Assembly (NCBI GenBank): GCA_964478135.1
Contig: CAYZGQ010000001.1
Coordinates: 3,365-67,364 of the forward strand
Direction: 5' to 3'
Source of the DNA: an uncultured Candidatus Saccharibacteria bacterium
Lineage (GTDB): Bacteria; Patescibacteriota; UBA1384; GWA2-35-9; CAYZGQ01
DNA: 64,000 nt
How positions within the stretch are numbered: the first letter of the stretch is position 1; the number at the start of each line of letters is the position of its first letter. The translations under genes and the position numbers were made by a program. A model generated the notes under the pieces. It did no database searches. It was not told the origin of the DNA and worked only from the letters and a program-made list of their open reading frames with translations. Below, piece by piece: positions 1-64,000 of this stretch.

Positions 1-2
1 GA

Positions 3-314
3 AATCTTATCCGGCGCGAGATCGAGCTTGAGCCGGTCGATAAAATCATCCTTATTGGCACGAAAGTCGTTGTCCTGGGACAAGGCAAGGCGACCTGGTT
101 TTCGGCCCCACAATCGAGCGCCGCCCACAACAGTTTGCCTGTTGGGACTAAGGTTAAGGTGGTCAATTTGGCCAACAGCCAAGCGGTGATAGTGACCGTG
201 ATTGGGGCGGGTATTCGCGGTCCGGCTGTGATTGATCTCTCGCCCGACGCCTTTGCGGTCCTGGCGCCTCTTATCACAGGGGTGATTAACGTTAGGCTTG
301 AGAAAGCGTCATGA
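3..314 (+). CDS. RlpA-like double-psi beta-barrel domain protein, C-terminal fragment (5' end outside window)
   Basis: My own frame-3 translation from the window start reads ...ATWFSAPQSSAAHNSLPVGTKVKVVNLANSQAVIVTVIGAGIRGPAVIDLSPDAFAVLA... This matches the conserved RlpA/DPBB core (TAAH, LPFGT, VxVxNL, GRxVxVxxxDRGP, IDLS). The stop TGA at 312-314 overlaps the ksgA ATG. Confidence 0.5.
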   Translation, partial: NLIRREIELEPVDKIILIGTKVVVLGQGKATWFSAPQSSAAHNSLPVGTKVKVVNLANSQAVIVTVIGAGIRGPAVIDLSPDAFAVLAPLITGVINVRLEKAS

Positions 315-1165
315 ACGATCTTCAAGACCAGTTAATCTTGGAACTCAAGCGATACGCGGTTAAGCCCAACAAGAGGCTGGGTCAGTTTTTTGTGATTGAT
401 TCTCGAACAATCCAAACTATGGTTGAATTGGGACAGATTAGTCCAGCTGATACTGTTTTAGAAATTGGTCCGGGTTTTGGTGGGCTGACCCAAGCCCTCG
501 GACGCCAGGCGGCCCGAGGGCTTGTTGTGGCTCTGGAAAAAGATTTTAAACTGGTCACTATCTTGAGCGCCAAGTTTAAGAATTGGCACAATATCAAAAT
601 TGTCCATACCGACGCTCTGGCGTTTGAGTACTCGGTTTTGGTTCGACCATTCAAAGTTGTGGCTAATCTGCCTTATCAAATAACCTCACCGATAATCCGT
701 CGATTGATCGACGAATCGGCTCAACTGATGGTTCTCATGGTTCAAAAAGAAGTTGGACAGCGCATCAGCGCCAGGCCGGGCGATTCCAAGCGTGGGGTGT
801 TGACGATTATTATTGAACTCTTTGGTTTAGCCGAGCTGGTCCAGATCGTCCCACGGACCAGTTTTTTTCCGAAACCTGATGTTGAGGGGGCAATCATTCG
901 ACTAACGCCCAAGCGGGATCGGACCAGGAATGAAAGACAAAATAAGATCGTCATGCTCTTGGCTAAGGCGGGTTTTTCGGGCAAAAGGAGACAGATTCAC
1001 AATAGTTTGAGTGCGGGCTTGAGATTATCAAAAAGGACTGTCCTTGAACTCCTTAAGAGTGCTAAGATTAATCCAGGACAACGCGCTCAAGAGTTGTCAC
1101 TTAAGGACTGGCAGAGATTGGCGGTCGAATACTCAAGTTTAATTGCTTCCAAGCGCGCGCTTTAG
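311..1165 (+). CDS. rsmA: 16S rRNA (adenine1518/1519-N6)-dimethyltransferase RsmA/KsgA
   Basis: 284 aa with the SAM-binding motif VLEIGPGFGGLT and the NLPY motif. Full-length match to the KsgA/Dim1 family. Confidence 0.9.
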   Translation: MNDLQDQLILELKRYAVKPNKRLGQFFVIDSRTIQTMVELGQISPADTVLEIGPGFGGLTQALGRQAARGLVVALEKDFKLVTILSAKFKNWHNIKIVHTDALAFEYSVLVRPFKVVANLPYQITSPIIRRLIDESAQLMVLMVQKEVGQRISARPGDSKRGVLTIIIELFGLAELVQIVPRTSFFPKPDVEGAIIRLTPKRDRTRNERQNKIVMLLAKAGFSGKRRQIHNSLSAGLRLSKRTVLELLKSAKINPGQRAQELSLKDWQRLAVEYSSLIASKRAL

Positions 1166-1178
1166 GGTTGGATATGAC

Positions 1179-1901
1179 ATGCTCTATATTGTCGCCACAC
1201 CCATCGGTAACTTAGAAGATATTACCCTTCGGGCCCTTAGAATACTCCAAGAGGCTGATTTGATTGTGGCGGAAGACACTCGTCGAGTCGCTAAATTGTT
1301 ACAGCGCCACGCTATCGCGACACCAACCCAGTCCTATCATCAGCACTCTGGGCCAGTCAAACTAGACTTTATTCTTAATCAACTCAAGCAGGGCCGTGTC
1401 ATTGCCCTGGTTAGTGATGCTGGGACCCCGGCCATTTCTGATCCTGGCGGCCAGCTTGTTGAGCTGGCCAGCCAAGCTGGAGTTGAAGTTTCTCCAATCC
1501 CTGGACCCTCGGCAGTTACAGCCGCTCTTTCGGTGTCTGGTTTTCCAGCCCAGCAATTTTTGTTTCTTGGTTACCTGCCCAAAAAGAAGGGTCGGGCGAC
1601 GATTCTGGCAAGCCTGAAAGATTACCTTGCCGGGATTAAGACCGTTGTCCTGTATGAATCACCCCAGCGTTTAGGCAGAACCCTTAGTGATCTCAAGCAG
1701 GGGTTGGGAGAGAATCAAGTTTGTATCGGTCGTGAAATGACCAAGCTGTACGAACAGATTTTTCGGGGAACGCTGACCCAGGCGATCGAGCACTTTAGTG
1801 GTGTCGTCAAGGGAGAGCTGACAATCGTGTTACACACTAACTCCAAGGTTCAAAGCTCAAATACCGGTTCAAGCTCAAGGCTTAAACCTTACAACAGTTG
1901 A
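1179..1901 (+). CDS. rsmI: 16S rRNA 2'-O-methyltransferase RsmI (tetrapyrrole-methylase fold)
   Basis: The N-terminus MLYIVATPIGNLEDITLRAL...AEDTR is the canonical RsmI start. The ORF-track start at 1143 overlaps ksgA, so the internal ATG at 1179 is preferred. Confidence 0.85.
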   Translation: MLYIVATPIGNLEDITLRALRILQEADLIVAEDTRRVAKLLQRHAIATPTQSYHQHSGPVKLDFILNQLKQGRVIALVSDAGTPAISDPGGQLVELASQAGVEVSPIPGPSAVTAALSVSGFPAQQFLFLGYLPKKKGRATILASLKDYLAGIKTVVLYESPQRLGRTLSDLKQGLGENQVCIGREMTKLYEQIFRGTLTQAIEHFSGVVKGELTIVLHTNSKVQSSNTGSSSRLKPYNS

Positions 1902-1954
1902 GATTTATTAATTTAGGTTTGATTTGGAGTTTGTTACTTTGCTAAGTTAAGGCT

Positions 1955-2248
1955 ATGACCGACCGAAGTGATAAGTCTCAAGTTACCCTGCGCGTCTTTG
2001 GTCAAGTTACTGGGGTGAGTTTTCGCTACTACATCCTCCAGCAGGCCGAAAAGATTGGTCAGATTACTGGCTTTGTTCGCAACGAGTTCAACGGTTCGGT
2101 TTTGATTGTCGCCCAAGGGCCAAAAGAAAAACTAGAACGTCTTATTAAGTCGGCCAGACAGGGTTCTCGGTTGGCTCGAGTGACAAAGGTGGCGATTGAT
2201 TGGTCTGAACCCATAGATCGATTCGATAACTTCACACTAGGGCTCTAG
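1955..2248 (+). CDS. acyP: acylphosphatase
   Basis: 97 aa. VxGxVQGVxFR-like motif (VFGQVTGVSFRYY) and a GFVRN...GSV core typical of acylphosphatase. Confidence 0.75.
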   Translation: MTDRSDKSQVTLRVFGQVTGVSFRYYILQQAEKIGQITGFVRNEFNGSVLIVAQGPKEKLERLIKSARQGSRLARVTKVAIDWSEPIDRFDNFTLGL

Positions 2249-2287
2249 GTCTTTACCAATTCGCGGTCGTTCAGGTATGATCAAGCT

Positions 2288-3706
2288 ATGACACAGCCCA
2301 CGCGGGTCTACATTACGACCTCGATTGCCTATGTTAACGCGCCGCCTCACATCGGTTACGCTCTAGAATTGATCCAGGCCGATGTTTTGGCCCGCTACTA
2401 CCGTCAAGAGGGAGCTGAAGTCTTTTTTCTCACCGGGACTGACGAGCATGGCCAGAAGAACTATCAAACAGCCAAGGCGGCTGGCCAAGATACTCAAACG
2501 TTTATCAATGCGATTGCCCCAAAATTCAAGGCTTTAACCAAGGCGTTGAACATTTCCAACGACGATTTTATCCGTACTTCGGATAAAAAACGCCATCATC
2601 CAACAGCCCAGAAATTTTGGCAGGCGCTTGATCGGGCAGGCGATTTGTATAAGAAGCGCTATCAGGGCCTGTACTGTGTCGGTCATGAGTCATTCATCCT
2701 CCAAAAGGAGCTGGTGACTGGTTTGTGTCCGGATCACAAGACCAGGCCAGAGTTGATTGACGAAGAAAATTATTTTTTCAGACTTTCCAGATACCAAGAC
2801 GAGCTCAAGCACCTGATCGAGAGCGATCGGATAAAAATTGTACCGGCCAATCGCAAGCACGAAAGCCTTAATTTTATCGATCAAGGTCTAAAAGACATTT
2901 CATTCTCTCGCTCCAAGAAAACTTTGCCTTGGGGTGTCGGAGTGCCCTCTGATCCAGATCAAGTTATGTACGTCTGGGCCGATGCCCTGACTAACTATCT
3001 TTCGGCAATCGGCTATCACGACAACAGGCATATCAAGTGGTGGAATCAAGCCGATCAGCGAGTCCATTTGATTGGCAAAGATATCGTTCGGTTTCACGCC
3101 CTATACTGGCCGGCCATGCTCTTATCAGCCAAACTGCCAGTTCCGACCAAGTTGCTGGTTCATGGTCACATCACAGTTGAGAACCAAAAGATGTCCAAGA
3201 GTCTGGGTAATGTGGTTGATCCATTTGAGTTGATTAAACCCTATGGAGTTGATCCAGCCCGCTACTTTCTGCTGCGCCAAATCCCCACGAGCGACGATGG
3301 CGATTTTTCATGGCAACACTTCCAAGAGCGTTACCGAAGCGATCTGGCCAATGATTTAGGCAACTTGCTTCAGCGCAGTCTAGTTTTGATCAAAAAACAC
3401 AAACTGGTTATTAAACCAAGTGTTAAACCCAGCCCTATCAAGGTCAACGATCTGATCGAGCGGTTTGATCTGGCCGGCGCGCTAGACTCAATTTGGAAAA
3501 TTGTAACCGAGGCCAACAAATACGTTGATCAACAAAAACCCTGGCAGTTTGAGTTAGGCGATTCACGAGCTCGGCAGGTTCTAACCAGTTTGTACCGCCG
3601 CCTTGAAACCGTCGCGGCTGATCTTAAACCACTCCTGCCTGACACGAGCGCCAATATGTTGGGCCAACTCAACTCGAAACAACCCGAGCCACTTTTCCCG
3701 CGCTAG
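2288..3706 (+). CDS. metG: methionine--tRNA ligase, short form lacking C-terminal tRNA-binding domain
   Basis: A class I HIGH-type motif (PPHIGYALE) and KMSKS are present. The conserved MetRS N-terminal YITTSIAYVN is present. Length is 472 aa. Confidence 0.92.
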   Translation: MTQPTRVYITTSIAYVNAPPHIGYALELIQADVLARYYRQEGAEVFFLTGTDEHGQKNYQTAKAAGQDTQTFINAIAPKFKALTKALNISNDDFIRTSDKKRHHPTAQKFWQALDRAGDLYKKRYQGLYCVGHESFILQKELVTGLCPDHKTRPELIDEENYFFRLSRYQDELKHLIESDRIKIVPANRKHESLNFIDQGLKDISFSRSKKTLPWGVGVPSDPDQVMYVWADALTNYLSAIGYHDNRHIKWWNQADQRVHLIGKDIVRFHALYWPAMLLSAKLPVPTKLLVHGHITVENQKMSKSLGNVVDPFELIKPYGVDPARYFLLRQIPTSDDGDFSWQHFQERYRSDLANDLGNLLQRSLVLIKKHKLVIKPSVKPSPIKVNDLIERFDLAGALDSIWKIVTEANKYVDQQKPWQFELGDSRARQVLTSLYRRLETVAADLKPLLPDTSANMLGQLNSKQPEPLFPR

Positions 3707-3707
3707 T

Positions 3708-4553
3708 ATGTTAGTCTTGATTATTGCTGGTCTAGCGGAAAGTTTTGGCACCATTTTGGAGAAGTATTCGCTCTCGAGGGTCAGGTTGAGCGTGTCGGAA
3801 CACTTGGTCGCCCTTCATACTGGTCTGGCCCTTGTCACAGTCTTGGTTTTACCGTGGTTTGGCTCGATTAATCTAGAATTGGCGATTCAGCCGGCTAACT
3901 TATTCAAGCTTGTTTTAGTCTTGGTCATTGCCGCTGGTTGGAATCTTGGTTATGCCAAGGCACTCAAGGCCGAGTCGCTGGACGAGTTTGAAGCGATTAT
4001 TTTAATCGCTCCTTTGGCAACTATTATTTTGTCAGCGCTTTTTTTGAACTCTGAACGTGATGGGCGGATCATTCTAGCCTCAAGTCTGTCGGTGGCTGCC
4101 TTATTCTGGGCCCATATCAAACGCCACCATCTTGTTTTCAAAAGATCGAGTCGTCTTTTATTTGGTGTGGTTGGGCTAATGGCGGTCGAGGTGGTACTTT
4201 TACGCCAGTTGCTTGACGTTTTTTCACCGGCCGTTTTATACGTTTTTAGAACCGGTTTTGTCGCGTTGATTATTTTTTCTTTCTTCCGGCCACGCCTTAA
4301 CCGAGCGATTAAACATTGGCCGGTCATTCTCGGGGCGACGATCCTATTCGTGGTATTTCGACTCATCCAGTACACCGCTTTTGTTAACCAGGGAGTCGTC
4401 TACAGCACTGGCGTGCTGGTTTTGTCACCGTTTTTGGTTCTTGTGGCCGATAATCTTATCTTGAAAGAGAAGATCCAACCCCGACAGTTACTCGCTATTT
4501 TCGTGATCGTTGCCTCGATTGTATACGCCACGGTCTCAAGCGGGCGATCTTGA
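3708..4553 (+). CDS. polytopic membrane protein, DMT/EamA-like
   Basis: About 10 hydrophobic helices. The ORF-track start at 3603 lies inside metG. The in-frame ATG at 3708, immediately after the metG stop at 3704-3706, is preferred. Confidence 0.45.
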   Translation: MLVLIIAGLAESFGTILEKYSLSRVRLSVSEHLVALHTGLALVTVLVLPWFGSINLELAIQPANLFKLVLVLVIAAGWNLGYAKALKAESLDEFEAIILIAPLATIILSALFLNSERDGRIILASSLSVAALFWAHIKRHHLVFKRSSRLLFGVVGLMAVEVVLLRQLLDVFSPAVLYVFRTGFVALIIFSFFRPRLNRAIKHWPVILGATILFVVFRLIQYTAFVNQGVVYSTGVLVLSPFLVLVADNLILKEKIQPRQLLAIFVIVASIVYATVSSGRS

Positions 4554-4647
4554 TTATGACCACCAAACTGTTCTCTTTAGGACTACTTAGCGATATAATT
4601 CAGCCTTGGTCGATTAAGATTCAATTTTGAGTTATGAGTTTTGAATT

Positions 4648-5445
4648 ATGTTGATCGATAGCCATTGTCATTTGAATTTTAAAGCCTTTGAGGCGGATTG
4701 GCCGAGTGTTTTAGAGCGGTCCGTCCAAGCCGGAGTTGGGCTGATAGTTGTTTCGACCGATCTTAAAACCAGTCAAAAAGCGCTTGAAATTGCCCAAAAT
4801 CAAGATCGGGTTTGGGCGGCGGTTGGCTTTCACCCAATCCATGTTGTCGATCGAGACTGGCGGTCTGAAGTCAACCGTATTTTGGAATTGGTGAGACACC
4901 CTAAAGTGGTCGCACTTGGTGAGATTGGTTTTGATCGATTTGATCTTAAGCGCAGAAATATTCCCACAAGTGACTGGCCGAGTCTTATTGCAACCCAGTC
5001 CAGGATTGTTGATCTCTTTCTCGCCGAGTCAAAAGTATCTAAAAAGCCAATTATTTTTCACTCTCGCGAGGCCCAAGACCTAATCAGTCAAACAGTCACT
5101 AGCCACAAAGCCAATCGGAGCCAGAAGGAGTGGTTTGTGCAACACTGTTTTCCCGGACGACTCGAGGATGCCAGCCAGATTATTGCCTCTGGCGGACTGA
5201 TCTCATTTACCGGTTTGATTACCTATAATCATCAGTCGGACGAGGTGGTAAAACAACTGCCGCTTGAGAAAATAATGATCGAGACTGACTCGCCCTACTT
5301 GACGCCAGAGCCTTTCCGAGGCCAGCGCAATGAGCCGGGCTACGTCCGGGCGGTGGCCGATCGAATTGCTCAACTCAAAGGTCTTACATTTCAAGAGGTG
5401 GCTCGGACAACGACCGGCAACGCCGAACGATTCTTTGGGGTTTGA
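4648..5445 (+). CDS. tatD: TatD-family metal-dependent hydrolase
   Basis: The N-terminal DSHCHL motif and the conserved His/Asp/Glu pattern of the TatD TIM-barrel (GEIGFD, FHSRE, ETDSPYL). Confidence 0.85.
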   Translation: MLIDSHCHLNFKAFEADWPSVLERSVQAGVGLIVVSTDLKTSQKALEIAQNQDRVWAAVGFHPIHVVDRDWRSEVNRILELVRHPKVVALGEIGFDRFDLKRRNIPTSDWPSLIATQSRIVDLFLAESKVSKKPIIFHSREAQDLISQTVTSHKANRSQKEWFVQHCFPGRLEDASQIIASGGLISFTGLITYNHQSDEVVKQLPLEKIMIETDSPYLTPEPFRGQRNEPGYVRAVADRIAQLKGLTFQEVARTTTGNAERFFGV

Positions 5446-5479
5446 AATGGCATTGAATCGCCATAGTTAGATTTTCACA

Positions 5480-6697
5480 ATGACTACTTTGGGGTTTGAA
5501 ATGATTCGAAGAGAGTTTCCAATTTTTAAGACCAATCCAGACTTGGTTTATTTAGATAGCGCCAGTAGCGCCCAAAAGCCGAGCTTAGTGATTGAGGCGA
5601 TCGAAGAGTTCTACCAAAAGCGTTACGCTAATGTTCATCGAGGATTGTATCGTCTTAGCCAAGAGGCGAGTGAGCAGTTTGAACAGGCGCGAGTAAGGGT
5701 CGCGCGCTTTATTGGGGCCCAACCACAAGAGATTGTTTTTACATCCGGGGCAACCGAGTCAATCAACCTAGTTGCTCAGGGCAGTCTTAATTCTGGCCTT
5801 AAATCTGGACATAATATTGTCATAACTGAACTGGAGCACCACTCAAACATTGTGCCATGGCAGTTGCTGACCCGAACCAGGGGGATAGAGTTAAGATGGA
5901 TTAGCTATGATCATGCTCAAGGAGGGCTGAATCTTAAATTAGCCAAAACTTTGATTGATTCAGAGACTCATCTGGTAGCCATTACCGGAATGTCGAATGT
6001 TTTGGGAGTTAAACCGCCAGTCGCTCACCTGGCGACCTTGGCTCGGAGTAGGGGGGCTCGAGTTTTAGTTGACGCGACTCAATTAGTCGTCCACCAGAAG
6101 ATTGAACTATCAAAACTTGGTGTGGACTATCTTGTCTTCTCAAGTCATAAGCTTTACGGTCCGACCGGAACAGGCGTATTATGGGTTAACCCTAAACACC
6201 ACCAGTCGTTTGAGCCGGTCTTGACTGGTTCGCAGATAGTGAGCGCGGTTTCGAAAAAAGGTCCAACTTGGCGAGACTTTCCAGAGAAATTGGAGCCGGG
6301 CACGCCCAATATATCCGGCGTGGTCGGTTTGGCCAGGGCGATTGATTGGGTAGAAAAAACTCGGTTAAAGCACCAGGCGCTTGATCAAATGGAAGGTTTA
6401 CTGGCCCAAAAGGCGGCCCAAAGCCTGAAACAGATTCCTGGAGTCAGGGTCTTGAGTGATCATTCAAACTGTAATCCGATCTTGTCTTTCGTTTTTGAAC
6501 ATGTTCATCCTCATGATGTGGCTGAATATTTAGGCCAAAACTCGATCGCGATCCGGGCCGGTCATCACTGCGCCGAGCCTCTTCATCAGTCTCTTGGGTT
6601 CTTGGCAACCTGTCGGGTAAGTTTCGGTTACTACTCGAATCTAGATGATGTTAACCGATTGGTAAGATCATTAATTAAGTTGGCCCGATATGGTTAA
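5480..6697 (+). CDS. sufS: cysteine desulfurase, SufS/CsdA class-V aminotransferase
   Basis: FPIF...VYLDSASSAQKP at the N-terminus, SSHKLYGPTG carrying the PLP lysine, and an HHxAEP-type motif near the C-terminus. The alternative start at 5501 (MIRREFPIF) is equally plausible. Confidence 0.85.
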   Translation: MTTLGFEMIRREFPIFKTNPDLVYLDSASSAQKPSLVIEAIEEFYQKRYANVHRGLYRLSQEASEQFEQARVRVARFIGAQPQEIVFTSGATESINLVAQGSLNSGLKSGHNIVITELEHHSNIVPWQLLTRTRGIELRWISYDHAQGGLNLKLAKTLIDSETHLVAITGMSNVLGVKPPVAHLATLARSRGARVLVDATQLVVHQKIELSKLGVDYLVFSSHKLYGPTGTGVLWVNPKHHQSFEPVLTGSQIVSAVSKKGPTWRDFPEKLEPGTPNISGVVGLARAIDWVEKTRLKHQALDQMEGLLAQKAAQSLKQIPGVRVLSDHSNCNPILSFVFEHVHPHDVAEYLGQNSIAIRAGHHCAEPLHQSLGFLATCRVSFGYYSNLDDVNRLVRSLIKLARYG

Positions 6698-7058
6698 TGA
6701 TTACTTTCGTATTCTAGAACAGGCGAGAGATCTTAAGTTCGCCCGCCGGCCCAAAGCTTTTGATCACAAGATTAAAGCTGAAAATCACGCCTGCGGCGAT
6801 TATGTCGATTTCTACCTCTCGCTTGATAAAAACAAGATCAAAGAGCTGGTCTTTTCAGCTAACGCCTGTGTTTTGGCAACCCTGGCCGCCAATGAGCTAT
6901 GCCGTATCTTAACCCATAAGCCGATCAGTCACATCAAGAATATCTCAGTCGATCTACTGGAAAAAAGGCTTGGCTCTAAGATTAGCTCATCCCGCAAGCA
7001 GTGCCTTAGACTGGGTTTGACCAGTCTGACCGAGGCTTTATTCAGCCAATCAAAATAG
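6690..7058 (+). CDS. SufU/IscU-like Fe-S cluster scaffold (NifU N-terminal family)
   Basis: Cys ligands in the conserved spacing AENHACGD...FSANACVL...ELCRIL. Overlaps the sufS stop by 8 nt. Confidence 0.6.
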   Translation: MVNDYFRILEQARDLKFARRPKAFDHKIKAENHACGDYVDFYLSLDKNKIKELVFSANACVLATLAANELCRILTHKPISHIKNISVDLLEKRLGSKISSSRKQCLRLGLTSLTEALFSQSK

Positions 7059-7071
7059 TAAAATAAACACT

Positions 7072-8022
7072 ATGGTAACTTTTTTAGATCTAATCTTGTT
7101 TGTCTGGGTGGCGTTTTGGCTTTTTCAGGGCTGGCGTAAAGGCCTGTTCAGAACCGGGGCTGAATTAATTGGCTTAATTTTTACGATTGTCCTAGCCCTT
7201 CAGCTCGCCCGTCCGTTCTCTGTCTTAATAGCCGGCGTGGTTGATTCCGGTCTGGCCTACCCGATCAGCTTCTTATCTTTATGGCTAATTTTTCATTTAA
7301 TATGGCTGTTAATTATTAGGCTGGTTGAAACAAGCCTACCTCAAAAAGTTCTTGGGTCGGAAGTCAATAAAGTAGCCGGCAGTCTATTGGCTGGATTATA
7401 TGGAGTAACCGCAATCGGTCTTAGTCTTGCTATTATTTTAGCTTTGCCGGTTAATAACCGATTTAAATCAGTCATAACAGATAGTGCCGTGGCCTCTCAA
7501 CTGATCGGTCGAACCGCTCGATTAACCCGATTTTTGGAAAGCCAGATCCAACGGTCAGTTGGTCAGACCCTTAGCTACTTTACAGTTCGGCCTCTCTCGC
7601 AAAATAGCTACGAGATTAAACTTAAGCCCGGCCCCTTAACCGTTGATCTGTCAAGTCAAAAAAAGATGCTCGAACTTGTTAATTTGGAACGGCGCAAGGC
7701 CGGGCAAAGGGATCTTGAGCTGGATCAAGATCTGACTAGATTAGCCCAAGGTCAGGCCCAAGACATGTGGCTTAGGCGCTATTTTGGCCACGTCAATCCA
7801 GATGGTCAAGATCCGTTTGCCCGGATGGATAAAGCAAAAATCAGTTATCAAAGCGCGGGCGAAAATCTAGCCCTAGCCCCAAGCGTCGAACTGGCTCACC
7901 TTGGCTTAATGGATTCCTCCGGTCATCGAGCAAACATTCTAAACCCAGGTTTTGGCAGGGTTGGCATAGGAGTGGTTGATGGAGGGTTTGGCAAGATATT
8001 TGTCCAGGAATTCACCAATTAA
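7072..8022 (+). CDS. CvpA-like membrane domain fused to a CAP/SCP (YkwD-like) extracellular domain
   Basis: The N-terminal 120 aa form 4 TM helices typical of CvpA. The C-terminal 130 aa match the CAP domain (LVNLERRKAG, GHxxNIL, GENLA). Confidence 0.6.
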   Translation: MVTFLDLILFVWVAFWLFQGWRKGLFRTGAELIGLIFTIVLALQLARPFSVLIAGVVDSGLAYPISFLSLWLIFHLIWLLIIRLVETSLPQKVLGSEVNKVAGSLLAGLYGVTAIGLSLAIILALPVNNRFKSVITDSAVASQLIGRTARLTRFLESQIQRSVGQTLSYFTVRPLSQNSYEIKLKPGPLTVDLSSQKKMLELVNLERRKAGQRDLELDQDLTRLAQGQAQDMWLRRYFGHVNPDGQDPFARMDKAKISYQSAGENLALAPSVELAHLGLMDSSGHRANILNPGFGRVGIGVVDGGFGKIFVQEFTN

Positions 8023-8883
8023 ATGCGACTGCTTGAAGGCCAATCGGTTGCCGGGAAAATACTTTTAAATCTAAAAAGGCAGATTGTTCACGATCAGTTA
8101 AGCCCCTGTCTGGCGATCGTGCTGGTTGGGGCCGATCCGGCTAGTTTAAACTACATTAAACAGAAGCAAAAAGCGGCTGATTTTGTTGGTATCGCGACTA
8201 AACTCTATCAGTTAGACAGCCGAGCATCCTACTGGCAAGTGATCGCCTTGATCGATCAACTAAACAGGACGGATCGAGTCAACGGCATCCTGGTCCAGTT
8301 ACCCCTACCAAAAGCTATCAGTCCTGAAATAGTCGGAGTCTCAATTGACCGGATGAAAGATGTGGATGGCTTTCGATTCGAACTGTTCAAACCACCGGCC
8401 GCCTTAGCGATCATAGAGTTATTAAAAGAATACCAAATTGAAGTTAAAGGAAAAAAGATCGTTATCATCGGAAATGGCTTTTTGATCGGCCGGCCGTTTG
8501 CTAAGCTGTCTCGAGCCTTGGGCGCGCGGGTTGAAACAATCAACAGCCAAACCCCGCGGGCACGCCAACTTGCCAGATCGGCCCAGATACTGGTTAGCGC
8601 GACTGGCCAAGCCCGATTGATTGATCGCTCTTGGGTTAAACCGGGTCAGGTGGTTGTTGACGCCGGCGGGGGATATATTGATCAAAATAGGACTCCCAAG
8701 TTTGTCGGTGAGATTAATTTTGATCAGGTCGCTCCGATCGTTAACGCGATCAGTCCCAATCCGGCGGGAGTCGGTCCAATGACGGTCGCCATGCTTATGG
8801 CCAATGTAGTTAAAGCGGCCAAAATTCAGCAAGCTATGGCCAGCCAGTCAGATCGTAAATCAGTTCCTGGGAGACCGATCTAA
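8023..8883 (+). CDS. folD: bifunctional methylenetetrahydrofolate dehydrogenase/cyclohydrolase
   Basis: LAIVLVGADPASxxYIKQK, the DVDGF motif and the Rossmann GxGxxxGRP segment (GNGFLIGRP). Confidence 0.88.
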   Translation: MRLLEGQSVAGKILLNLKRQIVHDQLSPCLAIVLVGADPASLNYIKQKQKAADFVGIATKLYQLDSRASYWQVIALIDQLNRTDRVNGILVQLPLPKAISPEIVGVSIDRMKDVDGFRFELFKPPAALAIIELLKEYQIEVKGKKIVIIGNGFLIGRPFAKLSRALGARVETINSQTPRARQLARSAQILVSATGQARLIDRSWVKPGQVVVDAGGGYIDQNRTPKFVGEINFDQVAPIVNAISPNPAGVGPMTVAMLMANVVKAAKIQQAMASQSDRKSVPGRPI

Positions 8884-8927
8884 ATTTGTCTTCACTTCCA
8901 GTTGATTTAGTGACATACTGATCAATT

Positions 8928-10043
8928 ATGGCTGGAATTATCTCAACTAAAAAAGCTAAAAAGCCGAAAGTCCTGGTTGCTCTTTCTGGGGGGGTTGATA
9001 GCGCCGTAGCCGCGGCTCTTCTGATTAAGCAAGATTATCAAGTCGAGGCCGCTTTTATGAAGAACTATACCCATCCGATTAAGACCCGGGTTGGATTGGC
9101 TTGCCCGTGGCAGGACGATTTGGCCTGCGCCCGCGAGGTGGCAAAACAGCTTGGTATTCGCCTCCATATTTTTAATTTTGAACTGGCGTACTATGAGAAA
9201 GTAGTCAGAAATTTTTTTAATGAGTACGCGGCCGGCAATACTCCTAACCCAGATGCTTTGTGTAACCGAGAAATAAAGTTTGGGCTTTTTTTAAAGCAAG
9301 CCCGCCGATTAGATTTTCAAAAAGTAGCGACCGGTCATTACGCTCAAGTCAAAACAAAAGTTTCTGATCCAACCCAAACGAGATTTTTAAGAGGGGTTGA
9401 TCTGAATAAAGATCAATCTTATTTTATGGCTTTAGTCAGACCGGATCAGCTTGAGCGGGTTATACTGCCAATTGGCGCTATGATTAAGCCGCGAGTCCGT
9501 CAGTTAGCGAGAGAGTTTGGCCTACCCAACGCCAACCGCAAGGACAGTCAGGGCATTTGTTTTATTGGTCCGGTTAAAGTCAATCAATTCCTTCGATCTT
9601 ATTTACCGGTCAAAAAAGGCCAAGTTATGACAACTGATAATCAGGTTGTGGGTCAACACGACGGGGCTTGGTTTTACACGATCGGTCAGCGTCACGGTCT
9701 CGGTCTTGGGGCTGACTTGCCTTACTATGTTGTTGGAAAGTCTGTCAAAAATAACACCCTGACTGTTAGTCTTGGTCCGGAAGATAGCGCCCTGTATTCA
9801 AGAGAGTTTCGGGTCAGATCATTGAACATAATCGCCAGAGCCAGCTTTGATCGAGGTTCGATATCTTGTCAAGTTCAAACCCGGTATCGTCAGCAACCGA
9901 TCGCCGGAACAGTCTTCCCTCAAGGCGCAAAGCAGGCCAAGGTAATTCTTAAAGAGCCGATTCGAGCCGTGACTCCAGGACAAGTAGCGGTATTTTACAC
10001 TGATAACGAGGTTTTGGCCGGAGGGACTATCGTGCTAAAATGA
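8928..10043 (+). CDS. mnmA: tRNA-specific 2-thiouridylase MnmA
   Basis: PP-loop SGGVDSAVAAALL plus the conserved MnmA central and C-terminal regions (DSQGICFIG). Confidence 0.88.
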   Translation: MAGIISTKKAKKPKVLVALSGGVDSAVAAALLIKQDYQVEAAFMKNYTHPIKTRVGLACPWQDDLACAREVAKQLGIRLHIFNFELAYYEKVVRNFFNEYAAGNTPNPDALCNREIKFGLFLKQARRLDFQKVATGHYAQVKTKVSDPTQTRFLRGVDLNKDQSYFMALVRPDQLERVILPIGAMIKPRVRQLAREFGLPNANRKDSQGICFIGPVKVNQFLRSYLPVKKGQVMTTDNQVVGQHDGAWFYTIGQRHGLGLGADLPYYVVGKSVKNNTLTVSLGPEDSALYSREFRVRSLNIIARASFDRGSISCQVQTRYRQQPIAGTVFPQGAKQAKVILKEPIRAVTPGQVAVFYTDNEVLAGGTIVLK

Positions 10044-11251
10044 AAACATCAAGGTTACTAATACTTATGATTCGTTTTAAAAGTCCTATTCTCGGGATTA
10101 TGATATTGGCTTTAGGTTGGTTGGGCGGATTTTTGCATGGCCACAGAAATCTTGTCTTTGAGCAATCGATTAAACCAACGATTGTTAACACAACTCTTCG
10201 AGAGCCAGATAAAGTTGATTTTTCACTCTTCTGGGACGCCTATAACGAAATTGCCCGAAAAGCGGTTGTTGAGCTGAATCCCAAACAGGCTCTTTATGGT
10301 TCAATTAGTGGTCTAGTCGGCACTTTAAAAGATCCTTTTTCTGTTTTTTTAAACCCCGATCAGTCCCGCCAATTTATAGATGATCTGGCGGGACAGTTCG
10401 ATGGGATCGGGGCCGAACTAGCCCTTAAGGATAATCAATTGATCGTGGTTGCCCCCCTGGAAGGTTCGCCAGCTCAAAAATCGGGCATCAAGGCCAAAGA
10501 TGTCATTGTCAAGATTGACGGGGTTGAGACTTCAACTCTCTCTTTCGGAGAGGCGATCGGCAAAATTAGAGGAGCAAAACGGAGCGTTGTAAAATTAACG
10601 ATTGCCAGGCAAGGCCAAGAGACCTTAATTGAATCGCCAGTCACCCGTGATACAATTCGGGTTAAGAGTGTTACGTCCCAAACCCGGGATCAAATCCTTG
10701 TGATTAAAGTCAGTCAATTTGGTCAAGACACATTAGGACTGGTTAAGTCATTGGCCAGCCAGGCCAAACGAGATCAGCCAAAAGGTATCGTCCTTGATTT
10801 AAGAAACAACCCAGGCGGTTTTCTGGATTCGGCGATTGATATTTCATCCCTTTTTTTAGATGGAGGAACGGTGGTTTTTGAGCAAGACAAGACTGGTCAA
10901 ACTAAGGAGTTTCAAACCACGCTTGAGCCGATGTTCGATCAACTGCCTATGGTGGTTATCATTAATGCCGGTTCTGCTTCAGCCAGCGAGATTGTCGCAG
11001 GAGCGCTTCAAGATAGGGGACGGTCTAAAATTGTGGGCGAACAATCTTTTGGCAAGGGTTCTGTTCAGGATTTGACCAAGCTTAGAGATGGTTCAACTTT
11101 GCGGATTACAACCGCAAGATGGTTAACACCTAACAAACGTCAGATTAACAGTCAAGGTATTCAACCCGACGAAAAGGTCCAAGATGATTCGGCGACCGAG
11201 GCTGACGAACAGCTTAACCGGGCCATAGAACTTTTATCAGTTAATAACTAA
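10040..11251 (+). CDS. ctpA: S41 carboxyl-terminal processing peptidase with PDZ domain
   Basis: A PDZ segment (IKAKDVIVKIDGV) followed by the S41 catalytic region (LRNNPGG...GSASASEIVAGALQD). N-terminal TM anchor. Confidence 0.8.
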   Translation: MKTSRLLILMIRFKSPILGIMILALGWLGGFLHGHRNLVFEQSIKPTIVNTTLREPDKVDFSLFWDAYNEIARKAVVELNPKQALYGSISGLVGTLKDPFSVFLNPDQSRQFIDDLAGQFDGIGAELALKDNQLIVVAPLEGSPAQKSGIKAKDVIVKIDGVETSTLSFGEAIGKIRGAKRSVVKLTIARQGQETLIESPVTRDTIRVKSVTSQTRDQILVIKVSQFGQDTLGLVKSLASQAKRDQPKGIVLDLRNNPGGFLDSAIDISSLFLDGGTVVFEQDKTGQTKEFQTTLEPMFDQLPMVVIINAGSASASEIVAGALQDRGRSKIVGEQSFGKGSVQDLTKLRDGSTLRITTARWLTPNKRQINSQGIQPDEKVQDDSATEADEQLNRAIELLSVNN

Positions 11252-11257
11252 ACTGAA

Positions 11258-11581
11258 ATGGTAAAACTCGTCTTAAACCAATCGGTGCCGCGTCTAGGTA
11301 ATAGAGGTGATATCGTGACAGTATCCCCAGGTTTCGCTCGCAACTACTTGATTGCCAGAAATATGGCTGTTATGCTAGAAACATCGACCGCTCGGGCGCT
11401 AGTGGCAGAGATTAGATCCAGGGCCCGTATTAACGTCAAGGCAAAAACTACTCAATCAAAACTTGGCCAAGCACCAGCCGGGTCTAAAAGTTCCAAGAGA
11501 ATTGCTAGAAAGATACTCAAATTAAACAAGCAAGAATCAAGAAAATTAGCTGAAAACGTTACAATTAAGGAATCTTTATAA
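11258..11581 (+). CDS. rplI: ribosomal protein bL9, N-terminal domain with divergent or truncated C-terminus
   Basis: MVKLVLNQSVPRLGNRGDIVTVSPGFARNYLIARNMAV matches the L9 N-domain (GDxVxVxxGYARNFL). Length is only 107 aa against about 148 aa for canonical L9. The C-terminal half is Lys/Ser-rich and non-canonical. Confidence 0.5.
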   Translation: MVKLVLNQSVPRLGNRGDIVTVSPGFARNYLIARNMAVMLETSTARALVAEIRSRARINVKAKTTQSKLGQAPAGSKSSKRIARKILKLNKQESRKLAENVTIKESL

Positions 11582-11628
11582 TTTCGATTAATTCGTTTAA
11601 TAAGAGTGAATAAAAAAAAGGAGGAATT

Positions 11629-12576
11629 ATGCCCGAGTTTGATCTTTCCCCGCCACCGCCCCAAGGACAAAATAATCCCAACGCGCCAGGCCAAGGATCA
11701 GTTAGTGATCTTAGAAACGCTCCAGTCTCTCCAGTCGCTGGGACAGCGCCTTTTAAACCTGACGCTGGGGCGATCGGTTCAGTGCCCAGCCATGAGCCAA
11801 ACCCCGGCCAAACGGTTGGTCCTAACCCCAATCAACCTGTGGTTTCGTCGGTTTTGGGTCCACCGGCGCCGGTTCAGCCCGATCAAGCTGGATCGGTCGC
11901 ACCTCCGGATAAGCCTTCTCTAGGTCCAGAACTACCAGCCGCTCAATCAGAATTACCCCCGGTAAAATCAGGGCGATCGGGTATGTGGAAGATTTTTATC
12001 GCCCTGGGCTTGGCGGTAGTGCTGACGGCTATTGTCTACGCTTTTGTTAGTCTACCATCACTGCGCGGCTTAATCGGCCTTGATAGCCCAGACAATCTAG
12101 TGCTAGATGATCAAGATCAAGTCAGCGATCTTGATGATCTGGGTTTTTCCGAGTTCGGGGATGATTTTTCAGACACGAGTCTCAATAACGGTGTGGTTGG
12201 AGATTTATCTCAAGGGAGGGTACCGGTTGGTCAACAAAATAACACTTCCTCGAACCTCGATAACCAGAGAAAGAATGATTTGTCATTGATTCAAAGTTAT
12301 CTCGAGGCTTACTTTACAGACAAGGGCGCCTATCCTGTCGCTGGATCATTTATTAAAACGAGCGATCCTTCTTCGGTTTTGCAGGCCGCGCTGTTACCGA
12401 GCTACGCCAGCCAATTACCAGACGATCCTAACTCGGGCCAAGGATGGTGGTATGGCTACCGTTCAGTTGATGGAGCTTCTTATGAACTGACCGCCCGGCT
12501 CGAAAACGAGATTGATCCGCAAGGGGTTAAAGATATTAGCGGTTTAACGCTTTACAAACTGAATAATCCCCGATAA
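11629..12576 (+). CDS. bitopic membrane protein with Pro-rich cytoplasmic N-terminus and pseudopilin (GspG/type IV pilin)-like C-terminal domain
   Basis: Strong SD (aaggaggaattATG). One TM helix (IFIALGLAVVLTAIVYAF). The C-terminal segment QRKNDLSLIQSYLEAYFTDKGAYP...LPDDPNSGQGWWYGY...YELTARLEN follows the GspG-like pattern (DLxxIxxALxxYxxDNGxYP...PxDPWGxxYxY...YxLxSxGxDG). There is no N-terminal prepilin cleavage motif. Confidence 0.45.
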   Translation: MPEFDLSPPPPQGQNNPNAPGQGSVSDLRNAPVSPVAGTAPFKPDAGAIGSVPSHEPNPGQTVGPNPNQPVVSSVLGPPAPVQPDQAGSVAPPDKPSLGPELPAAQSELPPVKSGRSGMWKIFIALGLAVVLTAIVYAFVSLPSLRGLIGLDSPDNLVLDDQDQVSDLDDLGFSEFGDDFSDTSLNNGVVGDLSQGRVPVGQQNNTSSNLDNQRKNDLSLIQSYLEAYFTDKGAYPVAGSFIKTSDPSSVLQAALLPSYASQLPDDPNSGQGWWYGYRSVDGASYELTARLENEIDPQGVKDISGLTLYKLNNPR

Positions 12577-12643
12577 ATCTGGAACGATCGTTCTTCCTGA
12601 ACCAGTGGTTTAGTGAAACTATTCGTACTATAATTAGACTGTT

Positions 12644-13207
12644 ATGCCACGGAGGGGACTTAATTATCTTCTTTTTAGTTTAGTTGTTGTTTCGGCGATT
12701 TTGATGATCCTTTTTTGGCGCAGGAGTCCCAAACAGCCAGTTGACCGGCTGGCCCAGGAGCAGAAAGCGGCCGTTCTCTTTACCAGCGCCAAGGAGGCCC
12801 AAACATCGAGAGACTTTAAAACCGCGGTTGCCCGCTATCAGGAAGCGATCTCGTTCAACCCGAATGAGCCGGTTTATTTTGAGTCGCTCGGAGTCGCCCA
12901 GTATAACATTAAGGATTACCGGGGGGCGATTGCCAGTTTTGAGCAGGCGCTCAAATTGACGCCCGGGAGCGCCTTTTTATGGAACGGTTTGGCCAACGCC
13001 GCTCGCGACAGCGGCGATCGCCAGAGAGCCTTTGAGAGCTACCGCAAGGCGATCGAGCTTGACCCGGGTTTTTTGGTCGGCTACACCAACTTGGCTTACC
13101 TTTACCGAGACCAAGGCGCGGTTGACCGGGCTAAGGAGGTAATCGCCGAAGGTCTGGCCAAAAATCCCGACTCGGTTGAGTTGAAAGACATTTTAAAAAA
13201 CCTATGA
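12644..13207 (+). CDS. TPR-repeat protein with N-terminal membrane anchor
   Basis: At least four 34-aa TPR-like units (AVARYQEAISFNP..., AIASFEQALKLTP..., AFESYRKAIELDP...). The stop overlaps the start of the next gene (ATGA). Confidence 0.65.
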   Translation: MPRRGLNYLLFSLVVVSAILMILFWRRSPKQPVDRLAQEQKAAVLFTSAKEAQTSRDFKTAVARYQEAISFNPNEPVYFESLGVAQYNIKDYRGAIASFEQALKLTPGSAFLWNGLANAARDSGDRQRAFESYRKAIELDPGFLVGYTNLAYLYRDQGAVDRAKEVIAEGLAKNPDSVELKDILKNL

Positions 13208-16200
13208 AACGTCATTTGATTAAAACTCTCGAACGTTTGCTTCATCTGCGGCGCCGGACGACAGGCAGAGTTCACGCCCATCTGGTTGGTCGATGGGGCT
13301 GGTATCGAATCTGGCACGAATTTCCTTTTCACCGCCAGGTTCATTTAACCTCTCTTATTTTGATAGTTTTTGGCACGCTCGGTTTGGTCTTGACAGCCAC
13401 TCGGCCGGCCTTGGCAACTGACTACACCGTCTCGACCAACTCGACTTGGTGCGACTCGGGCGATCTGCCGGCCTCAATCGGCAATCTGACAATTAATTCC
13501 GGCGTTACCCTGACACTCGGCGGGACATCTGGCAACGCGGTCAACGGCCAGAATACTGGCGGGACCGACGCCTGTTCTTATGAGGCGCCGAGTTCGGGTG
13601 TCAGTTGGACAATGACCGGGACAGGGACCTTGACGGTTAACGGCACAATCAAAGTTCAAAGCGAGATTTCCGGCTCAACTGGCGGCACAGTCAAAATAGA
13701 TTTTGCGACAGTGACAGTTGCTTCAGGAGGTAAAATTCATGCTGACAGCACGGGGTTTCTCTCATGTAACACATCAGGTTGTACTGGAGGCGGAGCAGGT
13801 GGAGGACAGTGGACCTCTGGCTATTACGGTGGCGGTGGGGGGCATGGCGGGAAAGGCGGCACCGGTCATATTACTAATGGAAAAGGAGGTTCGGTAAATG
13901 GTAATTCATTTGCTCCTGTGACACTGGGTTCGGGCGGAGCGGGAGGTTCTCAAGGGGCAGGAGGTGGAGCAGTTTATATTAATTCAAGTGGCACCGTTAC
14001 AGTTACAGGAACGGTATCCGCAAATGGTGAGGTAAGCAATAGCAGTGTTGGCGGAGGGGGATCTGGAGGGAGCATTTACATTACCGCCGCTACTGTTGCC
14101 GGCGCAGGGACTGTTACAACGACTGGGGGGGATGGTGGTAGCGCATCCGCTGGTGCGGGCGGAGGCGGTAGAGTTGATATTCGCTATTCGACAGCCAATA
14201 CCTTTAGCGTTGCCAACGCAACAGCCGCAACTGGTTCTACTGGCGTAGCTGGTGATGCTGGAACAATTATTTTTATTGATTCAACCAACAAGGATGGGTA
14301 TATCTACAAAACTTTTACATTCAGTGCGGCGCAAGGAATAGATACAAACTTAGCGACAACTACTGACGGAATATTTAATTTTCGCGATCTTACTTTAGGC
14401 GACGCTTCCAACACTGCAACTGTGTTAGCAATATCAACCGGAACAAGCCCCAATGGTAAAGGACCAACCCTCAATCTAACTGGAAACTTTACTTTAGCCA
14501 GTGGCTCAACCTTTTCAGCCAATGGCACGGGTTATTCCGGTGGTTCAACAACTGGCGTTGGGCCTGGGGGTGGAACCTGGGCTAGCGGGTTTTACGGTGG
14601 TGGAGGAGGGTATGGCGGAGCTGGCGCCACGGGGAGCTCCAGCTATGGTGTTGGTGGCCCTACTTATGGTTCAGCTTCAGCGCCAATTGATCTTGGTTCT
14701 GAAGGTGGAGGCGATCTAGCATCCTCATCGGGTGATGGCGGCGGCGCTATTAGAATCAATGCTACTTCAGGCACTGTTACTATCAATGGCACGATTTCAG
14801 CCAATGGTTCTGCTGGAGGCAGTAGTGTATCTGCCGGCGGTTCAGGCGGCAGTATCTATATTACAGCAGCGACGACCGCTGGCACTGGTTCAATTACAGC
14901 TAATGGCGGCGCTGGAGGTAGTGGCAGCGCTGGCGGAGGGGGCGGCGGTCGGTTGGGTCTTTATTATGTGACTGCCCAAAATCACACCGGTAGCAGGACG
15001 GCCAGCCTCGGGAGCGGCGGGACTGGCGGCTCGGCCGGCACGGTCACTCTCAAATCAATCCCAGCCGCTCCGACCCTTTCCTCTCCGGCCGACGCCGACG
15101 GGGTTTCAACCACGCCGGCTTTGCAGTTTTCAACCACTAATGCCGGCACGAATGAAAATGTTCAGTACTACATCCAGATTGACGACAATTCTGATTTTTC
15201 CTCGGTCACTCAAACGATTGACCAAACCGCCTCTCAAACCGGTTGGACCGGACAAGATCGGGCTAACGGCACGAGCGCGACCGCCGGATCAAGTTTTTAC
15301 GCCTCCTCGACCAGCGCCACTTTTACGGTCCAGACCGCTCTGACCACCAACACCACCTATTACTGGCGCGTTCGAGCCATTGCCTCGGGTGGATCGAATA
15401 TCTATGGCAGTTACTCGAGTTCTCGTTCGTTCGTGACCAACGACCCGCCCCAAGTCTCGATCACCAACACCCCGAGCCAGGATTCTTCCGGCAACATCGC
15501 GATCAACTACAATATCTGTGATACCAACCACTCGACGCTGACCATGCGGGTCCAGTTTACGACCAACAACTCGATCTACACGACCGTCGCCGCCGGGGCG
15601 CTCTCGGGCACCAACAGCTTTGGGTCGGTCACCGGCGTCTCGAGTAATTGCGCCTCGCCCAGCGCCAAGACAGTCACCTTTGACGTCTCGGCCGATTCTA
15701 ATGTCCCGGCCTCCTACTACTCGGCCGCCTCGGGAAACTGGAAAGTTCGCATCCAAGCCGACGATGGCATCGCCAACGGCCAGATCAACTCGACCGCCTC
15801 GTCCGCCTTTGAGCTGGACAACGTCTCGCCCGCTACCCCGACCCATTCTTCGCCGGCCAACGCCAGCTACACCAACGACACCACCCCGGATTTGACCGGA
15901 TCGGCCTATTCCGACGACACTACTCAAACCAATCTTCGGATTCAGATTGACGATAATTCGGATTTTAGTTCGGTCGCTGTTGACTACACCAAAGGCGCTT
16001 CCGGCGTGACCTTTACGGTCGGTCAGGCGGTCGGTTCGGGGACATACACCGCCGGATCGGCCGGTCAAACTTTAGCCGACGGGACATACTACTTTCGGCT
16101 GCGCTACACCGATTCAAAAGGCAATCTATCGAGTTATTCGACCGGCACCTCGTTTACCGTTGACGCGACTTCGCCGGTCGCGCCTAGCTCGTTCAATATT

Positions 16201-19200
16201 TTTGACACTTCAACCGGCTCTAATAATTCCCATCAGGTTGAATGGAACGCCGCTACCGAGGCAAACTTCAAAAATTATCTTGTCCTGCGTTCAACCGATG
16301 ACGTCAGTTATTCGACGCTCTCAACCATTACCGATTCAACCATCCGCAACTATCGAGACTCCAGCCTTGACTCGGCTACGACTTACTACTATAAGATTCG
16401 GACGACCGACCAGGCTGACACGGCGACCGATACGGCCGCCGTGTCGAACAAACCCGGCGCCCCGACCCTCTCGGCGATTTCTTCCGGCACGCCCGGGACC
16501 AACTCGGCCACCATTACTTGGACTTCAAGCGAAAACGGCAGTTCAGAAGTTCGACTCGGGACCTCAAGCGGCAGTTATGGTCTTGGCGTTCGGGGCAACA
16601 ATGCCGACTCGGCTACCTCCCATTCCCAGTTGGTTTCAAATCTCAATCCCAATACGACCTATTACTACATCGTTAGGTCTCGAGACGGCAGTGGACTGGC
16701 GACCACCTCGGCCGAGAATAGTTTTACCACCGCGGCCAAAGTTTCAGCCAGCTCTCTTGCCTCGAGCGTCAGTCACACGACCGCCACCCTGACTTGGAAC
16801 ACCACTGGCACCAACACCTCGAGTGTTGTTGACTGGGGAACCTCAAGCGGCAGCTACAGCCGATCAGACGGCGACGCCGACGCTTCAGAGACGACCCACT
16901 CGGTTACCTTGAAAGGACTAGCTCCGGGCACGACCTATTACTGGCGGGTCAACTCGACCGATTCAAACCTAAATGCCATTACCTCGACCGAGCAGAACTT
17001 GACCACGACCGCCAGACCGGCGATTTCATCAGTCTCATCCGGCACGCCCGGTCAAACCAGCGCCGCGATCACCTTTTCGACCGACCGGTCGGTCAAGGAT
17101 GTTTTTGTTGATTACATTGCTTCCTCAACAAGCGGCGCCTGCGCCAGTGTCTCGAATGCCAAAACGGTTTCGGGCGGGATCGCCGCCAGCGCCGGCACGT
17201 CCCACAGCGTCTCTTTAACCGGTCTTTCGGCCGGCACGACCCATCGGTTCAGAGTTCGAGTGATCGAGCTTGACGCTTCAGCTGAGAGCGCCAATCAACA
17301 GGTTCAAACGATTGATGACAACTCCGGCGCCTGCTACAGCTTTACCAGCGCGACCGACTCGACCGCTCCGACTATTTCCAATCTCGCTTCCGGCAACATC
17401 ACCAACACCTCGGCGGTTATCACTTGGGAGACCGACGAGCCGGCGACCGGCCTTGTTTCGGTCAGCTCTTCAAGCGGTTTTGGTTTTGCCAGCGGCAGCC
17501 AGACAACCGCCAACCCCTCGGCCAATAATCAGAAACAGACCGCCGTTATTACCGGGTTGACCAGAAACACAACCTACTATTTCTTGGCCCGGTCGGTTGA
17601 CGGTTCAAATAATGCCACGACTGCTCCTGAAGCTTCATTCACGACGACCGGCGACGCGACCGGTCCGGTTATTTCCGGCTTGACCGCAAGCTCGATCACG
17701 ACCGACGGCGCCCTCATAACCTGGACGACCGACGAGCCGGCCACGACTCAAGTCAACTATGGCCAAACGACCAATCTGGGCTCGTCCTCGGCCAAAGATG
17801 AAAAGCTTGATCGCAATCACCGAGTCACGCTATCCGGTCTTTCGGGCGCCACGCTCTATTACTTCCAGGTGGTTTCCCAAGACGCCAACGCTAACGAGAC
17901 CAAGAGCCCTGTTTCCTCGACCACCACCTTGACCACCCAGACCGTGCCGAGTGTCTCGAGCATCTCGCTGGGAGAGATTAGTTCAAAAACAGCGACTGTC
18001 AGCTGGAGCTCCAATCTCGCTGGCGATTCGTTCGTCGATTATGGTCTGACTTCGAGTTATGGTTCGCGTCAAGGTCGAGCTGATGACAGCCAAACCGCAC
18101 ACTCAATCACTCTCTCTGGCTTGAAGTCCTCGACCACTTATTACTTTCGAGTCAGAACAAAAGATTCAAACGGCAACGAAGTCATCTCGTCTGGTTCAAG
18201 CTTTACAACCGAGAGCTCGGAAGACGATGTCTCGTCTGACAAATTGGCCCCGGTCATCAGCGGCAATGAAGCCAGCCTCTCTGGTCTAACCGATACTCGA
18301 GCGACAATCAGCTGGACAACCAACGAGGAGTCAACCTCGAGGGTGGATTATGGTCTTGACCAATCTCTCAATCAGTCCCAAAGCGACGATACTTTTGTGA
18401 CCAAGCATGAATTGAAGTTGACCGGCCTTGAAGCGGGCAAGAAGTATCGTTTTCAAGTCTCGAGTCTCGATCGAAACAAGAACCGCGGCAAAGGGAGCGT
18501 TCAAGAGTTTACGACCGCCAAGTCTTCGGCCATTTCCGACGCTTCGCTCGTCACTCAAGAGCTCGATAAACTGATCCTTTCGGTTCAAACGACCGAGGCG
18601 ACCAAGGTGAGGGCTCTCTTTGGCGCCGGTTTGGACAGACTTGACTCCGAAGTTTCAAGTCTGGGCGCCGAGACCTCGAGCCACGCCTTTGTGATCGAGA
18701 ATCTCACTCCGGGGACGGCCTATTATTTTCAGTTTTCGGTTAAGGACAAGTTTGGTCAGGAAACGACCACACCGAGTTTTTGGAAGTTTGAAACTCGAGC
18801 CTTGCCGAAAATTACGGCCGTTAATGTAACCGACCAACAGGCGACCCAGGCGGTCTTGTTGGTTTCAGTCAACACTAAAGCCCAAGTGATCGCGGCTTAC
18901 ACCGATCTTAATAGCAAAAGCCGGAGCGTTGGCTCTGGAGCGCTGGCCGAAAAGCACGAAATTAGGCTGGACGGTCTGAAACCAGAAGCAACCATTCCAG
19001 TTGCCTTGACCGCGATTGACGCATCTGGCAATCAGGCCGTTTTTCAAACCAATGTTTCGACCACCGGCGATCGGTCCGCGCCCGAATTTCAAAAAATCGA
19101 GACCGAGATTATCGGCGGGAGCGGCAACAAAGGGGCGACGATCATCGTCTCGGCGGTGCTTAGCGAGCTGGCGACACTTAATGGTCAGGCCGGTCTGGCC

Positions 19201-19461
19201 GCCAGCAATCAGACGCCGATAACCACGCCCAAAAACGCCGCCGCTAAGGAACAGACATTGGTTTTTCGGAATCTGCCTTCTGGTCAGTTTGTTAAGTTTA
19301 AGCTGATAGCCGAAGATCCGGCAGGCAATGTCACAGAGTCGCCCGACATCACCACCTTTACCCCGGAGCCGAGTAAAAGCGCTCTGACCCTTATCACGAC
19401 TCAACTTGAAACTATCTTCGGCGGTCTGGGAAAAGGCCTTCAGTCTTTATTTGGCAAGTAA
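13204..19461 (+). CDS. giant (2085 aa) surface protein: N-terminal anchor/signal, duplicated Gly-rich beta-rich module, array of FN3-like domains
   Basis: N-terminal basic stretch plus a hydrophobic helix. Two copies of a roughly 150-aa Gly-rich module (GGGxGGxGG...GGSGGSIYITAATxAG). At least 10 repeats ending in the FN3 signature (WxT...TTYYWRV, TTYYYKIR, TTYYYIVRS, TTYYFRVRTKD, TAYYFQFSVKD). Confidence 0.8.
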   Translation: MKRHLIKTLERLLHLRRRTTGRVHAHLVGRWGWYRIWHEFPFHRQVHLTSLILIVFGTLGLVLTATRPALATDYTVSTNSTWCDSGDLPASIGNLTINSGVTLTLGGTSGNAVNGQNTGGTDACSYEAPSSGVSWTMTGTGTLTVNGTIKVQSEISGSTGGTVKIDFATVTVASGGKIHADSTGFLSCNTSGCTGGGAGGGQWTSGYYGGGGGHGGKGGTGHITNGKGGSVNGNSFAPVTLGSGGAGGSQGAGGGAVYINSSGTVTVTGTVSANGEVSNSSVGGGGSGGSIYITAATVAGAGTVTTTGGDGGSASAGAGGGGRVDIRYSTANTFSVANATAATGSTGVAGDAGTIIFIDSTNKDGYIYKTFTFSAAQGIDTNLATTTDGIFNFRDLTLGDASNTATVLAISTGTSPNGKGPTLNLTGNFTLASGSTFSANGTGYSGGSTTGVGPGGGTWASGFYGGGGGYGGAGATGSSSYGVGGPTYGSASAPIDLGSEGGGDLASSSGDGGGAIRINATSGTVTINGTISANGSAGGSSVSAGGSGGSIYITAATTAGTGSITANGGAGGSGSAGGGGGGRLGLYYVTAQNHTGSRTASLGSGGTGGSAGTVTLKSIPAAPTLSSPADADGVSTTPALQFSTTNAGTNENVQYYIQIDDNSDFSSVTQTIDQTASQTGWTGQDRANGTSATAGSSFYASSTSATFTVQTALTTNTTYYWRVRAIASGGSNIYGSYSSSRSFVTNDPPQVSITNTPSQDSSGNIAINYNICDTNHSTLTMRVQFTTNNSIYTTVAAGALSGTNSFGSVTGVSSNCASPSAKTVTFDVSADSNVPASYYSAASGNWKVRIQADDGIANGQINSTASSAFELDNVSPATPTHSSPANASYTNDTTPDLTGSAYSDDTTQTNLRIQIDDNSDFSSVAVDYTKGASGVTFTVGQAVGSGTYTAGSAGQTLADGTYYFRLRYTDSKGNLSSYSTGTSFTVDATSPVAPSSFNIFDTSTGSNNSHQVEWNAATEANFKNYLVLRSTDDVSYSTLSTITDSTIRNYRDSSLDSATTYYYKIRTTDQADTATDTAAVSNKPGAPTLSAISSGTPGTNSATITWTSSENGSSEVRLGTSSGSYGLGVRGNNADSATSHSQLVSNLNPNTTYYYIVRSRDGSGLATTSAENSFTTAAKVSASSLASSVSHTTATLTWNTTGTNTSSVVDWGTSSGSYSRSDGDADASETTHSVTLKGLAPGTTYYWRVNSTDSNLNAITSTEQNLTTTARPAISSVSSGTPGQTSAAITFSTDRSVKDVFVDYIASSTSGACASVSNAKTVSGGIAASAGTSHSVSLTGLSAGTTHRFRVRVIELDASAESANQQVQTIDDNSGACYSFTSATDSTAPTISNLASGNITNTSAVITWETDEPATGLVSVSSSSGFGFASGSQTTANPSANNQKQTAVITGLTRNTTYYFLARSVDGSNNATTAPEASFTTTGDATGPVISGLTASSITTDGALITWTTDEPATTQVNYGQTTNLGSSSAKDEKLDRNHRVTLSGLSGATLYYFQVVSQDANANETKSPVSSTTTLTTQTVPSVSSISLGEISSKTATVSWSSNLAGDSFVDYGLTSSYGSRQGRADDSQTAHSITLSGLKSSTTYYFRVRTKDSNGNEVISSGSSFTTESSEDDVSSDKLAPVISGNEASLSGLTDTRATISWTTNEESTSRVDYGLDQSLNQSQSDDTFVTKHELKLTGLEAGKKYRFQVSSLDRNKNRGKGSVQEFTTAKSSAISDASLVTQELDKLILSVQTTEATKVRALFGAGLDRLDSEVSSLGAETSSHAFVIENLTPGTAYYFQFSVKDKFGQETTTPSFWKFETRALPKITAVNVTDQQATQAVLLVSVNTKAQVIAAYTDLNSKSRSVGSGALAEKHEIRLDGLKPEATIPVALTAIDASGNQAVFQTNVSTTGDRSAPEFQKIETEIIGGSGNKGATIIVSAVLSELATLNGQAGLAASNQTPITTPKNAAAKEQTLVFRNLPSGQFVKFKLIAEDPAGNVTESPDITTFTPEPSKSALTLITTQLETIFGGLGKGLQSLFGK

Positions 19462-19483
19462 GTCCTTAAATTAAAGACAAGCG

Positions 19484-20188
19484 ATGCCAGCCAGCAACGT
19501 AATTGAACTTAGATCGGTCACGAAAATCTTTGACAAGGGCAAGCCGAACGAGTTCTATGCCCTCCGAGATGTCAGTCTCGAAGTCAAGGCCGGAGAATAC
19601 TTAATTCTTTTTGGGCCGTCCGGTTCGGGCAAATCAACCCTTTTGAACATTGTGGCCGGTCTTGATCCCTACGAGAAAGGCGAGGTCTTGATCCGAGGCG
19701 AGCGGCTCTCGAAAAAAAGTCAGAACGAGCTGGCTCGCCACCGGCGGGAAAAGGTCGGTATGGTCTTTCAGCAGTTTAACCTTTTGAAAGGGATGTCTGT
19801 TCTTGACAATGTTGCTTTGCCCGATTTGTTTGCCGGTAAATCTTACAAGGTCCGGCGCAATCGGGCCAAAGAACTCTTGAGTCGGTTGGGGTTGAGTAAA
19901 ATGGCTTATCGCAAGCCCAACGAACTCTCGGGCGGACAACAGCAGAAAGTCGCGATCGCCCGGGCCCTGATTCACAACCCTTGGATTTTGCTGGTTGACG
20001 AGCCGACCGGCAATCTGGACTCCAAGTCGGCCGAAGAGGTGATGAATCTACTCAAAGACCTTAACCAGAAGGGCAAGCGGACGATCATGCTGATTACTCA
20101 TAATCCGGATTATCTTGACTATTCCAATCGGGTGGTTTACATGCGCGATGGGAAAATCGAGCGAGAAAAGAGGTCAAGATCACGATGA
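19484..20188 (+). CDS. ABC transporter ATP-binding protein (MacB/LolD/FtsE-like)
   Basis: Walker [10 protein letters not shown], signature [15 protein letters not shown], Walker [13 protein letters not shown]-loop ITHN. Confidence 0.88.
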
Positions 20189-21381
20189 GGCCGGTCGATT
20201 TTTTGAGATTAAGCCTTCAAAATATTTGGGGCAATCGTTTAAGATCAAGCCTGACTGTTTTGGGAGTTAGTATTGGCATTGGCTCAATCGTTTTTTTGGT
20301 CGGCTTAGGCTTTGGCCTGCAACGTCTGACAATTAACCGGATAATCTCTTCGGCCGCCTTGACCACCTTGGATGTCACGACCACCAAGTCGGCCCTTCTT
20401 AAGCTCGATCAAGAAGCGACCAGCCGGTTTGCCAACATCACCGGAGTTGAGGCGGTTTCGCCGATTTTCCGACTGCCTGGTCAGAGTCAGCGGGACGGGA
20501 CGGCGACCGAGACTCTGATTCAGGGGGTCGAGCCCTCGTTTTTTGACCTTGAGGGGATGAAGCTTGTAGCCGGAAGAATCCCGACAGACTTTTTAAAGCC
20601 GGTTTTGGTCGTCAGCGCGAGCACGGTCAAGCTTCTTGGTTTTGAAAGTCCGCAGGCGGCGCTCGATCAAAAACTTGAGATCCGGGCGGCAATTGTCGGC
20701 TCGGAGGACGGTGAGAATAATGGTCTGGTGGCTCAAAAAAATTATAAATTGCCAGTCGCCGGCGTGGTCGAAAACGAATCCTCGGTCGTTTATCTGCCGA
20801 TTGAGCTGGTGCGATCGGAACAGTTGATCAATTACGATCAGGTCAAGGTTAAGGCGCGCTCGATCGTGGAAATAGACCAGATCAAACAGGGAATCAGCGA
20901 CCTTGGGTTTCAGGTGACATCGGTTGCCGATTTGGTTGAGGAGGTCAATCGGATCTTTCGCTATTTCCAGATCATTATGGGCGGTTTTGGTCTAATCGCT
21001 CTCCTTGTCGCTTCGATCGGAATGTTTAATACGATGACAATCGCCCTGCTTGAGAGAACTCGGGACATAGGAGTTATGAAGGCGATCGGGGCGAGAAACT
21101 TCGACATTAAAGTCTTATTTGTCGCCGAGTCAACTATTCTAGCCGTTCTTGGCGGCTCTCTCGGAGTCTTTTTGGCTTGGTTCTTGAGCCTTTTGGTCAA
21201 CGGTTTCGTCAGCCAGATCGCCCGAGCCGGCGGCGTCGGCCCGATTGATCTCTTTTACTTCAACCCGATCTTTGTTTTGTTGGTGGTTTTGTTTTCCCTT
21301 GTTGTCGGTTTGCTAACCGGCATCTATCCGGCGCTTCGGGCCGCCAGACTCAATCCCTTAACCGCGCTAAGATACGAATAG
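20185..21381 (+). CDS. ABC transporter permease, MacB-like periplasmic domain plus FtsX 4-TM domain
   Basis: An N-terminal TM, a large extracytoplasmic domain, then C-terminal FtsX-like helices (GMFNTMTIALLERTRDIGVMKAIGA). The start overlaps the ATPase stop. Confidence 0.8.
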   Translation: MRPVDFLRLSLQNIWGNRLRSSLTVLGVSIGIGSIVFLVGLGFGLQRLTINRIISSAALTTLDVTTTKSALLKLDQEATSRFANITGVEAVSPIFRLPGQSQRDGTATETLIQGVEPSFFDLEGMKLVAGRIPTDFLKPVLVVSASTVKLLGFESPQAALDQKLEIRAAIVGSEDGENNGLVAQKNYKLPVAGVVENESSVVYLPIELVRSEQLINYDQVKVKARSIVEIDQIKQGISDLGFQVTSVADLVEEVNRIFRYFQIIMGGFGLIALLVASIGMFNTMTIALLERTRDIGVMKAIGARNFDIKVLFVAESTILAVLGGSLGVFLAWFLSLLVNGFVSQIARAGGVGPIDLFYFNPIFVLLVVLFSLVVGLLTGIYPALRAARLNPLTALRYE

Positions 21382-21411
21382 TCGCCTCACTTGCTCCAAG
21401 GTTTTGATTGA

Positions 21412-23517
<2,106 letters not shown>

Positions 23518-23548
23518 AAACAGTCTTTAATCCTAGTACCATACCGTT

Positions 23549-23854
23549 ATGGCTCGATCAACCAGCACTCGTTCAATAAGCCAGCAGACCGTTCGTCACA
23601 TCGCTGGCTTGGCTCGACTTAAACTTTCAGACGAGGCAGTCAAACTTGCCTCAAGTCAGCTGTCAGTGATTTTGGGTCATATGGCAGATCTTGAACAGGT
23701 TGACACGACTGGAGTAGAGCCGATTGGTCAAATAGCTGATTTGTCCAATGTTTTCCAACCAGATGAGCCAGGTTCATGCTTAAGTCAGGAGCAGGTGCTG
23801 GCTCAAGTTAAATCAAAACAAGCCGGTCGGCTAAAGGTGCGGTCGGTATTGTAA
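23549..23854 (+). CDS. gatC: Asp/Glu-tRNA amidotransferase subunit C
   Basis: 101 aa. VRHIAGLARLKLSDEE...LDQVDTTGVEP is the typical GatC signature. Located immediately upstream of gatA. Confidence 0.75.
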   Translation: MARSTSTRSISQQTVRHIAGLARLKLSDEAVKLASSQLSVILGHMADLEQVDTTGVEPIGQIADLSNVFQPDEPGSCLSQEQVLAQVKSKQAGRLKVRSVL

Positions 23855-23956
23855 GCGACTGAAACTGTCAGCCAACAAAATTCTTGTCTGCTTAAGTGAA
23901 CTAAGGTTATCCTGGTTGCAGGATCGCCCGAGCAGACCAACAAAAGATTAAATTAT

Positions 23957-25444
23957 ATGGCAGTACCAAAAACAATCGCCCTGGCTTACCGGGCGCTTCA
24001 AAAAAGAGACATCAGCTCGGTCGAACTGACGCGAGCTGTTCTCGATCAGATTAGGCAGTTTGATCCGCAAATCAAGGCCTTTCTTTATTTTGATCAAGAT
24101 CAGGCTATAACACAGGCTAGGGCGAGTGACAGTCGCAGACGCTCCGGTCAATCAAAAGGCATTTTGGACGGAATTCCGATCGCGCTCAAGGACGTTTTGG
24201 TCACAACTGACATGCCCACGACCGCCGCGTCCAAGATTCTGGAAGGCTTTATGTCAGCCTACGACGCAACAGTGGTTGCGAAACTTAGGTCCCAAGGCGC
24301 GGTACTAATCGGCAAGACGAACATGGACGAGTTTGCCATGGGTTCTTCGACCGAGAATTCGGCCTACGGGCCGACAAAAAATCCATGGGATCTAGGGCGC
24401 GTGCCGGGTGGATCATCCGGAGGCAGTGCGGCCGCGCTGGCCGCTGGAATGTGTCTGGCCGCGCTTGGTTCGGATACAGGAGGTTCAATTCGCCAGCCAG
24501 CCAGTTTTTGCGGCGTGGTCGGCTTTAAGCCGAGCTATGGCGCTGTTTCGCGCTACGGTTTAATCGCTATGTCGTCGAGTCTCGATCAGATCGGACCGAT
24601 GACCCAAACAGTAGCAGATGCTAAGATATTGTTTGAAGCTATCAAGGGTCAGGATCGGTCAGACGCAACGAGCGTTCAAATTAAAAGACCAACTAGGAGC
24701 AACCGTCAGGTTAAGGCAATAGGTCTTGCCAAAGAGTACTTTGGTCAGGGACTAGATTCACAGGTGAAACCATTGGTTGTCAGAGCGATTGAACTGCTTG
24801 CTCGATCAACCGGGGCAGATATTGTTGAGATATCTTTACCGAACGCCCGCTTTAGCGTCTCGGTCTACTACATTTTAATGTCGAGCGAAGTGGCCAGTAA
24901 TCTGGCGCGCTACGATGGAGTTAAGTACGGCTTGCAGATTCAAGGCGACACTTTGCTCGAGAGTTACCTTGAAAGCCGTTCCAAGGGTTTTGGTCAAGAG
25001 GCTAAGCGCCGGATTATGCTGGGTACTTTTTCTTCGTCAGCCGGCTATAGCGATCAGTATTACCAGAAAGCCCAGCTCGCGCGGGCCAAAATTAAGCAGG
25101 ACTTTGATCAGGCGTTCGAAAAGGTTGATTTAATCGCCGCGCCAGTCGCTCCAACTACCGCGTTCAAGCTAGGTGAAAAGGTTGACCAGCCTCTTCAAAT
25201 GTACCTTTCAGATATTTACACTATTCCAACCAATCTAGCTGGTTTGCCCGGTATTTCAATTCCTTGCGGTTTGGTTGAGGGTCTGCCTGTTGGTCTCCAG
25301 TTGATGGCTAATCGATTTGAGGACGAGTTTTTACTCGATATTGGTCAAAAATACGACCAGGCGCGCGGTCAGTTACCCGGTCCACCATATACTAGCGGTA
25401 CTAATGCCAAGGGAAGACAGATCAAAGTGAGATTAAAGTTATGA
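23957..25444 (+). CDS. gatA: Asp/Glu-tRNA amidotransferase subunit A (amidase signature family)
   Basis: Amidase signature GGSSGGSAAALAAG and catalytic Ser-cisSer-Lys context (IALKD). 495 aa. Confidence 0.92.
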   Translation: MAVPKTIALAYRALQKRDISSVELTRAVLDQIRQFDPQIKAFLYFDQDQAITQARASDSRRRSGQSKGILDGIPIALKDVLVTTDMPTTAASKILEGFMSAYDATVVAKLRSQGAVLIGKTNMDEFAMGSSTENSAYGPTKNPWDLGRVPGGSSGGSAAALAAGMCLAALGSDTGGSIRQPASFCGVVGFKPSYGAVSRYGLIAMSSSLDQIGPMTQTVADAKILFEAIKGQDRSDATSVQIKRPTRSNRQVKAIGLAKEYFGQGLDSQVKPLVVRAIELLARSTGADIVEISLPNARFSVSVYYILMSSEVASNLARYDGVKYGLQIQGDTLLESYLESRSKGFGQEAKRRIMLGTFSSSAGYSDQYYQKAQLARAKIKQDFDQAFEKVDLIAAPVAPTTAFKLGEKVDQPLQMYLSDIYTIPTNLAGLPGISIPCGLVEGLPVGLQLMANRFEDEFLLDIGQKYDQARGQLPGPPYTSGTNAKGRQIKVRLKL

Positions 25445-25893
25445 AAAAGCGACTGAACAATCAGCCTTCCTATCAAGAGAAAGTCTTTGACGCCTTGATT
25501 GGTGGAGTAGGCAAGATCGTCGGTTTAGTACGAATTAGCCCTAAATCGAGCAGACCGATCAAGTCAATTGATCGTTTGGAGATCACCACTCGCTGGCGTC
25601 AGATCGAGCAGAGTCATCGTTTAGGAGGTTCATCTGGGCTCAAGCAGGCGGTGATTGAAGCCGATAATCTGCTCGATAAGGCATTGAGAATGAAAGTTTC
25701 AGGCCAAACTATGGGGGAACGTTTAATTAACGCTCAAAGCTTAATAAGTTCTCAAGCCTATCAAGCCGCCTGGGAAGGACATAAACTGCGCAACCGTATT
25801 GTTCACCAAGACCAGAGCGAGGTGTTGAGTTTTGAGACAGAACAGGCGCTTAAGGGTTTCAAACAAGCTCTTCTCGAATTGGGAGGATTATGA
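25441..25893 (+). CDS. hypothetical protein with HEPN-like Rx4H motif, inserted between gatA and gatB
   Basis: 150 aa. Both ends overlap their neighbours by 4 nt (ATGA). The C-terminal helix region contains KLRNRIVHQ, i.e. R-x4-H, as in HEPN domains. Confidence 0.5.
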   Translation: MKKRLNNQPSYQEKVFDALIGGVGKIVGLVRISPKSSRPIKSIDRLEITTRWRQIEQSHRLGGSSGLKQAVIEADNLLDKALRMKVSGQTMGERLINAQSLISSQAYQAAWEGHKLRNRIVHQDQSEVLSFETEQALKGFKQALLELGGL

Positions 25894-27308
25894 ATCATTA
25901 CAGACCGATTATCGGACTTGAGATACACGCAGAACTGTCAACCAAGACTAAAATGTTCTGCCGTTGTCCCAACCCAATCTATCTTAGTAAAAAGGTTGAG
26001 ACTAGGCGGACTGATAAGACAAGTCAAGAAAAAAGGGCAAAATTAACGCCAAACACTCTTGTTTGCCCGGTCTGTCTTGGAATGCCGGGCAGTCTTCCAG
26101 TTATGAATGAGACTGCGGTGAAACTAACTATGCGAACCGGCCAGGCTCTTAACTGCACAATCGCCCAGTTTACCAAGTGGGATCGCAAGAACTATTTTTA
26201 TCCAGATCTACCTAAAAACTATCAAATCTCACAATATGATCTACCTCTGGCTTATGACGGATTTCTTGACTTGGAAGGAGCAAGCGGACAAGGCAAGATC
26301 AGGATCACTAGGATCCATCTGGAGGAAGACACCGGTCAATTGGTTCATTTATCAAATGGTTCCAGTTTGGTTGATTACAACAGAGCGGGCGTGCCTTTGA
26401 TTGAATTAGTGACGCAACCAGACATAGACTCGGCTGAACAGGCTAAGCAATTCGCTAAGGAGTATCAGCAGATTTTAAGAGTTTTGGCTGTTTCAAGCGC
26501 CGATATGGAGCAGGGTGAGATGAGAGTTGAGGTTAACGTGTCCCTAACGCGAATCAGCTCGAATCTCGATTCGAATCCAGCCGGTGTTGGGACTAAGGTG
26601 GAAGTTAAAAATTTAAATAGTTTTAGGTCGGTTGAGCGGGCGATTAACTACGAGATCAACCGACAGACTAAAATACTTGATTCTGGGATTAAGGTCGTTC
26701 AGGAAACAAGAGGTTGGGATGAGTCAAAGCAAAAAACATTCAGTCAGAGGGTCAAGGAAACAGCGGCTGATTACCGCTACTTTCCTGAACCAGATCTGCC
26801 ACCGATAGATACAACTAAAATTTCCCTTGACCCAATACCGGAGTTACCAATTAACCGTCGTCGTCGCTATATCGGTTTGGGGATTACCGATTCTGACGCC
26901 AAGGTGATCGTGGGCGATCGCAAAAGGGAGCAGATACTCGATCAAGTGATAACACAATCACCTAAAAGCGCCAAAAAAATAGCCAATTTTTTGGTCAATA
27001 AACCCCAGGCAGTTAATCTTGGAGTTAAAGAACTGACAAGAATCGCTCGGTTCTCGGCTCATCAGCAAAAGCAATCCTTCAAGGCTGGTCGGGCAATATC
27101 TCAAGTGAACCAAGACCGATTAGCCGGCTCGGGGCAGATCGTCAGTGCGCTTGATCGCGTATTCGATTCAAACCAAGACGCGGTCGATAAATACAAAGCT
27201 GGCAAAAAACAAGTCATCGGTTTTTTAGTTGGTCAGGTTATGTCAGAACTTAAAGGGCAGGCAGACCCTGGTTTGATCAGACAGGCAATTGAGAAAGCTC
27301 TCGAGTAG
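25890..27308 (+). CDS. gatB: Asp/Glu-tRNA amidotransferase subunit B
   Basis: N-terminal IGLEIHAEL...KMFCRC and central GatB/E motifs. 472 aa. Confidence 0.92.
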   Translation: MNHYRPIIGLEIHAELSTKTKMFCRCPNPIYLSKKVETRRTDKTSQEKRAKLTPNTLVCPVCLGMPGSLPVMNETAVKLTMRTGQALNCTIAQFTKWDRKNYFYPDLPKNYQISQYDLPLAYDGFLDLEGASGQGKIRITRIHLEEDTGQLVHLSNGSSLVDYNRAGVPLIELVTQPDIDSAEQAKQFAKEYQQILRVLAVSSADMEQGEMRVEVNVSLTRISSNLDSNPAGVGTKVEVKNLNSFRSVERAINYEINRQTKILDSGIKVVQETRGWDESKQKTFSQRVKETAADYRYFPEPDLPPIDTTKISLDPIPELPINRRRRYIGLGITDSDAKVIVGDRKREQILDQVITQSPKSAKKIANFLVNKPQAVNLGVKELTRIARFSAHQQKQSFKAGRAISQVNQDRLAGSGQIVSALDRVFDSNQDAVDKYKAGKKQVIGFLVGQVMSELKGQADPGLIRQAIEKALE

Positions 27309-27334
27309 TCATTCGATTCGGGTCTTGACGGATC

Positions 27335-27371
27335 GGTCAAACTAAGTCACAATTTTTGTGATATGTGATCT
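27335..27371 (+). promoter_or_regulatory. operator-like inverted repeat upstream of the 1816-aa gene
   Basis: gTCACAAtttTTGTGAtatgtgatc gives perfect 6-bp inverted arms with a 3-nt spacer. A further GTGAT copy follows. It lies between a TTGACg -35-like hexamer and the aaggagaaaggagg SD. Confidence 0.35.
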
Positions 27372-27445
27372 ATGCAGGTGCGCATATTTAAGGAGAAAGG
27401 AGGATAACTACGTCCTCTCAATTAAGTCGCAATCCACTGGCCCAT

Positions 27446-30400
27446 TTGATCCCGCTGGCACAAGCAGGCCAGCTTTTTGGCTATTCAGCCGGTCATATGA
27501 ACTATTTAGCCCGGTCAGGGAAAATAATCGCTTTGAAACTCGGGGGTCAGTGGTACACGACTCGGGCGGCTGTTTCAGCCTACCAGGCCGGTCAACCCCA
27601 ACCGGAAAACCCGACCGGATTTATGTCTTTAGCCCAAGCGGCCAAGCAGTATGGCTATAGCGCCGGACATCTCAACCTTTTAGCCCGAGAAGGTAAGCTT
27701 GAAGCGGTGAAACTTGGGCGAAACTGGTACACGACCGAGCGCGCTATCGACCAGTACCGACAAGGCGTGCGTGAGATAGAATTAGTGCCAGATAGTCCTG
27801 ACCCGGCGCTCCAGATATCCCAGCCAGAAAATATTAATGTTAAAGTCAGGCCAGTAGCCAGTTACCAGGGATTTGGCATAACCGAAACCGATGATGACGC
27901 GCCAGGTCCGACCGGGGGATTTAGGCTCAAGTCAGTTATGGTCAGCCGTGGTTTTAAGCTCGGGTTGATCACACTTATAGTGTCTGGGCTGGCTTTTGGA
28001 CTGGGACGACTGGTTCAAGGCTGGCGCACGGGTGAGTTGAATGGACTGGGGCCATCTGGCATCGCGGCTTATTTGTTTGGTGGAGAGTTGGCCCAAGGAG
28101 ATCGTCTGGGCTCGGGTTTTCTCGGCAGTATCACACGAGAGCGAGCTCAATCCGATACGCCTGGGGTCAGACCCGAGGCGAGCCCTAGTCCGGACACTGT
28201 GGTCAATAACACGACAGTCAACAACTATAACCAGACCGTTAACAACGACAATCGTCAGGTGACAAACATCAGTACAACCAAAACTGCTAAAGATATTGTT
28301 GGAGAGTTATCCGACCCGCAGGTGAGTGATGACATCACGATTAACTCGAGCAAGGCTGGTTCGTTTAGTCCAAGCGGTAACACTACTGCCTTGACGGTCA
28401 AGCAAAGTTCAGCCAGTCCCTCGGAAACCCCGATCGTTAAGATTCAAAACGCGTCTGGGGCTAACCTTGTCACAGTTGATTTTGAAGGCAATTTAGGTCT
28501 GGCTGGTGGATCTAGATTGGAAATAGGCGGTCAGCAAATAGGAATTGCCAATCTAGCGGATGGATCTTCTATCGCGTCTCTTTCCGGTAGTCAAACTCTG
28601 ACTAATAAAACTTTGAGCGCGGGCGTTATCTACCAAGGATCGGCGATTAGCCCGAGCTACGGCGGGACCGGTCTAACATCAGCTCCCAGCAACGGCCAAC
28701 TCTTGATCGGCAATGGCTCGGGTTATACTCTGGCGGCTCTAACGGCTGGGACGGCAATTAATGTGACCAACGGTTCTGGTTCAATTACGATCGCTAATTC
28801 AGGTGTTACCTCGCTATCTGCCGGAACCGGCATCGCTGTTAGCGGTTCGTCGGGCGCGGTTACACTGACCAATTCGGGCGTGACCGCTCTGACCGGCACA
28901 ACCAACCAGGTCAGCCTGTCTGGTTCAACCGGTTCGATCACCATCTCAACGCCCCAAAACATTCATACCGGCGCCAGTCCAACCTTTTCAAGGCTCAATT
29001 TATCCGAGGCGTCCAATCAGTTGGTTCTTCAGTCAAATAGTGTTACAGGCAGTCTGACCTGGACGCCGGTCACATCCAATAAAACGATCACTCTGCCTAA
29101 TCTCACCGGAACCGCTTTTTTGATTGATGGAGGCCAGACGATCAGCTCTGCTGTCTGGAACGCTAGCGCTATCGGCCCGAGCTATGGCGGGACTGGTCAG
29201 ACGACCCTGGCCAAGGGTGATATTTTGTATGGCTCGGCGACTGATATTTGGTCGCGACTGGCTGTTGGCAGTATTGGTTATGTCCTCCAGGTCTCCCTAG
29301 ACGGCGTTCCAGAATGGGCGACTATTTCTTCCTTATCTGTTGGTAATGCTGACACGCTTGATTCGCTTGATTCAGCGGATTTTTTGCGCGCGACCGCCTC
29401 GGACACTTTTGAAGGAGTTAATTCAAGAACCCTGACCATTCAGTCTGATCTTTCCTCAGGCGCGAGGACGGTTGACCTTTTGACGATCAGCCAGGCGAAC
29501 GATCCAACCAATAACTTTACGACTGGCAATCTCCTAACAATTGCCCAACTCGACACCGGTTCGTCGGCCGATGCCTTAGAACTTAATCAGACTGGATCTG
29601 GTAAGGCTATTAACATTGTTTCAGGCGAGCTGGCGACAGCCGGCAACATCGTTCAAACCGGGGCAACCACGCTGTCAACCGGCACGGGCGCGGTCTCGCT
29701 CGGGGGTGACACGACCATCGCTACTGGAAAGAACTTGACTCTCGCGTCCGGGACAGGCACTTTTAGTCAGATTTTTAGTAATACGACCGGTACTGGAGCA
29801 AACTGGAATATCACTAACTCTGGTTCTTCTGGGACTAACACTGTTGGCGGGATAGGATTAGTGTTGGCTGGAACCGCCAACACGACTGGTTCGAATGTGA
29901 TTAATGCTATTAATTTTTCCAATGTCCCTCCGGCGACCAATAATTCTTATTACGCCCTGAATGTCGGAACCGGCTTTACTGATATTGTACGCTACAATGG
30001 CGCCCAGTTGATCTCTGGCTCGGGTGTCATTCAATCGGCCGCGCTTTCTGGTAACTACACTGGTGTTACTGGAGTTGGGATTTTATCCACCGGCACCTGG
30101 AATGCAGACACAATCATCTTTGCCAAGGGCGGCACGGGCTTAACAGCCACGCCCAGCAATGGCCAACTCTTGATCGGCAATGGCTCGGGTTACACTCTGG
30201 CCGGCTTAACCGGCACTACCAATCAGATCAATGTCGCTAGCGGGGCCGGTTCGATCACCCTCTCAACTCCCCAAAACATCCATACCGCCGCCAGTCCAAC
30301 CTTTGCCGGTTTGACTTTGTCCGACTTGACCCCTGGTTCTTTGGTCTTTGCCGGCGCCGGCGGGGTGATCAGCCAGGACAACGCCAAGTTCTTCTGGGAT

Positions 30401-32896
30401 CAGACAAATACTCGATTGGGTCTCGGGACAAGTTCGCCACTTTTTCCGATTCATGTTGTTAGATCGGGCGGTGGCGGGACGTTGAATTTTGACACTTACG
30501 CCGGTTCTGGACTGGGCAACAGCGCCATTCAAGGTCGGCGGGCGGCCGGAACTTTGGCCAGCCCGACAGCCACTCTGTCGGATATGACTCTGTTCGATCT
30601 GCTTGGGTCTGGCTACGACGGTTCAGCTTTCACCGGACAGATCGCTTCGATACGCATGCAAGCCAATCAGAATTTTAGCCCGACCAGTCAGGGCACCAGG
30701 ATTGTCTTTTTGACCACGGCCAATGATTCGACGACCGCGACTGAACGGCTGCGGATCAAACACAATGGCGATGTGGCAATCGGCAACGGCTCGACCGATC
30801 AGATATTATTTGGTTCGACCGGCTCGGCGGTCTTCAACGAACAGGGCAATGATGCCGATTTTCGGGTCGAGGGCGACACCGACGCCAATCTATTGTTCAC
30901 CGACGCTTCGGCCGATGTCTTGGGTGTCGGCACCGCGACCTTCGAAGCCAACACCCGCAAGATGGAGGTGAGATACACCGATACCGCGACCTCCGGAGGC
31001 ACCTTTTCAACGATTAGATTGCTTTCGGACATCAATGCTCCTTCTAACTCCACGGCATCCCATTTTGGTCTAGGAACGACTTTAAGAACCGCGAGCGGCA
31101 ACGCTTCCAACTACACCGACTCCACGACAGGTATTAAGGCGATGAACTTTGTCGTCCAGCACCGAGGCACAGGCACGGTTACTAGAATGACAGGCTTGGG
31201 CGGCAATGTCACCAACAGCTCAAGCGGTACGATTACGACTGCCGAGAGCATCGTGGCTGGGGTTGACCTGACCTCAACCGGTCCGATTACTACTTGGAAC
31301 GCCCTGCGGGTCTTCGCGCCCTCTATCACTGGCTCTGGGGTGCTGACTAACGCTCGCGGGCTTTACATCAGTAACATCACAGGGGCCTCCACGCAGAATC
31401 TAGCTATCCTGACAGAAGGGGGCGGAGTAGTCTTTAATGAAAACGGCACGGACAGCGATTTCCGGGTCGAGGGCGACACCGATGCCAATCTATTGTTCAC
31501 CGACGCTTCGGCTGATCGGGTTGGTATAGGGACAAACACCCCTTCGCTCAAACTTCACGTGGTGGACAACTCTTCAACTTCGGCTATTTTCCAGCGCAAC
31601 AGCACTGCCACCGGTTCGAGTGTTGGCTCAACGGTTTTTTTGGATAATTTGGACACCACGACCAACAATGGAGCTCGTTTGATTTTTAGAACCAACGATA
31701 CTGGCGGCGCAACCAGGCAAGCGGCTGGAATAGGCTCGCTCGTAACCGCCCGGGGTGCTAGCAGTGTGACTGGCGATCTGGTATTCCTGACCAACAACAA
31801 CTCAACCGGCGTTTCCGAGGTTGCTCGGTTAACCGGAGCGGGCGCGCTTGGCATTGGTGAGTCGCCGGCGGCCAATATGAAGCTTGATGTCGCTGGCCGG
31901 GTTCAGATTAATCTGGCCGGAACCCAAACCTCGGTTGCCTTGTGCGGTAGTCACCCGGCTGGCGGCGGGGCCTCGGTTTCCGATGTCGAGATTGTTGACT
32001 GCACCGGCACGCCGGCGGCTGACTATGCCGAGATCTATCCGGTTTCAAACGATGTTGAATACACTGATTTAGTGGCTATCGGACCGGATTCGGTTAAAAC
32101 CACCGATCAAAACTCGATTCAAAGGCTAGTCAAAGCTACGATCGCCAATCAAGCCAACACTTTAGGAGTCGTTGTTGACAACTACGGCGATTTCTCCTCG
32201 GTCGGTCACAACATTAAAGGTTCTGATAATCCCAAACCGGTCGCGCTTTCAGGCCGGGTGAGAGTGAAAGTTTCCGGCCAGTCGGGCGCGATAGCGCCCG
32301 GCGATTATCTGACCGCCTCGTCCAAACCCGGTCGGGCGATGAAGGCGACCTCAAGCGCCAAGATAGTTGGAGTGGCTTTGGGATCATTTAGCGGCGACGA
32401 GGGGACGGTAATGATGTTTGTCAGCAATTTCTGGTATAATCCGTCTTCGGGCGAGAGTATTCAGGGTACCCAAACTGCATCCTACCAGGCGCTCGAAGTT
32501 GCCGGCCTTTTGCGAACGAATCTTTTGGAGGTTGCCGGGCCAGCCGAGTTCAAAGGTAGTTTAGTTGTCTGGGGTGAAACAACCTTTAAGGCACCGGTTG
32601 TGGTTCAAAAGACGCTGACTGCTAAAGAAAAGATCGTGTCCAAAGGTGACCTTGAGCTCAAGGGCAATCTTGTTCTAAACCCCGACATTAAAGGGTCAGC
32701 CTTGCCAGTGACTAAGGGCGCGACCAGCCTTGAGGTCGTGTTTAGCAAGCCCCAAGCTGACACAAGCTACTTGGCTTTCGTCACGCCATCCCAGCCGATC
32801 GGTTTTGGCGTTACCAAACAATCTGACAAAATGATCGTTACCTTTGAGGCCGAGGCGCCGGAAGGATTAATCCTGGATTGGCTGATAGTCAGATGA
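27446..32896 (+). CDS. giant (1816 aa) membrane protein: two N-terminal excisionase-type HTH modules, one TM helix, long S/T/G-rich repetitive extracytoplasmic region
   Basis: Two tandem roughly 45-aa units (LAQAGQLFGYSAGHMNYLARSGKIIALKLGGQWYTT and LAQAAKQYGYSAGHLNLLAREGKLEAVKLGRNWYTT) match the HTH_17/excisionase pattern. A TM helix follows (FKLGLITLIVSGLAFGL). There are near-identical internal DNA repeats. The start codon is TTG as given by the ORF track, with no ATG and no SD in frame upstream, so the start is uncertain. Confidence 0.7.
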   Translation: MIPLAQAGQLFGYSAGHMNYLARSGKIIALKLGGQWYTTRAAVSAYQAGQPQPENPTGFMSLAQAAKQYGYSAGHLNLLAREGKLEAVKLGRNWYTTERAIDQYRQGVREIELVPDSPDPALQISQPENINVKVRPVASYQGFGITETDDDAPGPTGGFRLKSVMVSRGFKLGLITLIVSGLAFGLGRLVQGWRTGELNGLGPSGIAAYLFGGELAQGDRLGSGFLGSITRERAQSDTPGVRPEASPSPDTVVNNTTVNNYNQTVNNDNRQVTNISTTKTAKDIVGELSDPQVSDDITINSSKAGSFSPSGNTTALTVKQSSASPSETPIVKIQNASGANLVTVDFEGNLGLAGGSRLEIGGQQIGIANLADGSSIASLSGSQTLTNKTLSAGVIYQGSAISPSYGGTGLTSAPSNGQLLIGNGSGYTLAALTAGTAINVTNGSGSITIANSGVTSLSAGTGIAVSGSSGAVTLTNSGVTALTGTTNQVSLSGSTGSITISTPQNIHTGASPTFSRLNLSEASNQLVLQSNSVTGSLTWTPVTSNKTITLPNLTGTAFLIDGGQTISSAVWNASAIGPSYGGTGQTTLAKGDILYGSATDIWSRLAVGSIGYVLQVSLDGVPEWATISSLSVGNADTLDSLDSADFLRATASDTFEGVNSRTLTIQSDLSSGARTVDLLTISQANDPTNNFTTGNLLTIAQLDTGSSADALELNQTGSGKAINIVSGELATAGNIVQTGATTLSTGTGAVSLGGDTTIATGKNLTLASGTGTFSQIFSNTTGTGANWNITNSGSSGTNTVGGIGLVLAGTANTTGSNVINAINFSNVPPATNNSYYALNVGTGFTDIVRYNGAQLISGSGVIQSAALSGNYTGVTGVGILSTGTWNADTIIFAKGGTGLTATPSNGQLLIGNGSGYTLAGLTGTTNQINVASGAGSITLSTPQNIHTAASPTFAGLTLSDLTPGSLVFAGAGGVISQDNAKFFWDQTNTRLGLGTSSPLFPIHVVRSGGGGTLNFDTYAGSGLGNSAIQGRRAAGTLASPTATLSDMTLFDLLGSGYDGSAFTGQIASIRMQANQNFSPTSQGTRIVFLTTANDSTTATERLRIKHNGDVAIGNGSTDQILFGSTGSAVFNEQGNDADFRVEGDTDANLLFTDASADVLGVGTATFEANTRKMEVRYTDTATSGGTFSTIRLLSDINAPSNSTASHFGLGTTLRTASGNASNYTDSTTGIKAMNFVVQHRGTGTVTRMTGLGGNVTNSSSGTITTAESIVAGVDLTSTGPITTWNALRVFAPSITGSGVLTNARGLYISNITGASTQNLAILTEGGGVVFNENGTDSDFRVEGDTDANLLFTDASADRVGIGTNTPSLKLHVVDNSSTSAIFQRNSTATGSSVGSTVFLDNLDTTTNNGARLIFRTNDTGGATRQAAGIGSLVTARGASSVTGDLVFLTNNNSTGVSEVARLTGAGALGIGESPAANMKLDVAGRVQINLAGTQTSVALCGSHPAGGGASVSDVEIVDCTGTPAADYAEIYPVSNDVEYTDLVAIGPDSVKTTDQNSIQRLVKATIANQANTLGVVVDNYGDFSSVGHNIKGSDNPKPVALSGRVRVKVSGQSGAIAPGDYLTASSKPGRAMKATSSAKIVGVALGSFSGDEGTVMMFVSNFWYNPSSGESIQGTQTASYQALEVAGLLRTNLLEVAGPAEFKGSLVVWGETTFKAPVVVQKTLTAKEKIVSKGDLELKGNLVLNPDIKGSALPVTKGATSLEVVFSKPQADTSYLAFVTPSQPIGFGVTKQSDKMIVTFEAEAPEGLILDWLIVR

Positions 32897-32949
32897 ACCG
32901 TCTTTAATAAGTTAATAGACTAACTAAAAAAGGGGAGAAAGGAGATTGT

Positions 32950-33408
32950 ATGAAGTCCAAAACAGTTGTTATCGCGTTGGTGGTGATAGCGATCGTGTCC
33001 ACAGCCGCCTATTACTTTGGCGTGGTTATTCAAACACGAGCCCAAAAGCCGACCGCCCAATCTGTGTCTCGTAGTTACGAGGCGGTCTTTCTAACTAACG
33101 GCCAGGTTTATTTTGGCAAAGTGGCCAAAAGAGACCGGGACGAGATCGTGGTCAGAGACATTTATTACTTGAGAGTTGAGCAACAACTTCAGCCCGCTCC
33201 AGAGAATCAGACGGACCAGCAACCTAAAATAGCTTTAGTTAAGCTGGGTGATGAAATCCACGGCCCTCAAGACATTATGAGGATCAATACCCAACATGTT
33301 CTTTTCACAGAGAAGCTAAAAGAAAACGGTCAGGTAGTCCAGACAATTCTGCGTCACAAGCAAGGCGCGACCAGCCAGTCTTCGGCTCAACAATCTCCGG
33401 TCGAGTGA
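32950..33408 (+). CDS. small membrane-anchored hypothetical protein
   Basis: An N-terminal TM helix (VVIALVVIAIVSTAAYYFGVV) followed by a soluble domain. SD-like gaaaggagattgtATG. Confidence 0.45.
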   Translation: MKSKTVVIALVVIAIVSTAAYYFGVVIQTRAQKPTAQSVSRSYEAVFLTNGQVYFGKVAKRDRDEIVVRDIYYLRVEQQLQPAPENQTDQQPKIALVKLGDEIHGPQDIMRINTQHVLFTEKLKENGQVVQTILRHKQGATSQSSAQQSPVE

Positions 33409-33447
33409 TGGACTGACTTGACCAGATCGTGGTAGTATATAAAAATC

Positions 33448-34581
33448 ATGACTAAACGTCTCATCGTTGCGGGCGCTCTAATTTTGGCACTTTTGATTGG
33501 CGGAGCCGGCGGAGCGGCCTTTGTTTTGATCAGTGGTATTTCGAGTGTTCCGTCAGGCGCTATTGGGTCGGCCAAAAGTGATGCCAGCCGGGTTGAGAAA
33601 GTGGTTGTCGAGCAGTCATCGGGCGTGATAGACAGTGTTAAGAAAGTTTCTTCATCGGTTGTGGCGATCACTGTTAAGGGACAAGTGATTGATTTCTTTT
33701 TTGGACCAGTTTCTACCAGTTCGGCCGGCACTGGTTTTATCGTTACTGCCGATGGGTTAATTATCACTAATAAACATGTTGTTGCGGACGATAAGTCGGA
33801 ATACACGGTTTTCTTGCCAGACGGACGAAATTTTTCGGCCAAGGTGGTTGACCGCGACCCGCTCCAGGATTTGGCCTTTATTAAGATCGAGTCGAACGGT
33901 TTGCCGGTGGTTGAGTTGGGAGATTCTGACCGATTACAGGTAGGCGAGCAGGTGATTGCGATCGGCAACGCCTTGGGCGAGTTTCAAAATACAGTAACAG
34001 TTGGAGTGATTTCAGCCAAGAATCGTCAGATTACGGCATCAAACGGGGGTCAGGCCGAACCACTATCCGGCCTTTTACAAACCGATGCGGCCATCAACTC
34101 GGGCAACTCCGGCGGCCCGCTGGTTAATTTACGCGGTCAAGTGATCGGGATTAACACCGCTACCGCGACCAAGGGCGCCGCCGAAGGAATTGGCTTTGCC
34201 ATACCGACTAACACTGTTAAGCCTTCTTTAACCAGGATTACTAAACTCGGCCGAATTGCTCGGCCAATGCTTGGAGTTAGGTTTGCCAACATCACAAAAG
34301 AGTTGGCTGACCTGGAAAACTTGCCGGTTACTCAAGGCGCTTTGCTCGTGTCAGATGTCCAGGGTCGCCAACAAGCGGTTGTGGCCGGCGGACCGGCTGA
34401 CAAAGCCGGCCTTAAAAACGGTGACATTATTAGCCACATTAATGGTGATAAGATTGATCAGAGTAACTCTTTGCCCCAATTGATTGATCAGTATAACCCG
34501 GGGGACACGGTTGAGCTGACCGTGATCCGAGACCAAAAGACGCTCAAGATCAAAGTTCGACTCGAGGAGCTCAAGGTTTAG
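33448..34581 (+). CDS. htrA: HtrA/DegP-family serine protease with PDZ domain
   Basis: Catalytic triad context: His (TNKHVV), Asp, and Ser in GNSGGPLVN. C-terminal PDZ. N-terminal TM anchor. Confidence 0.85.
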   Translation: MTKRLIVAGALILALLIGGAGGAAFVLISGISSVPSGAIGSAKSDASRVEKVVVEQSSGVIDSVKKVSSSVVAITVKGQVIDFFFGPVSTSSAGTGFIVTADGLIITNKHVVADDKSEYTVFLPDGRNFSAKVVDRDPLQDLAFIKIESNGLPVVELGDSDRLQVGEQVIAIGNALGEFQNTVTVGVISAKNRQITASNGGQAEPLSGLLQTDAAINSGNSGGPLVNLRGQVIGINTATATKGAAEGIGFAIPTNTVKPSLTRITKLGRIARPMLGVRFANITKELADLENLPVTQGALLVSDVQGRQQAVVAGGPADKAGLKNGDIISHINGDKIDQSNSLPQLIDQYNPGDTVELTVIRDQKTLKIKVRLEELKV

Positions 34582-34597
34582 GCCGGCCATTTGGGTT

Positions 34598-35275
34598 CTA
34601 GCTGGCTGGCGAGGGGCTTGGGCTAGCGGCTGATTGGCCAGTTTGACGGGCGAACACAATGTAACGTTTGACGAGCGTGCCCGGAGGCCAAGAGGTTTGG
34701 AGAGTTATGGTTTTGTCTTTCGGATCTTTGGGCGTTGGGTCTAGAACCGAGAAGTCGTCAGAGGCGACCACCTTCTTGCCAAAGACCTCGTATTGGTAGG
34801 CGACATTTTTGTAATAGACGATGAACCGATCGCCTTTGTCGAGTTTGTCGATACTTTTGAAGATTTCTTTAAGTTCTGGTTTACCCGGGAAGTTTTTAAA
34901 GTAGCTCGAGTGACCGAAGATGTACATATTTCCCAGTTGGTCCGGTTTCTGGCTACCTTTTAGATGTGCGACACCGAGCTGGGAGGTGATTTTTTGATAG
35001 ACCGGTTCGTTAGCCCCGTCAACATCCGCGATAATTGGAACCCGGATGCTGATTTTTTCGATCTCAAGACCAAATTCTTTGATCTCGACTGGTTCTGGCA
35101 GGGAACTTTGATTAAGCCCTGAAGGAGAGGCAGAGGGTTGAACGATTGATACGTTCAAGCCTGACTTTACCAAAGCAAGCGTTCCGGCAACAACCATAGC
35201 GCTTGCTAGTCCAATACCAAGAATAACTAGCTTTTTTTGAGTAGTCACTTGTGGCAAGACAGATTGTGGGTTCAC
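34598..35275 (-). CDS. sortase-fold protein (class E-like) with Ser at the catalytic Cys position
   Basis: N-terminal TM anchor. Catalytic His context (NMYIFGHSSYF). TLQTSWPPGTLVKRYIVFA aligns with the sortase TLxTC...R active-site strand, but it is encoded as acc-tct-tgg (Ser), which I verified by reverse-complementing 34650-34700. The GTG start overlaps the TGA stop of the upstream LPKTG gene. Confidence 0.65.
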   Translation of the reverse strand: MNPQSVLPQVTTQKKLVILGIGLASAMVVAGTLALVKSGLNVSIVQPSASPSGLNQSSLPEPVEIKEFGLEIEKISIRVPIIADVDGANEPVYQKITSQLGVAHLKGSQKPDQLGNMYIFGHSSYFKNFPGKPELKEIFKSIDKLDKGDRFIVYYKNVAYQYEVFGKKVVASDDFSVLDPTPKDPKDKTITLQTSWPPGTLVKRYIVFARQTGQSAASPSPSPAS

Positions 35276-38200
35276 GCGAGCCGGCGTCGAAGGGTTACCG
35301 CGACCGATCCAGCGGCAAGAGCGGCCAGTCCGATCAAGGCCAGTAGGTTGAGCGCGAGCGTGTTGGCCCCGGTTTTCGGCAGCTCAACAACCTGCGCCGA
35401 AACCTGATCGGTGTTAATTGACTCGTTGCCAGTTGTATCGAGGGAGCGCAGGGTGTAGTAGTATGTCCCTTTGGCGGTCAGGCTGTCATTATAACTCGTG
35501 TCTGCCTTGACGGTCGTCTTAATTTTATCGCCTAGCTTTCCAGATTCACTCGAGCGGTAAATGTTAATCTTGTCAAAGTCAGAGTCGGTTGGATTTTTCC
35601 AAGTTAAACTGATCTTACCAGTGCCGGCAGTCGCTTTGACTTCGCTTGGAGCGGCCGGCGGGGCGCTGTCAGCGTTGGCCGCCAGGCCAAAGACGGTTAA
35701 GTGGGAAACCAAACAACTAACTTCGTTTTTAGTGGTGTCAACGGTGCAGTTTTCCTTAGACAGTGAACCATCGGTCTCGTTGAATGAGACGATCTGGATA
35801 TCAGCTTCTTTGACCCCGGCCGGAATATCGGATTCTTTATAGGGGAAGGTGACGGTCAAGGGACTGTTGGGAGAAGTAATGTTAGAACCATTAGAGTCGA
35901 TCGCCGTGATATTATAAGCCTTTCCAAAGACAGAGGCACCTTCTTGGGCAGGCATTTCTGCTGTGGCGCCAACATTAAGCGTGACATTAGCGTCATCATT
36001 GTTTTTATCGAGTGCATCTGCGGGCACTTGGATGTTCATACCATCGCTTAAGGAGATTGCCGTAGCCGAACCCGAATTGCCAGTTCTTGAAGCGTCAGCT
36101 GGCAAAACGTTGCTTTGGGTAGTCAAACTAAAATCTTGGGTGAGATTGGTCGTTTGACCCTTGGTGTTAACCAGTTTTTCACCTGGTAGGATTATGACAT
36201 CTTTTTGGTTATCAGCATCTTTGGCGACATCAAGGTGCCAGACAGTATCTTTGGTGGCATTCATTGAGTATTTGCCATTGGAATCAGTCCGGACTTGGTT
36301 GACAGCGCCGTCGTCGGAATAGGCGCTGACAAGGGCATTGTTGACTGTTTGAGCGCTGGAATCATTAACTGTGCCTTCAAACTTAAAGTCGGCTTTGCGT
36401 AACTTAAAGTCAACCCCAGTTTTAGTTTCTTGATTGCCCACGCTAACGATTTGTTCAGCCGGTGGTAGCCAGCCATTTTTATTCAGCACTTCGGGCGCCA
36501 TAAAAACTCGGATGTTTTGGGTTTCACTGGAAGTGACATCGATTGAGTAGCTACCATTCGTATCAGTTTGGCCACTGAATTCGAAGAAGTCAGGCACAGG
36601 ACCTTTAGTTGCGTTGCGGTTATCGTCGTCTAGGCCGTTGTCCACTTTAACTTTCGCTCCCACGACCGCGTTACCATCGGGATCGGTGACTTTACCTTGG
36701 ATTTTGCTGTCAAGGGCTTTGAGTGTTACTTTAACCTCTGCCGTTTGGCCGGCCGTCAGGCTGACTTTGTCTTTGGGGGGTACCATGGCAAAGCCTGAAC
36801 CTGGTTCGATAAAGACACCGACACGGTAGGGGCTTTGCCCGGCAACAACACTAATGTTGTTAACAGAGGCGGCTCCGCCATGACCGGCGAAATCACCCAT
36901 GACATTGACACCTTTGTCAGAAATAGCAAAGGCGTGGGCAAAGACGCCGGAAATGGCACTGCCGTCAGATTTCACTAACTTAACGGCAATGTTAGCATCG
37001 GTAGGAACCAGCTTGATATCAATTGATTTGACCTCGTTTTTAGCAAGTTTGACCTTGCTAAATCCTTCGGGCATAAAGCCGTTCATTGGCATCATTGGGT
37101 TTAATGTGTACTCATTGTCACCGGGAACTTTGATATTAGCGCTCCCACGCTGGATTGGTTTACCCAGAAAGCCGATCGTATCACTATTAACTTCCATAAA
37201 GCCAAAGCTGTCAGAGACGACAGCTTTGGTGTCAGAACGGGTAATCCTGGCCTTGATGGTGGCATCGGCGTTAAGTGCCTCGAAGGTAGCTGTTCCACCG
37301 GCTTCAACGAACTGTGGCCCGCCTTTGATCACCTTGGAACTGCCAGCCTGTTGCTCTTGATCCTTTTGACCACCTTCAGGTCCAAAGTTCTCTGACATCA
37401 CCATCACGCCGTATTTGCCCGTGCCGACCACAGGGATCGTGCCGGTTGCTTCGGTCCCAGTCAGCTTAAGAATAGTAAAGCCGAATTCACCGCCTCCACC
37501 GACGCCCATCTTAAAGACATTGGCATTCATGTCGGCGGAGCCGTTTTTAACCACGACTTTGATTGCCTTTTCTTTTTTTACCAGAGTCAGGATACCGAGG
37601 TTTTTGGTTTCGCCGGCTTTAACCGCGATTGGCTCAATGACAGGCGCTGCGAACTGGGCGGCGTTGGGATTTTGGAAGTTCGGTGGCGAAAAGATGTCGA
37701 AATTATAGCTTTTTCCTCCGGCTACTTTCACGTTGAAGTTGACCGAGGAGGCACCCGGGGTAATCTGGAGGGGCGCGCCAAAGCCAAAGTCATTACCGGC
37801 CCGGATACCAAGACCGGTGCCTTGAGCTAGGGCGGATCCATCAGGCGTGGTAATTGTACCGGTAACCGCGGCGTCGACTTTTACGAAGTTATTAATGTTA
37901 ACGGTGACTGTTTCCACTGAATCGTCGTCTTTAAAGCTAGCCTGAATTGGCGGACCGCTCATCACGAAACTGCCGGCCCCATCGCTCGGGGCATGGATAT
38001 TCCATCTACCACCCGAGAGTTTGACGCTGTAGTTGCCGCTCCCGTCGGTTTTAGTTTGGGCAAAACCACCCGCTTCTTTAAAGAAGTTTAAGCTAGTAGT
38101 GATTACAGCTTCACCGGTCGCGGTGGTTGCTTTACCGGTTAAAGTTTTGGTCGCAGATTTAAATTTAATGGTTTTGCCAGTCAATTGGCTGCCGGTGTAG

Positions 38201-38598
38201 GTACCAAGATCTGTGAACGGGGGAGAGATTAATCCAGTGGTTGAGCCGTCAAACGGTGGGAAAAGATCGGCCACGAGCTTGTCGCCGCTTTGGGTGTTAT
38301 TAGCGAAGTCTTGGATAGTTGCCAGGCCGTTAGCGTCTGAATTGCTAAATAAGGAATATTTAAAATCAATCGGATGGACGTTAACTCCGGCGTTTTTGAC
38401 CGGCGCGCCATCGGCATCCTGGATGGTAATTACAATAATGGTTTTAGCCGTGGGTGGTGGTTGGGCGAGTGAGGCGCCAGAGTAGGCGAGGACTAGGCCC
38501 GCGATAGTGAAGACGCTTGTAAGGCCGCGCCAGTACAGGCGGAAAGCACCCGCCTGGGTCGTTCCTGATTGTAACATTATCCCTCCTTTTGAGCTCAA
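35272..38598 (-). CDS. LPKTG-anchored giant surface protein (1108 aa) with Ig-like/carboxypeptidase-regulatory-like domains and a C-terminal FN3
   Basis: N-terminal signal/TM. A C-terminal sorting signal (LPKTG, hydrophobic stretch, then RRRLA). FN3 signature (TYYYTLRSLDTTGNES). Strong SD (aaaaggaggg) before the ATG. Confidence 0.8.
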   Translation of the reverse strand: MSSKGGIMLQSGTTQAGAFRLYWRGLTSVFTIAGLVLAYSGASLAQPPPTAKTIIVITIQDADGAPVKNAGVNVHPIDFKYSLFSNSDANGLATIQDFANNTQSGDKLVADLFPPFDGSTTGLISPPFTDLGTYTGSQLTGKTIKFKSATKTLTGKATTATGEAVITTSLNFFKEAGGFAQTKTDGSGNYSVKLSGGRWNIHAPSDGAGSFVMSGPPIQASFKDDDSVETVTVNINNFVKVDAAVTGTITTPDGSALAQGTGLGIRAGNDFGFGAPLQITPGASSVNFNVKVAGGKSYNFDIFSPPNFQNPNAAQFAAPVIEPIAVKAGETKNLGILTLVKKEKAIKVVVKNGSADMNANVFKMGVGGGGEFGFTILKLTGTEATGTIPVVGTGKYGVMVMSENFGPEGGQKDQEQQAGSSKVIKGGPQFVEAGGTATFEALNADATIKARITRSDTKAVVSDSFGFMEVNSDTIGFLGKPIQRGSANIKVPGDNEYTLNPMMPMNGFMPEGFSKVKLAKNEVKSIDIKLVPTDANIAVKLVKSDGSAISGVFAHAFAISDKGVNVMGDFAGHGGAASVNNISVVAGQSPYRVGVFIEPGSGFAMVPPKDKVSLTAGQTAEVKVTLKALDSKIQGKVTDPDGNAVVGAKVKVDNGLDDDNRNATKGPVPDFFEFSGQTDTNGSYSIDVTSSETQNIRVFMAPEVLNKNGWLPPAEQIVSVGNQETKTGVDFKLRKADFKFEGTVNDSSAQTVNNALVSAYSDDGAVNQVRTDSNGKYSMNATKDTVWHLDVAKDADNQKDVIILPGEKLVNTKGQTTNLTQDFSLTTQSNVLPADASRTGNSGSATAISLSDGMNIQVPADALDKNNDDANVTLNVGATAEMPAQEGASVFGKAYNITAIDSNGSNITSPNSPLTVTFPYKESDIPAGVKEADIQIVSFNETDGSLSKENCTVDTTKNEVSCLVSHLTVFGLAANADSAPPAAPSEVKATAGTGKISLTWKNPTDSDFDKINIYRSSESGKLGDKIKTTVKADTSYNDSLTAKGTYYYTLRSLDTTGNESINTDQVSAQVVELPKTGANTLALNLLALIGLAALAAGSVAVTLRRRLA

Positions 38599-38619
38599 GA
38601 TATATTTAATTAATTTGTA

Positions 38620-38661
38620 ATTCTGTTTTTAAAATAACAAGATTTGGCAGATGTGTCAAGT
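38620..38661 (-). promoter_or_regulatory. candidate sigma70-like promoter for the LPKTG gene
   Basis: Read on the minus strand: TTGACA, a 17-nt spacer, then TATTTT, about 25 nt upstream of the SD. Confidence 0.35.
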
Positions 38662-38678
38662 TTCAGACTGTGGAAAGC

Positions 38679-39587
38679 TTAATTCTTTTTGGATTGTTGA
38701 GTTATTGATTCAAAGATCGGTTCAAGTTGACCATCTAAAATAGAGTTTATTCTGGAAAAACTTTTACCCGATCGATGGTCGGTCACCCTGTCCTGGGGGA
38801 AGTTGTAAGTTCTGATTTTTTCCGATCGATCACCCGAACCAACCATTTGTTTGCGAACTTTATCGGTCTTGGCGTGGATGCTGGCATCCTCGATTTTATT
38901 GAGCCGGGCGGCTAAAACCGCCAGTGCGCTTTGTCTGTTGGCCGTTTGAGAACGTTCGTCCTGTGAGGTCGCGACTAGGCCGGTTGGCCGGTGAACGATT
39001 CGGACCGCTGTCTCAACCTTATTAACATTTTGACCGCCGTGACCGCCGGCGCGAAAAAATGATATTTCAAGCTCGCTTGGTTTTAATTTAGCCGAGTCTT
39101 GTTTGACAACCGGCAAAACCGCGACCGTGGCGGCGGATGTGTGAATTCGGCCTCTCTTTTCCGTTACTGGTGTTCGCTGGACCCGGTGAACACCAGCCTC
39201 GGTTTTGAGGGAGTGATAGGGACTTGGGTTAGTTTCAAGTTGAGCCGATCCTTGGTTTTGTTTAACTTCTACTATGGCCGATTTAATCCCGCCTTGACTT
39301 GACGTTTGAATCTCAATCGGCCGCCAAATCCACGATCGGCGATGGCAAAAGTGCCGATACATTCTTAAAAGATCGGCCGCCCAAATTTCAGCCTCACCCC
39401 CGCCCACGCCGGCCCTGATTTCAAGAAAACAGTCATTGACTCGTTCTTCCTTTTGGCCCTTAAACTGACCGGTTTGAGCCTCGAGGCGTTTAATGTCCTC
39501 GCGAGCCATCTGCCCGATCGCAGGATCAGGATTTGAAGCGAGCGCCCGCGCCTGATTGAGCTGTTTGACAATTGTTTGATAGTCCAT
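38679..39587 (-). CDS. prfA: peptide chain release factor 1
   Basis: GGQ motif ([16 protein letters not shown]). Domain-2 tripeptide PVT within [26 protein letters not shown], which is the RF1 type (PxT) rather than RF2 (SPF). No frameshift site. Confidence 0.85.
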
Positions 39588-39791
39588 AGTTTTGGGCTGG
39601 TTTGAGTTTGTTTCGCCGGCAATTGGTTTGAAACTGACCCAGTCTTGCCAACCGAGCTAAGATAATGTTACACTCATCAACTGGATTGGTAAAATGTAAT
39701 ACTAAAATATAGACTCTCATACTAGACGAGAGAGATTGATTTTTTCTCTCTTTATCTTTAATTGTAATTTACTTTTGTCTTGCCGATCAAA

Positions 39792-40028
39792 ATGAAAAAA
39801 AAGATCCATCCAACCTATCACCAGGCGAGCGTGAGGTGCGCCTGCGGCGCTAACTACACCGTTGGCTCAACCAAGACTAACATGAGTATTGAGGTTTGTA
39901 GCGCCTGTCATCCACTTTTTACAGGCGATGCTAAGTTTTTGGACACAGCCGGGAGGATTGATCGCTTTAAGGCGAGACTTAAACAGTTGTCCGAGGCCGA
40001 ACCTAAGACTGCAAAAAAGTTAAAGTAA
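39792..40028 (+). CDS. rpmE: ribosomal protein bL31 (Zn-binding type A)
   Basis: MKKKIHPTYH...CACG...CSACHPLFTG carries the CxxC...CxxC zinc ribbon of L31. Confidence 0.85.
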   Translation: MKKKIHPTYHQASVRCACGANYTVGSTKTNMSIEVCSACHPLFTGDAKFLDTAGRIDRFKARLKQLSEAEPKTAKKLK

Positions 40029-40068
40029 CTAAAGCCTTTTTGCTAATTTCAACCCAATAACTGGATAT

Positions 40069-40959
40069 ATGGCTACCAAGATTATTAAAGTAAAAGCGGT
40101 CAAGTCAGCCCAAACAACTACCGGTCGCCAGAAGACCGAAAGCCATCTTATGGGTAAGACGAGCAAGGCCAAGGAGCCTTCAAAGATAGCCCTGCCAAGT
40201 GTTGAGAAACTATTTGAACTGGGCGCCCATTTTGGTCATCAGCGCTACCGATCTCATCCTGATTTTCAGGAATACGTCTGGCAAGTGCGCGATGGAGTTA
40301 TGATTTTGGATTTAAGCCAAACGCTTGACCGGCTCAAACTGGCGCTTGATTTTTTGGACAAGCAGAGTCGACTTGGCAAAAAAATACTAATTGTTGGGAC
40401 CAAGAGAATCAGTCGTGATTTGGTCGAGCGCTTGGGTAAAGAAACAAACACAGCTTGGGTCTCAAACCGGTGGTTGTCTGGTACTTTGACTAACTTTGCC
40501 ACTCTGATTGGACAAATCAAAAAACTCAATCGTTTAAGCGAGTTGATCGGCTCGAAAGAGTTTGAGCAGATGACTAAAAAGGAACGTTTAATCTGGGAGC
40601 GAAAACTGGCCAGGCTCCACGACAACTTTGACGGTTTGAGCAGTCTTGAGGCAAGACCGGATATATTAGTGGTGATTGACGGACACGCTCACCGGATTAG
40701 CACAGATGAAGCCAAACGTTTGGGGATCACCACGGTCGTGTTCGCCGACAGCGACACTGATCCTAGCCTGTGCGATTACTTGGTCCCGATTAACGATGAT
40801 TCACGATCAACGATCGAGCTGGTGATTAATTTAATCGGTCAAGCGATCGGCGGTGCCAGAACATCTGATCAGACAACAAAGCCGGACAGTCTAGTAAAAA
40901 GTGACAGAGCCAGAGCGCGCGGTTTAAGTAAAATCAATAATGTCCAAGACGTTAGTTGA
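40069..40959 (+). CDS. rpsB: ribosomal protein uS2
   Basis: LFELGAHFGHQ, VILDL-type and conserved S2 core. The N-terminal roughly 27-aa extension is uncertain, and an alternative start near 40150 is possible. Confidence 0.85.
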   Translation: MATKIIKVKAVKSAQTTTGRQKTESHLMGKTSKAKEPSKIALPSVEKLFELGAHFGHQRYRSHPDFQEYVWQVRDGVMILDLSQTLDRLKLALDFLDKQSRLGKKILIVGTKRISRDLVERLGKETNTAWVSNRWLSGTLTNFATLIGQIKKLNRLSELIGSKEFEQMTKKERLIWERKLARLHDNFDGLSSLEARPDILVVIDGHAHRISTDEAKRLGITTVVFADSDTDPSLCDYLVPINDDSRSTIELVINLIGQAIGGARTSDQTTKPDSLVKSDRARARGLSKINNVQDVS

Positions 40960-41404
40960 GACGATCAAAAAGCTCCGGGATGAAACAGGGGCCGGACTAA
41001 TGGATGTTAAAAAGGCGCTCACTCAAGCTGGTTCGGATCTCAACAAGGCGAGAGTGATTCTGCGTCAGACAAGCGCTGTCAAAGCGGTTCAAAAGAGTGA
41101 ACGCTCGACCCAAGCCGGCTTGATCGAATCATACGTCCACGCCGGCAAAATCGGGGTGCTGGTTGAGCTGGGTTGTCAGACCGATTTTGTGGCGCGCACG
41201 AGTGAGTTCAAGGCGCTAGCCCATGAACTAGCCCTGCAAGTGGCCTCAATGGCCCCTAAAAACGTGACCGAGCTGTTTAGCCAAAACTACATCAAAGACG
41301 AGTCAACCACGATCAAGCAGATTGTGAATAACGCGATCGCGAAACTGGGCGAAAATATTCAAATTAAGCGTTTTGTAAGGTTTGAACTTGGTCAGGGCGA
41401 CTGA
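40940..41404 (+). CDS. tsf: elongation factor Ts (short form)
   Basis: N-terminal UBA-like LRxxTGAGxMDCKKAL signature (IKKLRDETGAGLMDVKKAL). Follows rpsB as in the conserved rpsB-tsf pair. Confidence 0.85.
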   Translation: MSKTLVETIKKLRDETGAGLMDVKKALTQAGSDLNKARVILRQTSAVKAVQKSERSTQAGLIESYVHAGKIGVLVELGCQTDFVARTSEFKALAHELALQVASMAPKNVTELFSQNYIKDESTTIKQIVNNAIAKLGENIQIKRFVRFELGQGD

Positions 41405-41575
41405 CCATTCTTCAAACTGTAATGTCTCAACCGATTAGTTGCTCTTGACAAGGCTGGTTTATGTCTTGACAATGTAAGTAAGACACAAACCGAAGGAGGG
41501 GAAATTAATTCAAGACAGAATGAGACTTGGGGGTTTAGTCTAGGAGAGTCTCTTGCGAAGCCCTTTATATGGCTA

Positions 41576-44500
41576 GTGCTGGGTGTTTTAGCCCTGCTCG
41601 GTCTGGTTTTAGTCAGTCCTTCGGCCGTCCAGGCCGGTGCAATCACCGGTTTGTCGGTTACAGTCAGTGACACGAGCGTCCAAGGGACGGCTGACTGGAC
41701 AATTGCCCTGACTCCAGAACAGTCAGTCCCAGCCAAGTCAAATGGCGGTCGGATTCACATGTGTGTCTATGGACCAGGCTCGATGAGTTTTCGGGATGGT
41801 TCTGTCGCGCTCGATTCGTCGGCTAGCACGAGCGGTTTGTCAATCTATGAACGGTTGGGAAATTGTATCACCCTTCAGTCAAACAGCGAGATCGCAGGAG
41901 GAACGGTTATCACTGCCAAACTGACAGGGGTTAGAAACCCAGACAAAGCCGGACGGTATGTTGGTCACATCTACAGCTCGACCTACGGCACCGCCCGAGA
42001 CGGCACCTCTCGCTGGGGCGGGCTCTACAATAGTTCTTTTACCATCGGCGATTTGACCAAGAACACTATTTCAGGTACGGTCACAGATGCCAATGGCGCA
42101 CCGGTCCGGTTTGCCTCCGTCTCTGTTTGGGGTAGCGGCGGCGGCGCTTGGGGCTACAGCTACACCGATCAAAATGGCCAGTACGCGATCGGCAGTCTAA
42201 CCACTGGCTCCTACAACTTTAGCGTCTACGGTCCCTACAACGAAGACGGTATCTTTTATTTTGCGCCTGATGTTTCGAGTATTTCAATTTCCGATACTTC
42301 GGCCACGACCAAAAACGCCAGCTTTTTAGCGACTCCCAAAACATTGCAAATTAAGGTTGAGGACGGCTCTGGTACAGCCATAACCGATGCCTATGTCTCG
42401 ATCTGGTCCAGAAACGGGAATGGTTGGGCTCAAACCAAAAACAACACCAACGGAGTCTACAAGATTAATGTTCCGAAAAACCGGACTTTTGGGTTTAGCG
42501 TTTATCCCCAAAATTGGCCTTCAACCTGGCAGTCATGCGGCAGTTATAACGAAGAAGTTACGACCGCCAACACCGATACGGCCGAGACTGTCAGTAAGAC
42601 GTTTAAGGTTTCCTCGCTCAACGCCACGGTCAAAGGTAAGATTGAGCGGTCTGACGATAGCACGCCCAAGCGCTGGTCAGTGAGCGTGAGTTTCCAGTCA
42701 AGCGGAGGTTGCTGGGCTTCAGCCGACTTTCCCGACGACACTGGTAATTTCAGCGCTAAAGTTGTCAGTGGCGAGACTATCACCGCGACTGGTTGGGTTT
42801 CGAGTGATCTCAACGAATCATTCCCAACGGTCAGTAACTTTTCGGTCCAAGCCAACCAAGAGCACAACCTGGGCGTAATCAAACTTAAAAAGCGTGATAA
42901 AAAGCTCGCTGTGACGGTTGTGGACAAAAATGGCGATCCGGTTAACAAGGCCAACGTCTACGCTTGGAAAACTGGCGGTTCGTATGAATATGCCAACGGC
43001 ACAACTGGCTCCGATGGCAATGCGGAACTCTTTTTGAGTCCAGGCAGCTGGAATGTTTCGGCCGGGCCAGAGTACCGCTGGAATGGCTCAAACAACGAAT
43101 ATGACTATGTCTCCAACTGGAAGTCTCAATTGATCAGCTTTTCCGAGTCAGACACGACTAAAACGATCAAGTTTATCTTCCAAAAGGTTACCTCAACGAT
43201 TAATGTCACCGTGACCGATGAGGCTGGGAGCGTCCTTAACCTATCGGGTAGTTTGTCGGCCAACGATGGTTCGCAAGAATGGTCAAATATCTGGTCCCAG
43301 CTCAATAGTGGCAAAGGCAAGCTTAGGGTTCCCCGAGGGACCTGGAGTGTTAACGCCAGTATTTGGGATGAGACCTATAGCTCACCAAATCCGGTTGACA
43401 TCACGATCGGTGATAATGAGACCAAAGAGATCAAGCCCAAGGCCTTGATCAATGATTCGACCATTTCCGGCAAAATCTACACAGAAGATGAAGATGGTAA
43501 CCGGACCCTGCTTAAAAACACTTGGCTTAGCATCTATGCTAACAAAAAAAATTCCTACTCTTCTTGGCGGTCAGCCTCGGTCAACCAAGAAGAAGGAACC
43601 TATTCGATCAAAGTTTCCTCGGGTGACTGGAGGCTCGGTTACTGGTTTTATAACAACAATTATATGTCAGGATACGGGAACGAAGTTGATGTATCGGTTA
43701 AATCAGGTGAAACTAAGACCCAAGATATTATTCTGCGCAAAGCTAACTACACCATCTCGGTCAAGGCGCTCGATCCAGACGGCAAGGCGCTGATGGGGGC
43801 TTGGATCACGGCTGACACGCGCAATCCTAAAGAGCGGACCGAAGCTGGTACTTGGTACTCAACCGGTACCTCAACCAATAATCAGGGAGAGGGGACGATT
43901 CAAGTGTCAGCCAACACTTACTGGATTAGTGGTTCGATGTGGTCAGGTTATATCAGTCCAGAGCGCCAAGAGGTTAAGGTCAATAAAGACAATCCAACTG
44001 CCAGTGTCACTCTCCAGTTCGGTCGGTCTGATGCGACTATATCTGGCACAGTCAAGCTCGATGACAAAGGGACTAAGTCGTTTGTTAATGCGGTCAGCGA
44101 GAAAGGCCGCTATGCCGAGACTAATTCAAGTAACGAAGGCCATTACATCCTCAACGTCTCGAAAGACGACACTTGGGTCGTCAAGGCAGTTAAAAAGGAT
44201 GGCGCAACTTTGTATCGATCAGACAAGAATCGAGTTGATCTCACTGGTAAGACCACGGGCATAGTCAATCTCGATTTGGTAAAAGAAACAATCAAGTTGC
44301 CGGAGGGGACGACCAGCACCTTTAATGCCAGCCAGTCAACTACCGTTAAGATTAAAAATGGCAATGTTGACGAAGTGATCATCACTGTTCCGACTGGCAC
44401 CCTGTCGAGCGATAATGAACAGATAACTGTAACGGCCGATGTGACCGAAGAGGTCACCGACACTTCAACTAGCGAGCCTGTTTTCGACTACGGTTATGAC

Positions 44501-45193
44501 ATCAACGCCAACGGTAGCCAATCCGGCACAATCAGCCAGTTGAAGGATAACGTGACCGTGACCGTAAACTATTCGGCCAACGAGCAGGCGATCCAAGATG
44601 AGGGAACAGAAGAGGACCTAGTGGTAGCCCGTTTCAACAACGAGAAAGGTGAATGGGAGCAACTCCAAGGTTGCGCTACAAACAAGGATGACAACACTAT
44701 TACCTGTCAAAATAATCACTTCACCAAGTTTGCGGTTGTCGCTTCAACCGACATCACCCCACCTTCTGCTCCAGGTAGCCAGAAGGCGATTGCTTCGAAC
44801 GCTAAGATTTCTTTAAGCTGGAGCAAGCCAAGCCAGGCCGACTTTGCCGGGGTTAACATCTATCGGTCAACCGAGAGTGGCAAGCTGGGTGATAAGATTT
44901 ACGGCAAAAATACCTCCACCAGTCACGACGATACGGTTCTGATCAACGACACGGTCTATTACTATACCCTCAAGTCAGTTGACAAAGCCGGTAACGAGTC
45001 AACCGCATCCGATCAGCTCAAAGCCAAGCCTTCAGCAACCTCGCCGGAGTCATCGGACGGTTCAACCACTGCCACGCTCTCAATTCTGCCCAAGACTGGT
45101 CAACCAGCCTCGCCTTTGAATTGGTTGTTGGCGATTCTGACAGTGATCAGCCTGGCCGGGGTCAGGGCATCGAGGATTGTCCGGATTAAGTGA
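41576..45193 (+). CDS. LPKTG-anchored giant surface protein (1205 aa), paralog of 35272-38598
   Basis: N-terminal signal peptide. Repeated carboxypeptidase-regulatory-like beta-sandwich motifs (SGTVTDANGAPV). C-terminal FN3 (TVYYYTLKSVDKAGNES). LPKTG, a TM segment and a basic tail (RIVRIK). The GTG start is taken from the ORF track and the exact start is uncertain. Confidence 0.8.
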   Translation: MLGVLALLGLVLVSPSAVQAGAITGLSVTVSDTSVQGTADWTIALTPEQSVPAKSNGGRIHMCVYGPGSMSFRDGSVALDSSASTSGLSIYERLGNCITLQSNSEIAGGTVITAKLTGVRNPDKAGRYVGHIYSSTYGTARDGTSRWGGLYNSSFTIGDLTKNTISGTVTDANGAPVRFASVSVWGSGGGAWGYSYTDQNGQYAIGSLTTGSYNFSVYGPYNEDGIFYFAPDVSSISISDTSATTKNASFLATPKTLQIKVEDGSGTAITDAYVSIWSRNGNGWAQTKNNTNGVYKINVPKNRTFGFSVYPQNWPSTWQSCGSYNEEVTTANTDTAETVSKTFKVSSLNATVKGKIERSDDSTPKRWSVSVSFQSSGGCWASADFPDDTGNFSAKVVSGETITATGWVSSDLNESFPTVSNFSVQANQEHNLGVIKLKKRDKKLAVTVVDKNGDPVNKANVYAWKTGGSYEYANGTTGSDGNAELFLSPGSWNVSAGPEYRWNGSNNEYDYVSNWKSQLISFSESDTTKTIKFIFQKVTSTINVTVTDEAGSVLNLSGSLSANDGSQEWSNIWSQLNSGKGKLRVPRGTWSVNASIWDETYSSPNPVDITIGDNETKEIKPKALINDSTISGKIYTEDEDGNRTLLKNTWLSIYANKKNSYSSWRSASVNQEEGTYSIKVSSGDWRLGYWFYNNNYMSGYGNEVDVSVKSGETKTQDIILRKANYTISVKALDPDGKALMGAWITADTRNPKERTEAGTWYSTGTSTNNQGEGTIQVSANTYWISGSMWSGYISPERQEVKVNKDNPTASVTLQFGRSDATISGTVKLDDKGTKSFVNAVSEKGRYAETNSSNEGHYILNVSKDDTWVVKAVKKDGATLYRSDKNRVDLTGKTTGIVNLDLVKETIKLPEGTTSTFNASQSTTVKIKNGNVDEVIITVPTGTLSSDNEQITVTADVTEEVTDTSTSEPVFDYGYDINANGSQSGTISQLKDNVTVTVNYSANEQAIQDEGTEEDLVVARFNNEKGEWEQLQGCATNKDDNTITCQNNHFTKFAVVASTDITPPSAPGSQKAIASNAKISLSWSKPSQADFAGVNIYRSTESGKLGDKIYGKNTSTSHDDTVLINDTVYYYTLKSVDKAGNESTASDQLKAKPSATSPESSDGSTTATLSILPKTGQPASPLNWLLAILTVISLAGVRASRIVRIK

Positions 45194-45903
45194 AATATGC
45201 TTTAACGGCACATCTTTTATCCCGGGCGGGCAAAATAGATGAGCCTGATTTGATGATACTCATAACGGAAGCGGGATAATGGTGACCGTAAGCGATCGAT
45301 CAATCGCCGACCACTTACAGGCTGGCGTAAAGACATTGATTTAACCGACAAATCTCAAAAAAGCGGTTGGTTTTTTTTGTTTTGCTCGCGCTTTGTGAAT
45401 CTTAGACCAGGCAGGATCGAGGGTGAGGTATGGGCCCGAATAATTTAGGAGTCTGCTGGAAGGATCAGTCAATGTCTGATGAGCCCAGGCTGATCAAGGC
45501 CGGTTTTACCACCTGCTATTGACAATGGGCCTTAAAAAGTGTCTGGCTCCAGGTACCTTGGACTGGGTAGGGCCCGGCAGGCCCGACATTTGTCAAGACA
45601 AACAATCGCCACGATCAGCCTCGGATCTTGCGGATCTAGAATGCCTCGCGTCTAGCAGCCTGATATAAAACACCCCGAGAGACTTGACTAGTCAAGACCG
45701 TCAGATGACACTGGAGACCGTCTGGCCAAAGGCCGACCGGATGAGCGTCCAATAAGCGTGATATCGCAATAACTAAAAAATAGGTCAATTCAGTCTGGTG
45801 GTACCAGGCCGCGGATCAGGCTCTGACTGGTTCAAGATAAAAAATAAACGGGATGGGGCAATAATCAGCCATTGGGGTCGCCCAAAAGGCGATTTTTGAT
45901 CAA

Positions 45904-46446
45904 ATGATGGACCCAGTGGTAAGGGTGCTTGAAAAGAGTTATTCAGCCAGGCACAATTGTGTTATGATGACTGTCCTGGCGGCCGGGGTGTTTGATGTGA
46001 TACATCCTGGTCACATTTACTTTCTCGAGCAATCCAAGAAGCTGGGTGACCGCTTAGTGGTCGTTGTGACGTCTGACGAGACGGCCGAGACCCAAAAGAG
46101 ACACCCTTTTTTTAATGTTAAGCACCGGTTGTCTATCGTCCAATCACTTCGATCGGTTGATCTGGCGGTTATTGGGCAGGCAGGCGAGACCCTTAAAAGT
46201 GTGATTGATATTAAGCCAGACGTGATCGCGATCGGCCACGATCAATTCATTCAACCAATCGGTAGCAAAAGTTTAACAACTGGCATCGAGCCGGGCCGGA
46301 CAAGCGTTCAGCCCCAAGACCACGGGCTAGCCCAACTGGGCCGCGATTTGGCAAAATTGGGTTGGCGAGGTAAAATTGTCCGTATAGACAAAATGCCTGG
46401 GATTAGAGTTTCATCGAGTCGAATTAAGAAGTTACTTAGACGCTGA
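45904..46446 (+). CDS. HxGH-motif nucleotidyltransferase (cytidylyl/adenylyltransferase-like Rossmann fold)
   Basis: AAGVFDVIHPGHIYFLEQSKKLGDRLVVVV matches the (T/H)xGH nucleotidyltransferase signature of TagD, CoaD and FMN adenylyltransferase relatives. The start may be the internal Met at 45964. Confidence 0.55.
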   Translation: MMDPVVRVLEKSYSARHNCVMMTVLAAGVFDVIHPGHIYFLEQSKKLGDRLVVVVTSDETAETQKRHPFFNVKHRLSIVQSLRSVDLAVIGQAGETLKSVIDIKPDVIAIGHDQFIQPIGSKSLTTGIEPGRTSVQPQDHGLAQLGRDLAKLGWRGKIVRIDKMPGIRVSSSRIKKLLRR

Positions 46447-46487
46447 CGTTAACTCGTTTTTTCTATTAGCTAGTTTCCACCAAAACA

Positions 46488-47045
46488 ATGCTTGATCAAA
46501 TCATCAAACAAACTCGAGACAAAATGGAACAGGTCCTAGCCCAGATGAGCCAGGATTTTAGCCAGTTGCGCACCGGCAAGGCCTCGGCCGTCTTAGTCGA
46601 GTCGATTATTGTTGACCAGTACGGGGCCAAACTGCCGATTAAGCAACTGGCCACAATTACCGTTCCAGATGTCAATTTAATCGTGATCACGCCTTGGGAT
46701 AAGGGGTCTTTGGTTCAGATCGAGGCGGCGATTGATCAGTCAAACCTTGGCCTCAACTCGGTTAATGACGGATCTTCTATCCGTTTGAACTTGCCGCCGA
46801 TGTCAGCCGAGCGCCGAGCTCAAATAGCTAGGCTGGTCCTGACAAGAGCCGAAGAGGCCCGAGTGGCCCTTAGAGAACTCCGTCAATCAGCCTGGTCCCA
46901 GGTTCAAAAAAATGAAAAGTTGGGTCAGTTAACCCAAGACGATCGTTACCGAGGCGAAGAGATGCTTAATAAGTTGATTGCCGAGTTTAACGACGAGGTT
47001 AAAAAGAGTGCTCAATCAAAGGAGCAAGAAATTAGTTCGGTCTAA
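46488..47045 (+). CDS. frr: ribosome recycling factor
   Basis: 185 aa. Conserved RRF core (LRTGKAS, ITVPD, LNLPPMSAERR). Confidence 0.9.
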   Translation: MLDQIIKQTRDKMEQVLAQMSQDFSQLRTGKASAVLVESIIVDQYGAKLPIKQLATITVPDVNLIVITPWDKGSLVQIEAAIDQSNLGLNSVNDGSSIRLNLPPMSAERRAQIARLVLTRAEEARVALRELRQSAWSQVQKNEKLGQLTQDDRYRGEEMLNKLIAEFNDEVKKSAQSKEQEISSV

Positions 47046-47095
47046 CAAACAGTTTTGTTTGACTAGAATTACAATTTATTATTTTTAATCAAACT

Positions 47096-48154
47096 ATGGT
47101 TCTAATCACAGTTGTCGCCCTGATTTTAATCCTTGGAGTGATTATTTTCGTCCACGAGTTAGGGCATTTTTTGACCGCCCGCTTATTCGGTTTTAAAGTT
47201 GATGAGTTCGCCTTTGGCTTTGGCCCAAGGATATTTAAAAGACAATCTAAGCAAACTCTTTTCAGCGTTAACGCTTTTCCGCTGGGAGGCTATGTTAAGC
47301 TCCATGGCGAGGGTCAGGCTCTTGATGATTCTGATTCATTTGAGACAAAACCGATCTTACATAGAGCGGCGGTTGTCTTAGCGGGCGTGGCGATGAACTT
47401 GATTTTAGCTTGGTTGGTATTGAGTTTTTGGTACTTATTGGTGATTGTTCAGCCGCCCGACAACTCGGTGATTGTCGGTCGGGTTATTGCCGGTGGTTCA
47501 GCCCAGGCGGCTGGAATTCAAGCCGGTGATTTGCTCGTCCAGGGTGACTCGGTCAGATTTGAGCACGCCCGGGCGGTGGCCGAGTTTACTCGATCTCATA
47601 CCGGACAAACTGTCGAACTGGTGGTGCGGCGATTTGGCAAGGATGTTGTCAAGAGAGTCAAGCTAGGTGATGATCCAACCGCTCCACTTGGACTAGCCCC
47701 GATTGACTTAGTTGATCTTCCGGAAGGCTTAGAGGTTGGTCGTTCATCCCTGTATGCCCTTCAAGAAGTAACTTTAGTTATCAAAGCCAACAGTCAGTTT
47801 ATTGGTCAGCTTGTGACCGGTATTTTTAGCCGGGCTCCGGCCCCTGTAGGCGAGGTGGCTGGTCCGGTCGGGATTTATGGTTACTTGTCTCAAATGGTTT
47901 CGATTGGCCCGATTTTTGTGCTCCGTTTTAGCGCAATCTTGTCGCTAGTGGTGGCTTTTTTCAACATTTTGCCCATTCCAGCCCTTGACGGCGGGCGGCT
48001 ATTTTTTATCTTGATTGAGGGTCTAGCCGGCCGGAAATTAGTCCGCCAGCAGATCGAGCAGGCGGTCCACGCAGTTGGTTTTGTCTTTCTGGTCGGTCTG
48101 ATCCTTTTAGTAACGTATCAAGATATCGCAAAGCTGATTGGCAGTCGGCTCTAA
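47096..48154 (+). CDS. rseP: RseP-like site-2 protease (M50 zinc metalloprotease with PDZ)
   Basis: HELGH in TM1, a PDZ segment, and a C-terminal LDGG motif (NILPIPALDGGR). Confidence 0.85.
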   Translation: MVLITVVALILILGVIIFVHELGHFLTARLFGFKVDEFAFGFGPRIFKRQSKQTLFSVNAFPLGGYVKLHGEGQALDDSDSFETKPILHRAAVVLAGVAMNLILAWLVLSFWYLLVIVQPPDNSVIVGRVIAGGSAQAAGIQAGDLLVQGDSVRFEHARAVAEFTRSHTGQTVELVVRRFGKDVVKRVKLGDDPTAPLGLAPIDLVDLPEGLEVGRSSLYALQEVTLVIKANSQFIGQLVTGIFSRAPAPVGEVAGPVGIYGYLSQMVSIGPIFVLRFSAILSLVVAFFNILPIPALDGGRLFFILIEGLAGRKLVRQQIEQAVHAVGFVFLVGLILLVTYQDIAKLIGSRL

Positions 48155-48268
48155 CCGACTTAAGCTAAAAGTCAAGGTCCAAAATGAAAAATAACGCTCA
48201 AAAACGTCAGCCCTTTTTGATTTTTAAGTTGCAGTTTTGCTCTTTTCGCTTTACTCTTTGAACAGAGT

Positions 48269-49528
48269 ATGCGTTTCAGCCAGCTTATAACTAAAACCTT
48301 GCGGGATGAACCCAAGGATGAGCAATCGATCAGCGCGCGATTGCTCATCCGGGCTGGTTTTATTCATAAAAACATGGCTGGGGTTCACTCGTTTTTGCCC
48401 CTTGGTTTGAGGGTTTTGCGCAAGATCGAGCAGATTATTCGCCAGGAAATGGACCGGATCGGAGCTCAAGAGGTTTTGCTCAACGCGCTCCAGTCAAAAG
48501 AGCTCTGGCTTAAAACCGGTCGTTGGCAGAGCGCCAACCAAGTAATGTACCAGTTTAAAGATCACTCGGGCAAAGAGCTTGGATTGGGCTGGACCCACGA
48601 AGAAGTGGTGGTTGACATTATGACTCACCACATTCAGTCCTACCACGATCTACCCAAAGCAATCTATCAGATTCAGACCAAGTTTCGCCACGAACCCCGA
48701 GCCAAGTCAGGCATTTTGCGAGGCCGTGAGTTTGGCATGAAAGATCTTTATTCGTTTCACCTCGATGGTGACGATTTGGATCGCTACTACGACATAGTTA
48801 AGGATGCCTATCTCACGATTTTTAAGAGGGTTCATCTTGATAATGTTTGGTTGACCGAAGCCTCGGGCGGACAGTTTTCTAAACTCTCACACGAGTTTCA
48901 GGTTGTCTCTGGCAGTGGAGAGGATACGATTTATACTTGCGATGAGTGTCGGTTTGCTCGAAACGCCGAATTGATTGATCAGTCTGGTCTGCGCTGTCCA
49001 ATGGGTCATCCCTTGACCAAACAGCCGGCGATTGAGGTTGGCAACATCTTTAAGCTCGGATCTCGTTTTAGCCAGGCGGTCGGTCTTTTTGTGACCGATC
49101 AAAGTGGAGTCCGCCAGCCGGTTATTATGGCGTCATATGGGATAGGTACAGGTCGGCTGATGGGTGCGATTGTTGAGCTGTTTCACGATGATCGAGGAAT
49201 CGTCTGGCCAGCCCAGCTAGCACCCTATCAGATCCATTTGATTGATTTAAAAACCAGCAATCACCAGCAAGCAACACGGACTAAGGCTGAAACAATCTAT
49301 CGCAAGCTGACTGAACATGGTTTTACGGTCCTGTGGGATGACCGCGACCAAGTCTCACCGGGGGAAATGTTTAATGATGCTGACTTGATTGGTTCTCCTG
49401 TCCGCTTGGTTGTGGGCGGTAGAGTGTCAGACGGTCGGGTTGAACTCAAACAGCGAGTCCAAGAAGACGTGATACAGGTTATCGATCAGAATGTGGTTGA
49501 CCAATTGATCAAGATGGGGTATACTTAA
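48269..49528 (+). CDS. proS: proline--tRNA ligase, short form without editing insertion
   Basis: Class II motifs and the ProRS N-terminus (MRxSQLxxxTLRExP). 419 aa. Confidence 0.85.
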   Translation: MRFSQLITKTLRDEPKDEQSISARLLIRAGFIHKNMAGVHSFLPLGLRVLRKIEQIIRQEMDRIGAQEVLLNALQSKELWLKTGRWQSANQVMYQFKDHSGKELGLGWTHEEVVVDIMTHHIQSYHDLPKAIYQIQTKFRHEPRAKSGILRGREFGMKDLYSFHLDGDDLDRYYDIVKDAYLTIFKRVHLDNVWLTEASGGQFSKLSHEFQVVSGSGEDTIYTCDECRFARNAELIDQSGLRCPMGHPLTKQPAIEVGNIFKLGSRFSQAVGLFVTDQSGVRQPVIMASYGIGTGRLMGAIVELFHDDRGIVWPAQLAPYQIHLIDLKTSNHQQATRTKAETIYRKLTEHGFTVLWDDRDQVSPGEMFNDADLIGSPVRLVVGGRVSDGRVELKQRVQEDVIQVIDQNVVDQLIKMGYT

Positions 49529-49557
49529 ACTACTAACTAAATTTCCAAGGAGGTTCG

Positions 49558-49842
49558 ATGGACGATTCAATGAATCCCGTTGGCGGTGGTACGGGTGCCG
49601 GCGATACCGGTTCTACCGACACTGGCGCCGGGGCTGTTCCTAGTACGCCAAGCGGCGACACCAGTACGGGGGATGCAGATCAAACCCCTGCTTCTGGGGG
49701 GGGTAGCTCGGTCCCAACGCCCCCAGCTCCTTCTGGCGGCGATGGTGGTTGGACTCCTGCTGGGGCTGATACAGCTAGCATACCAGATGGTGATTCCGAT
49801 TATTCGGCCGACGCAGTTCCAACTCCACCCGCCGGTCAGTAA
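49558..49842 (+). CDS. small low-complexity Gly/Thr/Asp/Pro-rich acidic protein
   Basis: Strong SD (aaggaggttcgATG). 94 aa with no hydrophobic core. Followed by a terminator hairpin. Confidence 0.4.
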   Translation: MDDSMNPVGGGTGAGDTGSTDTGAGAVPSTPSGDTSTGDADQTPASGGGSSVPTPPAPSGGDGGWTPAGADTASIPDGDSDYSADAVPTPPAGQ

Positions 49843-49871
49843 CCCGAATTTGTCGCCAAACATCCAAAAAC

Positions 49872-49897
49872 AACCCCTTAAGGGGTCGTTTTTGGAT
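49872..49897 (+). terminator. rho-independent terminator
   Basis: aACCCCttaaGGGGTcgttttt, i.e. a GC stem, a 4-nt loop and a T-tract. Confidence 0.5.
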
Positions 49898-50024
49898 GCT
49901 GGTTGTGATAGATTGAGTTAAGCGATCATTGTGCCCCGGTTGCGAACAACTATTGTCTAGTTTTTTCCAGTCCCAGTCCCAGTCTTTATTGCTAGTTGTC
50001 ACTATCTAACTTTTATGTAAAGTA

Positions 50025-50777
50025 ATGATTGGTTACCCGCTGATTATTGGCAACTGGAAGATGATGACGACCTTGTCCGACGCGATGGTAGTGCTCTCGA
50101 TGCTTAAAAAGCGGGCCGAGGGGCTGGGACAGGTTGAAATCGTACCCTGCCCACCCTTTGTTTATTTAGTTCCAGCCAAAGAAGAGCTGGCGCGCGCCCC
50201 CCACAACCTTAAGCTGGGCGCGCAGAGTGTTTTTTGGAAGGAGCAAGGGGCTTACACTGGTCAGATTTCAATTAAAATGCTCAAGGGTTTAGTTGATTAT
50301 GTAATCGTTGGTCACAGCGAGGTCATGCGCTGGGGCTATGAAACGTTAGATCAAGTTAGTCGCAAAGTTAATTTGTGTCTTGATTACGGTCTAACCCCGA
50401 TAATTTGCCTAGGTGAGGAGCACAAAAGCGATCACTCCAGCGCGACACTAGGACGCAATCTCCAATTGATTCTCAAAAACGTCCCAAAGGCTGATTTTGA
50501 CAAGTTGGTTATCTGCTACGAGCCGGTTTGGGCGATTTCCAGGGGCGATCTTAAAACAAGCCAAGCCGCCAGCGGCAGTTATGCCCAAAAAATGGCTTCC
50601 AAAATTCGCCAGGTTATTGGAGGCCAAGGCCGTATTCTCTACGGCGGGTCAGTCACAGCCGAAAACGCGGTCGAGTTTTTGCACCAGGATGATATCCAAG
50701 GTTTATTGGTTGGGGCGGCGTCACTTAAGGCAAGAGAGTTTTTAGCGATCTGCGAGCTAGCGAGCGATCTGGGCTAG
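50025..50777 (+). CDS. tpiA: triosephosphate isomerase
   Basis: NWKM, GHSE and YEPVWAI motifs. Confidence 0.88.
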   Translation: MIGYPLIIGNWKMMTTLSDAMVVLSMLKKRAEGLGQVEIVPCPPFVYLVPAKEELARAPHNLKLGAQSVFWKEQGAYTGQISIKMLKGLVDYVIVGHSEVMRWGYETLDQVSRKVNLCLDYGLTPIICLGEEHKSDHSSATLGRNLQLILKNVPKADFDKLVICYEPVWAISRGDLKTSQAASGSYAQKMASKIRQVIGGQGRILYGGSVTAENAVEFLHQDDIQGLLVGAASLKAREFLAICELASDLG

Positions 50778-50808
50778 TCAGACTTATGGAAATAATTAGC
50801 TGCCAGCT

Positions 50809-51867
50809 GTGAAACTAAGAACCGTCAAGAACGTTAGTTGTTCGGGCCAACGAGTTTTGGTCAGAACCGGTTTCGATGTTCCGATTAAAAGTGGTCGGGT
50901 CCTAGATATTGGCAGGCTCGAAGCCGCTGGCCCAACCTTAAAGTATTTGATTAAGCGCCAAGCTCGTTTGATTATCGCGTCTCATCAGGGCCGTCCTGAT
51001 GGAAAATTTTTAGCCGCCTTGAGTCTTAGGCCGATCATAAAGGTGATTGAACGACTGCTTAATCGGCCGGTTATTTTTGCCAAGAGATGCGTTGGCGTTC
51101 AAACTAGAAAAATGGTCAGTCAGCTTGTGCCAGGCGAGGTAATGTTGCTTGAAAACTTGCGTTTTGAGCCGGGTGAGACGGCCAACGATCCAAGTTTTGC
51201 CCGTCAACTGGCCGGATTGTGCGACATTTATGTCAACGAGGCTTTCCCTAACTGTCATCGAAACCACGCCAGCATGACCGGTCTGGCTAAACTTGTGCCA
51301 GCCTACGCCGGGTTTCAAGTTGAACAAGAGGTTTTTCAGCTTTCCAAGCTCCTGGCGTCTCCGGCTAAACCATTTGTGGTGATTATCGGCGGAGCCAAGG
51401 TTGAGGACAAAGCGTCAGTCATCGATCGGTTAAAGAGCAAGGCCGATTGGGTGCTGGTCGGCGGTAAGACAGCCCTTGAAATTAACCAGCGCGGTTTGTA
51501 TCGAGCTGACAAAAACGTCTTGGTCGCTGATGATTTTGTCCTGGACGAATCAGGTGTCAAGCTTGATATTAGCCGAAAGGTTGTCGATTGGTTTACCCCG
51601 AAGATTTTGAAGGCCCAAACTATTTTTTGGAATGGCAATCTAGGCAAGACCGAGGATGCCCGTTTTAGGGCTGGCAGCGAGACGATTGGGGCGCTTGTGG
51701 CCAATTCGTCAGCCGTGAGCGTGATTGGCGGCGGCGATACAGCCAACCTTGTCCGAGAGTTAGGGATTGCTCGCAAGATGACCTTTATCTCAACCGGCGG
51801 CGGGGCGACGACCCAATTTCTGGCTACCGGCGGACGTTTGCCAGGACTCGAACCGCTCTATCGTTAG
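50809..51867 (+). CDS. pgk: phosphoglycerate kinase (compact form)
   Basis: RVLVRTGFDVP and the ASHQGRP N-domain signature. C-domain nucleotide-binding GGGD/GGA motifs. Confidence 0.88.
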   Translation: MKLRTVKNVSCSGQRVLVRTGFDVPIKSGRVLDIGRLEAAGPTLKYLIKRQARLIIASHQGRPDGKFLAALSLRPIIKVIERLLNRPVIFAKRCVGVQTRKMVSQLVPGEVMLLENLRFEPGETANDPSFARQLAGLCDIYVNEAFPNCHRNHASMTGLAKLVPAYAGFQVEQEVFQLSKLLASPAKPFVVIIGGAKVEDKASVIDRLKSKADWVLVGGKTALEINQRGLYRADKNVLVADDFVLDESGVKLDISRKVVDWFTPKILKAQTIFWNGNLGKTEDARFRAGSETIGALVANSSAVSVIGGGDTANLVRELGIARKMTFISTGGGATTQFLATGGRLPGLEPLYR

Positions 51868-52017
51868 TTTTTAGACTTGTCAAGTCTACTGGTAGCCCTA
51901 CATGCTCTGAACAATGTCAGTTAATTATGATTTGAACCTTGTTAGGTTTTTGTAATTATCAGTGTCAGAGGTTTACAATCAAACCTTGATTAGTTATGGT
52001 GAGCGGCTGGAGGAGAT

Positions 52018-52410
52018 ATGGCAAAGCATCTGGCTATTTTTAGCCCTAATCAACTGATCGAAAAAATTTTTCGCTCTATCAAGACGGTTGATGGTCGCTT
52101 GACCCAAGACCGAGTCGCTCCCTATGGGTTGGTTAAAAAAGGCGACACAATCCTGATTAAAATCAGCGGCGGACCGGTTTTAGGTCAGGTTGAAGTGGAT
52201 AACGTTTTGTTTTTTGAGCTGACAGATGGGGAACTATTGGGTAAACTTCGGAAAGAGTATGGGGCTGACATGGCGGTTGACGATCGTTTCTGGGAACTTA
52301 AACGAGAGGCCCGCTTTGCCAGCATCATCTTCTTAACCAAACCCAAACGTTACCTGACGGCGCTCAAGTTCAAAAAGCGCGATCGCCGGGCTTGGGTCGT
52401 AGTGGGATAA
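52018..52410 (+). CDS. ASCH/PUA-like domain protein
   Basis: 130 aa, basic C-terminus. Only the beta-barrel pattern is consistent with ASCH. Weak call. Confidence 0.35.
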   Translation: MAKHLAIFSPNQLIEKIFRSIKTVDGRLTQDRVAPYGLVKKGDTILIKISGGPVLGQVEVDNVLFFELTDGELLGKLRKEYGADMAVDDRFWELKREARFASIIFLTKPKRYLTALKFKKRDRRAWVVVG

Positions 52411-52540
52411 AAGAAGGAGGTTGTCCTTTGACAATTATTCGTCGGTCGATTTTATCGGTCGGCTCGTGCATTTTAATGGCGGAAAATTTGTCGGATTGTG
52501 GGATTAGTGGATCGATGGCAAAGCTAAAAGGAGGTAGGGA

Positions 52541-53404
52541 ATGAACAATCTTACTCTAGAAAATCTTTCCTTGCCCAAGGAAGATTATTTTAAGATCAAC
52601 TTTCAAGTTACCGATGAGATGTGCCTGGGTCATTTTGATCCCAAACGACACTACGGGGTCTTGCCTGGTGCGTACCTTTTTGGGTTGGTTTGTGATTATT
52701 TCACCCAGAATAATAACCGTTCAATCACTGCAATTACTAAAGCTCAATTTACCCGACTGATACTACCGAGCATGGAGGTGTTAATCGAAGTTTGGATCAA
52801 GGGCAATCAGGTAAGAGTGGTTTGTTTTGCCGAAGGCCGGTCGGCGGCTACCATGGATCTGTTGCTGACCGAGTTGTCCGGGTCACAGGACGATTGCCCA
52901 GGCGCAGTGTCTTTGGCCGGAACTTATCTCCCATCCGATCAACTTAATGACTTATTGCCGTTTAGTTCTGATTTTATATTGATTCGGGATGTCGTAATCG
53001 GAGAGGATTGTTCCTTCTGTCTTGTTAGATCGAAACAAGACCCTCGTTTTTTTGACGATCAAAGGTTAAAATTGTCGGGTCTGATCGAAGCCGGTAATCA
53101 TTTATTAATCACTCACGTCTTATCACTCCATCAGGAGCTCGTCGGACAGGTGCCGTTTCTGGTCAGGCTGACCGATGTCAGCTTCTCGGGCCCTCGACTG
53201 GTTAATCCGAATTGTGTTCTACTGATGGTTGATAATCTTAATATGCGAGGTAATCACGGACGTGCTCGAGTAATCGGCTGTCAGACGGATGTAACAGAAA
53301 TCTACCGGGCTCAAGTTAGCTTCCGTAGTGACTCAAGTGGTGTCGAGCATAAATACCAACCCGGTACGCCAGTACCGAGCAACCCATCCCCAGCTTTGCC
53401 TTGA
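52541..53404 (+). CDS. double hotdog-fold protein, N-terminal half FabZ-like dehydratase
   Basis: CLGHFDPKRHYGVLPGAYLFGLV and ITKAQFTRLILPSMEVLIEV align with the FabZ segments GHFPxxPVMPGVLxxEA and IDKARFKRxVxPGDxL. Strong SD (aaaggaggtagggaATG). Confidence 0.55.
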   Translation: MNNLTLENLSLPKEDYFKINFQVTDEMCLGHFDPKRHYGVLPGAYLFGLVCDYFTQNNNRSITAITKAQFTRLILPSMEVLIEVWIKGNQVRVVCFAEGRSAATMDLLLTELSGSQDDCPGAVSLAGTYLPSDQLNDLLPFSSDFILIRDVVIGEDCSFCLVRSKQDPRFFDDQRLKLSGLIEAGNHLLITHVLSLHQELVGQVPFLVRLTDVSFSGPRLVNPNCVLLMVDNLNMRGNHGRARVIGCQTDVTEIYRAQVSFRSDSSGVEHKYQPGTPVPSNPSPALP

Positions 53405-54152
53405 ACCGGCTAAAACGGTGGTAATAACTGGCGGATCGGGGACGATCGGTCGAGCGATGGTCTGGCAATTCGGGGCCAATGGCTGCGACGTAGTGGTCCA
53501 GTATAATAGAGACGAACCGGCGGCTCGATTTACTGCCGAGTCAGCCCAACGGCAGTTTGGGGTCAAGACCTGGCTTGTCCAGCAAGATTTTGCTCAACCA
53601 GGATCTGGCAAGAATTTCTGGCTCAATGTCAAAGCTATAGTCGGCCAAACCCCGGACATTCTGGTCATCAATGCCGGTTTCCTTGGCATCGGATCAAACG
53701 GGCTTTCCCTGACTGAAGAAGAATTATATGACAGTATCCAAGTCAACGCCGTGCAACCGTTTTTCTTAATGCAGGCGATGATGAATGACCCGGACACCCC
53801 CTCTGATTCCCAAATCTTGGTCCATCTTTCTAAGGGTTGGGACAAGTGGCTGCCCGGTTACGCTGGATTAGGCATGGCCAAAGCCCTTCTGATGCGGATG
53901 GTCATTGAACTAGCCCAAGTAGGAGCGCCCCGCCGTATTTGCGTCAACGCCATTACGAGCGACCTAGTTGCCCAGACCGACGTTATGAATTGGTTTCCCC
54001 CTCATGAGGTCGCGCTCCACCTCGATCGGATGCCCTTTGGGAGACTGATATACCCAGAGGATGTGGCAATATTTTTCTGCCACACTGCCTGTAACTTAGG
54101 TGTTACCGGCCAAAACCTTGTGTTCGATGGCGGGGTAGGGAATGTAGCATGA
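53328..54152 (+). CDS. SDR-family oxidoreductase (atypical active-site spacing)
   Basis: Rossmann motif TGGSGTIGRA and an NAG motif. The Tyr...Lys spacing is non-canonical (YAGLGMAK). The start is uncertain: the ATG at 53328 overlaps the upstream gene by 76 nt, and the GTG at 53418 gives a non-overlapping start just before the Gly motif. Confidence 0.7.
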   Translation: MTQVVSSINTNPVRQYRATHPQLCLEPAKTVVITGGSGTIGRAMVWQFGANGCDVVVQYNRDEPAARFTAESAQRQFGVKTWLVQQDFAQPGSGKNFWLNVKAIVGQTPDILVINAGFLGIGSNGLSLTEEELYDSIQVNAVQPFFLMQAMMNDPDTPSDSQILVHLSKGWDKWLPGYAGLGMAKALLMRMVIELAQVGAPRRICVNAITSDLVAQTDVMNWFPPHEVALHLDRMPFGRLIYPEDVAIFFCHTACNLGVTGQNLVFDGGVGNVA

Positions 54153-54214
54153 GATTTTCAGTCAAAGAAGGCCCAAACAGGCCTTCTTTTGAGAGCCGGG
54201 TCGTGCTAGAGTAA

Positions 54215-55486
54215 TTGGCACAGATGGCGAATCGTCACTCTAGTTCGAGCCGACTTTCAGTCCCCGAGATTAAGGTGAGCCTCAAAAAGTTGCCTCGGTC
54301 ACGGGTTGCGCTGACGATTAGAGTATTCCAACAAATGTTAGGCGCCACGGCCAAACGGGTCTACTCAGCCATTGCTCCCCAAGTGACAGTGGCCGGCTTT
54401 CGGCCGGGCAAGGCGCCGATTGACAAAACGATCGAGGCGTTCGGTCGCGTCCGTTTTAGCAACGAAGTCCTTAACTTAGCCCTAAAAGAAAGCTACCAGC
54501 AGGGGCTTGAGAAAAATCAACTTGTGCCAGTGGCTGGGCCCTCAATCAGCTTGGCGGCTTGGCGGCTCGACGAGCGTGGCCGGCCGCTTGAGAATCTAGT
54601 CTACACGGCTGAAGTTGATGTCATGCCCAAGGTGTCAGTCAGCGGCTACCAGTCGATCCGTCTCAAAGACTATCAACCGTTGTCAAGCGAGGTGACCGAT
54701 CAGGAGGTTGAGGCGGTGTTAGATCATTTGAGCCGTCAGCGGGGTGAGCTCAAACCGCTTGACCGACCGGCGAGACTGGGAGACTGGATCCTTATTAGTT
54801 TTAAGGGCAGTATCGAAGGTGTGGTCAAAGAGCCGCTCACGTCAAAAAATTATCCTCTTGTTCTTGGGTCGAGGCGAATGGTCCATGGTTTTGAAGATAA
54901 TGTGGTTGGTATGAAGGCTGGTCAAAAAAAAACCTTTGAGTTGAGACTGCCCAAGTCAATCAAGGATTTGGGCGGCCGGAGAGCGGGCTTTGAAGTTTTG
55001 CTCCATGAGGTTAAAGAAATTATTAAGCGGCCGATTGACCAGGCCTTTGCCCAGTCTCTTGGTCACGAATCTCTTGAGAGTCTTAAAAAGGCGATCAGGG
55101 CCAATTTAGTTCGGGAAAAGAGTCAACGGGCGCGTCAACACCTGGAACAGACCGCTATACGGGAACTGCTTAAAAAACTGTCAGTCGAGATTCCAGACAG
55201 CTTAATCGAGCGTGAGCTTGGGCGGATGCTCGATTCGATTCGTGAGAGCGTTACCAAACAGGGACTGACCATGGAGGGCTACTTGGCTTCAATTAAAAAG
55301 ACGATCGAGCAACTGGCCCAAGACCTTCGAACCCGAGCCCAAGACTCGGTTCGAGCCGGTTTAGCCTTGACCGCACTTGGCCAGGCCGAAGCAATTGATA
55401 CCAATCAGCCAGGGTCAACTAATAAAGTGATTAACAGATTGATCGAGATTGGACTGCGATCAGATAAGAAATCAGATAAGAATTGA
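54215..55486 (+). CDS. tig: trigger factor
   Basis: N-terminal ribosome-binding signature (GFRPGKAP), a central PPIase-like domain and a C-terminal helical arm. Confidence 0.85.
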
Positions 55487-55562
55487 CAATACGAGACCGA
55501 TTGATGATAGGGCTGACCTAACGAGTTTCGAAACCGAGCCGATCGGGCGATCGGGACAAATT

Positions 55563-56222
55563 ATGGACAAACTGTCCAAAAACACGTTAAAATACAGTCA
55601 ATATAAGGCAATGAATCAAAAAACCGTTGAGACAAACCAAATGCTCGTGCCAATGGTCCTGGAAAAAAGCCAGTTTGGCGAGCGAGCCTACGATATTTTT
55701 TCTCGCTTGCTCAAGGATCGGATTATTTTTCTGGGCACGCCGATCACCGACGAAGTGGCCAATCTTGTAATGGCCCAACTGCTTTTTTTGGAAGCAGACG
55801 ATCCTAAAAAGGACATTCAGATGTATATTAACTCGCCCGGGGGAGTGGTCACGGCTGGTTTGGCGATCTATGACACCTTGTGTTATCTCAAGTCCGATGT
55901 TTCGACTATCTGTATCGGTCAGGCCGCCTCGGCGTCGGCAATTTTACTGGCCGCTGGCACTAAAGGCAAGCGCTACGCCCTGCCTAACGCCCGGGTTATG
56001 ATTCACCAGGTTATGGGCGGAGCCGAGGGTCAGGCCAAGGATGTTGAGATTCAAACCCGGGAAATCATGCGGGTCAAACAAGCGATTAACCAGATTATGG
56101 CGAGACACACCGGCCAGCTGATCGATAAAATTGAGCGCGACACCGACCGAGATTTTTACATGAGCGCCGAGGAAGCCAAAAAGTATGGTATTATTGATCA
56201 GATTATTACCAAAGCGAAGTGA
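55563..56222 (+). CDS. clpP: ATP-dependent Clp protease proteolytic subunit
   Basis: The catalytic Ser in the GQAAS(A) context, His and Asp, and ERDxxRDxxMSAxEAxxYG at the C-terminus. The internal ATG at 55563 is preferred over the ORF-track start at 55449, which overlaps tig. Confidence 0.9.
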
Positions 56223-56251
56223 ATATTTAGGCTAAGCTCATTACGAATAGT

Positions 56252-57007
56252 TTGATCCCTAATCAGATAAAAAAAGTGTCTAAGTCCAAGACAGATACTC
56301 GAGATGGTTATTATGGCCGATCGTATTATTGCCAGGCTGAACGGGGCTATCACGAAAGCCATCTTGATCGGGCGCGAGATCAAAAGGCGCTCCATCCCTT
56401 TTTTTGGTCAGTCTTAACCGAGGGAAAGTTTCAGCCAAAGACACTGCTCGATGCCGGTTGCGGTTTGGGTCTGTACGCCGATTTTGCGGCGAGCCAAGGG
56501 GTGGTTGTCACCGGTCTTGACCGTTCCAGTTTTGCCTGTCAGGAATCAAGTCAGCTACTCGGATCAAACAAGGTGGTCAGGCATGATTTGGAAAAGACAG
56601 CCATACCCTTTAGGGCCAACAGATTTGATGCGGTAGCTTGCCTGGACGTGATCGAGCACGTCAAGAGGGATCAGTATGTCCTTAATCAAATTTACCGGGT
56701 AATTAAACCTGGCGGACGAATTTTAATCACCACACCCAACGCGTCTGGCTGGTGGCATAGAATTTTTGGTCAAAGTGATTTTAGCCATGTTAATGTCCAG
56801 GATCAGCGCTACTGGCGCCAACTTTTAACCAAGACCGGCTTTATCAATATCGAGCTAACCGGCATAGCTTTATTCGATCTCTTGCCCCATAAAAGATTGA
56901 GAAAACTTTTTAAACGCCGACGGGCGCGGCCGATCCGATTATCTTGGCCACCCTTTTTGGTTTGGGCCTTAGTTATCAGAGCCTCAAAGCCGGTAGGCTG
57001 GTCTTAG
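56252..57007 (+). CDS. class I SAM-dependent methyltransferase
   Basis: Motif I LDAGCGLGLY and post-I/II motifs (VIKPGGRILITTPN). Confidence 0.75.
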   Translation: MIPNQIKKVSKSKTDTRDGYYGRSYYCQAERGYHESHLDRARDQKALHPFFWSVLTEGKFQPKTLLDAGCGLGLYADFAASQGVVVTGLDRSSFACQESSQLLGSNKVVRHDLEKTAIPFRANRFDAVACLDVIEHVKRDQYVLNQIYRVIKPGGRILITTPNASGWWHRIFGQSDFSHVNVQDQRYWRQLLTKTGFINIELTGIALFDLLPHKRLRKLFKRRRARPIRLSWPPFLVWALVIRASKPVGWS

Positions 57008-57044
57008 AGCATCTGATCGTGGTATCGTAGTATTATCACGCTTT

Positions 57045-58163
57045 TTGGGAAAAGGAGGGATCATTAAAACAGGCGGTAAAAGGATCTTAATTTTAAACTG
57101 GTACGATAAGCGTCATCCCAAATCAGGGGGGGCTGAAGTTTACCTTGAAGAGGTGGCTAAAGAGCTTAGTTTACTTGGCCATGAAGTCCATTGGTTTGCT
57201 AGTTCCTTTTCTGGTAATACTCCCCACGAGTTAGTTGAGGGTATCACAATCGAGCGTTTTCATCAGTCGTACTTAATCAATCTAGTCAGCTTGTGGCGTT
57301 TGTTCAAGGAGCGTTCCCGTTTTGATCTGGTGATTGACGCGACCAACAAATTGCCTTACCTAACCTCGATATTTTTTAGATCAAAATCCTTGCCCTTGTT
57401 TTTGCACATCAACGATCAAATTTTTACCAAAGAATTCGGCCAGATTTTTGGTCGGCTGGGCAGGTGGTTTGAACGACAGATGGTCAAAACCTACCGTCGG
57501 CTCAAGGTTGTGGCGATCTCGAAAAGCACGGCCAGCGATCTTGAAAAATTGGGATTGTCACAAGAACAAGTCGTGATCGCGGTTCCAGGTGTTAAGACCG
57601 ATCTGTACCGCCCTGGCAAAAAATCTGACTATCCTTTGATCGTGTCGGTCAACAGACTCCGCCGCTATAAAAACCTCGACATTTTGATCAAGTCTTTTAA
57701 GGCTGTTAACCGGTCAATTCCTAAAGCCCGGCTCGTGATAATGGGCAGGGGTCCAGATTATGCCCGTTTGGTTAGGTTGATTCATAAGTTCAAGCTTGAG
57801 CAATCGGTCAGACTGACTGGATTTGTGTCCGAGAGGGAAAAAATTAACTGGCTTCAAAAAGCTTGGATTCACGTCAATCCTTCAACCAAAGAAGGTTGGG
57901 GTCTTAACGTGATTGACGCGGCGGCCTGCGGCACGCCCTCGGTCGGAAGCGATGTCGCGGGTTTGAGAGATTCGATCCAAGATGGTGCTACAGGTTGGCT
58001 GGTGCCAGTTGGAGCCGAGTCTGCTTTGTCAAGAAAGCTGATTAAAGTTTTAAAAGACCATCAGCTAAGGCGGCAGATTGGTAAACGATGCCTCGGCTGG
58101 GCCAGTCAATTCAGCTGGGCGCAGACCGCTCGAATGTTCGATGAAGTCATTAGCTCTCGCTAG
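57045..58163 (+). CDS. GT4-family glycosyltransferase (GT-B fold)
   Basis: N-terminal GGAEVY and the C-terminal EGWGLNVIDAAACGTPSV(G)SD motif (the E-x7-E region). Confidence 0.8.
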   Translation: MGKGGIIKTGGKRILILNWYDKRHPKSGGAEVYLEEVAKELSLLGHEVHWFASSFSGNTPHELVEGITIERFHQSYLINLVSLWRLFKERSRFDLVIDATNKLPYLTSIFFRSKSLPLFLHINDQIFTKEFGQIFGRLGRWFERQMVKTYRRLKVVAISKSTASDLEKLGLSQEQVVIAVPGVKTDLYRPGKKSDYPLIVSVNRLRRYKNLDILIKSFKAVNRSIPKARLVIMGRGPDYARLVRLIHKFKLEQSVRLTGFVSEREKINWLQKAWIHVNPSTKEGWGLNVIDAAACGTPSVGSDVAGLRDSIQDGATGWLVPVGAESALSRKLIKVLKDHQLRRQIGKRCLGWASQFSWAQTARMFDEVISSR

Positions 58164-60174
58164 GACAGATCAATTTAAGCTGTTTTTGAGTGTCATTGTT
58201 AGTTTAGCCTTTGTGTGGCGACTGACAATCGCCCTAGCCGGGCCCTGGCGGCCGGATGAAATTGTCTATATTGACTGGCTTGGTCAGTGGTTTCGCGGTC
58301 ATTTTTTTGAGTATTTTTTTCAGATTAAACAGACCGTTTTTCCGCCCCAGTCACCGGTTTTTGGCAACCCTCCTTTAGCCATGTGGTTGATGGCGCTCGC
58401 AAGCGCCGTGTCCGAGTTTTTCGGTCAAAGCGCTTTAATCGGAGCGAGACTGGTTAACGTTTTCTTGGGTTCGCTGGCGGTTTACCTGACAGCTAGTTTA
58501 GGCAAGCGCCTGTTTAGCCATAAGGTTGGTCTTGTGGCGGCGGCAACAATGGCCGCGACTCCTTTTGTGGCGGTCAACAACGCCACAGCTTACCTTGACA
58601 CGCTTTTGGTAAGCTTGATTATCGCCAGCTGGCTCGTTCTTGAGAGTTATCGCAGATCCAATACTAGAGCGAACGCTCTAATGATTGGGGTGATTAATGG
58701 TTTAGCCTTGCTGACCAAGGCCAGCGCCTTGCCTTTTGTCCTCCTTAATCTGATTGGAGTGTACGTCTTAACTCGATCGACCGGTCTCTTTCGAGGCAGA
58801 CAGTTGAGAGTGGCTTTTTGGTCCAGCTTGATCGTACCGCTTGTTTTGTGGCCTGGCGCCAGGGATTTTGGCCATATCTACCAGATAATTAGTTACTTCT
58901 CAACAATCGGCAAAGAAGCCCTGTTTGAGAGTCTGGCTCCAACGTCTCTAATTTACTTAAACATGATGGTCAGTATCCTGCCTTTGGCTTCAGTGTTTGG
59001 ATTAGGGTTGTTTATCGTTTGGTTTATTAAGGACGGCCTGGAGAGCCGGCCAGCCTGGTGGCTAGTTCTAAATCTGGCGGCCTACTTCAGTTTTTTGATC
59101 GCCATCACTGGTCCTAGGGATAGCCATCACTTGGTGGTGATATCGCCAGCCCTGTCTATAATATCGGCCCTTGGGCTAGTCTGGATTTTCAAACGATTAA
59201 ATCAATCCGCTGTCTTGACTCTTAAAATCGTGGTCGCGCTTTCGTTTTTGGCTCCCGCCCTGTCGATTAAACCGGCCTTCGCCAGCTTGTATGTTAACAG
59301 CCTGATCACTAAGAATCAGGCAAGAGACAAGTTCGTTCTGGCCAGTGGAGGTGAGGGTCTAGTTGAGTTGGCGGCCTGGCTCAAAGAAAACGTTGGAGGG
59401 CAAGACGTGATCGCCAGCGGCTACGAAAATTTTCAGCTGGCCAAATATATTGATAATCCGATCGTGCCCTTTTTTGGTTTTGATGGACTAGATGGAGTCA
59501 GGGCTCGAGGCGCCAATTGGGTCGTGGTAACAAGCTCTATAGAGAATCGGTCCAATCAGGCGAGCTGGCGCTACTTTAGCCAGCTCGCACCGAACTTTGA
59601 AGTATCCTATCAAGGTTTGACCGTTCAAAGGGTTTATAAAATTAACTATGACGACACATTCTCGGGCGTTAATATTAAGATCGGTCACCCTGGCTTAACA
59701 TCCTGGAGAACGGGCAAGCGTTTACCCCAAGATGAAGTTATTTTTGTTCCAGAAGAAGGGGGGGTAAAGATTGACTACAGCTTCCCTGACGAAGGACCGC
59801 TTAGCTGGTTTTTCCTGGAATCAGAGGCTGTTTTTGATCTAAAGCCATACCGGGGGATCGCCCTTGATGTTTATGGGGATGGTCTTGGAATAGACACTCT
59901 AACAACCCATCGGGGTTTGCCTCGGCAGTCGCTCAAAATTGACCTAATGGGGGAAAACAGGAGAGCCAATGTTTTAAGATACAGCCTCGGTGTCGCGTGG
60001 CCGGGCTGGCGCAGGGTCTATATTCCGTTTGAGCTGTTCCAGCCGCAAGTTCTAGAACCAGATGTTACCATGCCCGGACTAAGTGATAAACTGGTGCTCA
60101 AATTTGCCCTTGATTCAAGGTCACAACAGCGGGCTAAAATCGGTTTGCGCAACATTGTTTTAGTTCCAAAGTAG
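58141..60174 (+). CDS. GT-C fold glycosyltransferase (PMT/ArnT, GT39/GT83-like) with C-terminal extracytoplasmic domain
   Basis: About 11 TM helices in the first 400 aa. The conserved loop-1 acidic motif RPDEIVY occurs right after TM1, as in PMT/ArnT enzymes. The start at the internal Met MKSLALA overlaps the preceding gene by 23 nt. Confidence 0.6.
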   Translation: MKSLALARTDQFKLFLSVIVSLAFVWRLTIALAGPWRPDEIVYIDWLGQWFRGHFFEYFFQIKQTVFPPQSPVFGNPPLAMWLMALASAVSEFFGQSALIGARLVNVFLGSLAVYLTASLGKRLFSHKVGLVAAATMAATPFVAVNNATAYLDTLLVSLIIASWLVLESYRRSNTRANALMIGVINGLALLTKASALPFVLLNLIGVYVLTRSTGLFRGRQLRVAFWSSLIVPLVLWPGARDFGHIYQIISYFSTIGKEALFESLAPTSLIYLNMMVSILPLASVFGLGLFIVWFIKDGLESRPAWWLVLNLAAYFSFLIAITGPRDSHHLVVISPALSIISALGLVWIFKRLNQSAVLTLKIVVALSFLAPALSIKPAFASLYVNSLITKNQARDKFVLASGGEGLVELAAWLKENVGGQDVIASGYENFQLAKYIDNPIVPFFGFDGLDGVRARGANWVVVTSSIENRSNQASWRYFSQLAPNFEVSYQGLTVQRVYKINYDDTFSGVNIKIGHPGLTSWRTGKRLPQDEVIFVPEEGGVKIDYSFPDEGPLSWFFLESEAVFDLKPYRGIALDVYGDGLGIDTLTTHRGLPRQSLKIDLMGENRRANVLRYSLGVAWPGWRRVYIPFELFQPQVLEPDVTMPGLSDKLVLKFALDSRSQQRAKIGLRNIVLVPK

Positions 60175-60218
60175 GGGATTGTTTGCTCCGGGTTTTGTCA
60201 AGTGACTAGAGCTGGCCC

Positions 60219-61343
60219 ATGAGAATCGTCATAACCGATTTTGATGATCTTACTAACCCTTATGGCGGCGGTCAGGCCATTAGAACTTTTGAAATTGCCA
60301 AAAGACTGGCTCTCAAACACGACCTAACGGTTGTTACTTTTGGTCACTGGGGTAAAAAACCAAAGGTTGTCGAGGCGGTTCGATTTGTTCCGATTGGTTT
60401 TGGTCGTTTTCCGATTAACCACCTAAGTTATTTAGCCCAATTACCCAAAACCGTTTCAAAAATTCCCCACGACATTGTGCTGGAGCAGTGGACTCCGCCA
60501 ATTGGCATGAGTCTGCCGCCTTTGCCCTTAGTCACCAAGGCACCGGTGGTCGCTTCTTTGTCTTGGTTTTTTAGCCAATGGATGAGCCGGAAATATCACC
60601 TGCCTTTTGCCAAGTTAACGTTTGGGCTGGCTAAGTCGTATCGTTTCGCGATTGGGATGACCGAGTTTGACGCGGCTAGATTTCGCAAACTGAATCCTCA
60701 TGCCAAGGTCTGGACGATTCCCTACGCGGCTGACAGTCCCGATGTTGTCAGAGGTAATTTTGGTATGACACAATTGAGTATTGAGCCAGACTTCGAATAC
60801 ATTTTGTTTTTAGGCCGGCTTGATATTCATCAAAAAGGTTTGGACCTATTGATTAAAATTTTTGTTGACAACAGAGAAAAATTACCTGTCCTGATCGTGG
60901 CGGGGGAGGGCCGAGAGCGAAAACGTCTCTTAAGAATGATCGTAAGGAAAGGTTTGTCCGACCGAGTTATTCTGCTCGGTCGTGTTGACGGAGAGCGTAA
61001 ACAACTCCTTATTGCTAAGGCTAGGGCGCTAGCTGTTCCTTCTCGCTATGAAACTTTTGGCCAGGTGGTGATTCAAGCTTTTGCGCAAAGAACGCCGGTC
61101 GTTATGTTTAACTTGCCCCAATTTCGTAAAATAGTCCCTCAAGGATATCCACTGTTTGCCCCTGCCTTTGATTTGGCTCGATTTGGTCAGTTGCTAAGAC
61201 GTGTTTGTCAAGACGTTGATTTTAGGTCAAAAATAGTCACTCAATATCAATTGGCTCGACAATTTATAGATTGGGATACTATTGCCGATTATCACCAAAA
61301 AGTGTTTGATCAAGTCGTTTTGAAAAATCAGCGCCGGGAATAA
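60219..61343 (+). CDS. glycosyltransferase, GT-B (GT4-like)
   Basis: FLGRLDxxKG and YETFGQVVIQAFA C-terminal motifs. Confidence 0.75.
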   Translation: MRIVITDFDDLTNPYGGGQAIRTFEIAKRLALKHDLTVVTFGHWGKKPKVVEAVRFVPIGFGRFPINHLSYLAQLPKTVSKIPHDIVLEQWTPPIGMSLPPLPLVTKAPVVASLSWFFSQWMSRKYHLPFAKLTFGLAKSYRFAIGMTEFDAARFRKLNPHAKVWTIPYAADSPDVVRGNFGMTQLSIEPDFEYILFLGRLDIHQKGLDLLIKIFVDNREKLPVLIVAGEGRERKRLLRMIVRKGLSDRVILLGRVDGERKQLLIAKARALAVPSRYETFGQVVIQAFAQRTPVVMFNLPQFRKIVPQGYPLFAPAFDLARFGQLLRRVCQDVDFRSKIVTQYQLARQFIDWDTIADYHQKVFDQVVLKNQRRE

Positions 61344-61369
61344 GACTAGTTTGTGGTACAATACAAAAA

Positions 61370-62521
61370 ATGAGGCGGGTGACTATTTTTCGGTTCGGCC
61401 CGATGAGAAATTTAGTAGTCTTGGTTTTTGGGCTGGTCATTTTTAGCCTGGCAGGCACGGGGGCGGCTTTGGGTCAAACTCGCGATCTATGCCTAGCCGA
61501 TCCCTACTGCACCGATAAAACTCGAGAAGAGGTTGGCATTTTTCAAAAACTAGATCCCTCCGGACAAACAGCCGAGGCGGTTAGTTTGATTAAGCTAGTG
61601 GTTGAGTCGGCTGTTGGTCCGATCGCGATCACTGCTGCCGCCAGTACCTTTGCCGGTGGTATTGGTTTTGTCTTACAAATACCCTTGATACCAGCTTGGA
61701 CCAGACGTAGGGCCAAACCCTGGGGGAGTGTTCTCGATAGAGTTTCCGGAGCGACCCTGTCGGCTGTTTTGGTCCGCTTGTTTGAAACAGAATTTGGCCG
61801 ACTTGTGGCTAGCGCCCTATCCGACAGCCAAGGGCGATTTAGTTTTCAGTTAACTGAACCGGGACGTTTTTTTGTCTTGGCCAGCGCCAGCGGTTATGAG
61901 CTGACTAGAACTCAAGATTTTATTGTTTCAGACCCTCGCCAGGGCAAGCCTGGTTCAGACTGGAAGATTTATCTTAACCCAATTTCGACCGCCCGAAGCT
62001 TAAAACAAGATCACTTAATTTGGTTAAGACCGGTCAGCGTGTTCCTAACTCTTATCAGGCGACCGTTACTCGTTCTTGGCAGTTTGGTTACTTTAATGGC
62101 TCTGGTGACAAGCTTTGATCTAAAGGTTTTGATGTTTGCCTTTTTTTACTTGATTTTGTGGTTGCTCGAGTACTGGCAATCAAGACCACCCAAGCCCTAT
62201 GGCCAGCTGATTGATCGGGCAAGCGGCCGGCCTGTTACTTTGGCTCTTATTCGGGCCTACCGAGTTCGGTCCAACTCTCGTTCGTATCTTGCCCAAACGA
62301 CTGTTTCAAACAATCAGGGTCAGTATCGCTTACTGGTAGCGCCAGGAAAGTACTACTTTGAGATTGAGCGCCCAGGCTATTTTAAGTTAAGGATCGGTCC
62401 GAAGCGGTTATTCGGTCTAAAAACTCAACCTAATTATCGATTTAAACTCCAACCGGTGACTCAACCGCTTGGTCAAAAATCGTGGTCAGCGACAGTTGAG
62501 CGGACTGGAGTGTCGGTATGA
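61370..62521 (+). CDS. membrane protein with two carboxypeptidase-regulatory-like (CarbopepD_reg) beta-sandwich modules
   Basis: Signal/TM at the N-terminus. Two modules with the DSQGRFSF and NNQGQYRL motifs separated by 3-4 TM helices. Confidence 0.45.
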   Translation: MRRVTIFRFGPMRNLVVLVFGLVIFSLAGTGAALGQTRDLCLADPYCTDKTREEVGIFQKLDPSGQTAEAVSLIKLVVESAVGPIAITAAASTFAGGIGFVLQIPLIPAWTRRRAKPWGSVLDRVSGATLSAVLVRLFETEFGRLVASALSDSQGRFSFQLTEPGRFFVLASASGYELTRTQDFIVSDPRQGKPGSDWKIYLNPISTARSLKQDHLIWLRPVSVFLTLIRRPLLVLGSLVTLMALVTSFDLKVLMFAFFYLILWLLEYWQSRPPKPYGQLIDRASGRPVTLALIRAYRVRSNSRSYLAQTTVSNNQGQYRLLVAPGKYYFEIERPGYFKLRIGPKRLFGLKTQPNYRFKLQPVTQPLGQKSWSATVERTGVSV

Positions 62522-62528
62522 GATTGGT

Positions 62529-63998
62529 ATGAAATCGGTCTTGTTGCTCATATTAGATGGTTTTGGCCTGGCTCCTCTACTGGAAGGTAACGCCGTTGCC
62601 CAAGCTAAGACTCCAATCCTTGACGCCTTGTCGCGTCAGGCGAGACTTTTCGCCCTTCACGGCGCGGGCGAGGCGGTTGGTTTACCCTGGGGGGTGATCG
62701 GCAATTCAGAAGTGGGTCACACCACAATGGGTGCGGGCCGAGTCGTTCTTCAGGATTATCCTCAAATCAATCAAGCGATCCAAAACGGAACTTTTTTTAG
62801 AAACCAGAGCCTTTTAGACACAGTCGATCATGTCAAAAAGAACAACTCAACTCTGCATGTTATGGGTATCTGTTCTAACGCTGGCGTCCACGGCTATATT
62901 GATCACATTATTGGTGTGATTGAGTTGGCCAAGCGATCGGGTTTGAATCGGCTTGGAATTCATCTCATAACTGATGGGCGAGACACTCCACCTCAAAGCG
63001 GTCAGGTATTCGTTGGCCGAATCAAGCAGGCGATTAGTCAGCGTGGTGTTGGGACTATCGCGACCTTGGTCGGTCGATACTGGGCCATGGATCGGGATAA
63101 AAATTGGGATCGGATCAAACTGGCCTATGATGCGCTCACACTATCGGGCAAGAGCCCCAGTGTGAGCGATCCAGTGTCAGCTCTCAAAGCGGCCTACCAG
63201 ACTGGTCAGAATGACGAGAACCTTAAACCGATAATTCTGGAGTCCCAACTCCGCCTTAAGTCTTTAGACGGGCTGATCTTTACTAACTTTCGTAGTGACC
63301 GGGCGATTCAGTTGACCAAAGCCCTGGCCGATCCAAAATTCGATAACTTTGCGCTTAAGCCGCTTAACAACTTTAAGATGGTAACGATGACTACTTTCGA
63401 GGATTCAAACCTACCGACACTGACAGCCTTTAGCGCGATTATGTTAGCCAACCCCCAGACTAACCCGACCGACCAGCCCTTGGGGCAGATTGTGGATCAG
63501 GCCGGACTGACTCAAGTCAGGATCGCCGAGACTGAAAAGTCGGCCCACGTGACCCAATTTTTTGATCTGGGTCGAGCCGATCCCTACTCAACCCGAGACC
63601 GAAGAATTATTGTCCCTTCTAAAAAAGTTAGTTCGTTTGCCCAAGCGCCGGAGATGTCGGCGGCAGAGATTGCCTACCAAGCTGAAAAAGTTATGGCTGA
63701 TCGACCCAATCTGATGGTTATTAACTTGGCCAACGCCGATATGGTTGGTCACACCGGTGATTTCAAGGCGACCCTGAAGGCGGTCGAAATCCTGGATCGA
63801 GTAGTTGGTCAATTAGTCAGTCAAGCTCAATCCAAGGATATTGACGTTATGATTACAGCCGATCATGGCAACGCCGAGGCTATGGTTGAGTTAGACGGAT
63901 ACTCGTCCAATAAAGAACACTCAATCAATCCAGTCCCGTTTTTGATTGTCACGGCCGATCGACCGGTCAACTTAACCCGGACCCGCCCGTTGACTCCC
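62529..63998 (+). CDS. gpmI: 2,3-bisphosphoglycerate-independent phosphoglycerate mutase, 3' end outside window
   Basis: My own translation from the ATG at 62529 stays open to the window end. It contains ILDGFGL, GNSEVGH and ADHGNAE, all iPGM signatures. This ORF is absent from the ORF track because no stop codon falls in the window. Confidence 0.85.
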   Translation, partial: MKSVLLLILDGFGLAPLLEGNAVAQAKTPILDALSRQARLFALHGAGEAVGLPWGVIGNSEVGHTTMGAGRVVLQDYPQINQAIQNGTFFRNQSLLDTVDHVKKNNSTLHVMGICSNAGVHGYIDHIIGVIELAKRSGLNRLGIHLITDGRDTPPQSGQVFVGRIKQAISQRGVGTIATLVGRYWAMDRDKNWDRIKLAYDALTLSGKSPSVSDPVSALKAAYQTGQNDENLKPIILESQLRLKSLDGLIFTNFRSDRAIQLTKALADPKFDNFALKPLNNFKMVTMTTFEDSNLPTLTAFSAIMLANPQTNPTDQPLGQIVDQAGLTQVRIAETEKSAHVTQFFDLGRADPYSTRDRRIIVPSKKVSSFAQAPEMSAAEIAYQAEKVMADRPNLMVINLANADMVGHTGDFKATLKAVEILDRVVGQLVSQAQSKDIDVMITADHGNAEAMVELDGYSSNKEHSINPVPFLIVTADRPVNLTRTRPLTP

Positions 63999-64000
63999 AA

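Follow-up and report, generated by a model that had tools for sequence, protein, structure and literature searches.

Why a giant protein of 2085 aa, with a Gly-rich head and a long series of FN3-type domains, is encoded directly ahead of a MacB-type ABC transporter is the question raised by a locus of an uncultured Candidatus Saccharibacteria bacterium, analysed here within a stretch of 64,000 nucleotides (the window). The host lineage is an ultrasmall bacterium of the Patescibacteria/CPR. An initial annotation of this DNA described a five-gene surface module and proposed a dedicated assembly or export system for a fibre.

Gene layout and architecture of the giant protein

The five ORFs between positions 11629 and 21381 all lie on the + strand (Table 1), and the co-directional arrangement and overlaps described initially are borne out by ORF coordinates and junction letters. 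The TPR stop and the giant start have four letters in common (ATGA), 22 nt separate the giant stop from the ATG of the ATPase gene, and ATPase and permease share a second 4-nt ATGA overlap. Between the 315-aa gene and the TPR gene lies a 67-nt gap with a TATAAT box. The five-gene module has to be reduced to four genes (12644-21381), a unit typical of Patescibacteria, since the 315-aa gene recurs in none of 112 related loci (80 permease-seeded and 32 tail-seeded; no homologue at E<=1e-5) and thus stands outside the conserved module. Its product was termed pseudopilin-like, a label that is weak: the match of the C-terminal domain to T2SSG is sub-threshold (E 0.062, 13.8 bits, cutoff 21), the prepilin cleavage motif is absent, and default thresholds return no Pfam or NCBIfam family. 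The locus is surrounded by ligA, gatCAB, rplI and an S41 protease gene, with no cell-division context.

Table 1. Features of the locus (window positions; a slash marks the putative cleavage site)
Feature	Position	Strand	Description or evidence
315-aa bitopic protein	11629-12576	+	ORF listing; Pro-rich N-terminus, TM aa 122-140, C-terminal domain weakly T2SS-G-like
Membrane-anchored TPR protein, 187 aa	12644-13207	+	ORF listing; TM aa 6-24, 3-4 TPR repeats; accessory module member
Giant protein, 2085 aa	13204-19461	+	ORF listing
N-region and hydrophobic helix, giant aa 1-71	13204-13416	+	long basic N-region, helix aa 48-66, ALA/TD
Gly-rich head, giant aa 72-640	13417-15123	+	two ~185-aa repeats; models as beta-helix
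Head repeat 1, giant aa 171-355	13714-14268	+	
Head repeat 2, giant aa 430-614	14491-15045	+	
FN3 stalk, giant aa 662-2051	15187-19356	+	13 FN3-type domains
C-terminal amphipathic tail, giant aa 2052-2085, FTPEPSKSALTLITTQLETIFGGLGKGLQSLFGK	19357-19458	+	divergent member of conserved tail family
ABC ATPase, 234 aa	19484-20188	+	ORF listing; MacB/LolD/FtsE clade; ABC_tran 1.6e-37
MacB-type (type VII ABC) permease, 398 aa	20185-21381	+	ORF listing; MacB_PCD 1.8e-20, FtsX 5.9e-19 (Pfam)

The giant has a single N-terminal hydrophobic helix, initially taken as an apparent anchor. It looks cleavable instead, as an AxA motif is followed by a conserved mature N-terminus, TDYT(V/I)S.N.TW, found in the window giant and in its Berkelbacteria orthologue (locus L010). 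The latter has a short classical signal peptide that ends VFA/TDYTISSNTTW, giving the same mature start, and residues 1-71 of the window giant are probably a Sec signal peptide with a predicted signal peptidase I site. The glycine content of residues 70-640 is 25%. Within the head, an alignment of residues 171-355 with 430-614 shows 54.5% identity over 189 columns, so that the tandem duplication noticed earlier is real, but its unit measures ~185 aa and not ~150. A structure model of the head forms a beta-helix, in line with one of the two folds proposed initially; Foldseek returned nothing significant. Resemblance to the beta-helix adhesins of the TpsA/autotransporter type (EtpA, HMW1, FHA) is one of modelled fold only, with no TpsB partner or beta-barrel here and no module protein matched by sequence to a TPS or autotransporter family. 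Pfam matches to the giant begin at ~aa 660 and comprise Pur_ac_phosph_N (9.1e-62, seven stretches) and fn3 (2.1e-30); an iterative HMM resolves the 13 FN3-type domains, in agreement with the earlier estimate of at least 10. The giant contains neither a lipobox nor, as already observed, an LPXTG motif.

A C-terminal tail shared by giant proteins

Of the parts of the giant, it is a conserved tail at the C-terminus that goes together with the ABC pair; the initial annotation did not remark on it. Located after the last FN3 domain, it follows the consensus ..S..YTILTPxxxESvFQxIxKNFExTFGW plus about six basic residues, has near-invariant D, N, S, P, I, E, F and W positions, and is common to giants with unrelated heads. 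The family is amphipathic (muH 0.42-0.58) and does not form a TM helix; the net charge of its end is ~+1.7. Pfam and NCBIfam hold no model for it. A search of 1.84 billion proteins with the tail profile retrieved 714 cluster representatives at E<=1e-3, of which 189 also pass E<=1e-10; in each of the best 150 matches the tail sits at the extreme C-terminus, and the proteins have a median length of 1767 aa and a maximum of 6321 aa. Several members have long, multi-hydrophobic N-termini and may be anchored N-terminally.

The tail of the window giant is divergent, with the W replaced by G. Using a leave-one-out HMM of 46 columns that covers the end of the last FN3 domain and the tail, it is recovered at E 4.7e-6 as the only match with E<1 in the six-frame window. 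Its pairwise scores of 36-45 compare with a shuffle mean of 17 +/- 3.5 and are reached by 0-2 of 2000 shuffles, and the BLAST alignment with the Berkelbacteria giant extends to the C-terminus. A helix-only HMM gives a non-significant E of 1.4, and Pfam has no match at E<=10. Given a muH of 0.45 and a KD19 of 0.82, the window tail is not a TM helix; AF2 predicts it as partly helical with low confidence (pLDDT ~48).

The ABC pair and its recurrent neighbourhood

The ATPase retains its catalytic motifs (Walker motif, signature LSGGQ, Walker B ILLVDE, H-loop TH), and among solved chains MJ0796, Spr0694 and MacB come closest to it. Its best NCBIfam scores, 215 bits for the MacB NBD, 211 for LolD and 202 for FtsE, are all below the equivalog cutoffs. 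The permease has a complete type VII architecture, consisting of TM1, an extracytoplasmic MacB_PCD domain of ~220 aa and three TM helices of the FtsX domain (hydrophobic segments at aa 23-41, 263-281, 318-336 and 362-380). Its closest solved chain is YtrF (9o9x, 7.3e-32, C-terminal TM region only), while MacB (5lil, 1.6e-25) aligns over the full length; LolF, LolE/C and Spr0695 (5xu1) are further close relatives. Patescibacteria genomes contain ~500 relatives of the permease with 36-43% identity. An identity as FtsEX was considered and rejected, with 33-46 bits for FtsX models (cutoffs 225-255), 202 bits for FtsE (cutoff 264.85) and no cell-division genes nearby. No membrane-fusion or adaptor protein, outer-membrane factor or TolC was found adjoining the pair. 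The 187-aa protein matches Pfam TPR families (TPR_2 7.5e-23), and TM-TPR proteins of 190-240 aa were found next to the giant or the ABC pair in no fewer than 18 of the related loci. The N-termini of these relatives are rich in Lys/Arg ahead of the TM helix, which implies a TPR domain outside the membrane.

A permease-seeded search covered 185,579 species genomes, and the best 80 loci, all of Patescibacteria type, were analysed. A giant FN3 ORF with the tail lies beside the ABC pair in 35 of the 80, and in these 35 the tail forms the extreme C-terminus of the ORF, 0-12 aa before the stop. Giant and pair are co-stranded in 34 of the 35 and mostly less than 350 bp apart; the giant is upstream in 28 loci and downstream in eight, with one locus (L078) having giants on both sides. 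When the count is restricted to the 43 loci whose context reaches 3 kb or more on either side, 23 have a tail giant. In five tail-negative loci (L013, L030, L056, L072, L073) an adjacent giant is truncated by the contig end. Conservation of the TPR-giant-ABC order was checked, and two Berkelbacteria loci (L008, L010) share the arrangement TPR-giant-ABC-permease. The other gene orders are giant-TPR-ABC-permease, giant-ABC-permease-TPR, ABC-permease-TPR-giant and ABC-permease-giant-TPR, five in all, and giant, MacB-type ABC pair and TPR protein constitute a recurrent, order-independent neighbourhood across Patescibacteria classes. Since giants adjoining ABC pairs were the starting material of the tail HMM, independence comes only through the reverse searches, with the tail profile and from tail-seeded loci. 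Among tail-seeded metagenome loci from an independent collection, ABC genes lie immediately downstream in 15 of 32, and in five of the six with full two-sided context.

The pair and the giant are also co-duplicated. One contig of 957,791 bp harbors two separate complete giant-ABC-permease modules whose giants differ in their heads (Fib_succ_major plus F5/8C in one, 13 LVIVD repeats in the other). Stalk (51%), ATPase (50%) and permease (59%) show similar divergence, which fits a block duplication. In 40-residue windows, tails and permease TM regions are 58-82% identical, compared with only 30-40% for the extracytoplasmic domain of the permease.

Possible roles of the ABC pair

As a Sec-type signal is already present on the giant, moving it across the membrane is an improbable task for the ABC pair; of the dedicated assembly or export system first suggested, the dedicated partnership gains support from the recurrent neighbourhood, and the part in assembly or export is conjectural. 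Judged by this gene neighbourhood, giant and ABC pair are likely to be functionally coupled through the tail, and we lean towards a Sec-exported adhesin with a dedicated mechanotransducer, of the type VII ABC class, that would engage its C-terminal tail. The giant would serve as a fibre that binds a host or a surface; its Sec-type signal peptide would be followed by a distal head that varies (here the Gly-rich beta-helix), a rod (here 13 FN3 domains) and a conserved amphipathic tail of ~30 residues. For this putative adhesin, we infer that Sec carries the protein across the membrane with cleavage of the signal, and that the tail, last to emerge, remains at the outer face of the membrane. There, the adjacent MacB-type ABC complex would engage the tail by contact with the permease and act as a non-covalent membrane base of the fibre. 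ATP-driven mechanotransmission from the cytoplasmic ATPase would toggle the permease between a state that grips the tail and one that expels it, the presumed direction of the ATP step, and would thus control fibre display versus hand-off or release. The outward-facing, membrane-anchored TPR protein may provide an accessory scaffold or chaperone for the tail step in some lineages. A tail together with its own MacB-type ABC neighbour points to an undescribed handling or anchoring of giant adhesins.

FtsEX, with its partners PcsB, CwlO, EnvC and RipC, is a type VII ABC system not known to transport any substrate; a helical element links it to its extracytoplasmic partner, whose activity it controls through mechanotransmission powered by ATP. 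The interaction of FtsEX with CwlO has been described (PMC8060467). That the pair acts in a comparable way, as stoichiometric base or actuator within the tail coupling, is put forward tentatively; FtsX has a small loop domain while the permease here has a full MacB_PCD, and the partner is a 2085-aa FN3 adhesin without a hydrolase domain. Sortase/LPXTG, exosortase/PEP-CTERM and rhombosortase/GlyGly-CTERM, in which a C-terminal signal and a cognate membrane machine can be recognised by comparative genomics (PMC1569441, PMC3237569), share the layout of head, stalk and short extreme-C-terminal signal on otherwise unrelated surface proteins. Their machine is a transpeptidase or protease and not an ABC ATPase complex, the sortase-type signal combines a motif, a TM helix and a basic cluster where the signal here is amphipathic, and the pairing here is mostly one to one and adjacent, unlike in those systems. 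The closest solved homologues by sequence belong to MacAB-TolC, Spr0693-0695, YknXYZ and YtrEF, and for YtrEF protein-protein contacts have been proposed instead of transport (PMC8060467). The linked partner here is a giant adhesin, in contrast to the small toxins or antibiotics of MacAB-TolC and Gram-positive MacB-like systems.

LolCDE has the same MacB-type fold, with four TM helices, a large extracytoplasmic domain and a separate LolD-like ATPase, and likewise acts at the membrane on a Sec-exported protein via a terminal membrane-associated handle. The pair could be a releasing enzyme rather than a base: after Sec export the tail would rest in the outer leaflet, be taken in laterally and be expelled by ATP, freeing the fibre to wall, S-layer or medium. 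The amphipathic tail with its short basic end, the presence of MacB, LolF and LolC/E among the closest solved relatives, and a tail conservation that parallels the TM regions and not the variable extracytoplasmic domain fit this catalytic extraction, which we nevertheless consider rather unlikely, if only slightly less so than a base or actuator once a coupling through the tail is granted. The Lol handle is an N-terminal triacyl group and not a C-terminal peptide; no LolA/B or LolA-like acceptor was seen here, and the cell is probably monoderm. The permease scores 79 bits against NCBIfam lolCE (cutoff 362), and its single gene suggests a homodimer. As a rule, catalytic sorting machines such as Lol and sortase have numerous, dispersed substrates, whereas here one giant usually adjoins one ABC pair and the two were duplicated together, and the invariant polar tail residues E, Q and N suggest a specific protein contact over lipid partitioning. 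Less probable still is a housekeeping or efflux transporter (for peptide, lipid or antibiotic) that does not interact with the giant, adjacency reflecting co-expression or inherited synteny. About half of the orthologous pairs, such as those of Moranbacteria type with leuS downstream, have no tail giant within 10 kb; two loci (L018, L035) have duplicated pairs without giants, tail giants occur without a pair in L106 and L124 (two tandem giants, no pair within 10 kb), and the pair is generically MacB/LolD/FtsE-like. Against this stands an adjacency that persists through five gene orders and divergent classes and was duplicated as a block in one genome, with ~0.2% expected by chance (genome of ~1000 genes) against the 35 of 80 observed. 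Moreover, a sortase beside an LPKTG protein and a second LPKTG protein form a separate system in the window. Four window proteins exceed 1000 aa, and among these the tail is confined to the giant beside the ABC pair; LPKTG occurs in two of the remaining three, and the sortase adjoins one of the two.

The combination of a very large, repetitive adhesin, a conserved element at its C-terminus and an adjoining ABC gene also recalls type 1 secretion of LapA and RTX proteins, where the tail would be a secretion signal and the ABC pair the translocator. This is highly improbable, as Sec-type signals with AxA sites stand at the N-termini of the giant and of its relatives, the permease shows the fold of MacB with 4 TM helices and not that of a 6-TM HlyB-type exporter, and no MFP or outer-membrane factor accompanies the pair. 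The MacB fold is reportedly devoid of a transmembrane substrate channel. Self-association of the tail, bundling fibre C-termini into dimers or trimers independently of the transporter, would suit a short amphipathic helix with conserved I, F, F and W at helical spacing and the low AF2 confidence for the monomer, as expected where folding depends on complex formation. As the sole function of the tail it is very unlikely, leaving the order-independent ABC adjacency and the co-duplication unexplained, yet such bundling could coexist with engagement of the tail by the ABC pair.

A protein family with a common C-terminal tail

Giant proteins that combine a variable head, a stalk of FN3 domains and a conserved tail form one family. 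The complete giants encoded in the related loci have unrelated N-terminal halves and one common ending, in which xxxESvFQxIxKNFExTFGW comes directly after the last FN3 strand (...S..YTILTP) and before a few, mostly basic residues. The positions occupied by D, N, S, P, I, E, F and W are nearly invariant. The element is amphipathic (muH 0.42-0.58), too polar for a transmembrane (TM) helix, and carries a net charge of about +1.7 at its end. Among 80 related loci, the tail profile matches at the extreme C-terminus only, 0-12 residues from the stop codon, and nowhere else. A global search with a 41-position profile against 1.84 billion cluster representatives identified 714 tail proteins at E<=1e-3, of which 189 reach E<=1e-10; the best 150 of the 714 matches all lie at the very C-terminus, in proteins with a median length of 1767 aa and a maximum of 6321 aa. 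Neither Pfam (E<=10) nor NCBIfam holds a model for the tail, and the literature searched contains no description of it or of a linkage between giant adhesins and MacB in Patescibacteria. Structure prediction of the last FN3 domain together with the tail (AF2) was confident for the FN3 domain and gave a pLDDT of about 48 for the tail, offering no insight into docking.

In the window, the ending of the giant (FTPEPSKSALTLITTQLETIFGG...) retains the T-P, S, I, E and F of the consensus, with G at the W position. When the window sequence is left out of the building set, an HMM limited to the helix gives it an E value of 1.4, which is not significant. A leave-one-out profile of 46 columns, covering the end of the last FN3 domain and the tail, finds it with an E value of 4.7e-6 and 20.5 domain bits, the giant next to the ABC pair being the only match in the window. 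Pairwise alignment scores range from 36 to 45 against a shuffle mean of 17 +/- 3.5, and a full-length alignment with the Berkelbacteria orthologue reaches the C-terminus. Based on the 46-column profile, the pairwise statistics and this full-length orthology, the window tail is treated as a divergent but genuine family member.

The heads of tail giants include the Gly-rich beta-helix of the window and of Berkelbacteria, Fib_succ_major with discoidin domains, 13 LVIVD repeats, and RCC1 repeats. For the window giant, the initial annotation had described a duplicated Gly-rich module, at least 10 FN3 domains and no LPXTG motif. All three descriptions hold: aa 171-355 and 430-614 are 54.5% identical, glycine accounts for 25% of aa 70-640, 13 FN3-type domains span aa 662-2051, and LPXTG is absent. 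Since neither of the nearest head homologues (proteins P0001 and P0007) is encoded beside ABC or TPR genes, the Gly-rich head is best viewed as a mobile module and not as the link to the transporter. The underlying repeat of ~190 aa (..GGGSGGSI.I.A..L.G.G.I.ANGG......GGGGGGRI.., detected in homologues P0001-P0120) is found widely and is not covered by any Pfam model. Two to three tandem copies of it, fused to many different C-terminal domains, are present in proteins attributed to Verrucomicrobiota, Planctomycetota, Bdellovibrio, Lentisphaerae, Armatimonadota and CPR.

The single N-terminal hydrophobic helix of the giant (aa 48-66) had been regarded as its anchor. This region ends in ...TRPALA|TDYTVSTNSTW, its counterpart in the Berkelbacteria orthologue is a short signal peptide of the classical kind (...VFA|TDYTISSNTTW), and other tail giants present AxA followed by the conserved ATY.F.QT.WSGG. 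An AxA site in front of a conserved mature start fits Sec export and cleavage by signal peptidase, not a permanent N-terminal anchor; the helix is thus better described as a predicted cleavable Sec signal, and coupling would run through the C-terminal tail. As a caveat to the signal-peptide reading, a subset of tail giants (P0133, P0137, P0142 and P0147) has in common a longer N-terminal domain with multiple hydrophobic segments. Many tail giants, including those of the window, of loci L023 and L040, and P0152, also possess a long basic N-region with a semi-conserved W..P[FW][KH]..[WH] just before the signal helix.

Gene order and recurrence of the module

ORF calling returned the five co-directional ORFs of the initial annotation at exactly the positions proposed there, along with the ATGA overlap between the TPR and giant genes and the 4-nt ATGA overlap between the ATPase and permease genes. 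Here, too, a MacB-type pair adjoins the tail giant, the ATPase starting 22 nt after its stop codon. The TPR, FN3, ABC_tran and MacB_PCD plus FtsX assignments are borne out by Pfam. The proposed five-gene module is retained for four genes, encoding the TPR protein, giant, ATPase and permease. The 315-aa gene was left out, because its product has no homologue in any related locus and a 67-nt gap containing TATAAT separates it from the TPR gene. Its earlier designation as pseudopilin-like is also doubtful: the class III signal peptide motif is absent, with no G|F/M-x-x-x-E prepilin cleavage/methylation motif at the start of the TM helix (...SGRSGMWKIFIALGL..., without Glu at +5), and 120 Pro-rich residues precede that helix. 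The protein matches PF08334 (T2SSG) weakly over 76 residues (E 0.062, 13.8 bits, cutoff 21) and has no meaningful match among PDB sequences.

Features of the window discussed in the text
Feature	Position	Strand	Remark
CvpA-CAP/SCP protein	7072-8022	+	
S41 C-terminal-processing protease	10040-11251	+	PDZ + Peptidase_S41; two genes upstream of the module
Ribosomal protein L9 (rplI)	11258-11581	+	107 aa
315-aa protein	11629-12576	+	not part of the module
TPR protein	12644-13207	+	187 aa
Giant	13204-19461	+	2085 aa
Basic N-region and signal helix of the giant	13204-13416	+	
Gly-rich repeats of the giant	13417-15123	+	
ABC ATPase	19484-20188	+	234 aa
MacB-type permease	20185-21381	+	398 aa
ORF between gatA and gatB	25441-25893	+	150 aa
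1816-aa ORF	27446-32896	+	no tail, no LPXTG; sole Pfam match N-terminal HTH_17
Sortase	34598-35275	-	overlaps end of 35272-38598
1108-aa CarboxypepD_reg protein	35272-38598	-	C-terminus LPKTG + TM + RRR
1205-aa protein	41576-45193	+	C-terminus LPKTG + TM + basic

The recurrence of the module was assessed with a permease-seeded search across 185,579 species, each represented by one genome, in which the 80 best loci were retained with 10 kb flanks; ORFs were obtained with a simple longest-ORF script and window proteins were mapped by BLAST. Permease identity across these loci is 36-43%, and the window permease shows the same 36-43% identity to the permeases located beside other tail giants. The closest permease relatives all belong to Patescibacteria, with Berkelbacteria as the nearest sampled group, which places the window in a CPR bacterium. 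The initially described order TPR-giant-ABC is kept in two Berkelbacteria loci (L008 and L010), followed by the permease, and giant-ABC-permease in a third (L009). The giants of these three loci are 33-36% identical to the window giant over the whole length. In many of the 80 loci, an FN3-rich ORF of 700-3260 aa directly adjoins the ABC pair, upstream or downstream. Tail giants occur in 35 of the 80 loci, in 34 of them encoded on the strand of the ABC pair, and usually lie less than 350 bp from it; if only loci with 3 kb or more of flanking sequence on each side are counted, 23 of 43 have one. In five tail-negative loci, the contig ends within an adjacent giant.

A TM-anchored TPR protein of 190-240 aa adjoins the module in at least 18 loci and is a frequent third partner. 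Lys/Arg-rich N-termini ahead of the TM helix in its homologues indicate that the TPR domain should face outward. Five gene orders were observed (TPR-giant-ABC-permease, giant-TPR-ABC-permease, giant-ABC-permease-TPR, ABC-permease-TPR-giant and ABC-permease-giant-TPR), and adjacency that is kept through such reshuffling across classes is a classical signature of functional coupling. Furthermore, a contig of 957,791 bp carries two separate giant-ABC-permease modules with different heads. Their similar divergence in stalk (51%), ATPase (50%) and permease (59%) points to duplication of the module as a block. Tail giants are thus engaged in a recurrent, order-independent and co-duplicated pairing with one MacB-type ABC orthogroup.

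For the reverse test, 241 million metagenome records were scanned with the tail as seed, which yielded 32 loci. ABC genes follow the tail immediately downstream in 15 of these, and in five of the six that have complete context on both sides; most of the remaining loci start inside the giant, with the upstream side off the contig. Six close tail sequences served as seeds, and the result is therefore biased towards Parcubacteria-type tails. Among the globally matched proteins, P0181 lies in the order giant-TPR-ABC-MacB permease, and the contig of P0156 is too short to show neighbours. Other observations count against coupling, however: about half of the orthologous ABC pairs are without a nearby giant, in two loci (L018 and L035) the ABC pair is duplicated without giants, and some tail giants are without a nearby ABC pair. 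A Logan contig of 62,891 bp (ERR7850084; P0134, locus L124) encodes two tandem FN3-rich giants of 2011 and 2153 aa with no ABC pair within 10 kb. On this contig, the tail is found on the 2153-aa giant, and a Cas12a (Cpf1) gene is located ~2.4 kb upstream.

Identity and proposed role of the ABC pair

The permease contains four hydrophobic segments, arranged as TM1, a MacB_PCD domain of ~220 aa and three further TM helices, the complete type VII ABC architecture. It matches MacB_PCD with 74.6 bits (cutoff 27, aa 21-239) and FtsX with 68.7 bits (cutoff 25.5, aa 268-391) in Pfam. Among solved structures, it comes closest to YtrF (in the C-terminal TM region only), MacB 5lil (full length, E 1.6e-25), Spr0695, LolF and LolE/C. 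In the ATPase (ABC_tran, 1.6e-37), which falls in the MacB/LolD/FtsE clade, the Walker A, LSGGQ, Walker B-E and H-loop motifs are all intact. Judged by these sequence features, both permease and nucleotide-binding domain qualify as type VII ABC (MacB superfamily) proteins. In most Parcubacteria-type loci (among them L027:8297-9607, L107:10207-11550 and L112:10190-11533), the ATPase bears an additional C-terminal helical extension of ~200 aa, which belongs to no Pfam family and includes two copies of a GG[AL]G[LW][DN]K[RK]xA motif. The ATPases of the window and of Berkelbacteria lack this extension.

The pair scores below the NCBIfam equivalog cutoffs for FtsEX, LolCDE and MacB. For FtsEX, the bit scores are 45.8 for FtsX_actino (cutoff 250), 43.6 for FtsX_Gpos (225), 33.6 for FtsX_Gneg (255) and 202 for FtsE (264.85). 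In addition, the extracytoplasmic domain is the large MacB_PCD and not the small FtsX loop domain, and the linked giant consists of beta-helix and FN3 domains only, with no hydrolase family, unlike a PcsB/EnvC/CwlO-type coiled-coil partner. Identity with LolCDE is rejected by the scores for lolCE (79.1, cutoff 362.45) and LolD (211.2, cutoff 307.75), and the giant does not resemble a substrate of that system, as its signal region (...TRPALA|TDYT) is without a lipobox Cys. MacAB-TolC would involve two further components, a membrane-fusion adaptor of the MacA/HlyD family and an outer-membrane channel of TolC type, and no HlyD/MFP or OEP match was found by Pfam in the ORFs between 5480 and 34581, or next to the pair in those related loci that were inspected. 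Type 1 secretion of an RTX/LapA-like substrate is countered by the N-terminal hydrophobic signal with AxA, by an ABC protein of MacB and not HlyB type, and by the failure to find MFP/OMF components. For a TpsA or autotransporter identity considered for the Gly-rich head, no TPS domain, autotransporter barrel or TpsB/Omp85 partner is recognisable by sequence. Nor does the giant fit the pattern of a sortase substrate: it ends in ...TFTPEPSKSALTLITTQLETIFGGLGKGLQSLFGK, its KD19 of 0.82 lies below the threshold of 1.6, and it has no LPXTG, TM and basic end. Finally, the S41 protease encoded upstream was considered as a processor of the tail and discarded, since it occurs near the module in one of 80 loci (L086, 5 kb off).

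Type VII ABC transporters such as MacB, LolCDE and FtsEX use mechanotransmission to act on ligands that are extracytoplasmic or lie in the outer leaflet, and reportedly have no transmembrane substrate path. The earlier suggestion of a dedicated assembly or export system is supported in part, through the recurrent giant-ABC linkage, while export is more probably the work of Sec than of the ABC pair. In the proposed mechanism, Sec would export the giant, the tail would remain at the outer membrane face and be engaged by the permease dimer, and ATP binding and hydrolysis would switch the complex from gripping the tail to expelling it and back. The favoured interpretation is that the ABC complex may serve as a stoichiometric base or actuator of the fibre, based on the prevalence of one giant per ABC pair, their joint duplication, and the invariant polar residues of the tail (E, Q, N), which suggest a specific protein interface. 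A Lol-like process, in which the tail would be catalytically extracted and handed off, is nearly as likely. In the paralogous modules of the 957,791-bp contig, sequence is conserved in the tail and in the TM regions of the permease, and the extracytoplasmic domain has drifted down to 30-40% identity, a hint of membrane-proximal contact. Every link between giant and ABC pair is a genomic one.

Cultivated representatives of Patescibacteria (CPR), a very large phylum, live attached to other microbes, and to our knowledge this attachment is largely unexplained beyond type IV pili. It is possible, if somewhat short of probable, that the module represents an unrecognised sorting and anchoring system of this phylum, in which a type VII ABC complex is the cognate machine for an amphipathic tail signal of hundreds of giant adhesins with interchangeable heads, providing an ATP-powered membrane base that holds, actuates or releases the host-binding fibres of episymbionts. 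Large surface proteins with adhesion domains have already been noted in Patescibacteria and left unexplained (PMC13059738, PMC11809585). A role of the giants in binding hosts or surfaces is plausible given the variability of their heads, which include lectin-like domains, propellers and beta-helices. The proposed system joins known kinds, namely C-terminal signals with cognate machines and type VII mechanotransducers with protein partners, and would be a functional counterpart of sortase and LPXTG in which mechanotransmission takes the place of transpeptidation. If this holds true, the tail would be a new kind of entry among the few bacterial C-terminal sorting signals and a sequence signature for one class of surface fibre across the phylum, with 714 cluster representatives already matched. 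Moreover, the MacB/FtsX/Lol superfamily would possibly gain a new job, acting on the C-terminal peptide of a giant adhesin in a bacterium that probably has a single membrane, and a concrete genetic target for fibre display and release would be available in tractable relatives.

Sortase system and further genes of the window

The window also encodes a sortase and two large LPKTG proteins, which are set apart from the tail giant. The genome thus has a classical sortase system and, separately, the proposed tail/ABC system. The 1816-aa ORF contains its HTH_17 DNA-binding-type domain as a tandem pair (GYSAGH.NYLAR.GK), which is odd for a giant protein, and local GC reaches 0.56.

The module is flanked by housekeeping genes identified by Pfam (S41 protease, short rplI, ligA and gatCAB). 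In the short rplI product, the N-terminal L9 domain alone is detected. A family-less ORF is inserted between gatA and gatB with a 4-nt overlap to each, and the same insertion exists in a related locus (L002). Elsewhere, a CvpA (colicin V production) membrane domain is fused to a CAP/SCP domain. An Rfam scan of the whole window at gathering thresholds gave no matches. The promoter and terminator scan revealed no terminator in the intergenic gaps, and its 26 predictions are uninformative when compared to 17 +/- 5 in shuffled sequences. GC content rises to 0.55-0.57 at 14001-18000 and 30001-32000, within two giant genes, against a background of ~0.48, and GC skew is reversed by the giant gene at 14001-18000 (-0.15 at 16-18 kb). 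The deviations at both giant genes are attributed to Gly/Ala/Thr/Ser-rich coding and not to foreign origin.

Follow-up and report, generated by a model that had tools for sequence, protein, structure and literature searches.

A 150-aa ORF lying between gatA and gatB in a Saccharibacteria genome, here called X, is a real conserved gene, far beyond what would be expected of a chance ORF. In structure prediction its product takes the four-helix HEPN fold; the R-N-x3-H motif is intact, helix 2 carries an acidic residue, and a further histidine is invariant. We tentatively predict that X serves the GatCAB pathway in a housekeeping role, as a HEPN ribonuclease or as an RNA-binding partner. The evidence comes from the arrangement of the gat operon, conservation of the gene and its position, the modelled fold and active site, and a positional counterpart in Southlakia.

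Gene X in the gat operon

X occupies positions 25441..25893 (+) of the window, which is the whole 64,000-nt stretch of DNA that was analysed. Its neighbours there are ligA, gatC, gatA, gatB and genes for surface proteins. The features of the operon are as follows.

21427..23517, + strand: ligA (NAD-dependent DNA ligase), upstream neighbour of the gat genes; Pfam DNA_ligase_aden, OB and BRCT
23549..23854, + strand: gatC; Pfam GatC, E 5.5e-14
23957..25444, + strand: gatA (amidase subunit); Pfam Amidase, E 1.2e-152; stop overlaps the X start
25441..25893, + strand: X, CPR-specific HEPN-superfamily protein, 150 aa
25882..25886, + strand: GGAGG Shine-Dalgarno sequence of gatB, inside the last X codons and 3 nt 5′ of the gatB ATG (raw sequence)
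25890..27308, + strand: gatB; Pfam GatB_N, E 6.5e-110, and a partial match only to GatB_Yqey; start overlaps the X stop

The order ligA-gatC-gatA-X recurs in four homologous loci (L005, L090, L091 and L092). The ATGA overlaps at both ends of X, described in an earlier sequence-only reading of this DNA, were borne out. The X ATG (25441-25443) and the gatA stop TGA (25442-25444) share a 4-nt overlap in both the ORF list and the raw sequence, and in the raw sequence the X stop TGA (25891-25893) overlaps the gatB ATG (25890-25892). The same reading had remarked that no minimal nucleotidyltransferase (MNT) partner was adjacent; indeed, none is encoded within ~8 kb of X, and none adjoined X among the gene calls of the homologous loci examined. 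The composition of X is native, with a GC content of 0.461 as compared with 0.452 for gatB and 0.484 for gatC. Scans of the window for a linked tRNA or Rfam element returned nothing significant.

Conservation of the gene and its position

Homologues of X were found with E values of 1e-25 to 1e-32. The family amounts to 1,457 representative clusters (50% identity; E ≤ 1e-3) from at least 587 species genomes, and its taxonomic range is confined to CPR/Patescibacteria. Records labelled Binatia, Verrucomicrobiia, Dormiibacterota and others outside the CPR were rejected as mis-binned, because they share 67-93% nucleotide identity with Saccharibacteria loci.

The position of the gene is kept as well. 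The order gatA-X-gatB was present in 135 of the 169 related loci sampled, comprising 76/89 in one sample and 59/80 in a second, the latter being 59/64 of the loci that were informative on both sides. The possibility, raised in the sequence-only reading, that the ORF might be absent or unconserved in relatives with intact gatAB junctions clearly does not hold. Coupling with the gat genes, which that reading had proposed from the window overlaps, is tight across the family, with a median distance from gatA stop to X start of -4 nt and overlap at 80% of junctions. In Parcubacteria-type loci, X remains joined to gatA where gatB is found elsewhere; in some other loci, a PPIase or R-M module lies between gatA and X, and X still abuts gatB. 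A few members lie away from any gat gene (L009, L115, L153 and L170). In L009 the neighbours are GlyRS and a DHH/DHHA1 phosphoesterase, and L115 has a RecF-like gene beside X.

Searches for a defence or phage origin of X using PADLOC, PHROGs and a viral-contig scan produced no match. No description of X came to light in a literature search that paired HEPN with Patescibacteria, CPR, gatB or amidotransferase.

Fold and active site of X

The HEPN character of X, suggested in the sequence-only reading from a motif, was examined by profile search and by structure prediction. A lack of any HEPN profile match, which that reading would have counted as a refutation, was formally the outcome for X from the window. 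It had no Pfam or NCBIfam match, with zero Pfam matches even at E ≤ 10, and its one weak match among PDB sequences (colicin N, E 0.36) is noise. Family profiles searched against PDB sequences gave chance-level matches only (RanGAP1 and ribosomal protein S20). Across the family, however, HEPN-clan models were the most recurrent sub-threshold matches, the most frequent weak Pfam matches being to HEPN_Swt1, RiboL-PSP, Cthe2314, pEK499_p136, Ymh and DUF4145. Among 150 members, 13 had sub-threshold matches to Swt1 (best E 2.4e-4), 7 to RiboL-PSP and 2 to DUF4145; none of the 150 reached the gathering threshold for DUF4145 (PF13643), HEPN_Swt1 (PF18731), HEPN_RiboL-PSP, DUF86 or HEPN (PF05168). One family member, P0028, carries the UniRef label 'DUF4145'.

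For the fold and the active-site motif, the HEPN assignment does hold. The AF2 model of X had a mean pLDDT of 89.1, with values of at least 93 for blocks 41-150. Foldseek independently ranked the same structures at the top (probability 0.98-1.0), with HepT toxins among the closest solved structures. The following features were located in the model and in family alignments.

25573..25890, + strand: HEPN core, residues 45-150 (DSSP on the AF2 model)
25663..25665, + strand: D75 in helix 2, predicted active-site acid; invariant in 150 sequences
25714..25725, + strand: G92-E93-R94-L95, family-specific motif in the insert between helices 2 and 3; invariant in 33 sequences
25780..25806, + strand: H114-K-L-R117-N118-R-I-V-H122, Rx4H motif with an extra histidine, at the C-terminal end of helix 3

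DSSP placed the four core helices at residues 45-61, 63-85, 104-122 and 130-146, with a short helix (91-97) in the insert between helices 2 and 3, a topology in agreement with the published HEPN definition (PMC3710099). By that definition, helix 2 should hold a conserved acidic residue, and helix 3 should close with an Rx4-6H motif whose arginine is followed directly by a polar residue, N, D or H (PMC3710099). In X, R117-N118-R-I-V-H122 ends the helix 104-122. The string KLRNRIVHQ, picked out in the earlier reading, spans residues 115-123, in which the codon of R117 lies at 25789-25791 and that of H122 at 25804-25806.

In 150 aligned members, H114, R117 and N118 were invariant and H122 was at least 90% conserved; the histidine lay at R+5 in 173 of 183 motif-matching sequences. 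The extra invariant histidine, H114, is one helical turn upstream of the Rx4H motif. Conservation in the same number of sequences was also at least 90% for R94 and L95 of the insert, and for D79, which forms a D79-x3-R83 arrangement resembling the Ex3[KR] motif. Conserved residues at the surface include W52 and W111 as well as the GERL insert. A coherent subclade of ~9 sequences has lost H122 and retains both the gene and its gat context. Either H114 takes over its part there, or what the family conserves is something other than canonical catalysis.

N-terminal helix and predicted membrane anchor

Upstream of the core, the AF2 model has one further helix.

25471..25527, + strand: N-terminal helix, residues 11-29, amphipathic in X from the window (AF2 helix)

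These residues correspond to the predicted single transmembrane (TM) anchor of most family members. A TM-like segment was detected in 123-125 of 197 homologues, and the positive-inside rule holds for 90% of these, the net charge around the segment in 125 TM-like members being -0.3 before and +2.8 after. The best 19-residue Kyte-Doolittle hydropathy was 1.48 for X from the window, as against at least 1.6 in 123 of the 197 homologues, and its helix 11-29 had a hydrophobic moment of 0.33-0.48. Judged on these sequence properties, the HEPN domain is predicted to be held on the cytoplasmic face by an N-terminal TM helix in most X lineages, and in the lineage of the window this helix has probably become amphipathic.

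A positional counterpart in Southlakia

In Southlakia, SEML1_0535 occupies the same position as X, with a 4-nt overlap, and is flagged as belonging to a Patescibacteria-enriched core family (PMC10633639, Tables S1/S2). DPAM places it in e1wtyA1 (HEPN-type), described as 'nucleotidyltransferase substrate binding subunit/domain', and its ProtNLM name is 'DUF4145' (PMC10633639). We treat SEML1_0535 as a positional counterpart, its orthology with X being based on position, size and fold, not sequence. In Tn-seq, it was called GD/GD/ES, with reads falling from 126.6 to 5.9 to 2.8 (PMC10633639). X appears important for growth; the drop-out of SEML1_0535 may instead reflect polarity on gatB, which lies downstream and is essential, and polarity of these insertions is not addressed in the Tn-seq paper (PMC10633639). 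A role for X as stand-in for a missing membrane RNase was rejected, as Southlakia encodes RNase Y, J, III and P. The N-terminal helix or predicted membrane anchor, the conservation of H114, the CPR-wide distribution and the published Tn-seq data were all absent from the sequence-only reading.

Comparison with known systems

The minimal HEPN proteins (AF0298-like HEPN-T, PDB 2hsb; DUF86/HepT, PDB 5yep, 7ae2 and 6m6u) share with X an up-down fold of four helices in which an insert separates helices 2 and 3, an R-[N]-x3-H sequence ending helix 3, a helix-2 acid and a core of similar size, ~105 residues. AF0298-type proteins, too, have one more conserved histidine ahead of the motif, although theirs is in the insert and H114 of X is in helix 3 (PMC3710099). 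X differs from the minimal proteins in that it has no MNT antitoxin partner, is not mobile or defence-linked, has a predicted N-terminal membrane anchor, is fixed in a translation-related housekeeping operon and is restricted to the CPR. In the HepT/MntA type VII TA system, the motif is RX4HXY with an AMPylated tyrosine, whereas X from the window reads RNRIVHQDQ and the consensus is RNRIVHE, with no Y at H+2. With respect to curated HEPN families, the similarity of X falls below every model threshold.

Membrane HEPN groups include DUF4145-like proteins with a WP-signature TM and Abi2/Swt1-like proteins with one TM (Anantharaman et al. 2013, PMC3710099). As predicted for most X members, a single N-terminal TM precedes a cytoplasmic, motif-bearing HEPN domain (PMC3710099); the weak profile matches of X are mostly to HEPN_Swt1, and automated names give DUF4145 to some members. 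The sensor-like N-terminal domains or conserved WP signature of these groups are generally absent in X and, unlike X, the groups have no gatCAB association mentioned in PMC3710099. Among eukaryotes, Las1, the KEN domain of Ire1/RNase L and C6orf70 are cases in which a HEPN domain from conflict systems came to work in core RNA processing; in Ire1 and C6orf70 the protein is anchored in a membrane and its HEPN domain faces the cytosol, as in the predicted layout of X (PMC3710099). These eukaryotic RNases are multidomain, have other substrates and show no specific sequence relation to X.

Lineage-specific accessory proteins of GatFAB/GatCAB are known in GatF of yeast mitochondria and Hp0100 of the Helicobacter pylori Asn-transamidosome. 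Each is, like X, a small extra lineage-restricted protein linked to a tRNA-dependent amidotransferase; neither has a HEPN fold or an RNase motif, and their physical and kinetic roles have been demonstrated, whereas X is known by genomic coupling.

Possible functions of X

The earlier guess that X is a Gat accessory or an embedded RNase remains our best, tentative reading. X is a core, vertically inherited, CPR/Patescibacteria-specific HEPN member, predicted to share a transcript and translational coupling with GatCAB, the tRNA-dependent amidotransferase. Like other motif-keeping HEPN domains, it would act as a metal-independent endoribonuclease, or at least as an RNA-binding module. Its substrate may come from the co-expressed pathway, the likely candidates being tRNA(Gln), tRNA(Asn) or their mischarged Glu-/Asp- forms, and it might, for example, serve in turnover or quality control at a transamidosome close to the membrane. 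A number of HEPN RNases cut tRNA, among them PrrC/RloC, HepS and the 7ae2 HEPN toxin, the last of which trims tRNA 3′ ends. Operon membership does not by itself prove functional coupling between X and GatCAB. It is doubtful that X goes so far as to be a fourth, CPR-specific transamidosome component, that is, a membrane-tethered HEPN nuclease docking on GatCAB and cleaving or retaining mischarged Glu-tRNA(Gln)/Asp-tRNA(Asn) or uncharged tRNAs.

The gat location could be a frozen accident of gene order, in which case X might be a general housekeeping, membrane-tethered CPR endoribonuclease acting in mRNA/rRNA decay or processing, with no link to transamidation. Its intact HEPN motif and predicted N-terminal TM or amphipathic anchor are consistent with such a role, and membrane-bound decay RNases such as RNase Y and RNase E have a like layout of anchor and RNase domain. 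So too are the fitness cost of disrupting a core family (SEML1_0535), the members found beside other RNA/DNA-metabolism genes and not gat (L009, L115), and the published prediction that HEPN proteins associated with the membrane carry out RNA processing on its inner face (PMC3710099). We nevertheless consider this unlikely. The gat linkage is independent on each side, being kept with gatB if gatA is separated and with gatA if gatB is elsewhere, and such two-sided linkage across class-level divergence makes pure accident improbable; moreover, the RNases of Southlakia leave no obvious gap for X to fill. A non-catalytic HEPN adaptor or regulator, binding a protein (GatA/GatB, or non-discriminating GluRS/AspRS), a nucleotide or tRNA so as to anchor the transamidosome to the membrane or regulate it there, would suit the tight translational coupling, which is appropriate for a stoichiometric partner, and has parallels in GatF and Hp0100. 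In this role X would resemble binding-only HEPN-fold proteins such as MtlR/YggD and nucleotidyltransferase substrate-binding domains, the latter being the DPAM class of SEML1_0535, and the subclade without the catalytic H122 retains gene and context. Rx4-6H is, however, typically lost in non-catalytic HEPN domains (PMC3710099), whereas invariant R117, N118, H114 and D75, with H122 at least 90% conserved, make up an active-site signature in X, and we think an adaptor quite unlikely.

Conflict and defence genes account for most HEPN families in bacteria (PMC3710099), and HepT toxins are among the solved structures closest to X; insertion of a toxin or defence gene (a TA-like or abortive-infection module) into the gat operon was also considered. 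This is very improbable and largely refuted. In the loci examined, X has neither an MNT nor any other antitoxin beside it; it lacks the Tyr at H+2 for AMPylation, and has no PADLOC or PHROG match and no viral-contig copy. In hundreds of species it is present once, in a fixed position and with native composition, and its disruption is deleterious, not neutral (SEML1_0535).

Implications

The predicted housekeeping role of X in the GatCAB pathway can be tested directly, because Southlakia epibionticum is genetically tractable and a fitness defect at the locus is already recorded. The family is without a curated profile, and a new profile would therefore annotate >1,000 hypothetical proteins. Bacterial HEPN domains are known almost entirely as toxins or defence effectors; X is a core, vertically inherited CPR gene with an intact motif, is possibly essential, and forms part of the operon for Gln-tRNA and Asn-tRNA synthesis. 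If X were in fact a fourth transamidosome component, aminoacyl-tRNA quality control would be coupled to the membrane in bacteria wholly dependent on the indirect pathway, and for the first time a bacterial HEPN RNase would have an essential housekeeping task in translation, not in conflict or defence. If X acts on tRNA or on GatCAB, CPR bacteria would have a layer of their own in the quality control or spatial organisation of translation, and X would be a bacterial counterpart to the recruitment of Las1 and Ire1 into core RNA biology.

Organization of the gat locus

The window gat genes, with ligA upstream, enclose the 150-aa ORF between gatA and gatB (X) as follows:

23549-23854, +: gatC, the bona fide upstream neighbour of gatA and X
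23957-25444, +: gatA (Amidase, E 1e-152)
25441..25893, +: X, a 150-aa ATG ORF
25890-27308, +: gatB (GatB_N, E 6e-110)

The raw sequence bore out both 4-nt overlaps described by the sequence-only reading: the gatA stop is shared with the X start (ATGA, 25441-25444), and the X stop with the gatB start (ATGA, 25890-25893). The gatB Shine-Dalgarno, GGAGG, was read at 25882-25886, within the last codons of X. GC content of X (0.461) matches that of gatB (0.452) and gatC (0.484). Window GatB carries an extra basic segment of ~25 residues between its N-terminal Cys pairs (residues ~27-57), and since its C-terminal tail matched the GatB_Yqey model (148 positions) only at positions 91-148, residues ~311-413 are divergent.

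Other features surrounding these genes were:

13204-19461, +: 2085-aa protein with at least 7 Pur_ac_phosph_N/FN3-type repeats
19484-21381: MacB-type ABC transporter pair, following the 2085-aa protein
27446-32896, +: giant ORF, 1816 aa, immediately after gatB (TTG start uncertain)
33448-34581: HtrA-like protease, downstream of the giant ORF
34598-35275, -: sortase, downstream of the giant ORF

The 2085-aa product looks like a giant surface protein. The giant ORF opens with a tandem pair of HTH_17-like segments of excisionase type (GYSAGH.N.LAR.GK...KLG..WYT), of which only one passed the Pfam threshold; a hydrophobic stretch comes next, and then a very long repetitive region rich in Gly, Thr, Ser and Asn. 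It is odd to find a DNA-binding-type HTH heading a giant surface-like protein. Across the 64-kb window (1-64000), ARAGORN found no tRNA genes, and no Rfam family reached its gathering threshold.

Conservation of X and its linkage to gat

A word-indexed search returned 52 homologues (130-215 aa), every one an unnamed hypothetical protein; wherever a taxon label was given, it was Patescibacteria (CPR; Saccharimonadales, Portnoybacteria). Exhaustive HMMER against 1.84 billion representatives gave 1,457 clusters at E ≤ 1e-3, of which 219 reached E ≤ 1e-10. With each species represented by one genome, relatives occurred in at least 587 genomes; the best 80 were almost all Saccharibacteria, including Nanosynbacter, with one Berkelbacteria. 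Occurrence outside CPR was considered and rejected: six records labelled as other phyla (contigs L017, L039, L041, L052, L069 and L076; MAGs named Binatia, Verrucomicrobiia, Dormiibacterota, Magnetospirillaceae, Limnocylindrales and Bacteriovoracaceae) share 67-93% nucleotide identity with Saccharibacteria loci, and their labels probably reflect binning contamination in public MAGs. X is a CPR-specific conserved protein.

Gene context was counted by local tblastn with window GatA and GatB. The order gatA-X-gatB, directly adjacent on one strand, was found in 76 of 89 loci in the initial collections, and in 59 of 80 loci from a metagenome scan run independently with a distant family member as seed (59/64 of those informative on both sides). 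The insertion is present in related gatCAB operons, and X is a real, widespread gene family. Family-wide, the median distance was -4 nt from gatA stop to X start (80% overlapping) and 0 nt from X stop to gatB start (48% overlapping), measured to the nearest in-frame start, a choice that favours short distances. These data show that X is translationally coupled inside the gatCAB operon.

Variants of this arrangement were also seen. Distant, longer Parcubacteria-type members occur as ligA-gatC-gatA-X; there X overlaps gatA, and gatB lies elsewhere. In a recurrent variant, a membrane-anchored cyclophilin-type PPIase lies between gatA and X, and X still abuts gatB:

L010, 4252-4950
L011, 2159-2827
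L127, 3018-3866
L151, 3038-3883
L001, 812-1480 / L002, 2237-2905

At L011 (Berkelbacteria), the stretch between PPIase and X also holds an R-M pair, made up of a DNA methyltransferase gene and an endonuclease-like one. One close relative (L001, 2006-3634) has a 542-aa protein between X and gatB, both junctions overlapping, for which no Pfam match was found.

Assignment to the HEPN superfamily

The sequence-only reading had proposed a HEPN domain. The window protein gave no matches in Pfam or NCBIfam at E ≤ 10, hence no HEPN profile at a curated threshold, and PDB sequence searches returned noise only. The proposal was upheld by the fold, the motif, the helix-2 acid and sub-threshold HEPN-clan matches. 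The AlphaFold2 model, computed from an alignment of 33 sequences (mean pLDDT 89.1; ≥93 over residues 41-150), is confident and has an N-terminal helix (11-29), a linker, and helices 45-61, 63-85, 91-97 (short), 104-122 and 130-146. Foldseek, independently, ranked 2hsb, 5yep, 7ae2 and 6m6u top, with probability 0.98-1.00 and target-normalised TM of 0.50-0.63.

The HEPN survey PMC3710099 defines the domain by four helices arranged as an up-down bundle, an insert separating helix 2 from helix 3, an Rx4-6H motif that closes helix 3 and whose R is followed by a polar residue, and a conserved acidic residue in helix 2; the model and alignment of X display all of these. KLRNRIVHQ was confirmed at residues 115-123. 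An alignment of 150 sequences shows no variation at D75 (helix 2), H114, R117 or N118, and H122 is conserved in at least 90%; His occupies R+5 in 173 of 183 family sequences. A G-E-R-L motif peculiar to the family lies in the insert. Among the sub-threshold Pfam matches, those recurring most often across members were all to HEPN-clan models (HEPN_Swt1 13, RiboL-PSP 7, Cthe2314 5, pEK499_p136 3, Ymh 2, DUF4145 2), and UniRef automatically names one member 'DUF4145 domain-containing protein'. As these features are present and no curated model matched, X belongs to the HEPN superfamily, with its active-site signature intact, and to no described family.

Predicted membrane anchoring

Of 197 homologues, 123 have an N-terminal stretch of 19 residues scoring ≥1.6 in Kyte-Doolittle hydropathy. 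In the 125 TM-like members a median of 4 residues precedes the segment, whose flanks carry net charges of -0.3 (N-terminal side) and +2.8 (C-terminal side), and the positive-inside rule holds in 90%; X is thus predicted to be usually membrane-anchored, with the HEPN domain cytoplasmic. In the window protein and its closest relatives the helix is amphipathic instead (KD 1.48, hydrophobic moment 0.33-0.48). In two of the closest homologues, P0002 (...LLTWPFRR) and P0003 (...LVTWPFRAR), the N-terminal hydrophobic helix ends in a W-P pair, reminiscent of the TM helix with a 'WP signature' described in DUF4145-like membrane HEPN proteins (PMC3710099, section 15). The pair is not a family-wide feature, and the resemblance may be coincidental.

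Tn-seq data on the putative Southlakia counterpart

In the Southlakia epibionticum Tn-seq data (PMC10633639, Table S1), SEML1_0535 is a 420-bp hypothetical gene between gatA SEML1_0536 (4-nt overlap) and gatB SEML1_0534 (1-nt overlap); its family is marked there as core and enriched in Patescibacteria. We infer that it is orthologous to X from its position, size and fold. It was called GD/GD/ES, with normalized reads falling 126.6 -> 5.9 -> 2.8, although the study does not address polarity on gatB; reads in the gene after gatB stay >1,500. Southlakia also encodes RNases Y (non-essential), J, III and P.

Possible function

The earlier interpretation of X was, overall, of a real finding and is supported. 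We infer that X would act on RNA, either as an RNase that needs no metal or as an RNA-binding module; its targets would lie in the transamidation pathway, tRNA(Gln) and tRNA(Asn) or mischarged versions of them being the most plausible. The chief reservation concerns a coherent clade of ~9 sequences without H122, which keeps H114, R117, N118 and the gat context. This Saccharimonadales subclade (P0018, P0031, P0033, P0039-P0041, P0044, P0047 and P0048; e.g. L007 4001-4441) reads WFGHKLRN[RK][IL]x[ATN][DE]P, the canonical catalytic His being A, T or N, and retains gatA-X-gatB. Its sequences suggest either that an alternative site is built on H114, along the lines that PMC3710099 proposes for AF0298-like HEPN proteins, or that the role is binding instead of catalysis. 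That X as a whole is a non-catalytic adaptor seems improbable.

A general membrane RNase unrelated to Gat is a slightly stronger, though still doubtful, candidate. TM-linked HEPN groups are predicted to process RNA at the membrane inner face (PMC3710099), and a few X members lie away from gat, after GlyRS and a DHH phosphoesterase (L009), a RecF-like gene (L115) or an MBL hydrolase (L153/L170); most loci are gat-linked. A toxin or defence gene is very improbable. As the sequence-only reading had noted for the window, no minimal nucleotidyltransferase (MNT) gene adjoins X, and none does at the homologous loci checked; the family motif has no Tyr at H+2, PADLOC and PHROG gave no match, and viral contigs held no copies.

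The main text of PMC10633639 mentions neither SEML1_0535, HEPN nor amidotransferase, the HEPN survey PMC3710099 does not mention gatA, gatB or amidotransferase, and a literature search found no paper linking HEPN or DUF4145 to gatB or Patescibacteria. X is essentially undescribed beyond the automated labels of a supplementary table; it is a new HEPN family, and its setting, housekeeping and linked to translation, is new as well.

Follow-up and report, generated by a model that had tools for sequence, protein, structure and literature searches.

A sortase-fold gene and its LPKTG neighbour

The window, the whole 64-kb stretch of DNA analysed here, encodes one sortase and two LPKTG proteins. The sortase ORF, 225 aa when counted from the GTG start in the ORF list, lies directly downstream of the gene for one of these LPKTG proteins and overlaps it by 4 nt. 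The features of the locus are as follows.

34598..35275, minus strand: sortase-fold gene with Ser at the nucleophile position (ORF, PF04203, AF2 and Foldseek)
35159..35242, minus strand: N-terminal membrane anchor, residues 12-39 (AF2 helix; KK motif followed by a hydrophobic stretch)
34922..34924, minus strand: Tyr118, codon TAC, four residues before the catalytic His and partner of Gln193 (DNA read, covariation)
34910..34912, minus strand: His122, codon CAC, the catalytic His of FGHSS (DNA read, homologs)
34697..34699, minus strand: Gln193, codon CAA, two residues before the nucleophile, half of the Tyr/Gln pair
34691..34693, minus strand: Ser195, codon TCT, in the column of the catalytic Cys (TLQT-S-WPP; DNA read, alignments)
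34664..34666, minus strand: Arg204, codon CGT, the catalytic Arg on the last strand (DNA read, homologs)
35272..35275, minus strand: GTGA overlap of the sortase GTG start and the substrate TGA stop (DNA read)
35272..38598, minus strand: 1108-aa secreted surface protein with CarboxypepD_reg/Ig-like repeats and an Fn3-like C-terminal module, the presumed substrate (ORF; PF13620, 69 bits; orthologs in the same position)
35275..35382, minus strand: C-terminal sorting signal of LPKTG (35368..35382), hydrophobic segment and RRRLA (LPTTG or LPKTG in orthologs)
41576..45193, plus strand: paralogous second LPKTG surface protein, 1205 aa, a likely second substrate (paralogy, LPKTG)

By sequence and predicted fold, the 225-aa ORF is a sortase, as had been proposed in an initial sequence-only reading that recognized the sortase architecture and the membrane anchor. 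Residues 70-211 are recognized by the Pfam Sortase profile PF04203 (E 1.7e-21; 76.7 bits, cutoff 26.6), and the score with TIGR01076 (sortase_fam), 42.5 bits, also exceeds its cutoff of 39.35. In the AF2 model (pLDDT 83.8), residues 12-39 form an N-terminal helix, followed by the eight-stranded sortase beta-barrel, and the top 50 Foldseek matches in the PDB are sortases throughout, with E values of 6e-11 to 2e-9 and target-normalised TM scores of 0.55-0.80. In the public annotation the gene product, P0001 (199 aa), begins at Met27, which truncates the membrane helix. The helix therefore requires a start upstream of Met27, which is probably GTG1, TTG7 or GTG10.

The 1108-aa protein ends in VE-LPKTG, followed by 26 uncharged, mostly hydrophobic residues and then RRRLA. 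This three-part sorting signal is plain despite sub-cutoff scores with the LPXTG-anchor HMMs (PF00746, 11.7 bits with a cutoff of 20; TIGR01167, 11.4 with a cutoff of 15.9), and it is intact in every ortholog in the clade of the window gene. Both the sorting signal and the 4-nt overlap of the GTG start with the TGA stop had been read correctly from the sequence. In orthologous gene pairs, the substrate and sortase genes overlap by 20-41 nt. The presumed cognate substrates are the product of the overlapping upstream gene and the second LPKTG protein, whose gene lies 6 kb away. The cassette has HtrA as a conserved neighbour, and a further gene nearby shows matches to the PCRF and RF-1 domains of release factors and looks like RF2. 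An alternative genetic code is not indicated: codon 195 is an ordinary TCT, and a probable release-factor gene adjoins. Scans of the window against Rfam and for tRNAs gave no hits.

Serine in the column of the catalytic cysteine

The window sortase contains both the FGHSS motif and TLQTSWPPGTLVKRYIVFA. In a phmmer alignment, its TLQTSWPPG pairs with TLVTCTPYG of PDB 8gr6, and in the family alignments the column of Ser195 is occupied by Cys in 176 of 184 homologs. The catalytic Cys of the TLXTC motif is therefore replaced by Ser, while the catalytic His and Arg are kept: His122 is invariant (184/184 homologs), and Arg204 is Arg in 181/184. These alignments, together with the DNA read, uphold the earlier proposal of a Ser (TCT) in the Cys column with a retained FGHSS His and downstream Arg. 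The proposed TCT codon is real, but it lies at 34691..34693, about 15 nt from the site at about 34676 that had been given for it. Relocation of the nucleophile within the protein was considered and rejected: the window sortase has no Cys residue at all, nor do most Ser forms, and Cys117, which is present in a subset of Ser forms, is not conserved.

TCT is one base from TGT, and the sequence-only reading had allowed for a miscalled TGT. A sequencing or assembly error of this kind, or a recently decayed pseudogene, now has a negligible chance of being the explanation. Identical window DNA was assembled from two separate runs, ERR3478686 and ERR4904391, with 100% DNA identity over 3.6-6.0 kb; orthologs at 49-51% identity also encode Ser at this position, using TCC; more than 190 further Ser forms exist; and the ORF is intact, with every family-invariant residue retained. 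The two-run identity, the TCC orthologs and the hundreds of Ser relatives together establish that Ser195 is not a sequencing error.

The same reading had treated the Ser sortase as a singular oddity, which it is not. An unbiased HMMER scan found Ser at the nucleophile column in 7/184 members. After a search seeded with Ser forms, which partially selects for the TLQTS word, the count was 116/296 family members. In metagenomes, 84 loci carry Ser at this column, as read through an HMM-anchored alignment. Each of the six Ser codons occurs (TCT 22, TCC 21, TCA 16, TCG 9, AGC 4 and AGT 2), such that TCN-Ser, AGY-Ser and TGY-Cys are all found at one catalytic column. Apart from Ser, the column contains Cys and a single Asn; Ala, Gly and Thr are absent from it. 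The Ser forms share between 26% and 99% identity in pairwise comparison, and within this set the residues 118Y, 122H, 193Q, 194T, 195S, 197P and 204R each reach a conservation of 97% or more. This pattern indicates that the natural Ser forms are under long-term purifying selection.

Serine at the nucleophile column coincides with a specific pair of residues. Tyr118 and Gln193 are present in 116/116 Ser proteins and in 82/84 Ser loci; Cys forms mostly have Phe/Met at these positions, and none of the 161 members lacking Tyr/Gln has Ser. The 118-193 pair ranks first of 14028 pairs by MI-APC, and is also the top pair within Cys forms alone. With Tyr118, Gln193, Ser195, His122, Thr194 and Arg204, the window protein shares the proposed Tyr-Gln-Ser signature with all 116 Ser forms. 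The Ser forms are also linked to their presumed substrates. At 47/84 Ser loci, as compared to about 8-16/80 for Cys forms, a same-strand gene for a protein with an LP[RKTV]TG sorting signal ends fewer than 300 nt before the sortase gene. One Ser form lies directly downstream of a murD-like cell-wall gene. Taken together, these sequences apparently represent a large, undescribed class of Ser sortases in ultra-small CPR bacteria, usually encoded beside the gene for the presumed substrate.

Relation to known sortases and repeated exchange of Cys and Ser

Folds that support either a Ser or a Cys nucleophile are known from other enzymes. In the PA clan, the chymotrypsin-like Ser proteases and the viral 3C Cys proteases share one fold, and Ser/Cys nucleophile exchange is reportedly the subject of Brenner's 1988 "tale of two serines". 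Ser-PBP DD-transpeptidases have a counterpart in the Cys L,D-transpeptidases, and transpeptidation through a Ser ester is established in PBPs. These clans differ from sortases in fold and family, and to our knowledge Ser/Cys nucleophile exchange has not been described for sortases.

The window protein shares the beta-barrel of the canonical Cys sortases (PF04203, MEROPS C60, classes A-F), which include Staphylococcus aureus SrtA and the SrtE proteins of T. fusca and S. coelicolor; Foldseek E values to SrtE and SrtA are about 6e-11. Also shared are the N-terminal membrane anchor, the His...T-L-x-T-[nucleophile]...Arg layout, and an LPXTG substrate with a hydrophobic segment and basic tail. The window protein differs in its Ser nucleophile, and in having Gln two residues before the nucleophile and Tyr four residues before the His, where canonical sortases have hydrophobic residues. 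None of the class-specific NCBIfam sortase models reaches its cutoff on the window protein. The best is that of class E, with which the sequence-only reading had aligned the protein, but class E membership is not supported, since NF033747 scores 51.2 bits against a cutoff of 160 (37-53 bits for relatives) and the sorting signals are LPKTG, LPTTG or LPRTG, with LPKTG adjacent in the window, rather than LAXTG. The nearest relatives, at 35-60% identity, are sortases of Berkelbacteria, Microgenomates and other Patescibacteria.

In the classification of Meheust et al. 2019 (PMC6744442), the window protein falls into the CPR/Patescibacteria sortase family fam000526. That study treats the family in terms of presence and absence, and mentions neither a Cys-to-Ser subclass nor the Tyr/Gln signature. 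A search of the literature for Ser sortases in nature, or for biochemical work on CPR sortases, yielded as relevant results only presence/absence surveys and the SrtA C184S mutant. This laboratory mutant of S. aureus SrtA, employed as a Cys-less scaffold (PMC4827206, PMC5578623), has the same single nucleophile substitution as the window protein. Natural Ser forms differ from it in carrying the Tyr118/Gln193 pair and in their history of purifying selection.

Several lines of evidence indicate that the exchange of Cys and Ser has occurred repeatedly. In neighbour-joining (NJ) trees built without the signature columns, which are approximate (about 180 columns), at least four Cys/Ser changes are required in 100/100 bootstraps, and in 0/100 bootstraps do all Ser forms fall in one clade with 25 or fewer Cys forms. 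The window gene falls in a clade with Berkelbacteria-like Cys forms (85% support) and not with the main Parcubacteria Ser clade, so that its likeness to that clade is convergent, reflecting a shared state rather than common descent. Within the window-gene clade, Ser forms are mixed with the Cys forms P0003 and P0043, whose loci have the same S2-L31-RF2-substrate-sortase-HtrA synteny as the window gene. Positional orthologs with this synteny have either Cys (TGC) or Ser, and span the states Phe/Met/Cys, Tyr/Gln/Cys and Tyr/Gln/Ser. On balance, although by a narrow judgement, it appears that CPR sortases have several times independently evolved a working Tyr-Gln-Ser-His-Arg site that anchors LPXTG proteins via an oxy-ester, with the window clade representing a transition in progress from Phe/Met/Cys through Tyr/Gln/Cys to Tyr/Gln/Ser.

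Proposed catalysis by the Ser form and its significance

The best reading of the window protein, and one that we consider likely, is that of an active Ser-nucleophile sortase. The enzyme would be a membrane-anchored, extracytoplasmic member of the CPR (Patescibacteria) family with Ser195 in place of Cys, presumably translated together with the LPKTG protein whose gene lies directly upstream, and probably serving the paralog at 41576..45193 as well. His122 would activate Ser195, with Tyr118 and Gln193 providing a polar setting where Cys forms have Phe-Met. Ser195 would then attack the Thr-Gly bond of LPKTG to form an oxy-ester acyl-enzyme, with Arg204 and Thr194 positioning the substrate and oxyanion. 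Resolution of the ester by the amine of a cell-wall precursor, the likely acceptor, would leave the protein anchored. Counting against an active Ser enzyme, S. aureus SrtA C184S is reported to be dramatically less active than its parent, with most activity lost (PMC4827206), and sortase active sites lack an acid of the classical Ser-activating kind.

An alternative model is that the Ser form is a pseudo-sortase that binds the sorting signal of its neighbour without cleaving it, acting as a dock, chaperone or retention factor, with the chemistry performed by a Cys sortase elsewhere or not at all. The near-inactivity of SrtA C184S is consistent with this model, as is the far more frequent cassette linkage of Ser forms. 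Since the Ser forms look like dedicated cassette sortases, there is room for a separate housekeeping Cys sortase, which could coexist with them; sortases are common in CPR genomes (PMC6744442). However, there is no second sortase in the window or at any of the 84 Ser loci, where flanks of at most 10 kb were covered, and the model leaves unexplained a column restricted to Ser or Cys, at least three independent switches, the use of six Ser codons, and the conservation of His122, Thr194 and Arg204 (at least 97%) across Ser forms that differ so widely in sequence. Nor does it account for toggling between Cys and Ser among positional orthologs with an unchanged cassette. Of these two alternatives, both of which the sequence-only reading had raised, the evidence favours the active enzyme; we regard a pseudo-sortase as unlikely. 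Less probable still is that the Ser form is an active hydrolase or processing protease that cuts the LPKTG signal, releasing or maturing the adjacent giant protein with no link to peptidoglycan. Oxy-ester intermediates are prone to hydrolysis, and a maturation protease would fit the dedicated one-substrate pairing and the presence of HtrA as a conserved neighbour. Against this, the whole anchoring signal (motif, membrane segment and basic tail) is conserved as in anchored proteins, one Ser form sits in a mur operon, the same cassette is occupied by Cys orthologs, and nothing points specifically to release.

Sortases are known from textbooks as cysteine transpeptidases; they serve as drug targets and are in wide use for protein ligation. 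The Cys of TLXTC is treated as family-defining. A large natural Ser class that is conserved, has arisen repeatedly, always includes one specific second-shell pair, and is genetically tied to LPXTG substrates would show that the sortase fold supports a second nucleophile, and would illustrate, in extant genes, how a catalytic site evolves along the codon paths between Cys and Ser. If an active Ser-nucleophile sortase is the correct reading, the class would provide a natural guide to making a Cys sortase thiol-independent and oxidation-resistant, and suggests mutations for engineered sortases, the SrtA equivalents being S116Y, I182Q and C184S. If the Ser forms are instead inactive, a widespread class of pseudo-enzymes devoted to single surface proteins would likewise be new. 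Thiol-directed sortase inhibitors and Cys-based annotation rules would overlook much of the cell-surface biology of CPR bacteria.

A sortase homolog with a serine codon at the nucleophile position

34598..35275, minus strand: sortase ORF, 225 aa, with a GTG start
34691..34693, minus strand: TCT codon of Ser195 in the nucleophile column, read from the DNA
35272..38598, minus strand: upstream surface protein, 1108 aa, the ORF directly before the sortase ORF

The window protein belongs to the sortase superfamily by fold and sequence, yet it lacks the Cys that defines the superfamily. It matches the Pfam Sortase model (PF04203) over residues 70-211 with 76.7 bits, where the cutoff is 26.6, and it scores above the cutoff of the general sortase model TIGR01076. 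An AlphaFold2 model (42 homologs, pLDDT 83.8) has an N-terminal helix at residues 12-39 and a beta-barrel, and every one of its best solved-structure matches is a sortase (T. fusca SrtE, several SrtA, SrtC and SrtD; E 6e-11 to 2e-9). The catalytic His and Arg are both retained, as His122 (in FGHSS) and Arg204, while phmmer aligns the window's TLQTSWPPG opposite TLVTCTPYG of PDB 8gr6, and there is no Cys anywhere in the window protein. An HMM built from the family found this single sortase in the 64-kb window. Together with the GTGA that is common to the GTG start of the sortase ORF and the TGA stop of the 1108-aa ORF, the Pfam match, the model and the codon confirm the sequence-only reading of a Ser-for-Cys sortase overlapping an LPKTG gene. 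That reading had the TCT codon right but placed it about 15 nt from its real site. It had also likened the protein to class E; the window protein falls below the cutoff of every class A-F or GN model, as do its Cys and Ser relatives, and the class E label is therefore mere resemblance.

The GTG is the most upstream start possible for the sortase ORF, and its use restores the membrane helix. The public gene call (P0001) is 199 aa long and starts at Met27, which cuts this helix in half; the call from another assembly (P0297) is 225 aa long and starts at the GTG overlapping the upstream stop.

The suggestion that the Ser codon is a single-base error did not survive comparison with other data. The window protein and its DNA were assembled independently from runs ERR3478686 and ERR4904391, with 100% identity to the window across 5970 nt for one assembly and 3617 nt for the other. 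Moreover, two orthologs with ~50% identity, P0002 and P0004, are in the equivalent position, where each overlaps the 3' end of the gene for a homologous ~1100-aa LPTTG protein, and they have Ser in the nucleophile column by a different codon, TCC. With identical DNA from two runs and Ser orthologs, the chance that Ser195 is a sequencing or assembly artefact is negligible.

Distribution and origin of the Ser forms

HMMER, run exhaustively over 1.84 billion cluster representatives, gave 2827 relatives. In a 184-member set, made up of the best 150 of these and the matches of the first search, the nucleophile column holds Cys in 176, Ser in seven and Asn in one. When an alignment of the seven Ser forms was searched against a 5.8-billion-protein set, 688 matches were obtained, and the best 120 of them were almost all Ser. 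In all, Ser forms make up 116 of the 296 collected members, with the motif LTLQTS[YW]PxGTALKR; they are named plainly "sortase" or "class E sortase" at source, and their hosts are Kerfeldbacteria, Doudnabacteria, Veblenbacteria and other Patescibacteria. Another 84 Ser loci came from JGI metagenome contigs, which were scanned with two search patterns, one of them without a Ser requirement.

Pairwise identity among Ser forms is 26-99% (median 50%), so that they differ at up to 74% of positions, and they keep Tyr118, His122, Gln193, Thr194, Ser195, Pro197 and Arg204 at 97% or more. All six Ser codons are used at the nucleophile position (TCT 22, TCC 21, TCA 16, TCG 9, AGC 4, AGT 2), the codon of the Cys orthologs is TGC or TGT, and Ala, Gly and Thr are absent from this column in all members. 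The presence of TGY-Cys, TCN-Ser and AGY-Ser in one column recalls the argument on serine protease origins that Brenner reportedly made in 1988. The member with Asn, P0140, has a Cys right after the catalytic His (LFGHCE), and could be an inactive copy or one whose nucleophile has moved. About one-quarter of main-clade Ser sortases (e.g., P0188, P0212 and P0243) carry Cys117, near the active-site strand and adjoining Tyr118 (NCYIFGHSS); position 117 is elsewhere V, P, A, M or T, and this lack of conservation makes a catalytic role for Cys117 unlikely.

With the three signature columns removed, neighbour-joining trees group the window protein with four others in a clade that has 85% bootstrap support. 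This clade mixes Ser forms (window, P0002, P0004) with Cys forms (P0003, P0043) and is surrounded by Berkelbacteria-like Cys sortases. Elsewhere in the tree are the main Ser clade of 112 sequences and a separate Ser sortase, P0154. By Fitch parsimony every one of the 100 replicates needs at least four switches between Cys and Ser, and none of them unites all Ser forms in a single clade with 25 or fewer Cys forms. The two Cys members of the window clade are positional orthologs, with the window's locus order of S2, L31, putative RF2, giant LPKTG protein, sortase and HtrA.

Residues 118 (four before the His) and 193 (two before the nucleophile) are the most strongly co-varying pair in the family, ranking first of 14028 by mutual information with APC correction, and likewise for Cys forms alone. 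The pair is Phe-Met in 114 members, Val-Ile in 17 and Tyr-Gln in 23, with others besides. Tyr-Gln is present in all 116 collected Ser forms and at 82 of the 84 Ser loci from metagenomes, the remaining two having Phe-Gln, and Ser does not occur in any of the 161 members that have a different pair. The window clade holds Phe/Met/Cys (P0043), Tyr/Gln/Cys (P0003) and Tyr/Gln/Ser (window, P0002, P0004) at positions 118, 193 and the nucleophile. The coexistence of these three states suggests that a polar Tyr-Gln pair beside the nucleophile may be a precondition for Ser.

Substrate genes and genomic surroundings

38679..39587, minus strand: release-factor ORF, 302 aa only, with PCRF and RF-1 domains
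41576..45193, plus strand: second LPKTG giant surface protein, a paralog of the 1108-aa protein with the same architecture
13204..19461, plus strand: giant ORF, 2085 aa, with seven purple-acid-phosphatase-N / Fn3-like repeats
27446..32896, plus strand: giant ORF, 1816 aa, with an N-terminal HTH_17 domain

The N-terminus of the 1108-aa protein resembles a signal peptide; the protein also contains CarboxypepD_reg repeats of Ig-like type and an Fn3-like module, and ends in LPKTG, 26 uncharged, mostly hydrophobic residues, and RRRLA. Its paralog, which sits across the RF2/L31/S2/Tsf block from it, has CarboxypepD_reg repeats, a C-terminal module that is GPS-like and Fn3-like, and the tail ...SILPKTG...RIVRIK. 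At 47 of 84 Ser loci, less than 300 nt separates the sortase gene from the end of an upstream, same-strand gene whose protein has a complete sorting signal, a count to be read with many of the remaining contigs being too short for a verdict; Doudnabacteria contig MFFA01000003.1 is one instance of the arrangement. LPRTG dominates beside Ser forms (46 signals), with some LPVTG, LPTTG and LPKTG, and appears to be the signature motif of the main-clade Ser sortases. Across locus L094 (8139..9950) and 47 other loci among L098-L177, the protein before a main-clade Ser sortase nearly always ends in LPRTG, a membrane segment and a basic tail. By comparison, only 16 of 80 Cys-form loci in the same family have an adjacent signal-like tail, ~8 of them convincing. 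Because adjacency is commoner at Ser than at Cys loci, the Ser forms look like dedicated cassette sortases. P0154 (locus L088, 336..2264) begins 1 nt after a murD-like gene for a Mur ligase ends, a neighbour that would tie it to cell-wall synthesis.

The match of the release-factor ORF begins at PCRF profile position 43. A different frame may encode its N-terminus, as in the classical prfB frameshift, or else the protein is perhaps truly this short. The release factor at ortholog locus L086 is also short (258 aa). The 2085-aa and 1816-aa ORFs lie in GC-richer stretches (0.55-0.57 vs ~0.49), and both lack a sorting signal. Exactly at 32228, within the 1816-aa ORF, two independent Logan assemblies (L003 and L097) stop, which suggests a repeat or strain-variable segment. 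No tRNA genes and no Rfam families above gathering score were found in the 64 kb scanned (1..64000).

Proposed catalysis by serine and its alternatives

The simplest reading, and a reasonably probable one, is an active sortase with Ser195 as its nucleophile, because the column takes only the two residues able to act as acyl-transfer nucleophiles, the remaining catalytic apparatus is preserved, the switch recurs on one specific background, and the genes remain fused to intact LPXTG substrates. In this scheme the base for Ser195 would be His122, Arg204 and Thr194 would keep the substrate and the oxyanion in place, and Ser195 would form an ester acyl-enzyme to be resolved by a cell-wall amine. 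Ser-PBPs carry out transpeptidation through Ser, and the proposed ester route parallels theirs. Counting against an active Ser enzyme, S. aureus SrtA C184S is nearly dead (PMC4827206), and a Cys sortase may be co-resident in the same genomes. A non-catalytic pseudo-sortase that acts in docking is unlikely, and a mainly hydrolytic Ser variant is a distinctly improbable outcome.

A full-text literature search, covering few subscription journals, found no description of natural Ser sortases. Sortases are already known from CPR bacteria as a gene family that over half of the genomes carry (PMC6744442). Judged from the sequences collected here, the window gene belongs to a large, apparently unrecognised class of putative Ser sortases.

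Follow-up and report, generated by a model that had tools for sequence, protein, structure and literature searches.

Two giant surface proteins (hereafter A and B), encoded on opposite strands of a 64-kb stretch of DNA (the window, i.e., the whole of the stretch that was analysed), are anciently diverged paralogues of a giant surface-protein family that occurs in CPR/Patescibacteria-like bacteria known without cultivation. Among named organisms, Candidatus Berkelbacteria are the nearest relatives, and the bacterium itself is probably Berkelbacteria-like. We consider it likely that the locus is explained by ancient paralogous LPKTG giants with a predicted self-cleaving GAIN-like domain and an old cassette history.

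Both giant ORFs were present where originally predicted. The maximal ORF of A starts at a TTG at 38598 (35272–38598, minus strand; 1108 aa), and its most likely start is the ATG at 38577, which is preceded by a Shine-Dalgarno sequence (AAGGAGG) and yields 1101 aa (35272–38577), a length also obtained in an independent gene call from another sample. Protein B was called from a GTG at 41576 (1205 aa), and probably starts 24 aa earlier at an in-frame ATT at 41504 following the Shine-Dalgarno sequence GAAGGAGG (41492–41499), placing its coding sequence at 41504–45193 on the plus strand. BLASTP joined A and B in a single alignment of ca. 1150 columns (26% identity, E 5e-63), with 36% identity in the C-terminal module. 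Since this similarity spans the whole length of the proteins, it is not limited to the sorting signal, and the proposed paralogy and common C-terminal module were thereby borne out.

The common architecture comprises a signal peptide, seven to eight CarboxypepD_reg-like beta-sandwich repeats, a conserved domain of ca. 150 aa, an FN3 domain, LPKTG, a TM segment, and a basic tail. In A, a signal peptide predicted by reading the sequence (residues 1–38, ...SGASLA↓QP; 38464–38577) is followed by a stalk of seven repeats (residues 45–820; 36118–38445; Pfam PF13620 at 4e-19, and an iterated local HMM), within which a segment of ca. 100 aa (residues 335–437) is without domain assignment. In B, an N-terminal domain of ca. 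140 aa (AGAITG...NP..AG; 41636–42055), common to the giants of lineages L006, L008, L009, L010, and L021 and absent from the A clade, precedes eight repeats (residues 162–903; 42059–44284; Pfam at 2e-18, and the iterated local HMM). These repeats had been described as N-terminal, and while they do occur in both proteins, the iterated local HMM finds them spread along the proteins rather than at the N-terminus only. No enzymatic domain was detected in A or B. The expected FN3 domain was backed in A (residues 971–1062; 35392–35667) by a PDB sequence match (3mpc, Fn3-like, E 4e-4), and assigned in B (44753–45031) by its alignment with A and by the FN3 part of an AF2 model (pLDDT ca. 70). Finally, the sorting signals of A (35275–35382, minus strand) and B (45086–45190, plus strand) each consist of LPKTG (35368–35382 and 45086–45100, respectively), a hydrophobic segment (ANTLALNLLALIGLAALAAGSVAVTL in A and ...WLLAILTVISLAGV in B), and a positively charged C-terminal tail (RRRLA and RASRIVRIK, respectively), and no other ORF of the window has all three elements.

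The stop codon of A is overlapped by the GTG start codon of a sortase-family gene (34598–35275, minus strand; 225 aa), the product of which has an N-terminal TM anchor and matches Pfam Sortase (PF04203; 1.7e-21, 76.7 bits vs. a threshold of 26.6) and TIGR01076 (42.5 bits vs. 39.35). None of the NCBIfam cutoffs for sortase classes A to F was reached (51.2/160 for class E, 46.8/165 for class D, and 40.8/160 for class C). As originally noted, it is the only sortase-like gene, with a single Pfam Sortase gene and no second one found via tblastn within the window, and both giants are candidate substrates of it. However, the TLxTC active-site motif reads TLQTS in this protein (Ser codon TCT), which contains zero cysteines in total, and in the alignment with PDB 8gr6 this Ser takes the place of the catalytic Cys, while the His (FGHSS) and Arg (KRY) of the sortase triad are present. 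The missing catalytic cysteine had been overlooked in the original prediction. Because this cysteine is absent, covalent wall anchoring by the neighbouring sortase is uncertain.

We tentatively propose that the Ser is the acyl-enzyme nucleophile in a natural CPR sortase-fold lineage, that it was swapped in at least twice, and that the enzyme is functional with LPxTG giants bearing the self-cleaving GAIN-like domain. The Ser variant is kept in orthologues diverged to 48–61% identity, in which the His and Arg are retained as well, and Ser at the nucleophile position also occurs in a second, separate sortase lineage, suggesting at least two origins in an unbootstrapped NJ tree. Moreover, the overlap of the sortase gene with its LPxTG giant gene is retained across relatives, with the adjoining substrates keeping LP[KT]TG. 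These observations argue against the alternative that the Ser-type sortase is dead or a hydrolase only, and that A and B are either membrane-tethered by their C-terminal helix or anchored by a canonical Cys-sortase encoded outside the window. Although the complete lack of cysteines in the protein, the description of the characterised sortases in published abstracts as cysteine transpeptidases throughout, and the fact that the visible portion of the genome is 64 kb only all speak for it, we deem this alternative somewhat unlikely.

Between the repeats and the FN3 domain, both giants carry a MAIN/GAIN_B-like domain (MAIN, Microbial Autoproteolysis INducing; residues 819–970 in A, 35668–36123, minus strand; residues 903–1059 in B, 44282–44752, plus strand). 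The B domain matched Pfam GPS (PF01825) with 26.3 bits (E 1.1e-5; gathering threshold of 22.5), whereas A (19.4 bits) and protein P0029 (17.6 bits) remained below this threshold. Pfam GPS was nevertheless the sole family matched by more than one of the eight family members examined (four of them at E ≤ 1, with 1.1e-5 as the best E). PDB profile matches corresponded to adhesion-GPCR GAIN domains in 12 of 15 cases in one search and 5 of 8 in another, with the individual GPS/GAIN matches being marginal (E 0.01–2 against PDB), and their alignments placed HLT, the triplet of A, opposite the HL↓T of adhesion GPCRs. A tblastn search of the B domain against plasmids yielded weak matches only (E 0.03), to an SpvB/TcaC-domain protein. 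A moderate-confidence AF2 model, built from a 3-sequence alignment, predicts a GAIN_B/ZU5 fold (TM of ca. 0.6 to GAIN_B) in which H141–T143 of the model sits in the turn joining its final two strands (134–139 and 144–150); AF2 on the B module gave a pLDDT of 47.6.

The predicted autoproteolysis site is H959-L960-T961 in A (35695–35703, minus strand), where cleavage is expected between L and T, and H1048-F1049-T1050 in B (44717–44725, plus strand). The strand in question (HLTVFGL/HFTKFAV) had been noted originally, but not as a GPS/GAIN-type autoproteolysis site. Among 21 homologues (median identity of 40%, down to 26%), the H and the T/S of H-x-T/S were each present in 21/21, and the only invariant or near-invariant positions of the domain were G921, H959, T/S961, F963, and D970. 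This predominance of H, T/S, and F within the H-x-T/S-x-F strand is the pattern expected of a catalytic motif, and argues against a purely structural or binding role in which A and B, with a non-cleaving GAIN_B/ZU5-like domain, would be stalk adhesins or envelope-layer proteins that stay attached permanently. Experiments have shown bacterial MAIN domains to cleave themselves at HF↓S, and nearly all of those tested cleaved (Brogan & Rudner, bioRxiv 10.64898/2026.05.12.724683), which further renders such a non-cleaving domain improbable. Since a predicted GAIN fold and cleavage motif lie just before the anchor, A and B are, by analogy, probably self-cleaving, releasable adhesins.

With regard to the genetic context, the giants flank a translation block composed of prfA (38679–39587, minus strand; identified as RF1 via Pfam and NCBIfam, 302 aa, the N-terminal ca. 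45–55 residues of the model being absent), rpmE (39792–40028, plus strand; ribosomal protein L31), rpsB (40069–40959, plus strand; ribosomal protein S2 via Pfam), and tsf (40940–41404, plus strand; a short EF-Ts of 154 aa via Pfam). The two giant genes indeed face away from each other around this block, but the A gene follows prfA on the same strand and the B gene follows tsf, which puts the divergence point in the prfA/rpmE intergenic region rather than at the giants themselves. The TTGACA –35-like elements reported before both giant genes turned out to be the two best sigma-70-like matches in the 34–46 kb region (10/12 positions), located directly upstream of A (TTGACA-17(TG)-TATTTT; 38631–38659, minus strand) and B (TTGACA-17-GACAAT; 41445–41473, plus strand), and are promoter-like by consensus match only. 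On the other side of the sortase gene, an htrA-like serine protease gene with a PDZ domain (33448–34581, plus strand; Pfam) is a conserved convergent neighbour, the same position being occupied in L003, L009, L021–23, and L028–32.

The layout in which tsf-rpsB-rpmE (minus) diverges from prfA-giant-sortase (plus), with htrA on the opposite strand, was also found in L006, L008, L021/22, and L028–30, without a B-like gene after tsf. Because this divergent layout is present in lineages lacking B, the core-gene arrangement is ancestral. The identity of A to prfA-adjacent giants from other lineages (31–32% for L008, L021, and L028g1) exceeds that to B (25–26%), while the closest relative of B is a gene that stands alone in a neighbourhood unrelated to this one (L014/L015; 31% identity, 432 bits vs. 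208–222 bits and 25–26% to A). Given this affinity and the ancestral core layout, sequence comparison suggests that B is an old paralogue that entered the locus between tsf and frr. The originally suggested duplication-inversion of the LPKTG gene, taken as recent and local and as having trapped prfA-rpmE-rpsB-tsf, possibly with the proteins as pilins polymerised by the single sortase, is very improbable and largely refuted: although the two genes point in opposite directions, have a common architecture, and are each preceded by a TTGACA-type element, the low A/B identity, the closer relatives of each in other lineages, the unrelated context of the closest relative of B, the tandem arrangement of the two giants in L028, and the conserved single-giant layout in relatives without B all oppose it, and regex searches of A and B found neither a YPKN pilin motif nor an E-box, with the sortase scoring below the class C cutoff.

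In the mechanism we favour, i.e., ancient giants with a self-cleaving domain, A and B would be exported via their N-terminal signal peptide and, judging from the domain matches, display a rod of seven to eight transthyretin-like (CarboxypepD_reg-like) beta-sandwich domains. Following established sortase biology, the LPKTG signal would hold them at the envelope, where the overlapping sortase-family enzyme would be expected to process this signal and link it to peptidoglycan. Between rod and anchor, the modelled GAIN_B/ZU5-fold domain of ca. 150 residues would expose its invariant H-x-T/S in the turn of the last two strands, and by analogy with adhesion-GPCR GAIN and bacterial MAIN domains the chain would be cleaved at L960↓T961 (A) or F1049↓T1050 (B). 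From computed masses, this would leave an ectodomain of ca. 96 kDa (A) or 111 kDa (B) sitting non-covalently on a stub of ca. 12–13 kDa, i.e., the last beta-strand, FN3, and linker, that is covalently anchored. More speculatively, the ectodomain could be shed under mechanical load, e.g., when the cell leaves a surface or host cell. As to gene history, prfA-giant-sortase would represent the ancestral cassette, to which B is a separate old addition.

CPR/Patescibacteria, most of which are not amenable to culture, are thought to live attached to other cells, and their attachment and release are poorly understood. The giant stalk, GAIN-like module, and dedicated sortase cassette beside core translation genes constitute a candidate attachment/release apparatus of one CPR lineage. 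If the serine proposal is true, the surface of ultra-small bacteria would be built by a Ser-sortase anchoring force-releasable adhesins, and an active cysteine-free sortase would alter the textbook view that sortases are by definition cysteine transpeptidases, and may serve oxidation-insensitive protein ligation chemistry. In addition, A and B would extend the MAIN domain family to a region of the tree that, in view of the MAG coverage of RefSeq, was probably under-sampled by the RefSeq Select survey.

Among known systems, the autoproteolytic beta-sandwiches of ZU5, FIIND (NLRP1, CARD8), and Nup98 differ from A and B in being eukaryotic and cytosolic, with other domain partners. Most ZU5 domains are structural or binding modules. 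Gram-positive LPXTG stalk adhesins share with A and B the signal peptide, tandem beta-sandwich repeats, LPXTG followed by a TM segment and basic tail, and an adjoining sortase gene. However, the A/B repeats are CarboxypepD_reg/transthyretin-like, their host is CPR-like, and the sortase beside A reaches no A–F class cutoff (with class E as the best) and carries Ser in place of the nucleophilic Cys. The GAIN/GPS domains of adhesion GPCRs and polycystin-1 (PF01825; PDB 4dlo, 4dlq, and 9mqr) carry their HL↓T motif in a position equivalent to that of the motif in the giants, and in both A and B two cysteines flank the strand as they do in the GPS, although these are absent from most giant-family members. 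The adhesion-GPCR GAIN domain is likewise membrane-proximal below a long adhesive ectodomain, but A and B have neither helical subdomain A nor a downstream 7TM receptor, are anchored by a sortase signal, and show marginal sequence similarity.

The closest parallel is offered by MAIN proteins such as Bacillus subtilis YfkN, the published description of which matches A and B in large size and in the order of signal peptide, adhesion-type domains, GAIN_B-like domain, and sortase signal. Further likenesses are the conserved H-hydrophobic-S/T of the turn that precedes the last strand (HLT in A, HFT in B), the TM of ca. 0.6 to GAIN_B, and the FN3 and Ig-like partner domains. In contrast, A and B have Thr where Bacillota MAIN domains typically have Ser (HFS), and their MAIN-like domain is separated from the anchor by an FN3 domain, whereas in YfkN and the IgA Fc receptor, the cases highlighted in the preprint, MAIN directly precedes the sortase signal. 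Their host is CPR-like, they are without a detected enzymatic domain, they are partnered by a Ser-type sortase, and their cleavage is only predicted. Patescibacteria are absent from the main text of the MAIN preprint, the survey of which used RefSeq Select (Brogan & Rudner, bioRxiv 10.64898/2026.05.12.724683). On balance, A and B are probably new members of the recently described MAIN-type surface proteins, with a serine-type sortase as an added feature.

Within the window, only protein A (35272–38598, minus strand) and protein B (41576–45193, plus strand) carry an LPxTG-type tail, and the repeat and MAIN-like domains are confined to the same two ORFs. Aligned end to end, A and B share 26% identity over ~1150 columns (E 5e-63) and 36% in their C-terminal 250 residues, so that the paralogy and common C-terminal module proposed in the original prediction, as well as the shared architecture, appear practically certain. 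A local repeat HMM, started from the two significant Pfam CarboxypepD_reg stretches and then iterated, counted seven such repeats in A and eight in B, while a ~140-residue N-terminal domain is present in B and missing from A; the FN3 domains of both are backed by PDB sequence matches. Moreover, the TTGACA elements previously noticed before both genes were recovered as the best two sigma-70-like matches within a 12-kb region, located directly upstream of A and B and each containing a perfect TTGACA. The start of A is probably the ATG at 38577, situated behind an AAGGAGG, and the 1101-aa length of a gene called independently is consistent with this position. The called GTG start of B (41576) has no Shine-Dalgarno sequence, and no ATG, GTG or TTG occurs between the upstream stop and this GTG. 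A strong GAAGGAGG was found 4 nt upstream of an in-frame ATT at 41504 (region 41492–41576), and initiation there would give B 24 extra residues and a normal charged n-region in its signal peptide.

The window appears to be a piece of a compact genome, with genes mostly running in one direction, from an uncultivated bacterium, and proteins identical to those it encodes occur in Logan contigs (runs ERR4904391 and ERR3478686) and in one NCBI contig. An Rfam scan of the entire window returned no matches, and no tRNAs were found in it. Since A is the gene downstream of prfA (38679–39587, minus strand) and B the gene downstream of tsf, in the plus-strand series rpmE (39792–40028), rpsB (40069–40959) and tsf (40940–41404), the point of divergence is the prfA/rpmE spacer. 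The RF1 encoded by prfA is N-terminally short (302 aa, without the first ~45–55 residues of the family model) and EF-Ts counts only 154 aa; since short forms were also seen in relatives (RF1 of 238–292 aa from apparently complete genes, and an EF-Ts of 160 aa in locus L021), they seem to be characteristic of the lineage and not truncated versions. B is followed by a gap of ~710 nt and then by a cytidylyltransferase-like gene, frr, rseP and proS. This gap (45194–45903) is devoid of any ORF longer than 50 aa, which is long for such a compact genome, gave no Rfam matches at E ≤ 1 and a fold z-score of only –1.75, and could be a scar of the insertion of B or an undescribed RNA. On the other side, an HtrA-like protease gene with a PDZ domain (33448–34581, plus strand) is the convergent neighbor of the sortase gene. 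At least five further lineages (seen at loci L003, L009, L012, L021–23 and L028–32) have conserved this arrangement, which may reflect a functional connection to how the giant proteins are exported or quality-controlled. Further giant ORFs are located at 13204–19461 (plus strand, 2085 aa) and 27446–32896 (plus strand, 1816 aa), the former having FN3-like units in common with A and B, without a MAIN-like domain or LPxTG.

Relatives were obtained from the neighborhoods of sortase homologues and from a JGI metagenome scan with a MAIN+FN3 alignment, the latter yielding 79 loci; 23 of these, from groundwater and sediment, belong to the family. No relatives emerged when GTDB genomes were scanned with the A/B alignment or with rpsB. 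The sequence H-[LFM]-[TS]-x-F-[AG]-[LIV], followed by FN3, is common to all members, which almost always have an LPxTG of variable x. A comparison of 21 sequences (median identity 40% across the module) left G921, H959, T/S961, F963 and D970 as the only invariant or near-invariant residues of the MAIN-like part. The sortase gene is typically placed directly after the giant gene, with which it overlaps. One member (L035:7034–10762 and L036:1–1929) has HLS for HxT and a non-LPXTG C-terminus (...SPPIADFIAKHASLRSMVRFFLKPVV), which suggests a MAIN+FN3 module with a different anchoring signal.

From the position of the translation genes between A and B, the original prediction had suggested a duplication-inversion capturing core genes. 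The synteny comparison proposed with it argues against this: tsf-rpsB-rpmE is divergent from prfA-giant-sortase, with htrA opposite, also in L006, L008, L021/22 and L028–30, and no B-like gene follows tsf in relatives with this layout where the region is visible (L008 and L021). In L028, a tandem pair of giants occupies the space from prfA to the sortase gene; these are paralogous MAIN-FN3 proteins (L028:3463–7137 and 7556–10570) with a single, Cys-type sortase, and the first is split into 479 and 742 aa with its LPxTG tail lost, by a frameshift or through faulty assembly. In full-length BLAST scores, A is nearest to its orthologue P0029 (81%) and to the L005 protein (61%), followed by the giants beside prfA in L008, L021 and L028 (first giant; 31–32%), while the best match of B is a stand-alone protein of L014/L015 (31%, 432 bits, vs. 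208–222 bits with A), the gene of which sits among unrelated genes. Each is thus closer to giants of other lineages, and A and B are paralogues of long standing. The layout of the core genes is the ancestral one, and B looks to have been inserted into it, within the rpsB-tsf...frr cluster. Hence, the observation of paralogous LPKTG giants stood, and its interpretation did so only in part.

When the pre-FN3 domains from eight members of the family were scanned one by one, the Pfam GPS motif (PF01825) was the sole recurring family, matching four of them, including that of B (26.3 bits vs. a gathering threshold of 22.5). In PDB profile searches with this domain, adhesion-GPCR GAIN domains made up 12 of 15 and 5 of 8 matches at marginal E-values (0.01–2, no better with an 8-sequence profile), and the alignments placed HLT opposite the HL↓T cleavage site of the receptors. 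A's domain, modeled on its own with AlphaFold2 (pLDDT 72.3, pTM 0.68), matched the GAIN domains of CD97 and BAI3 in Foldseek (TM 0.60–0.63), with H141-L142-T143 (model numbering) in the turn joining the last two strands; B's MAIN+FN3, modeled from three sequences, reached a pLDDT of only 47.6. A tblastn search of B's domain against plasmids gave at best E 0.03. Word-indexed homology searches returned two matches, both FN3-only, for the C-terminal module and none for the MAIN-only alignment, neither recovering the query proteins themselves. Exhaustive HMMER with a profile including FN3 returned multi-FN3 giants as 148 of its best 150 matches, and the family members P0016 (B itself) and P0029 were among these 150. 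A GAIN_B-like fold in A and B is considered very likely, and their conserved strand probably forms a GPS/GAIN-type autoproteolysis site, as predicted from sequence and model. Actual self-cleavage appears reasonably likely, and would leave ectodomains of ~96 kDa (A) or ~111 kDa (B) non-covalently bound to a ~12–13 kDa stub of last strand, FN3 and linker that is still anchored. Force-dependent release of these ectodomains is a more tentative proposition.

Regarding the choice between pilus and adhesin, neither a YPKN-type pilin motif nor an E-box is present in A and B, and the sortase falls below every class cutoff, class C included, so that the pilus option was rejected. An enzymatic function was dismissed, as no catalytic domain was detected in either protein. 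A wall-anchored rod of beta-sandwich repeats is how stalk adhesins are classically built. A and B are best explained as two anciently diverged stalk proteins that bear a sortase signal and an autoproteolytic module of GAIN/MAIN type, and hence as probable releasable adhesins; their cassette is conserved beside prfA in a CPR-like lineage.

The most novel element at the locus is the sortase (34598–35275, minus strand), in which TLxTC reads TLQTS and which contains no cysteine at all, its serine aligning with the catalytic Cys of the solved sortase 8gr6. Serine likewise replaces Cys, with no cysteine elsewhere in the protein, in the orthologues beside P0029 (TVQTS), L005 (3479–4102) and L034 (510–1115), in P0156, and in P0191/P0193, a pair from a second, distant sortase lineage; the genes of this type include L003:3797–4447 and L004:10001–10627. 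P0155 (59% identical), the nearest relative with Cys, falls within the Ser forms in a neighbor-joining tree without bootstrap. At this position, the codons are TCT/TCC for Ser vs. TGC/TGT for Cys. A canonical sortase may be encoded outside the 64-kb window. A sequencing error as the source of the serine was rejected because the same TCY codon occurs in independent assemblies. The Ser-type sortase itself retains His and Arg, its gene still overlaps that of the substrate, and LP[KT]TG persists in the substrates, which points to a constrained and probably functional protein. Its named relatives come from Candidatus Berkelbacteria (candidate phylum) only, and nothing specific was found in the literature on Ser-type sortases or on CPR sortase substrates.

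GAIN_B-like "MAIN" domains were recently described as widespread in bacteria and archaea, in a RefSeq Select survey whose main text makes no mention of Patescibacteria (Brogan and Rudner, bioRxiv 10.64898/2026.05.12.724683). They self-cleave at HX↓S/T (HF↓S in YfkN, whose MAIN domain matches latrophilin GAIN_B with TM 0.63), their fragments remain associated after cleavage, and they are positioned with a large adhesive or enzymatic ectodomain on one side and a sortase or S-layer anchor on the other (bioRxiv 10.64898/2026.05.12.724683). Since A and B match this architecture, they are regarded as members of an already described kind of protein.
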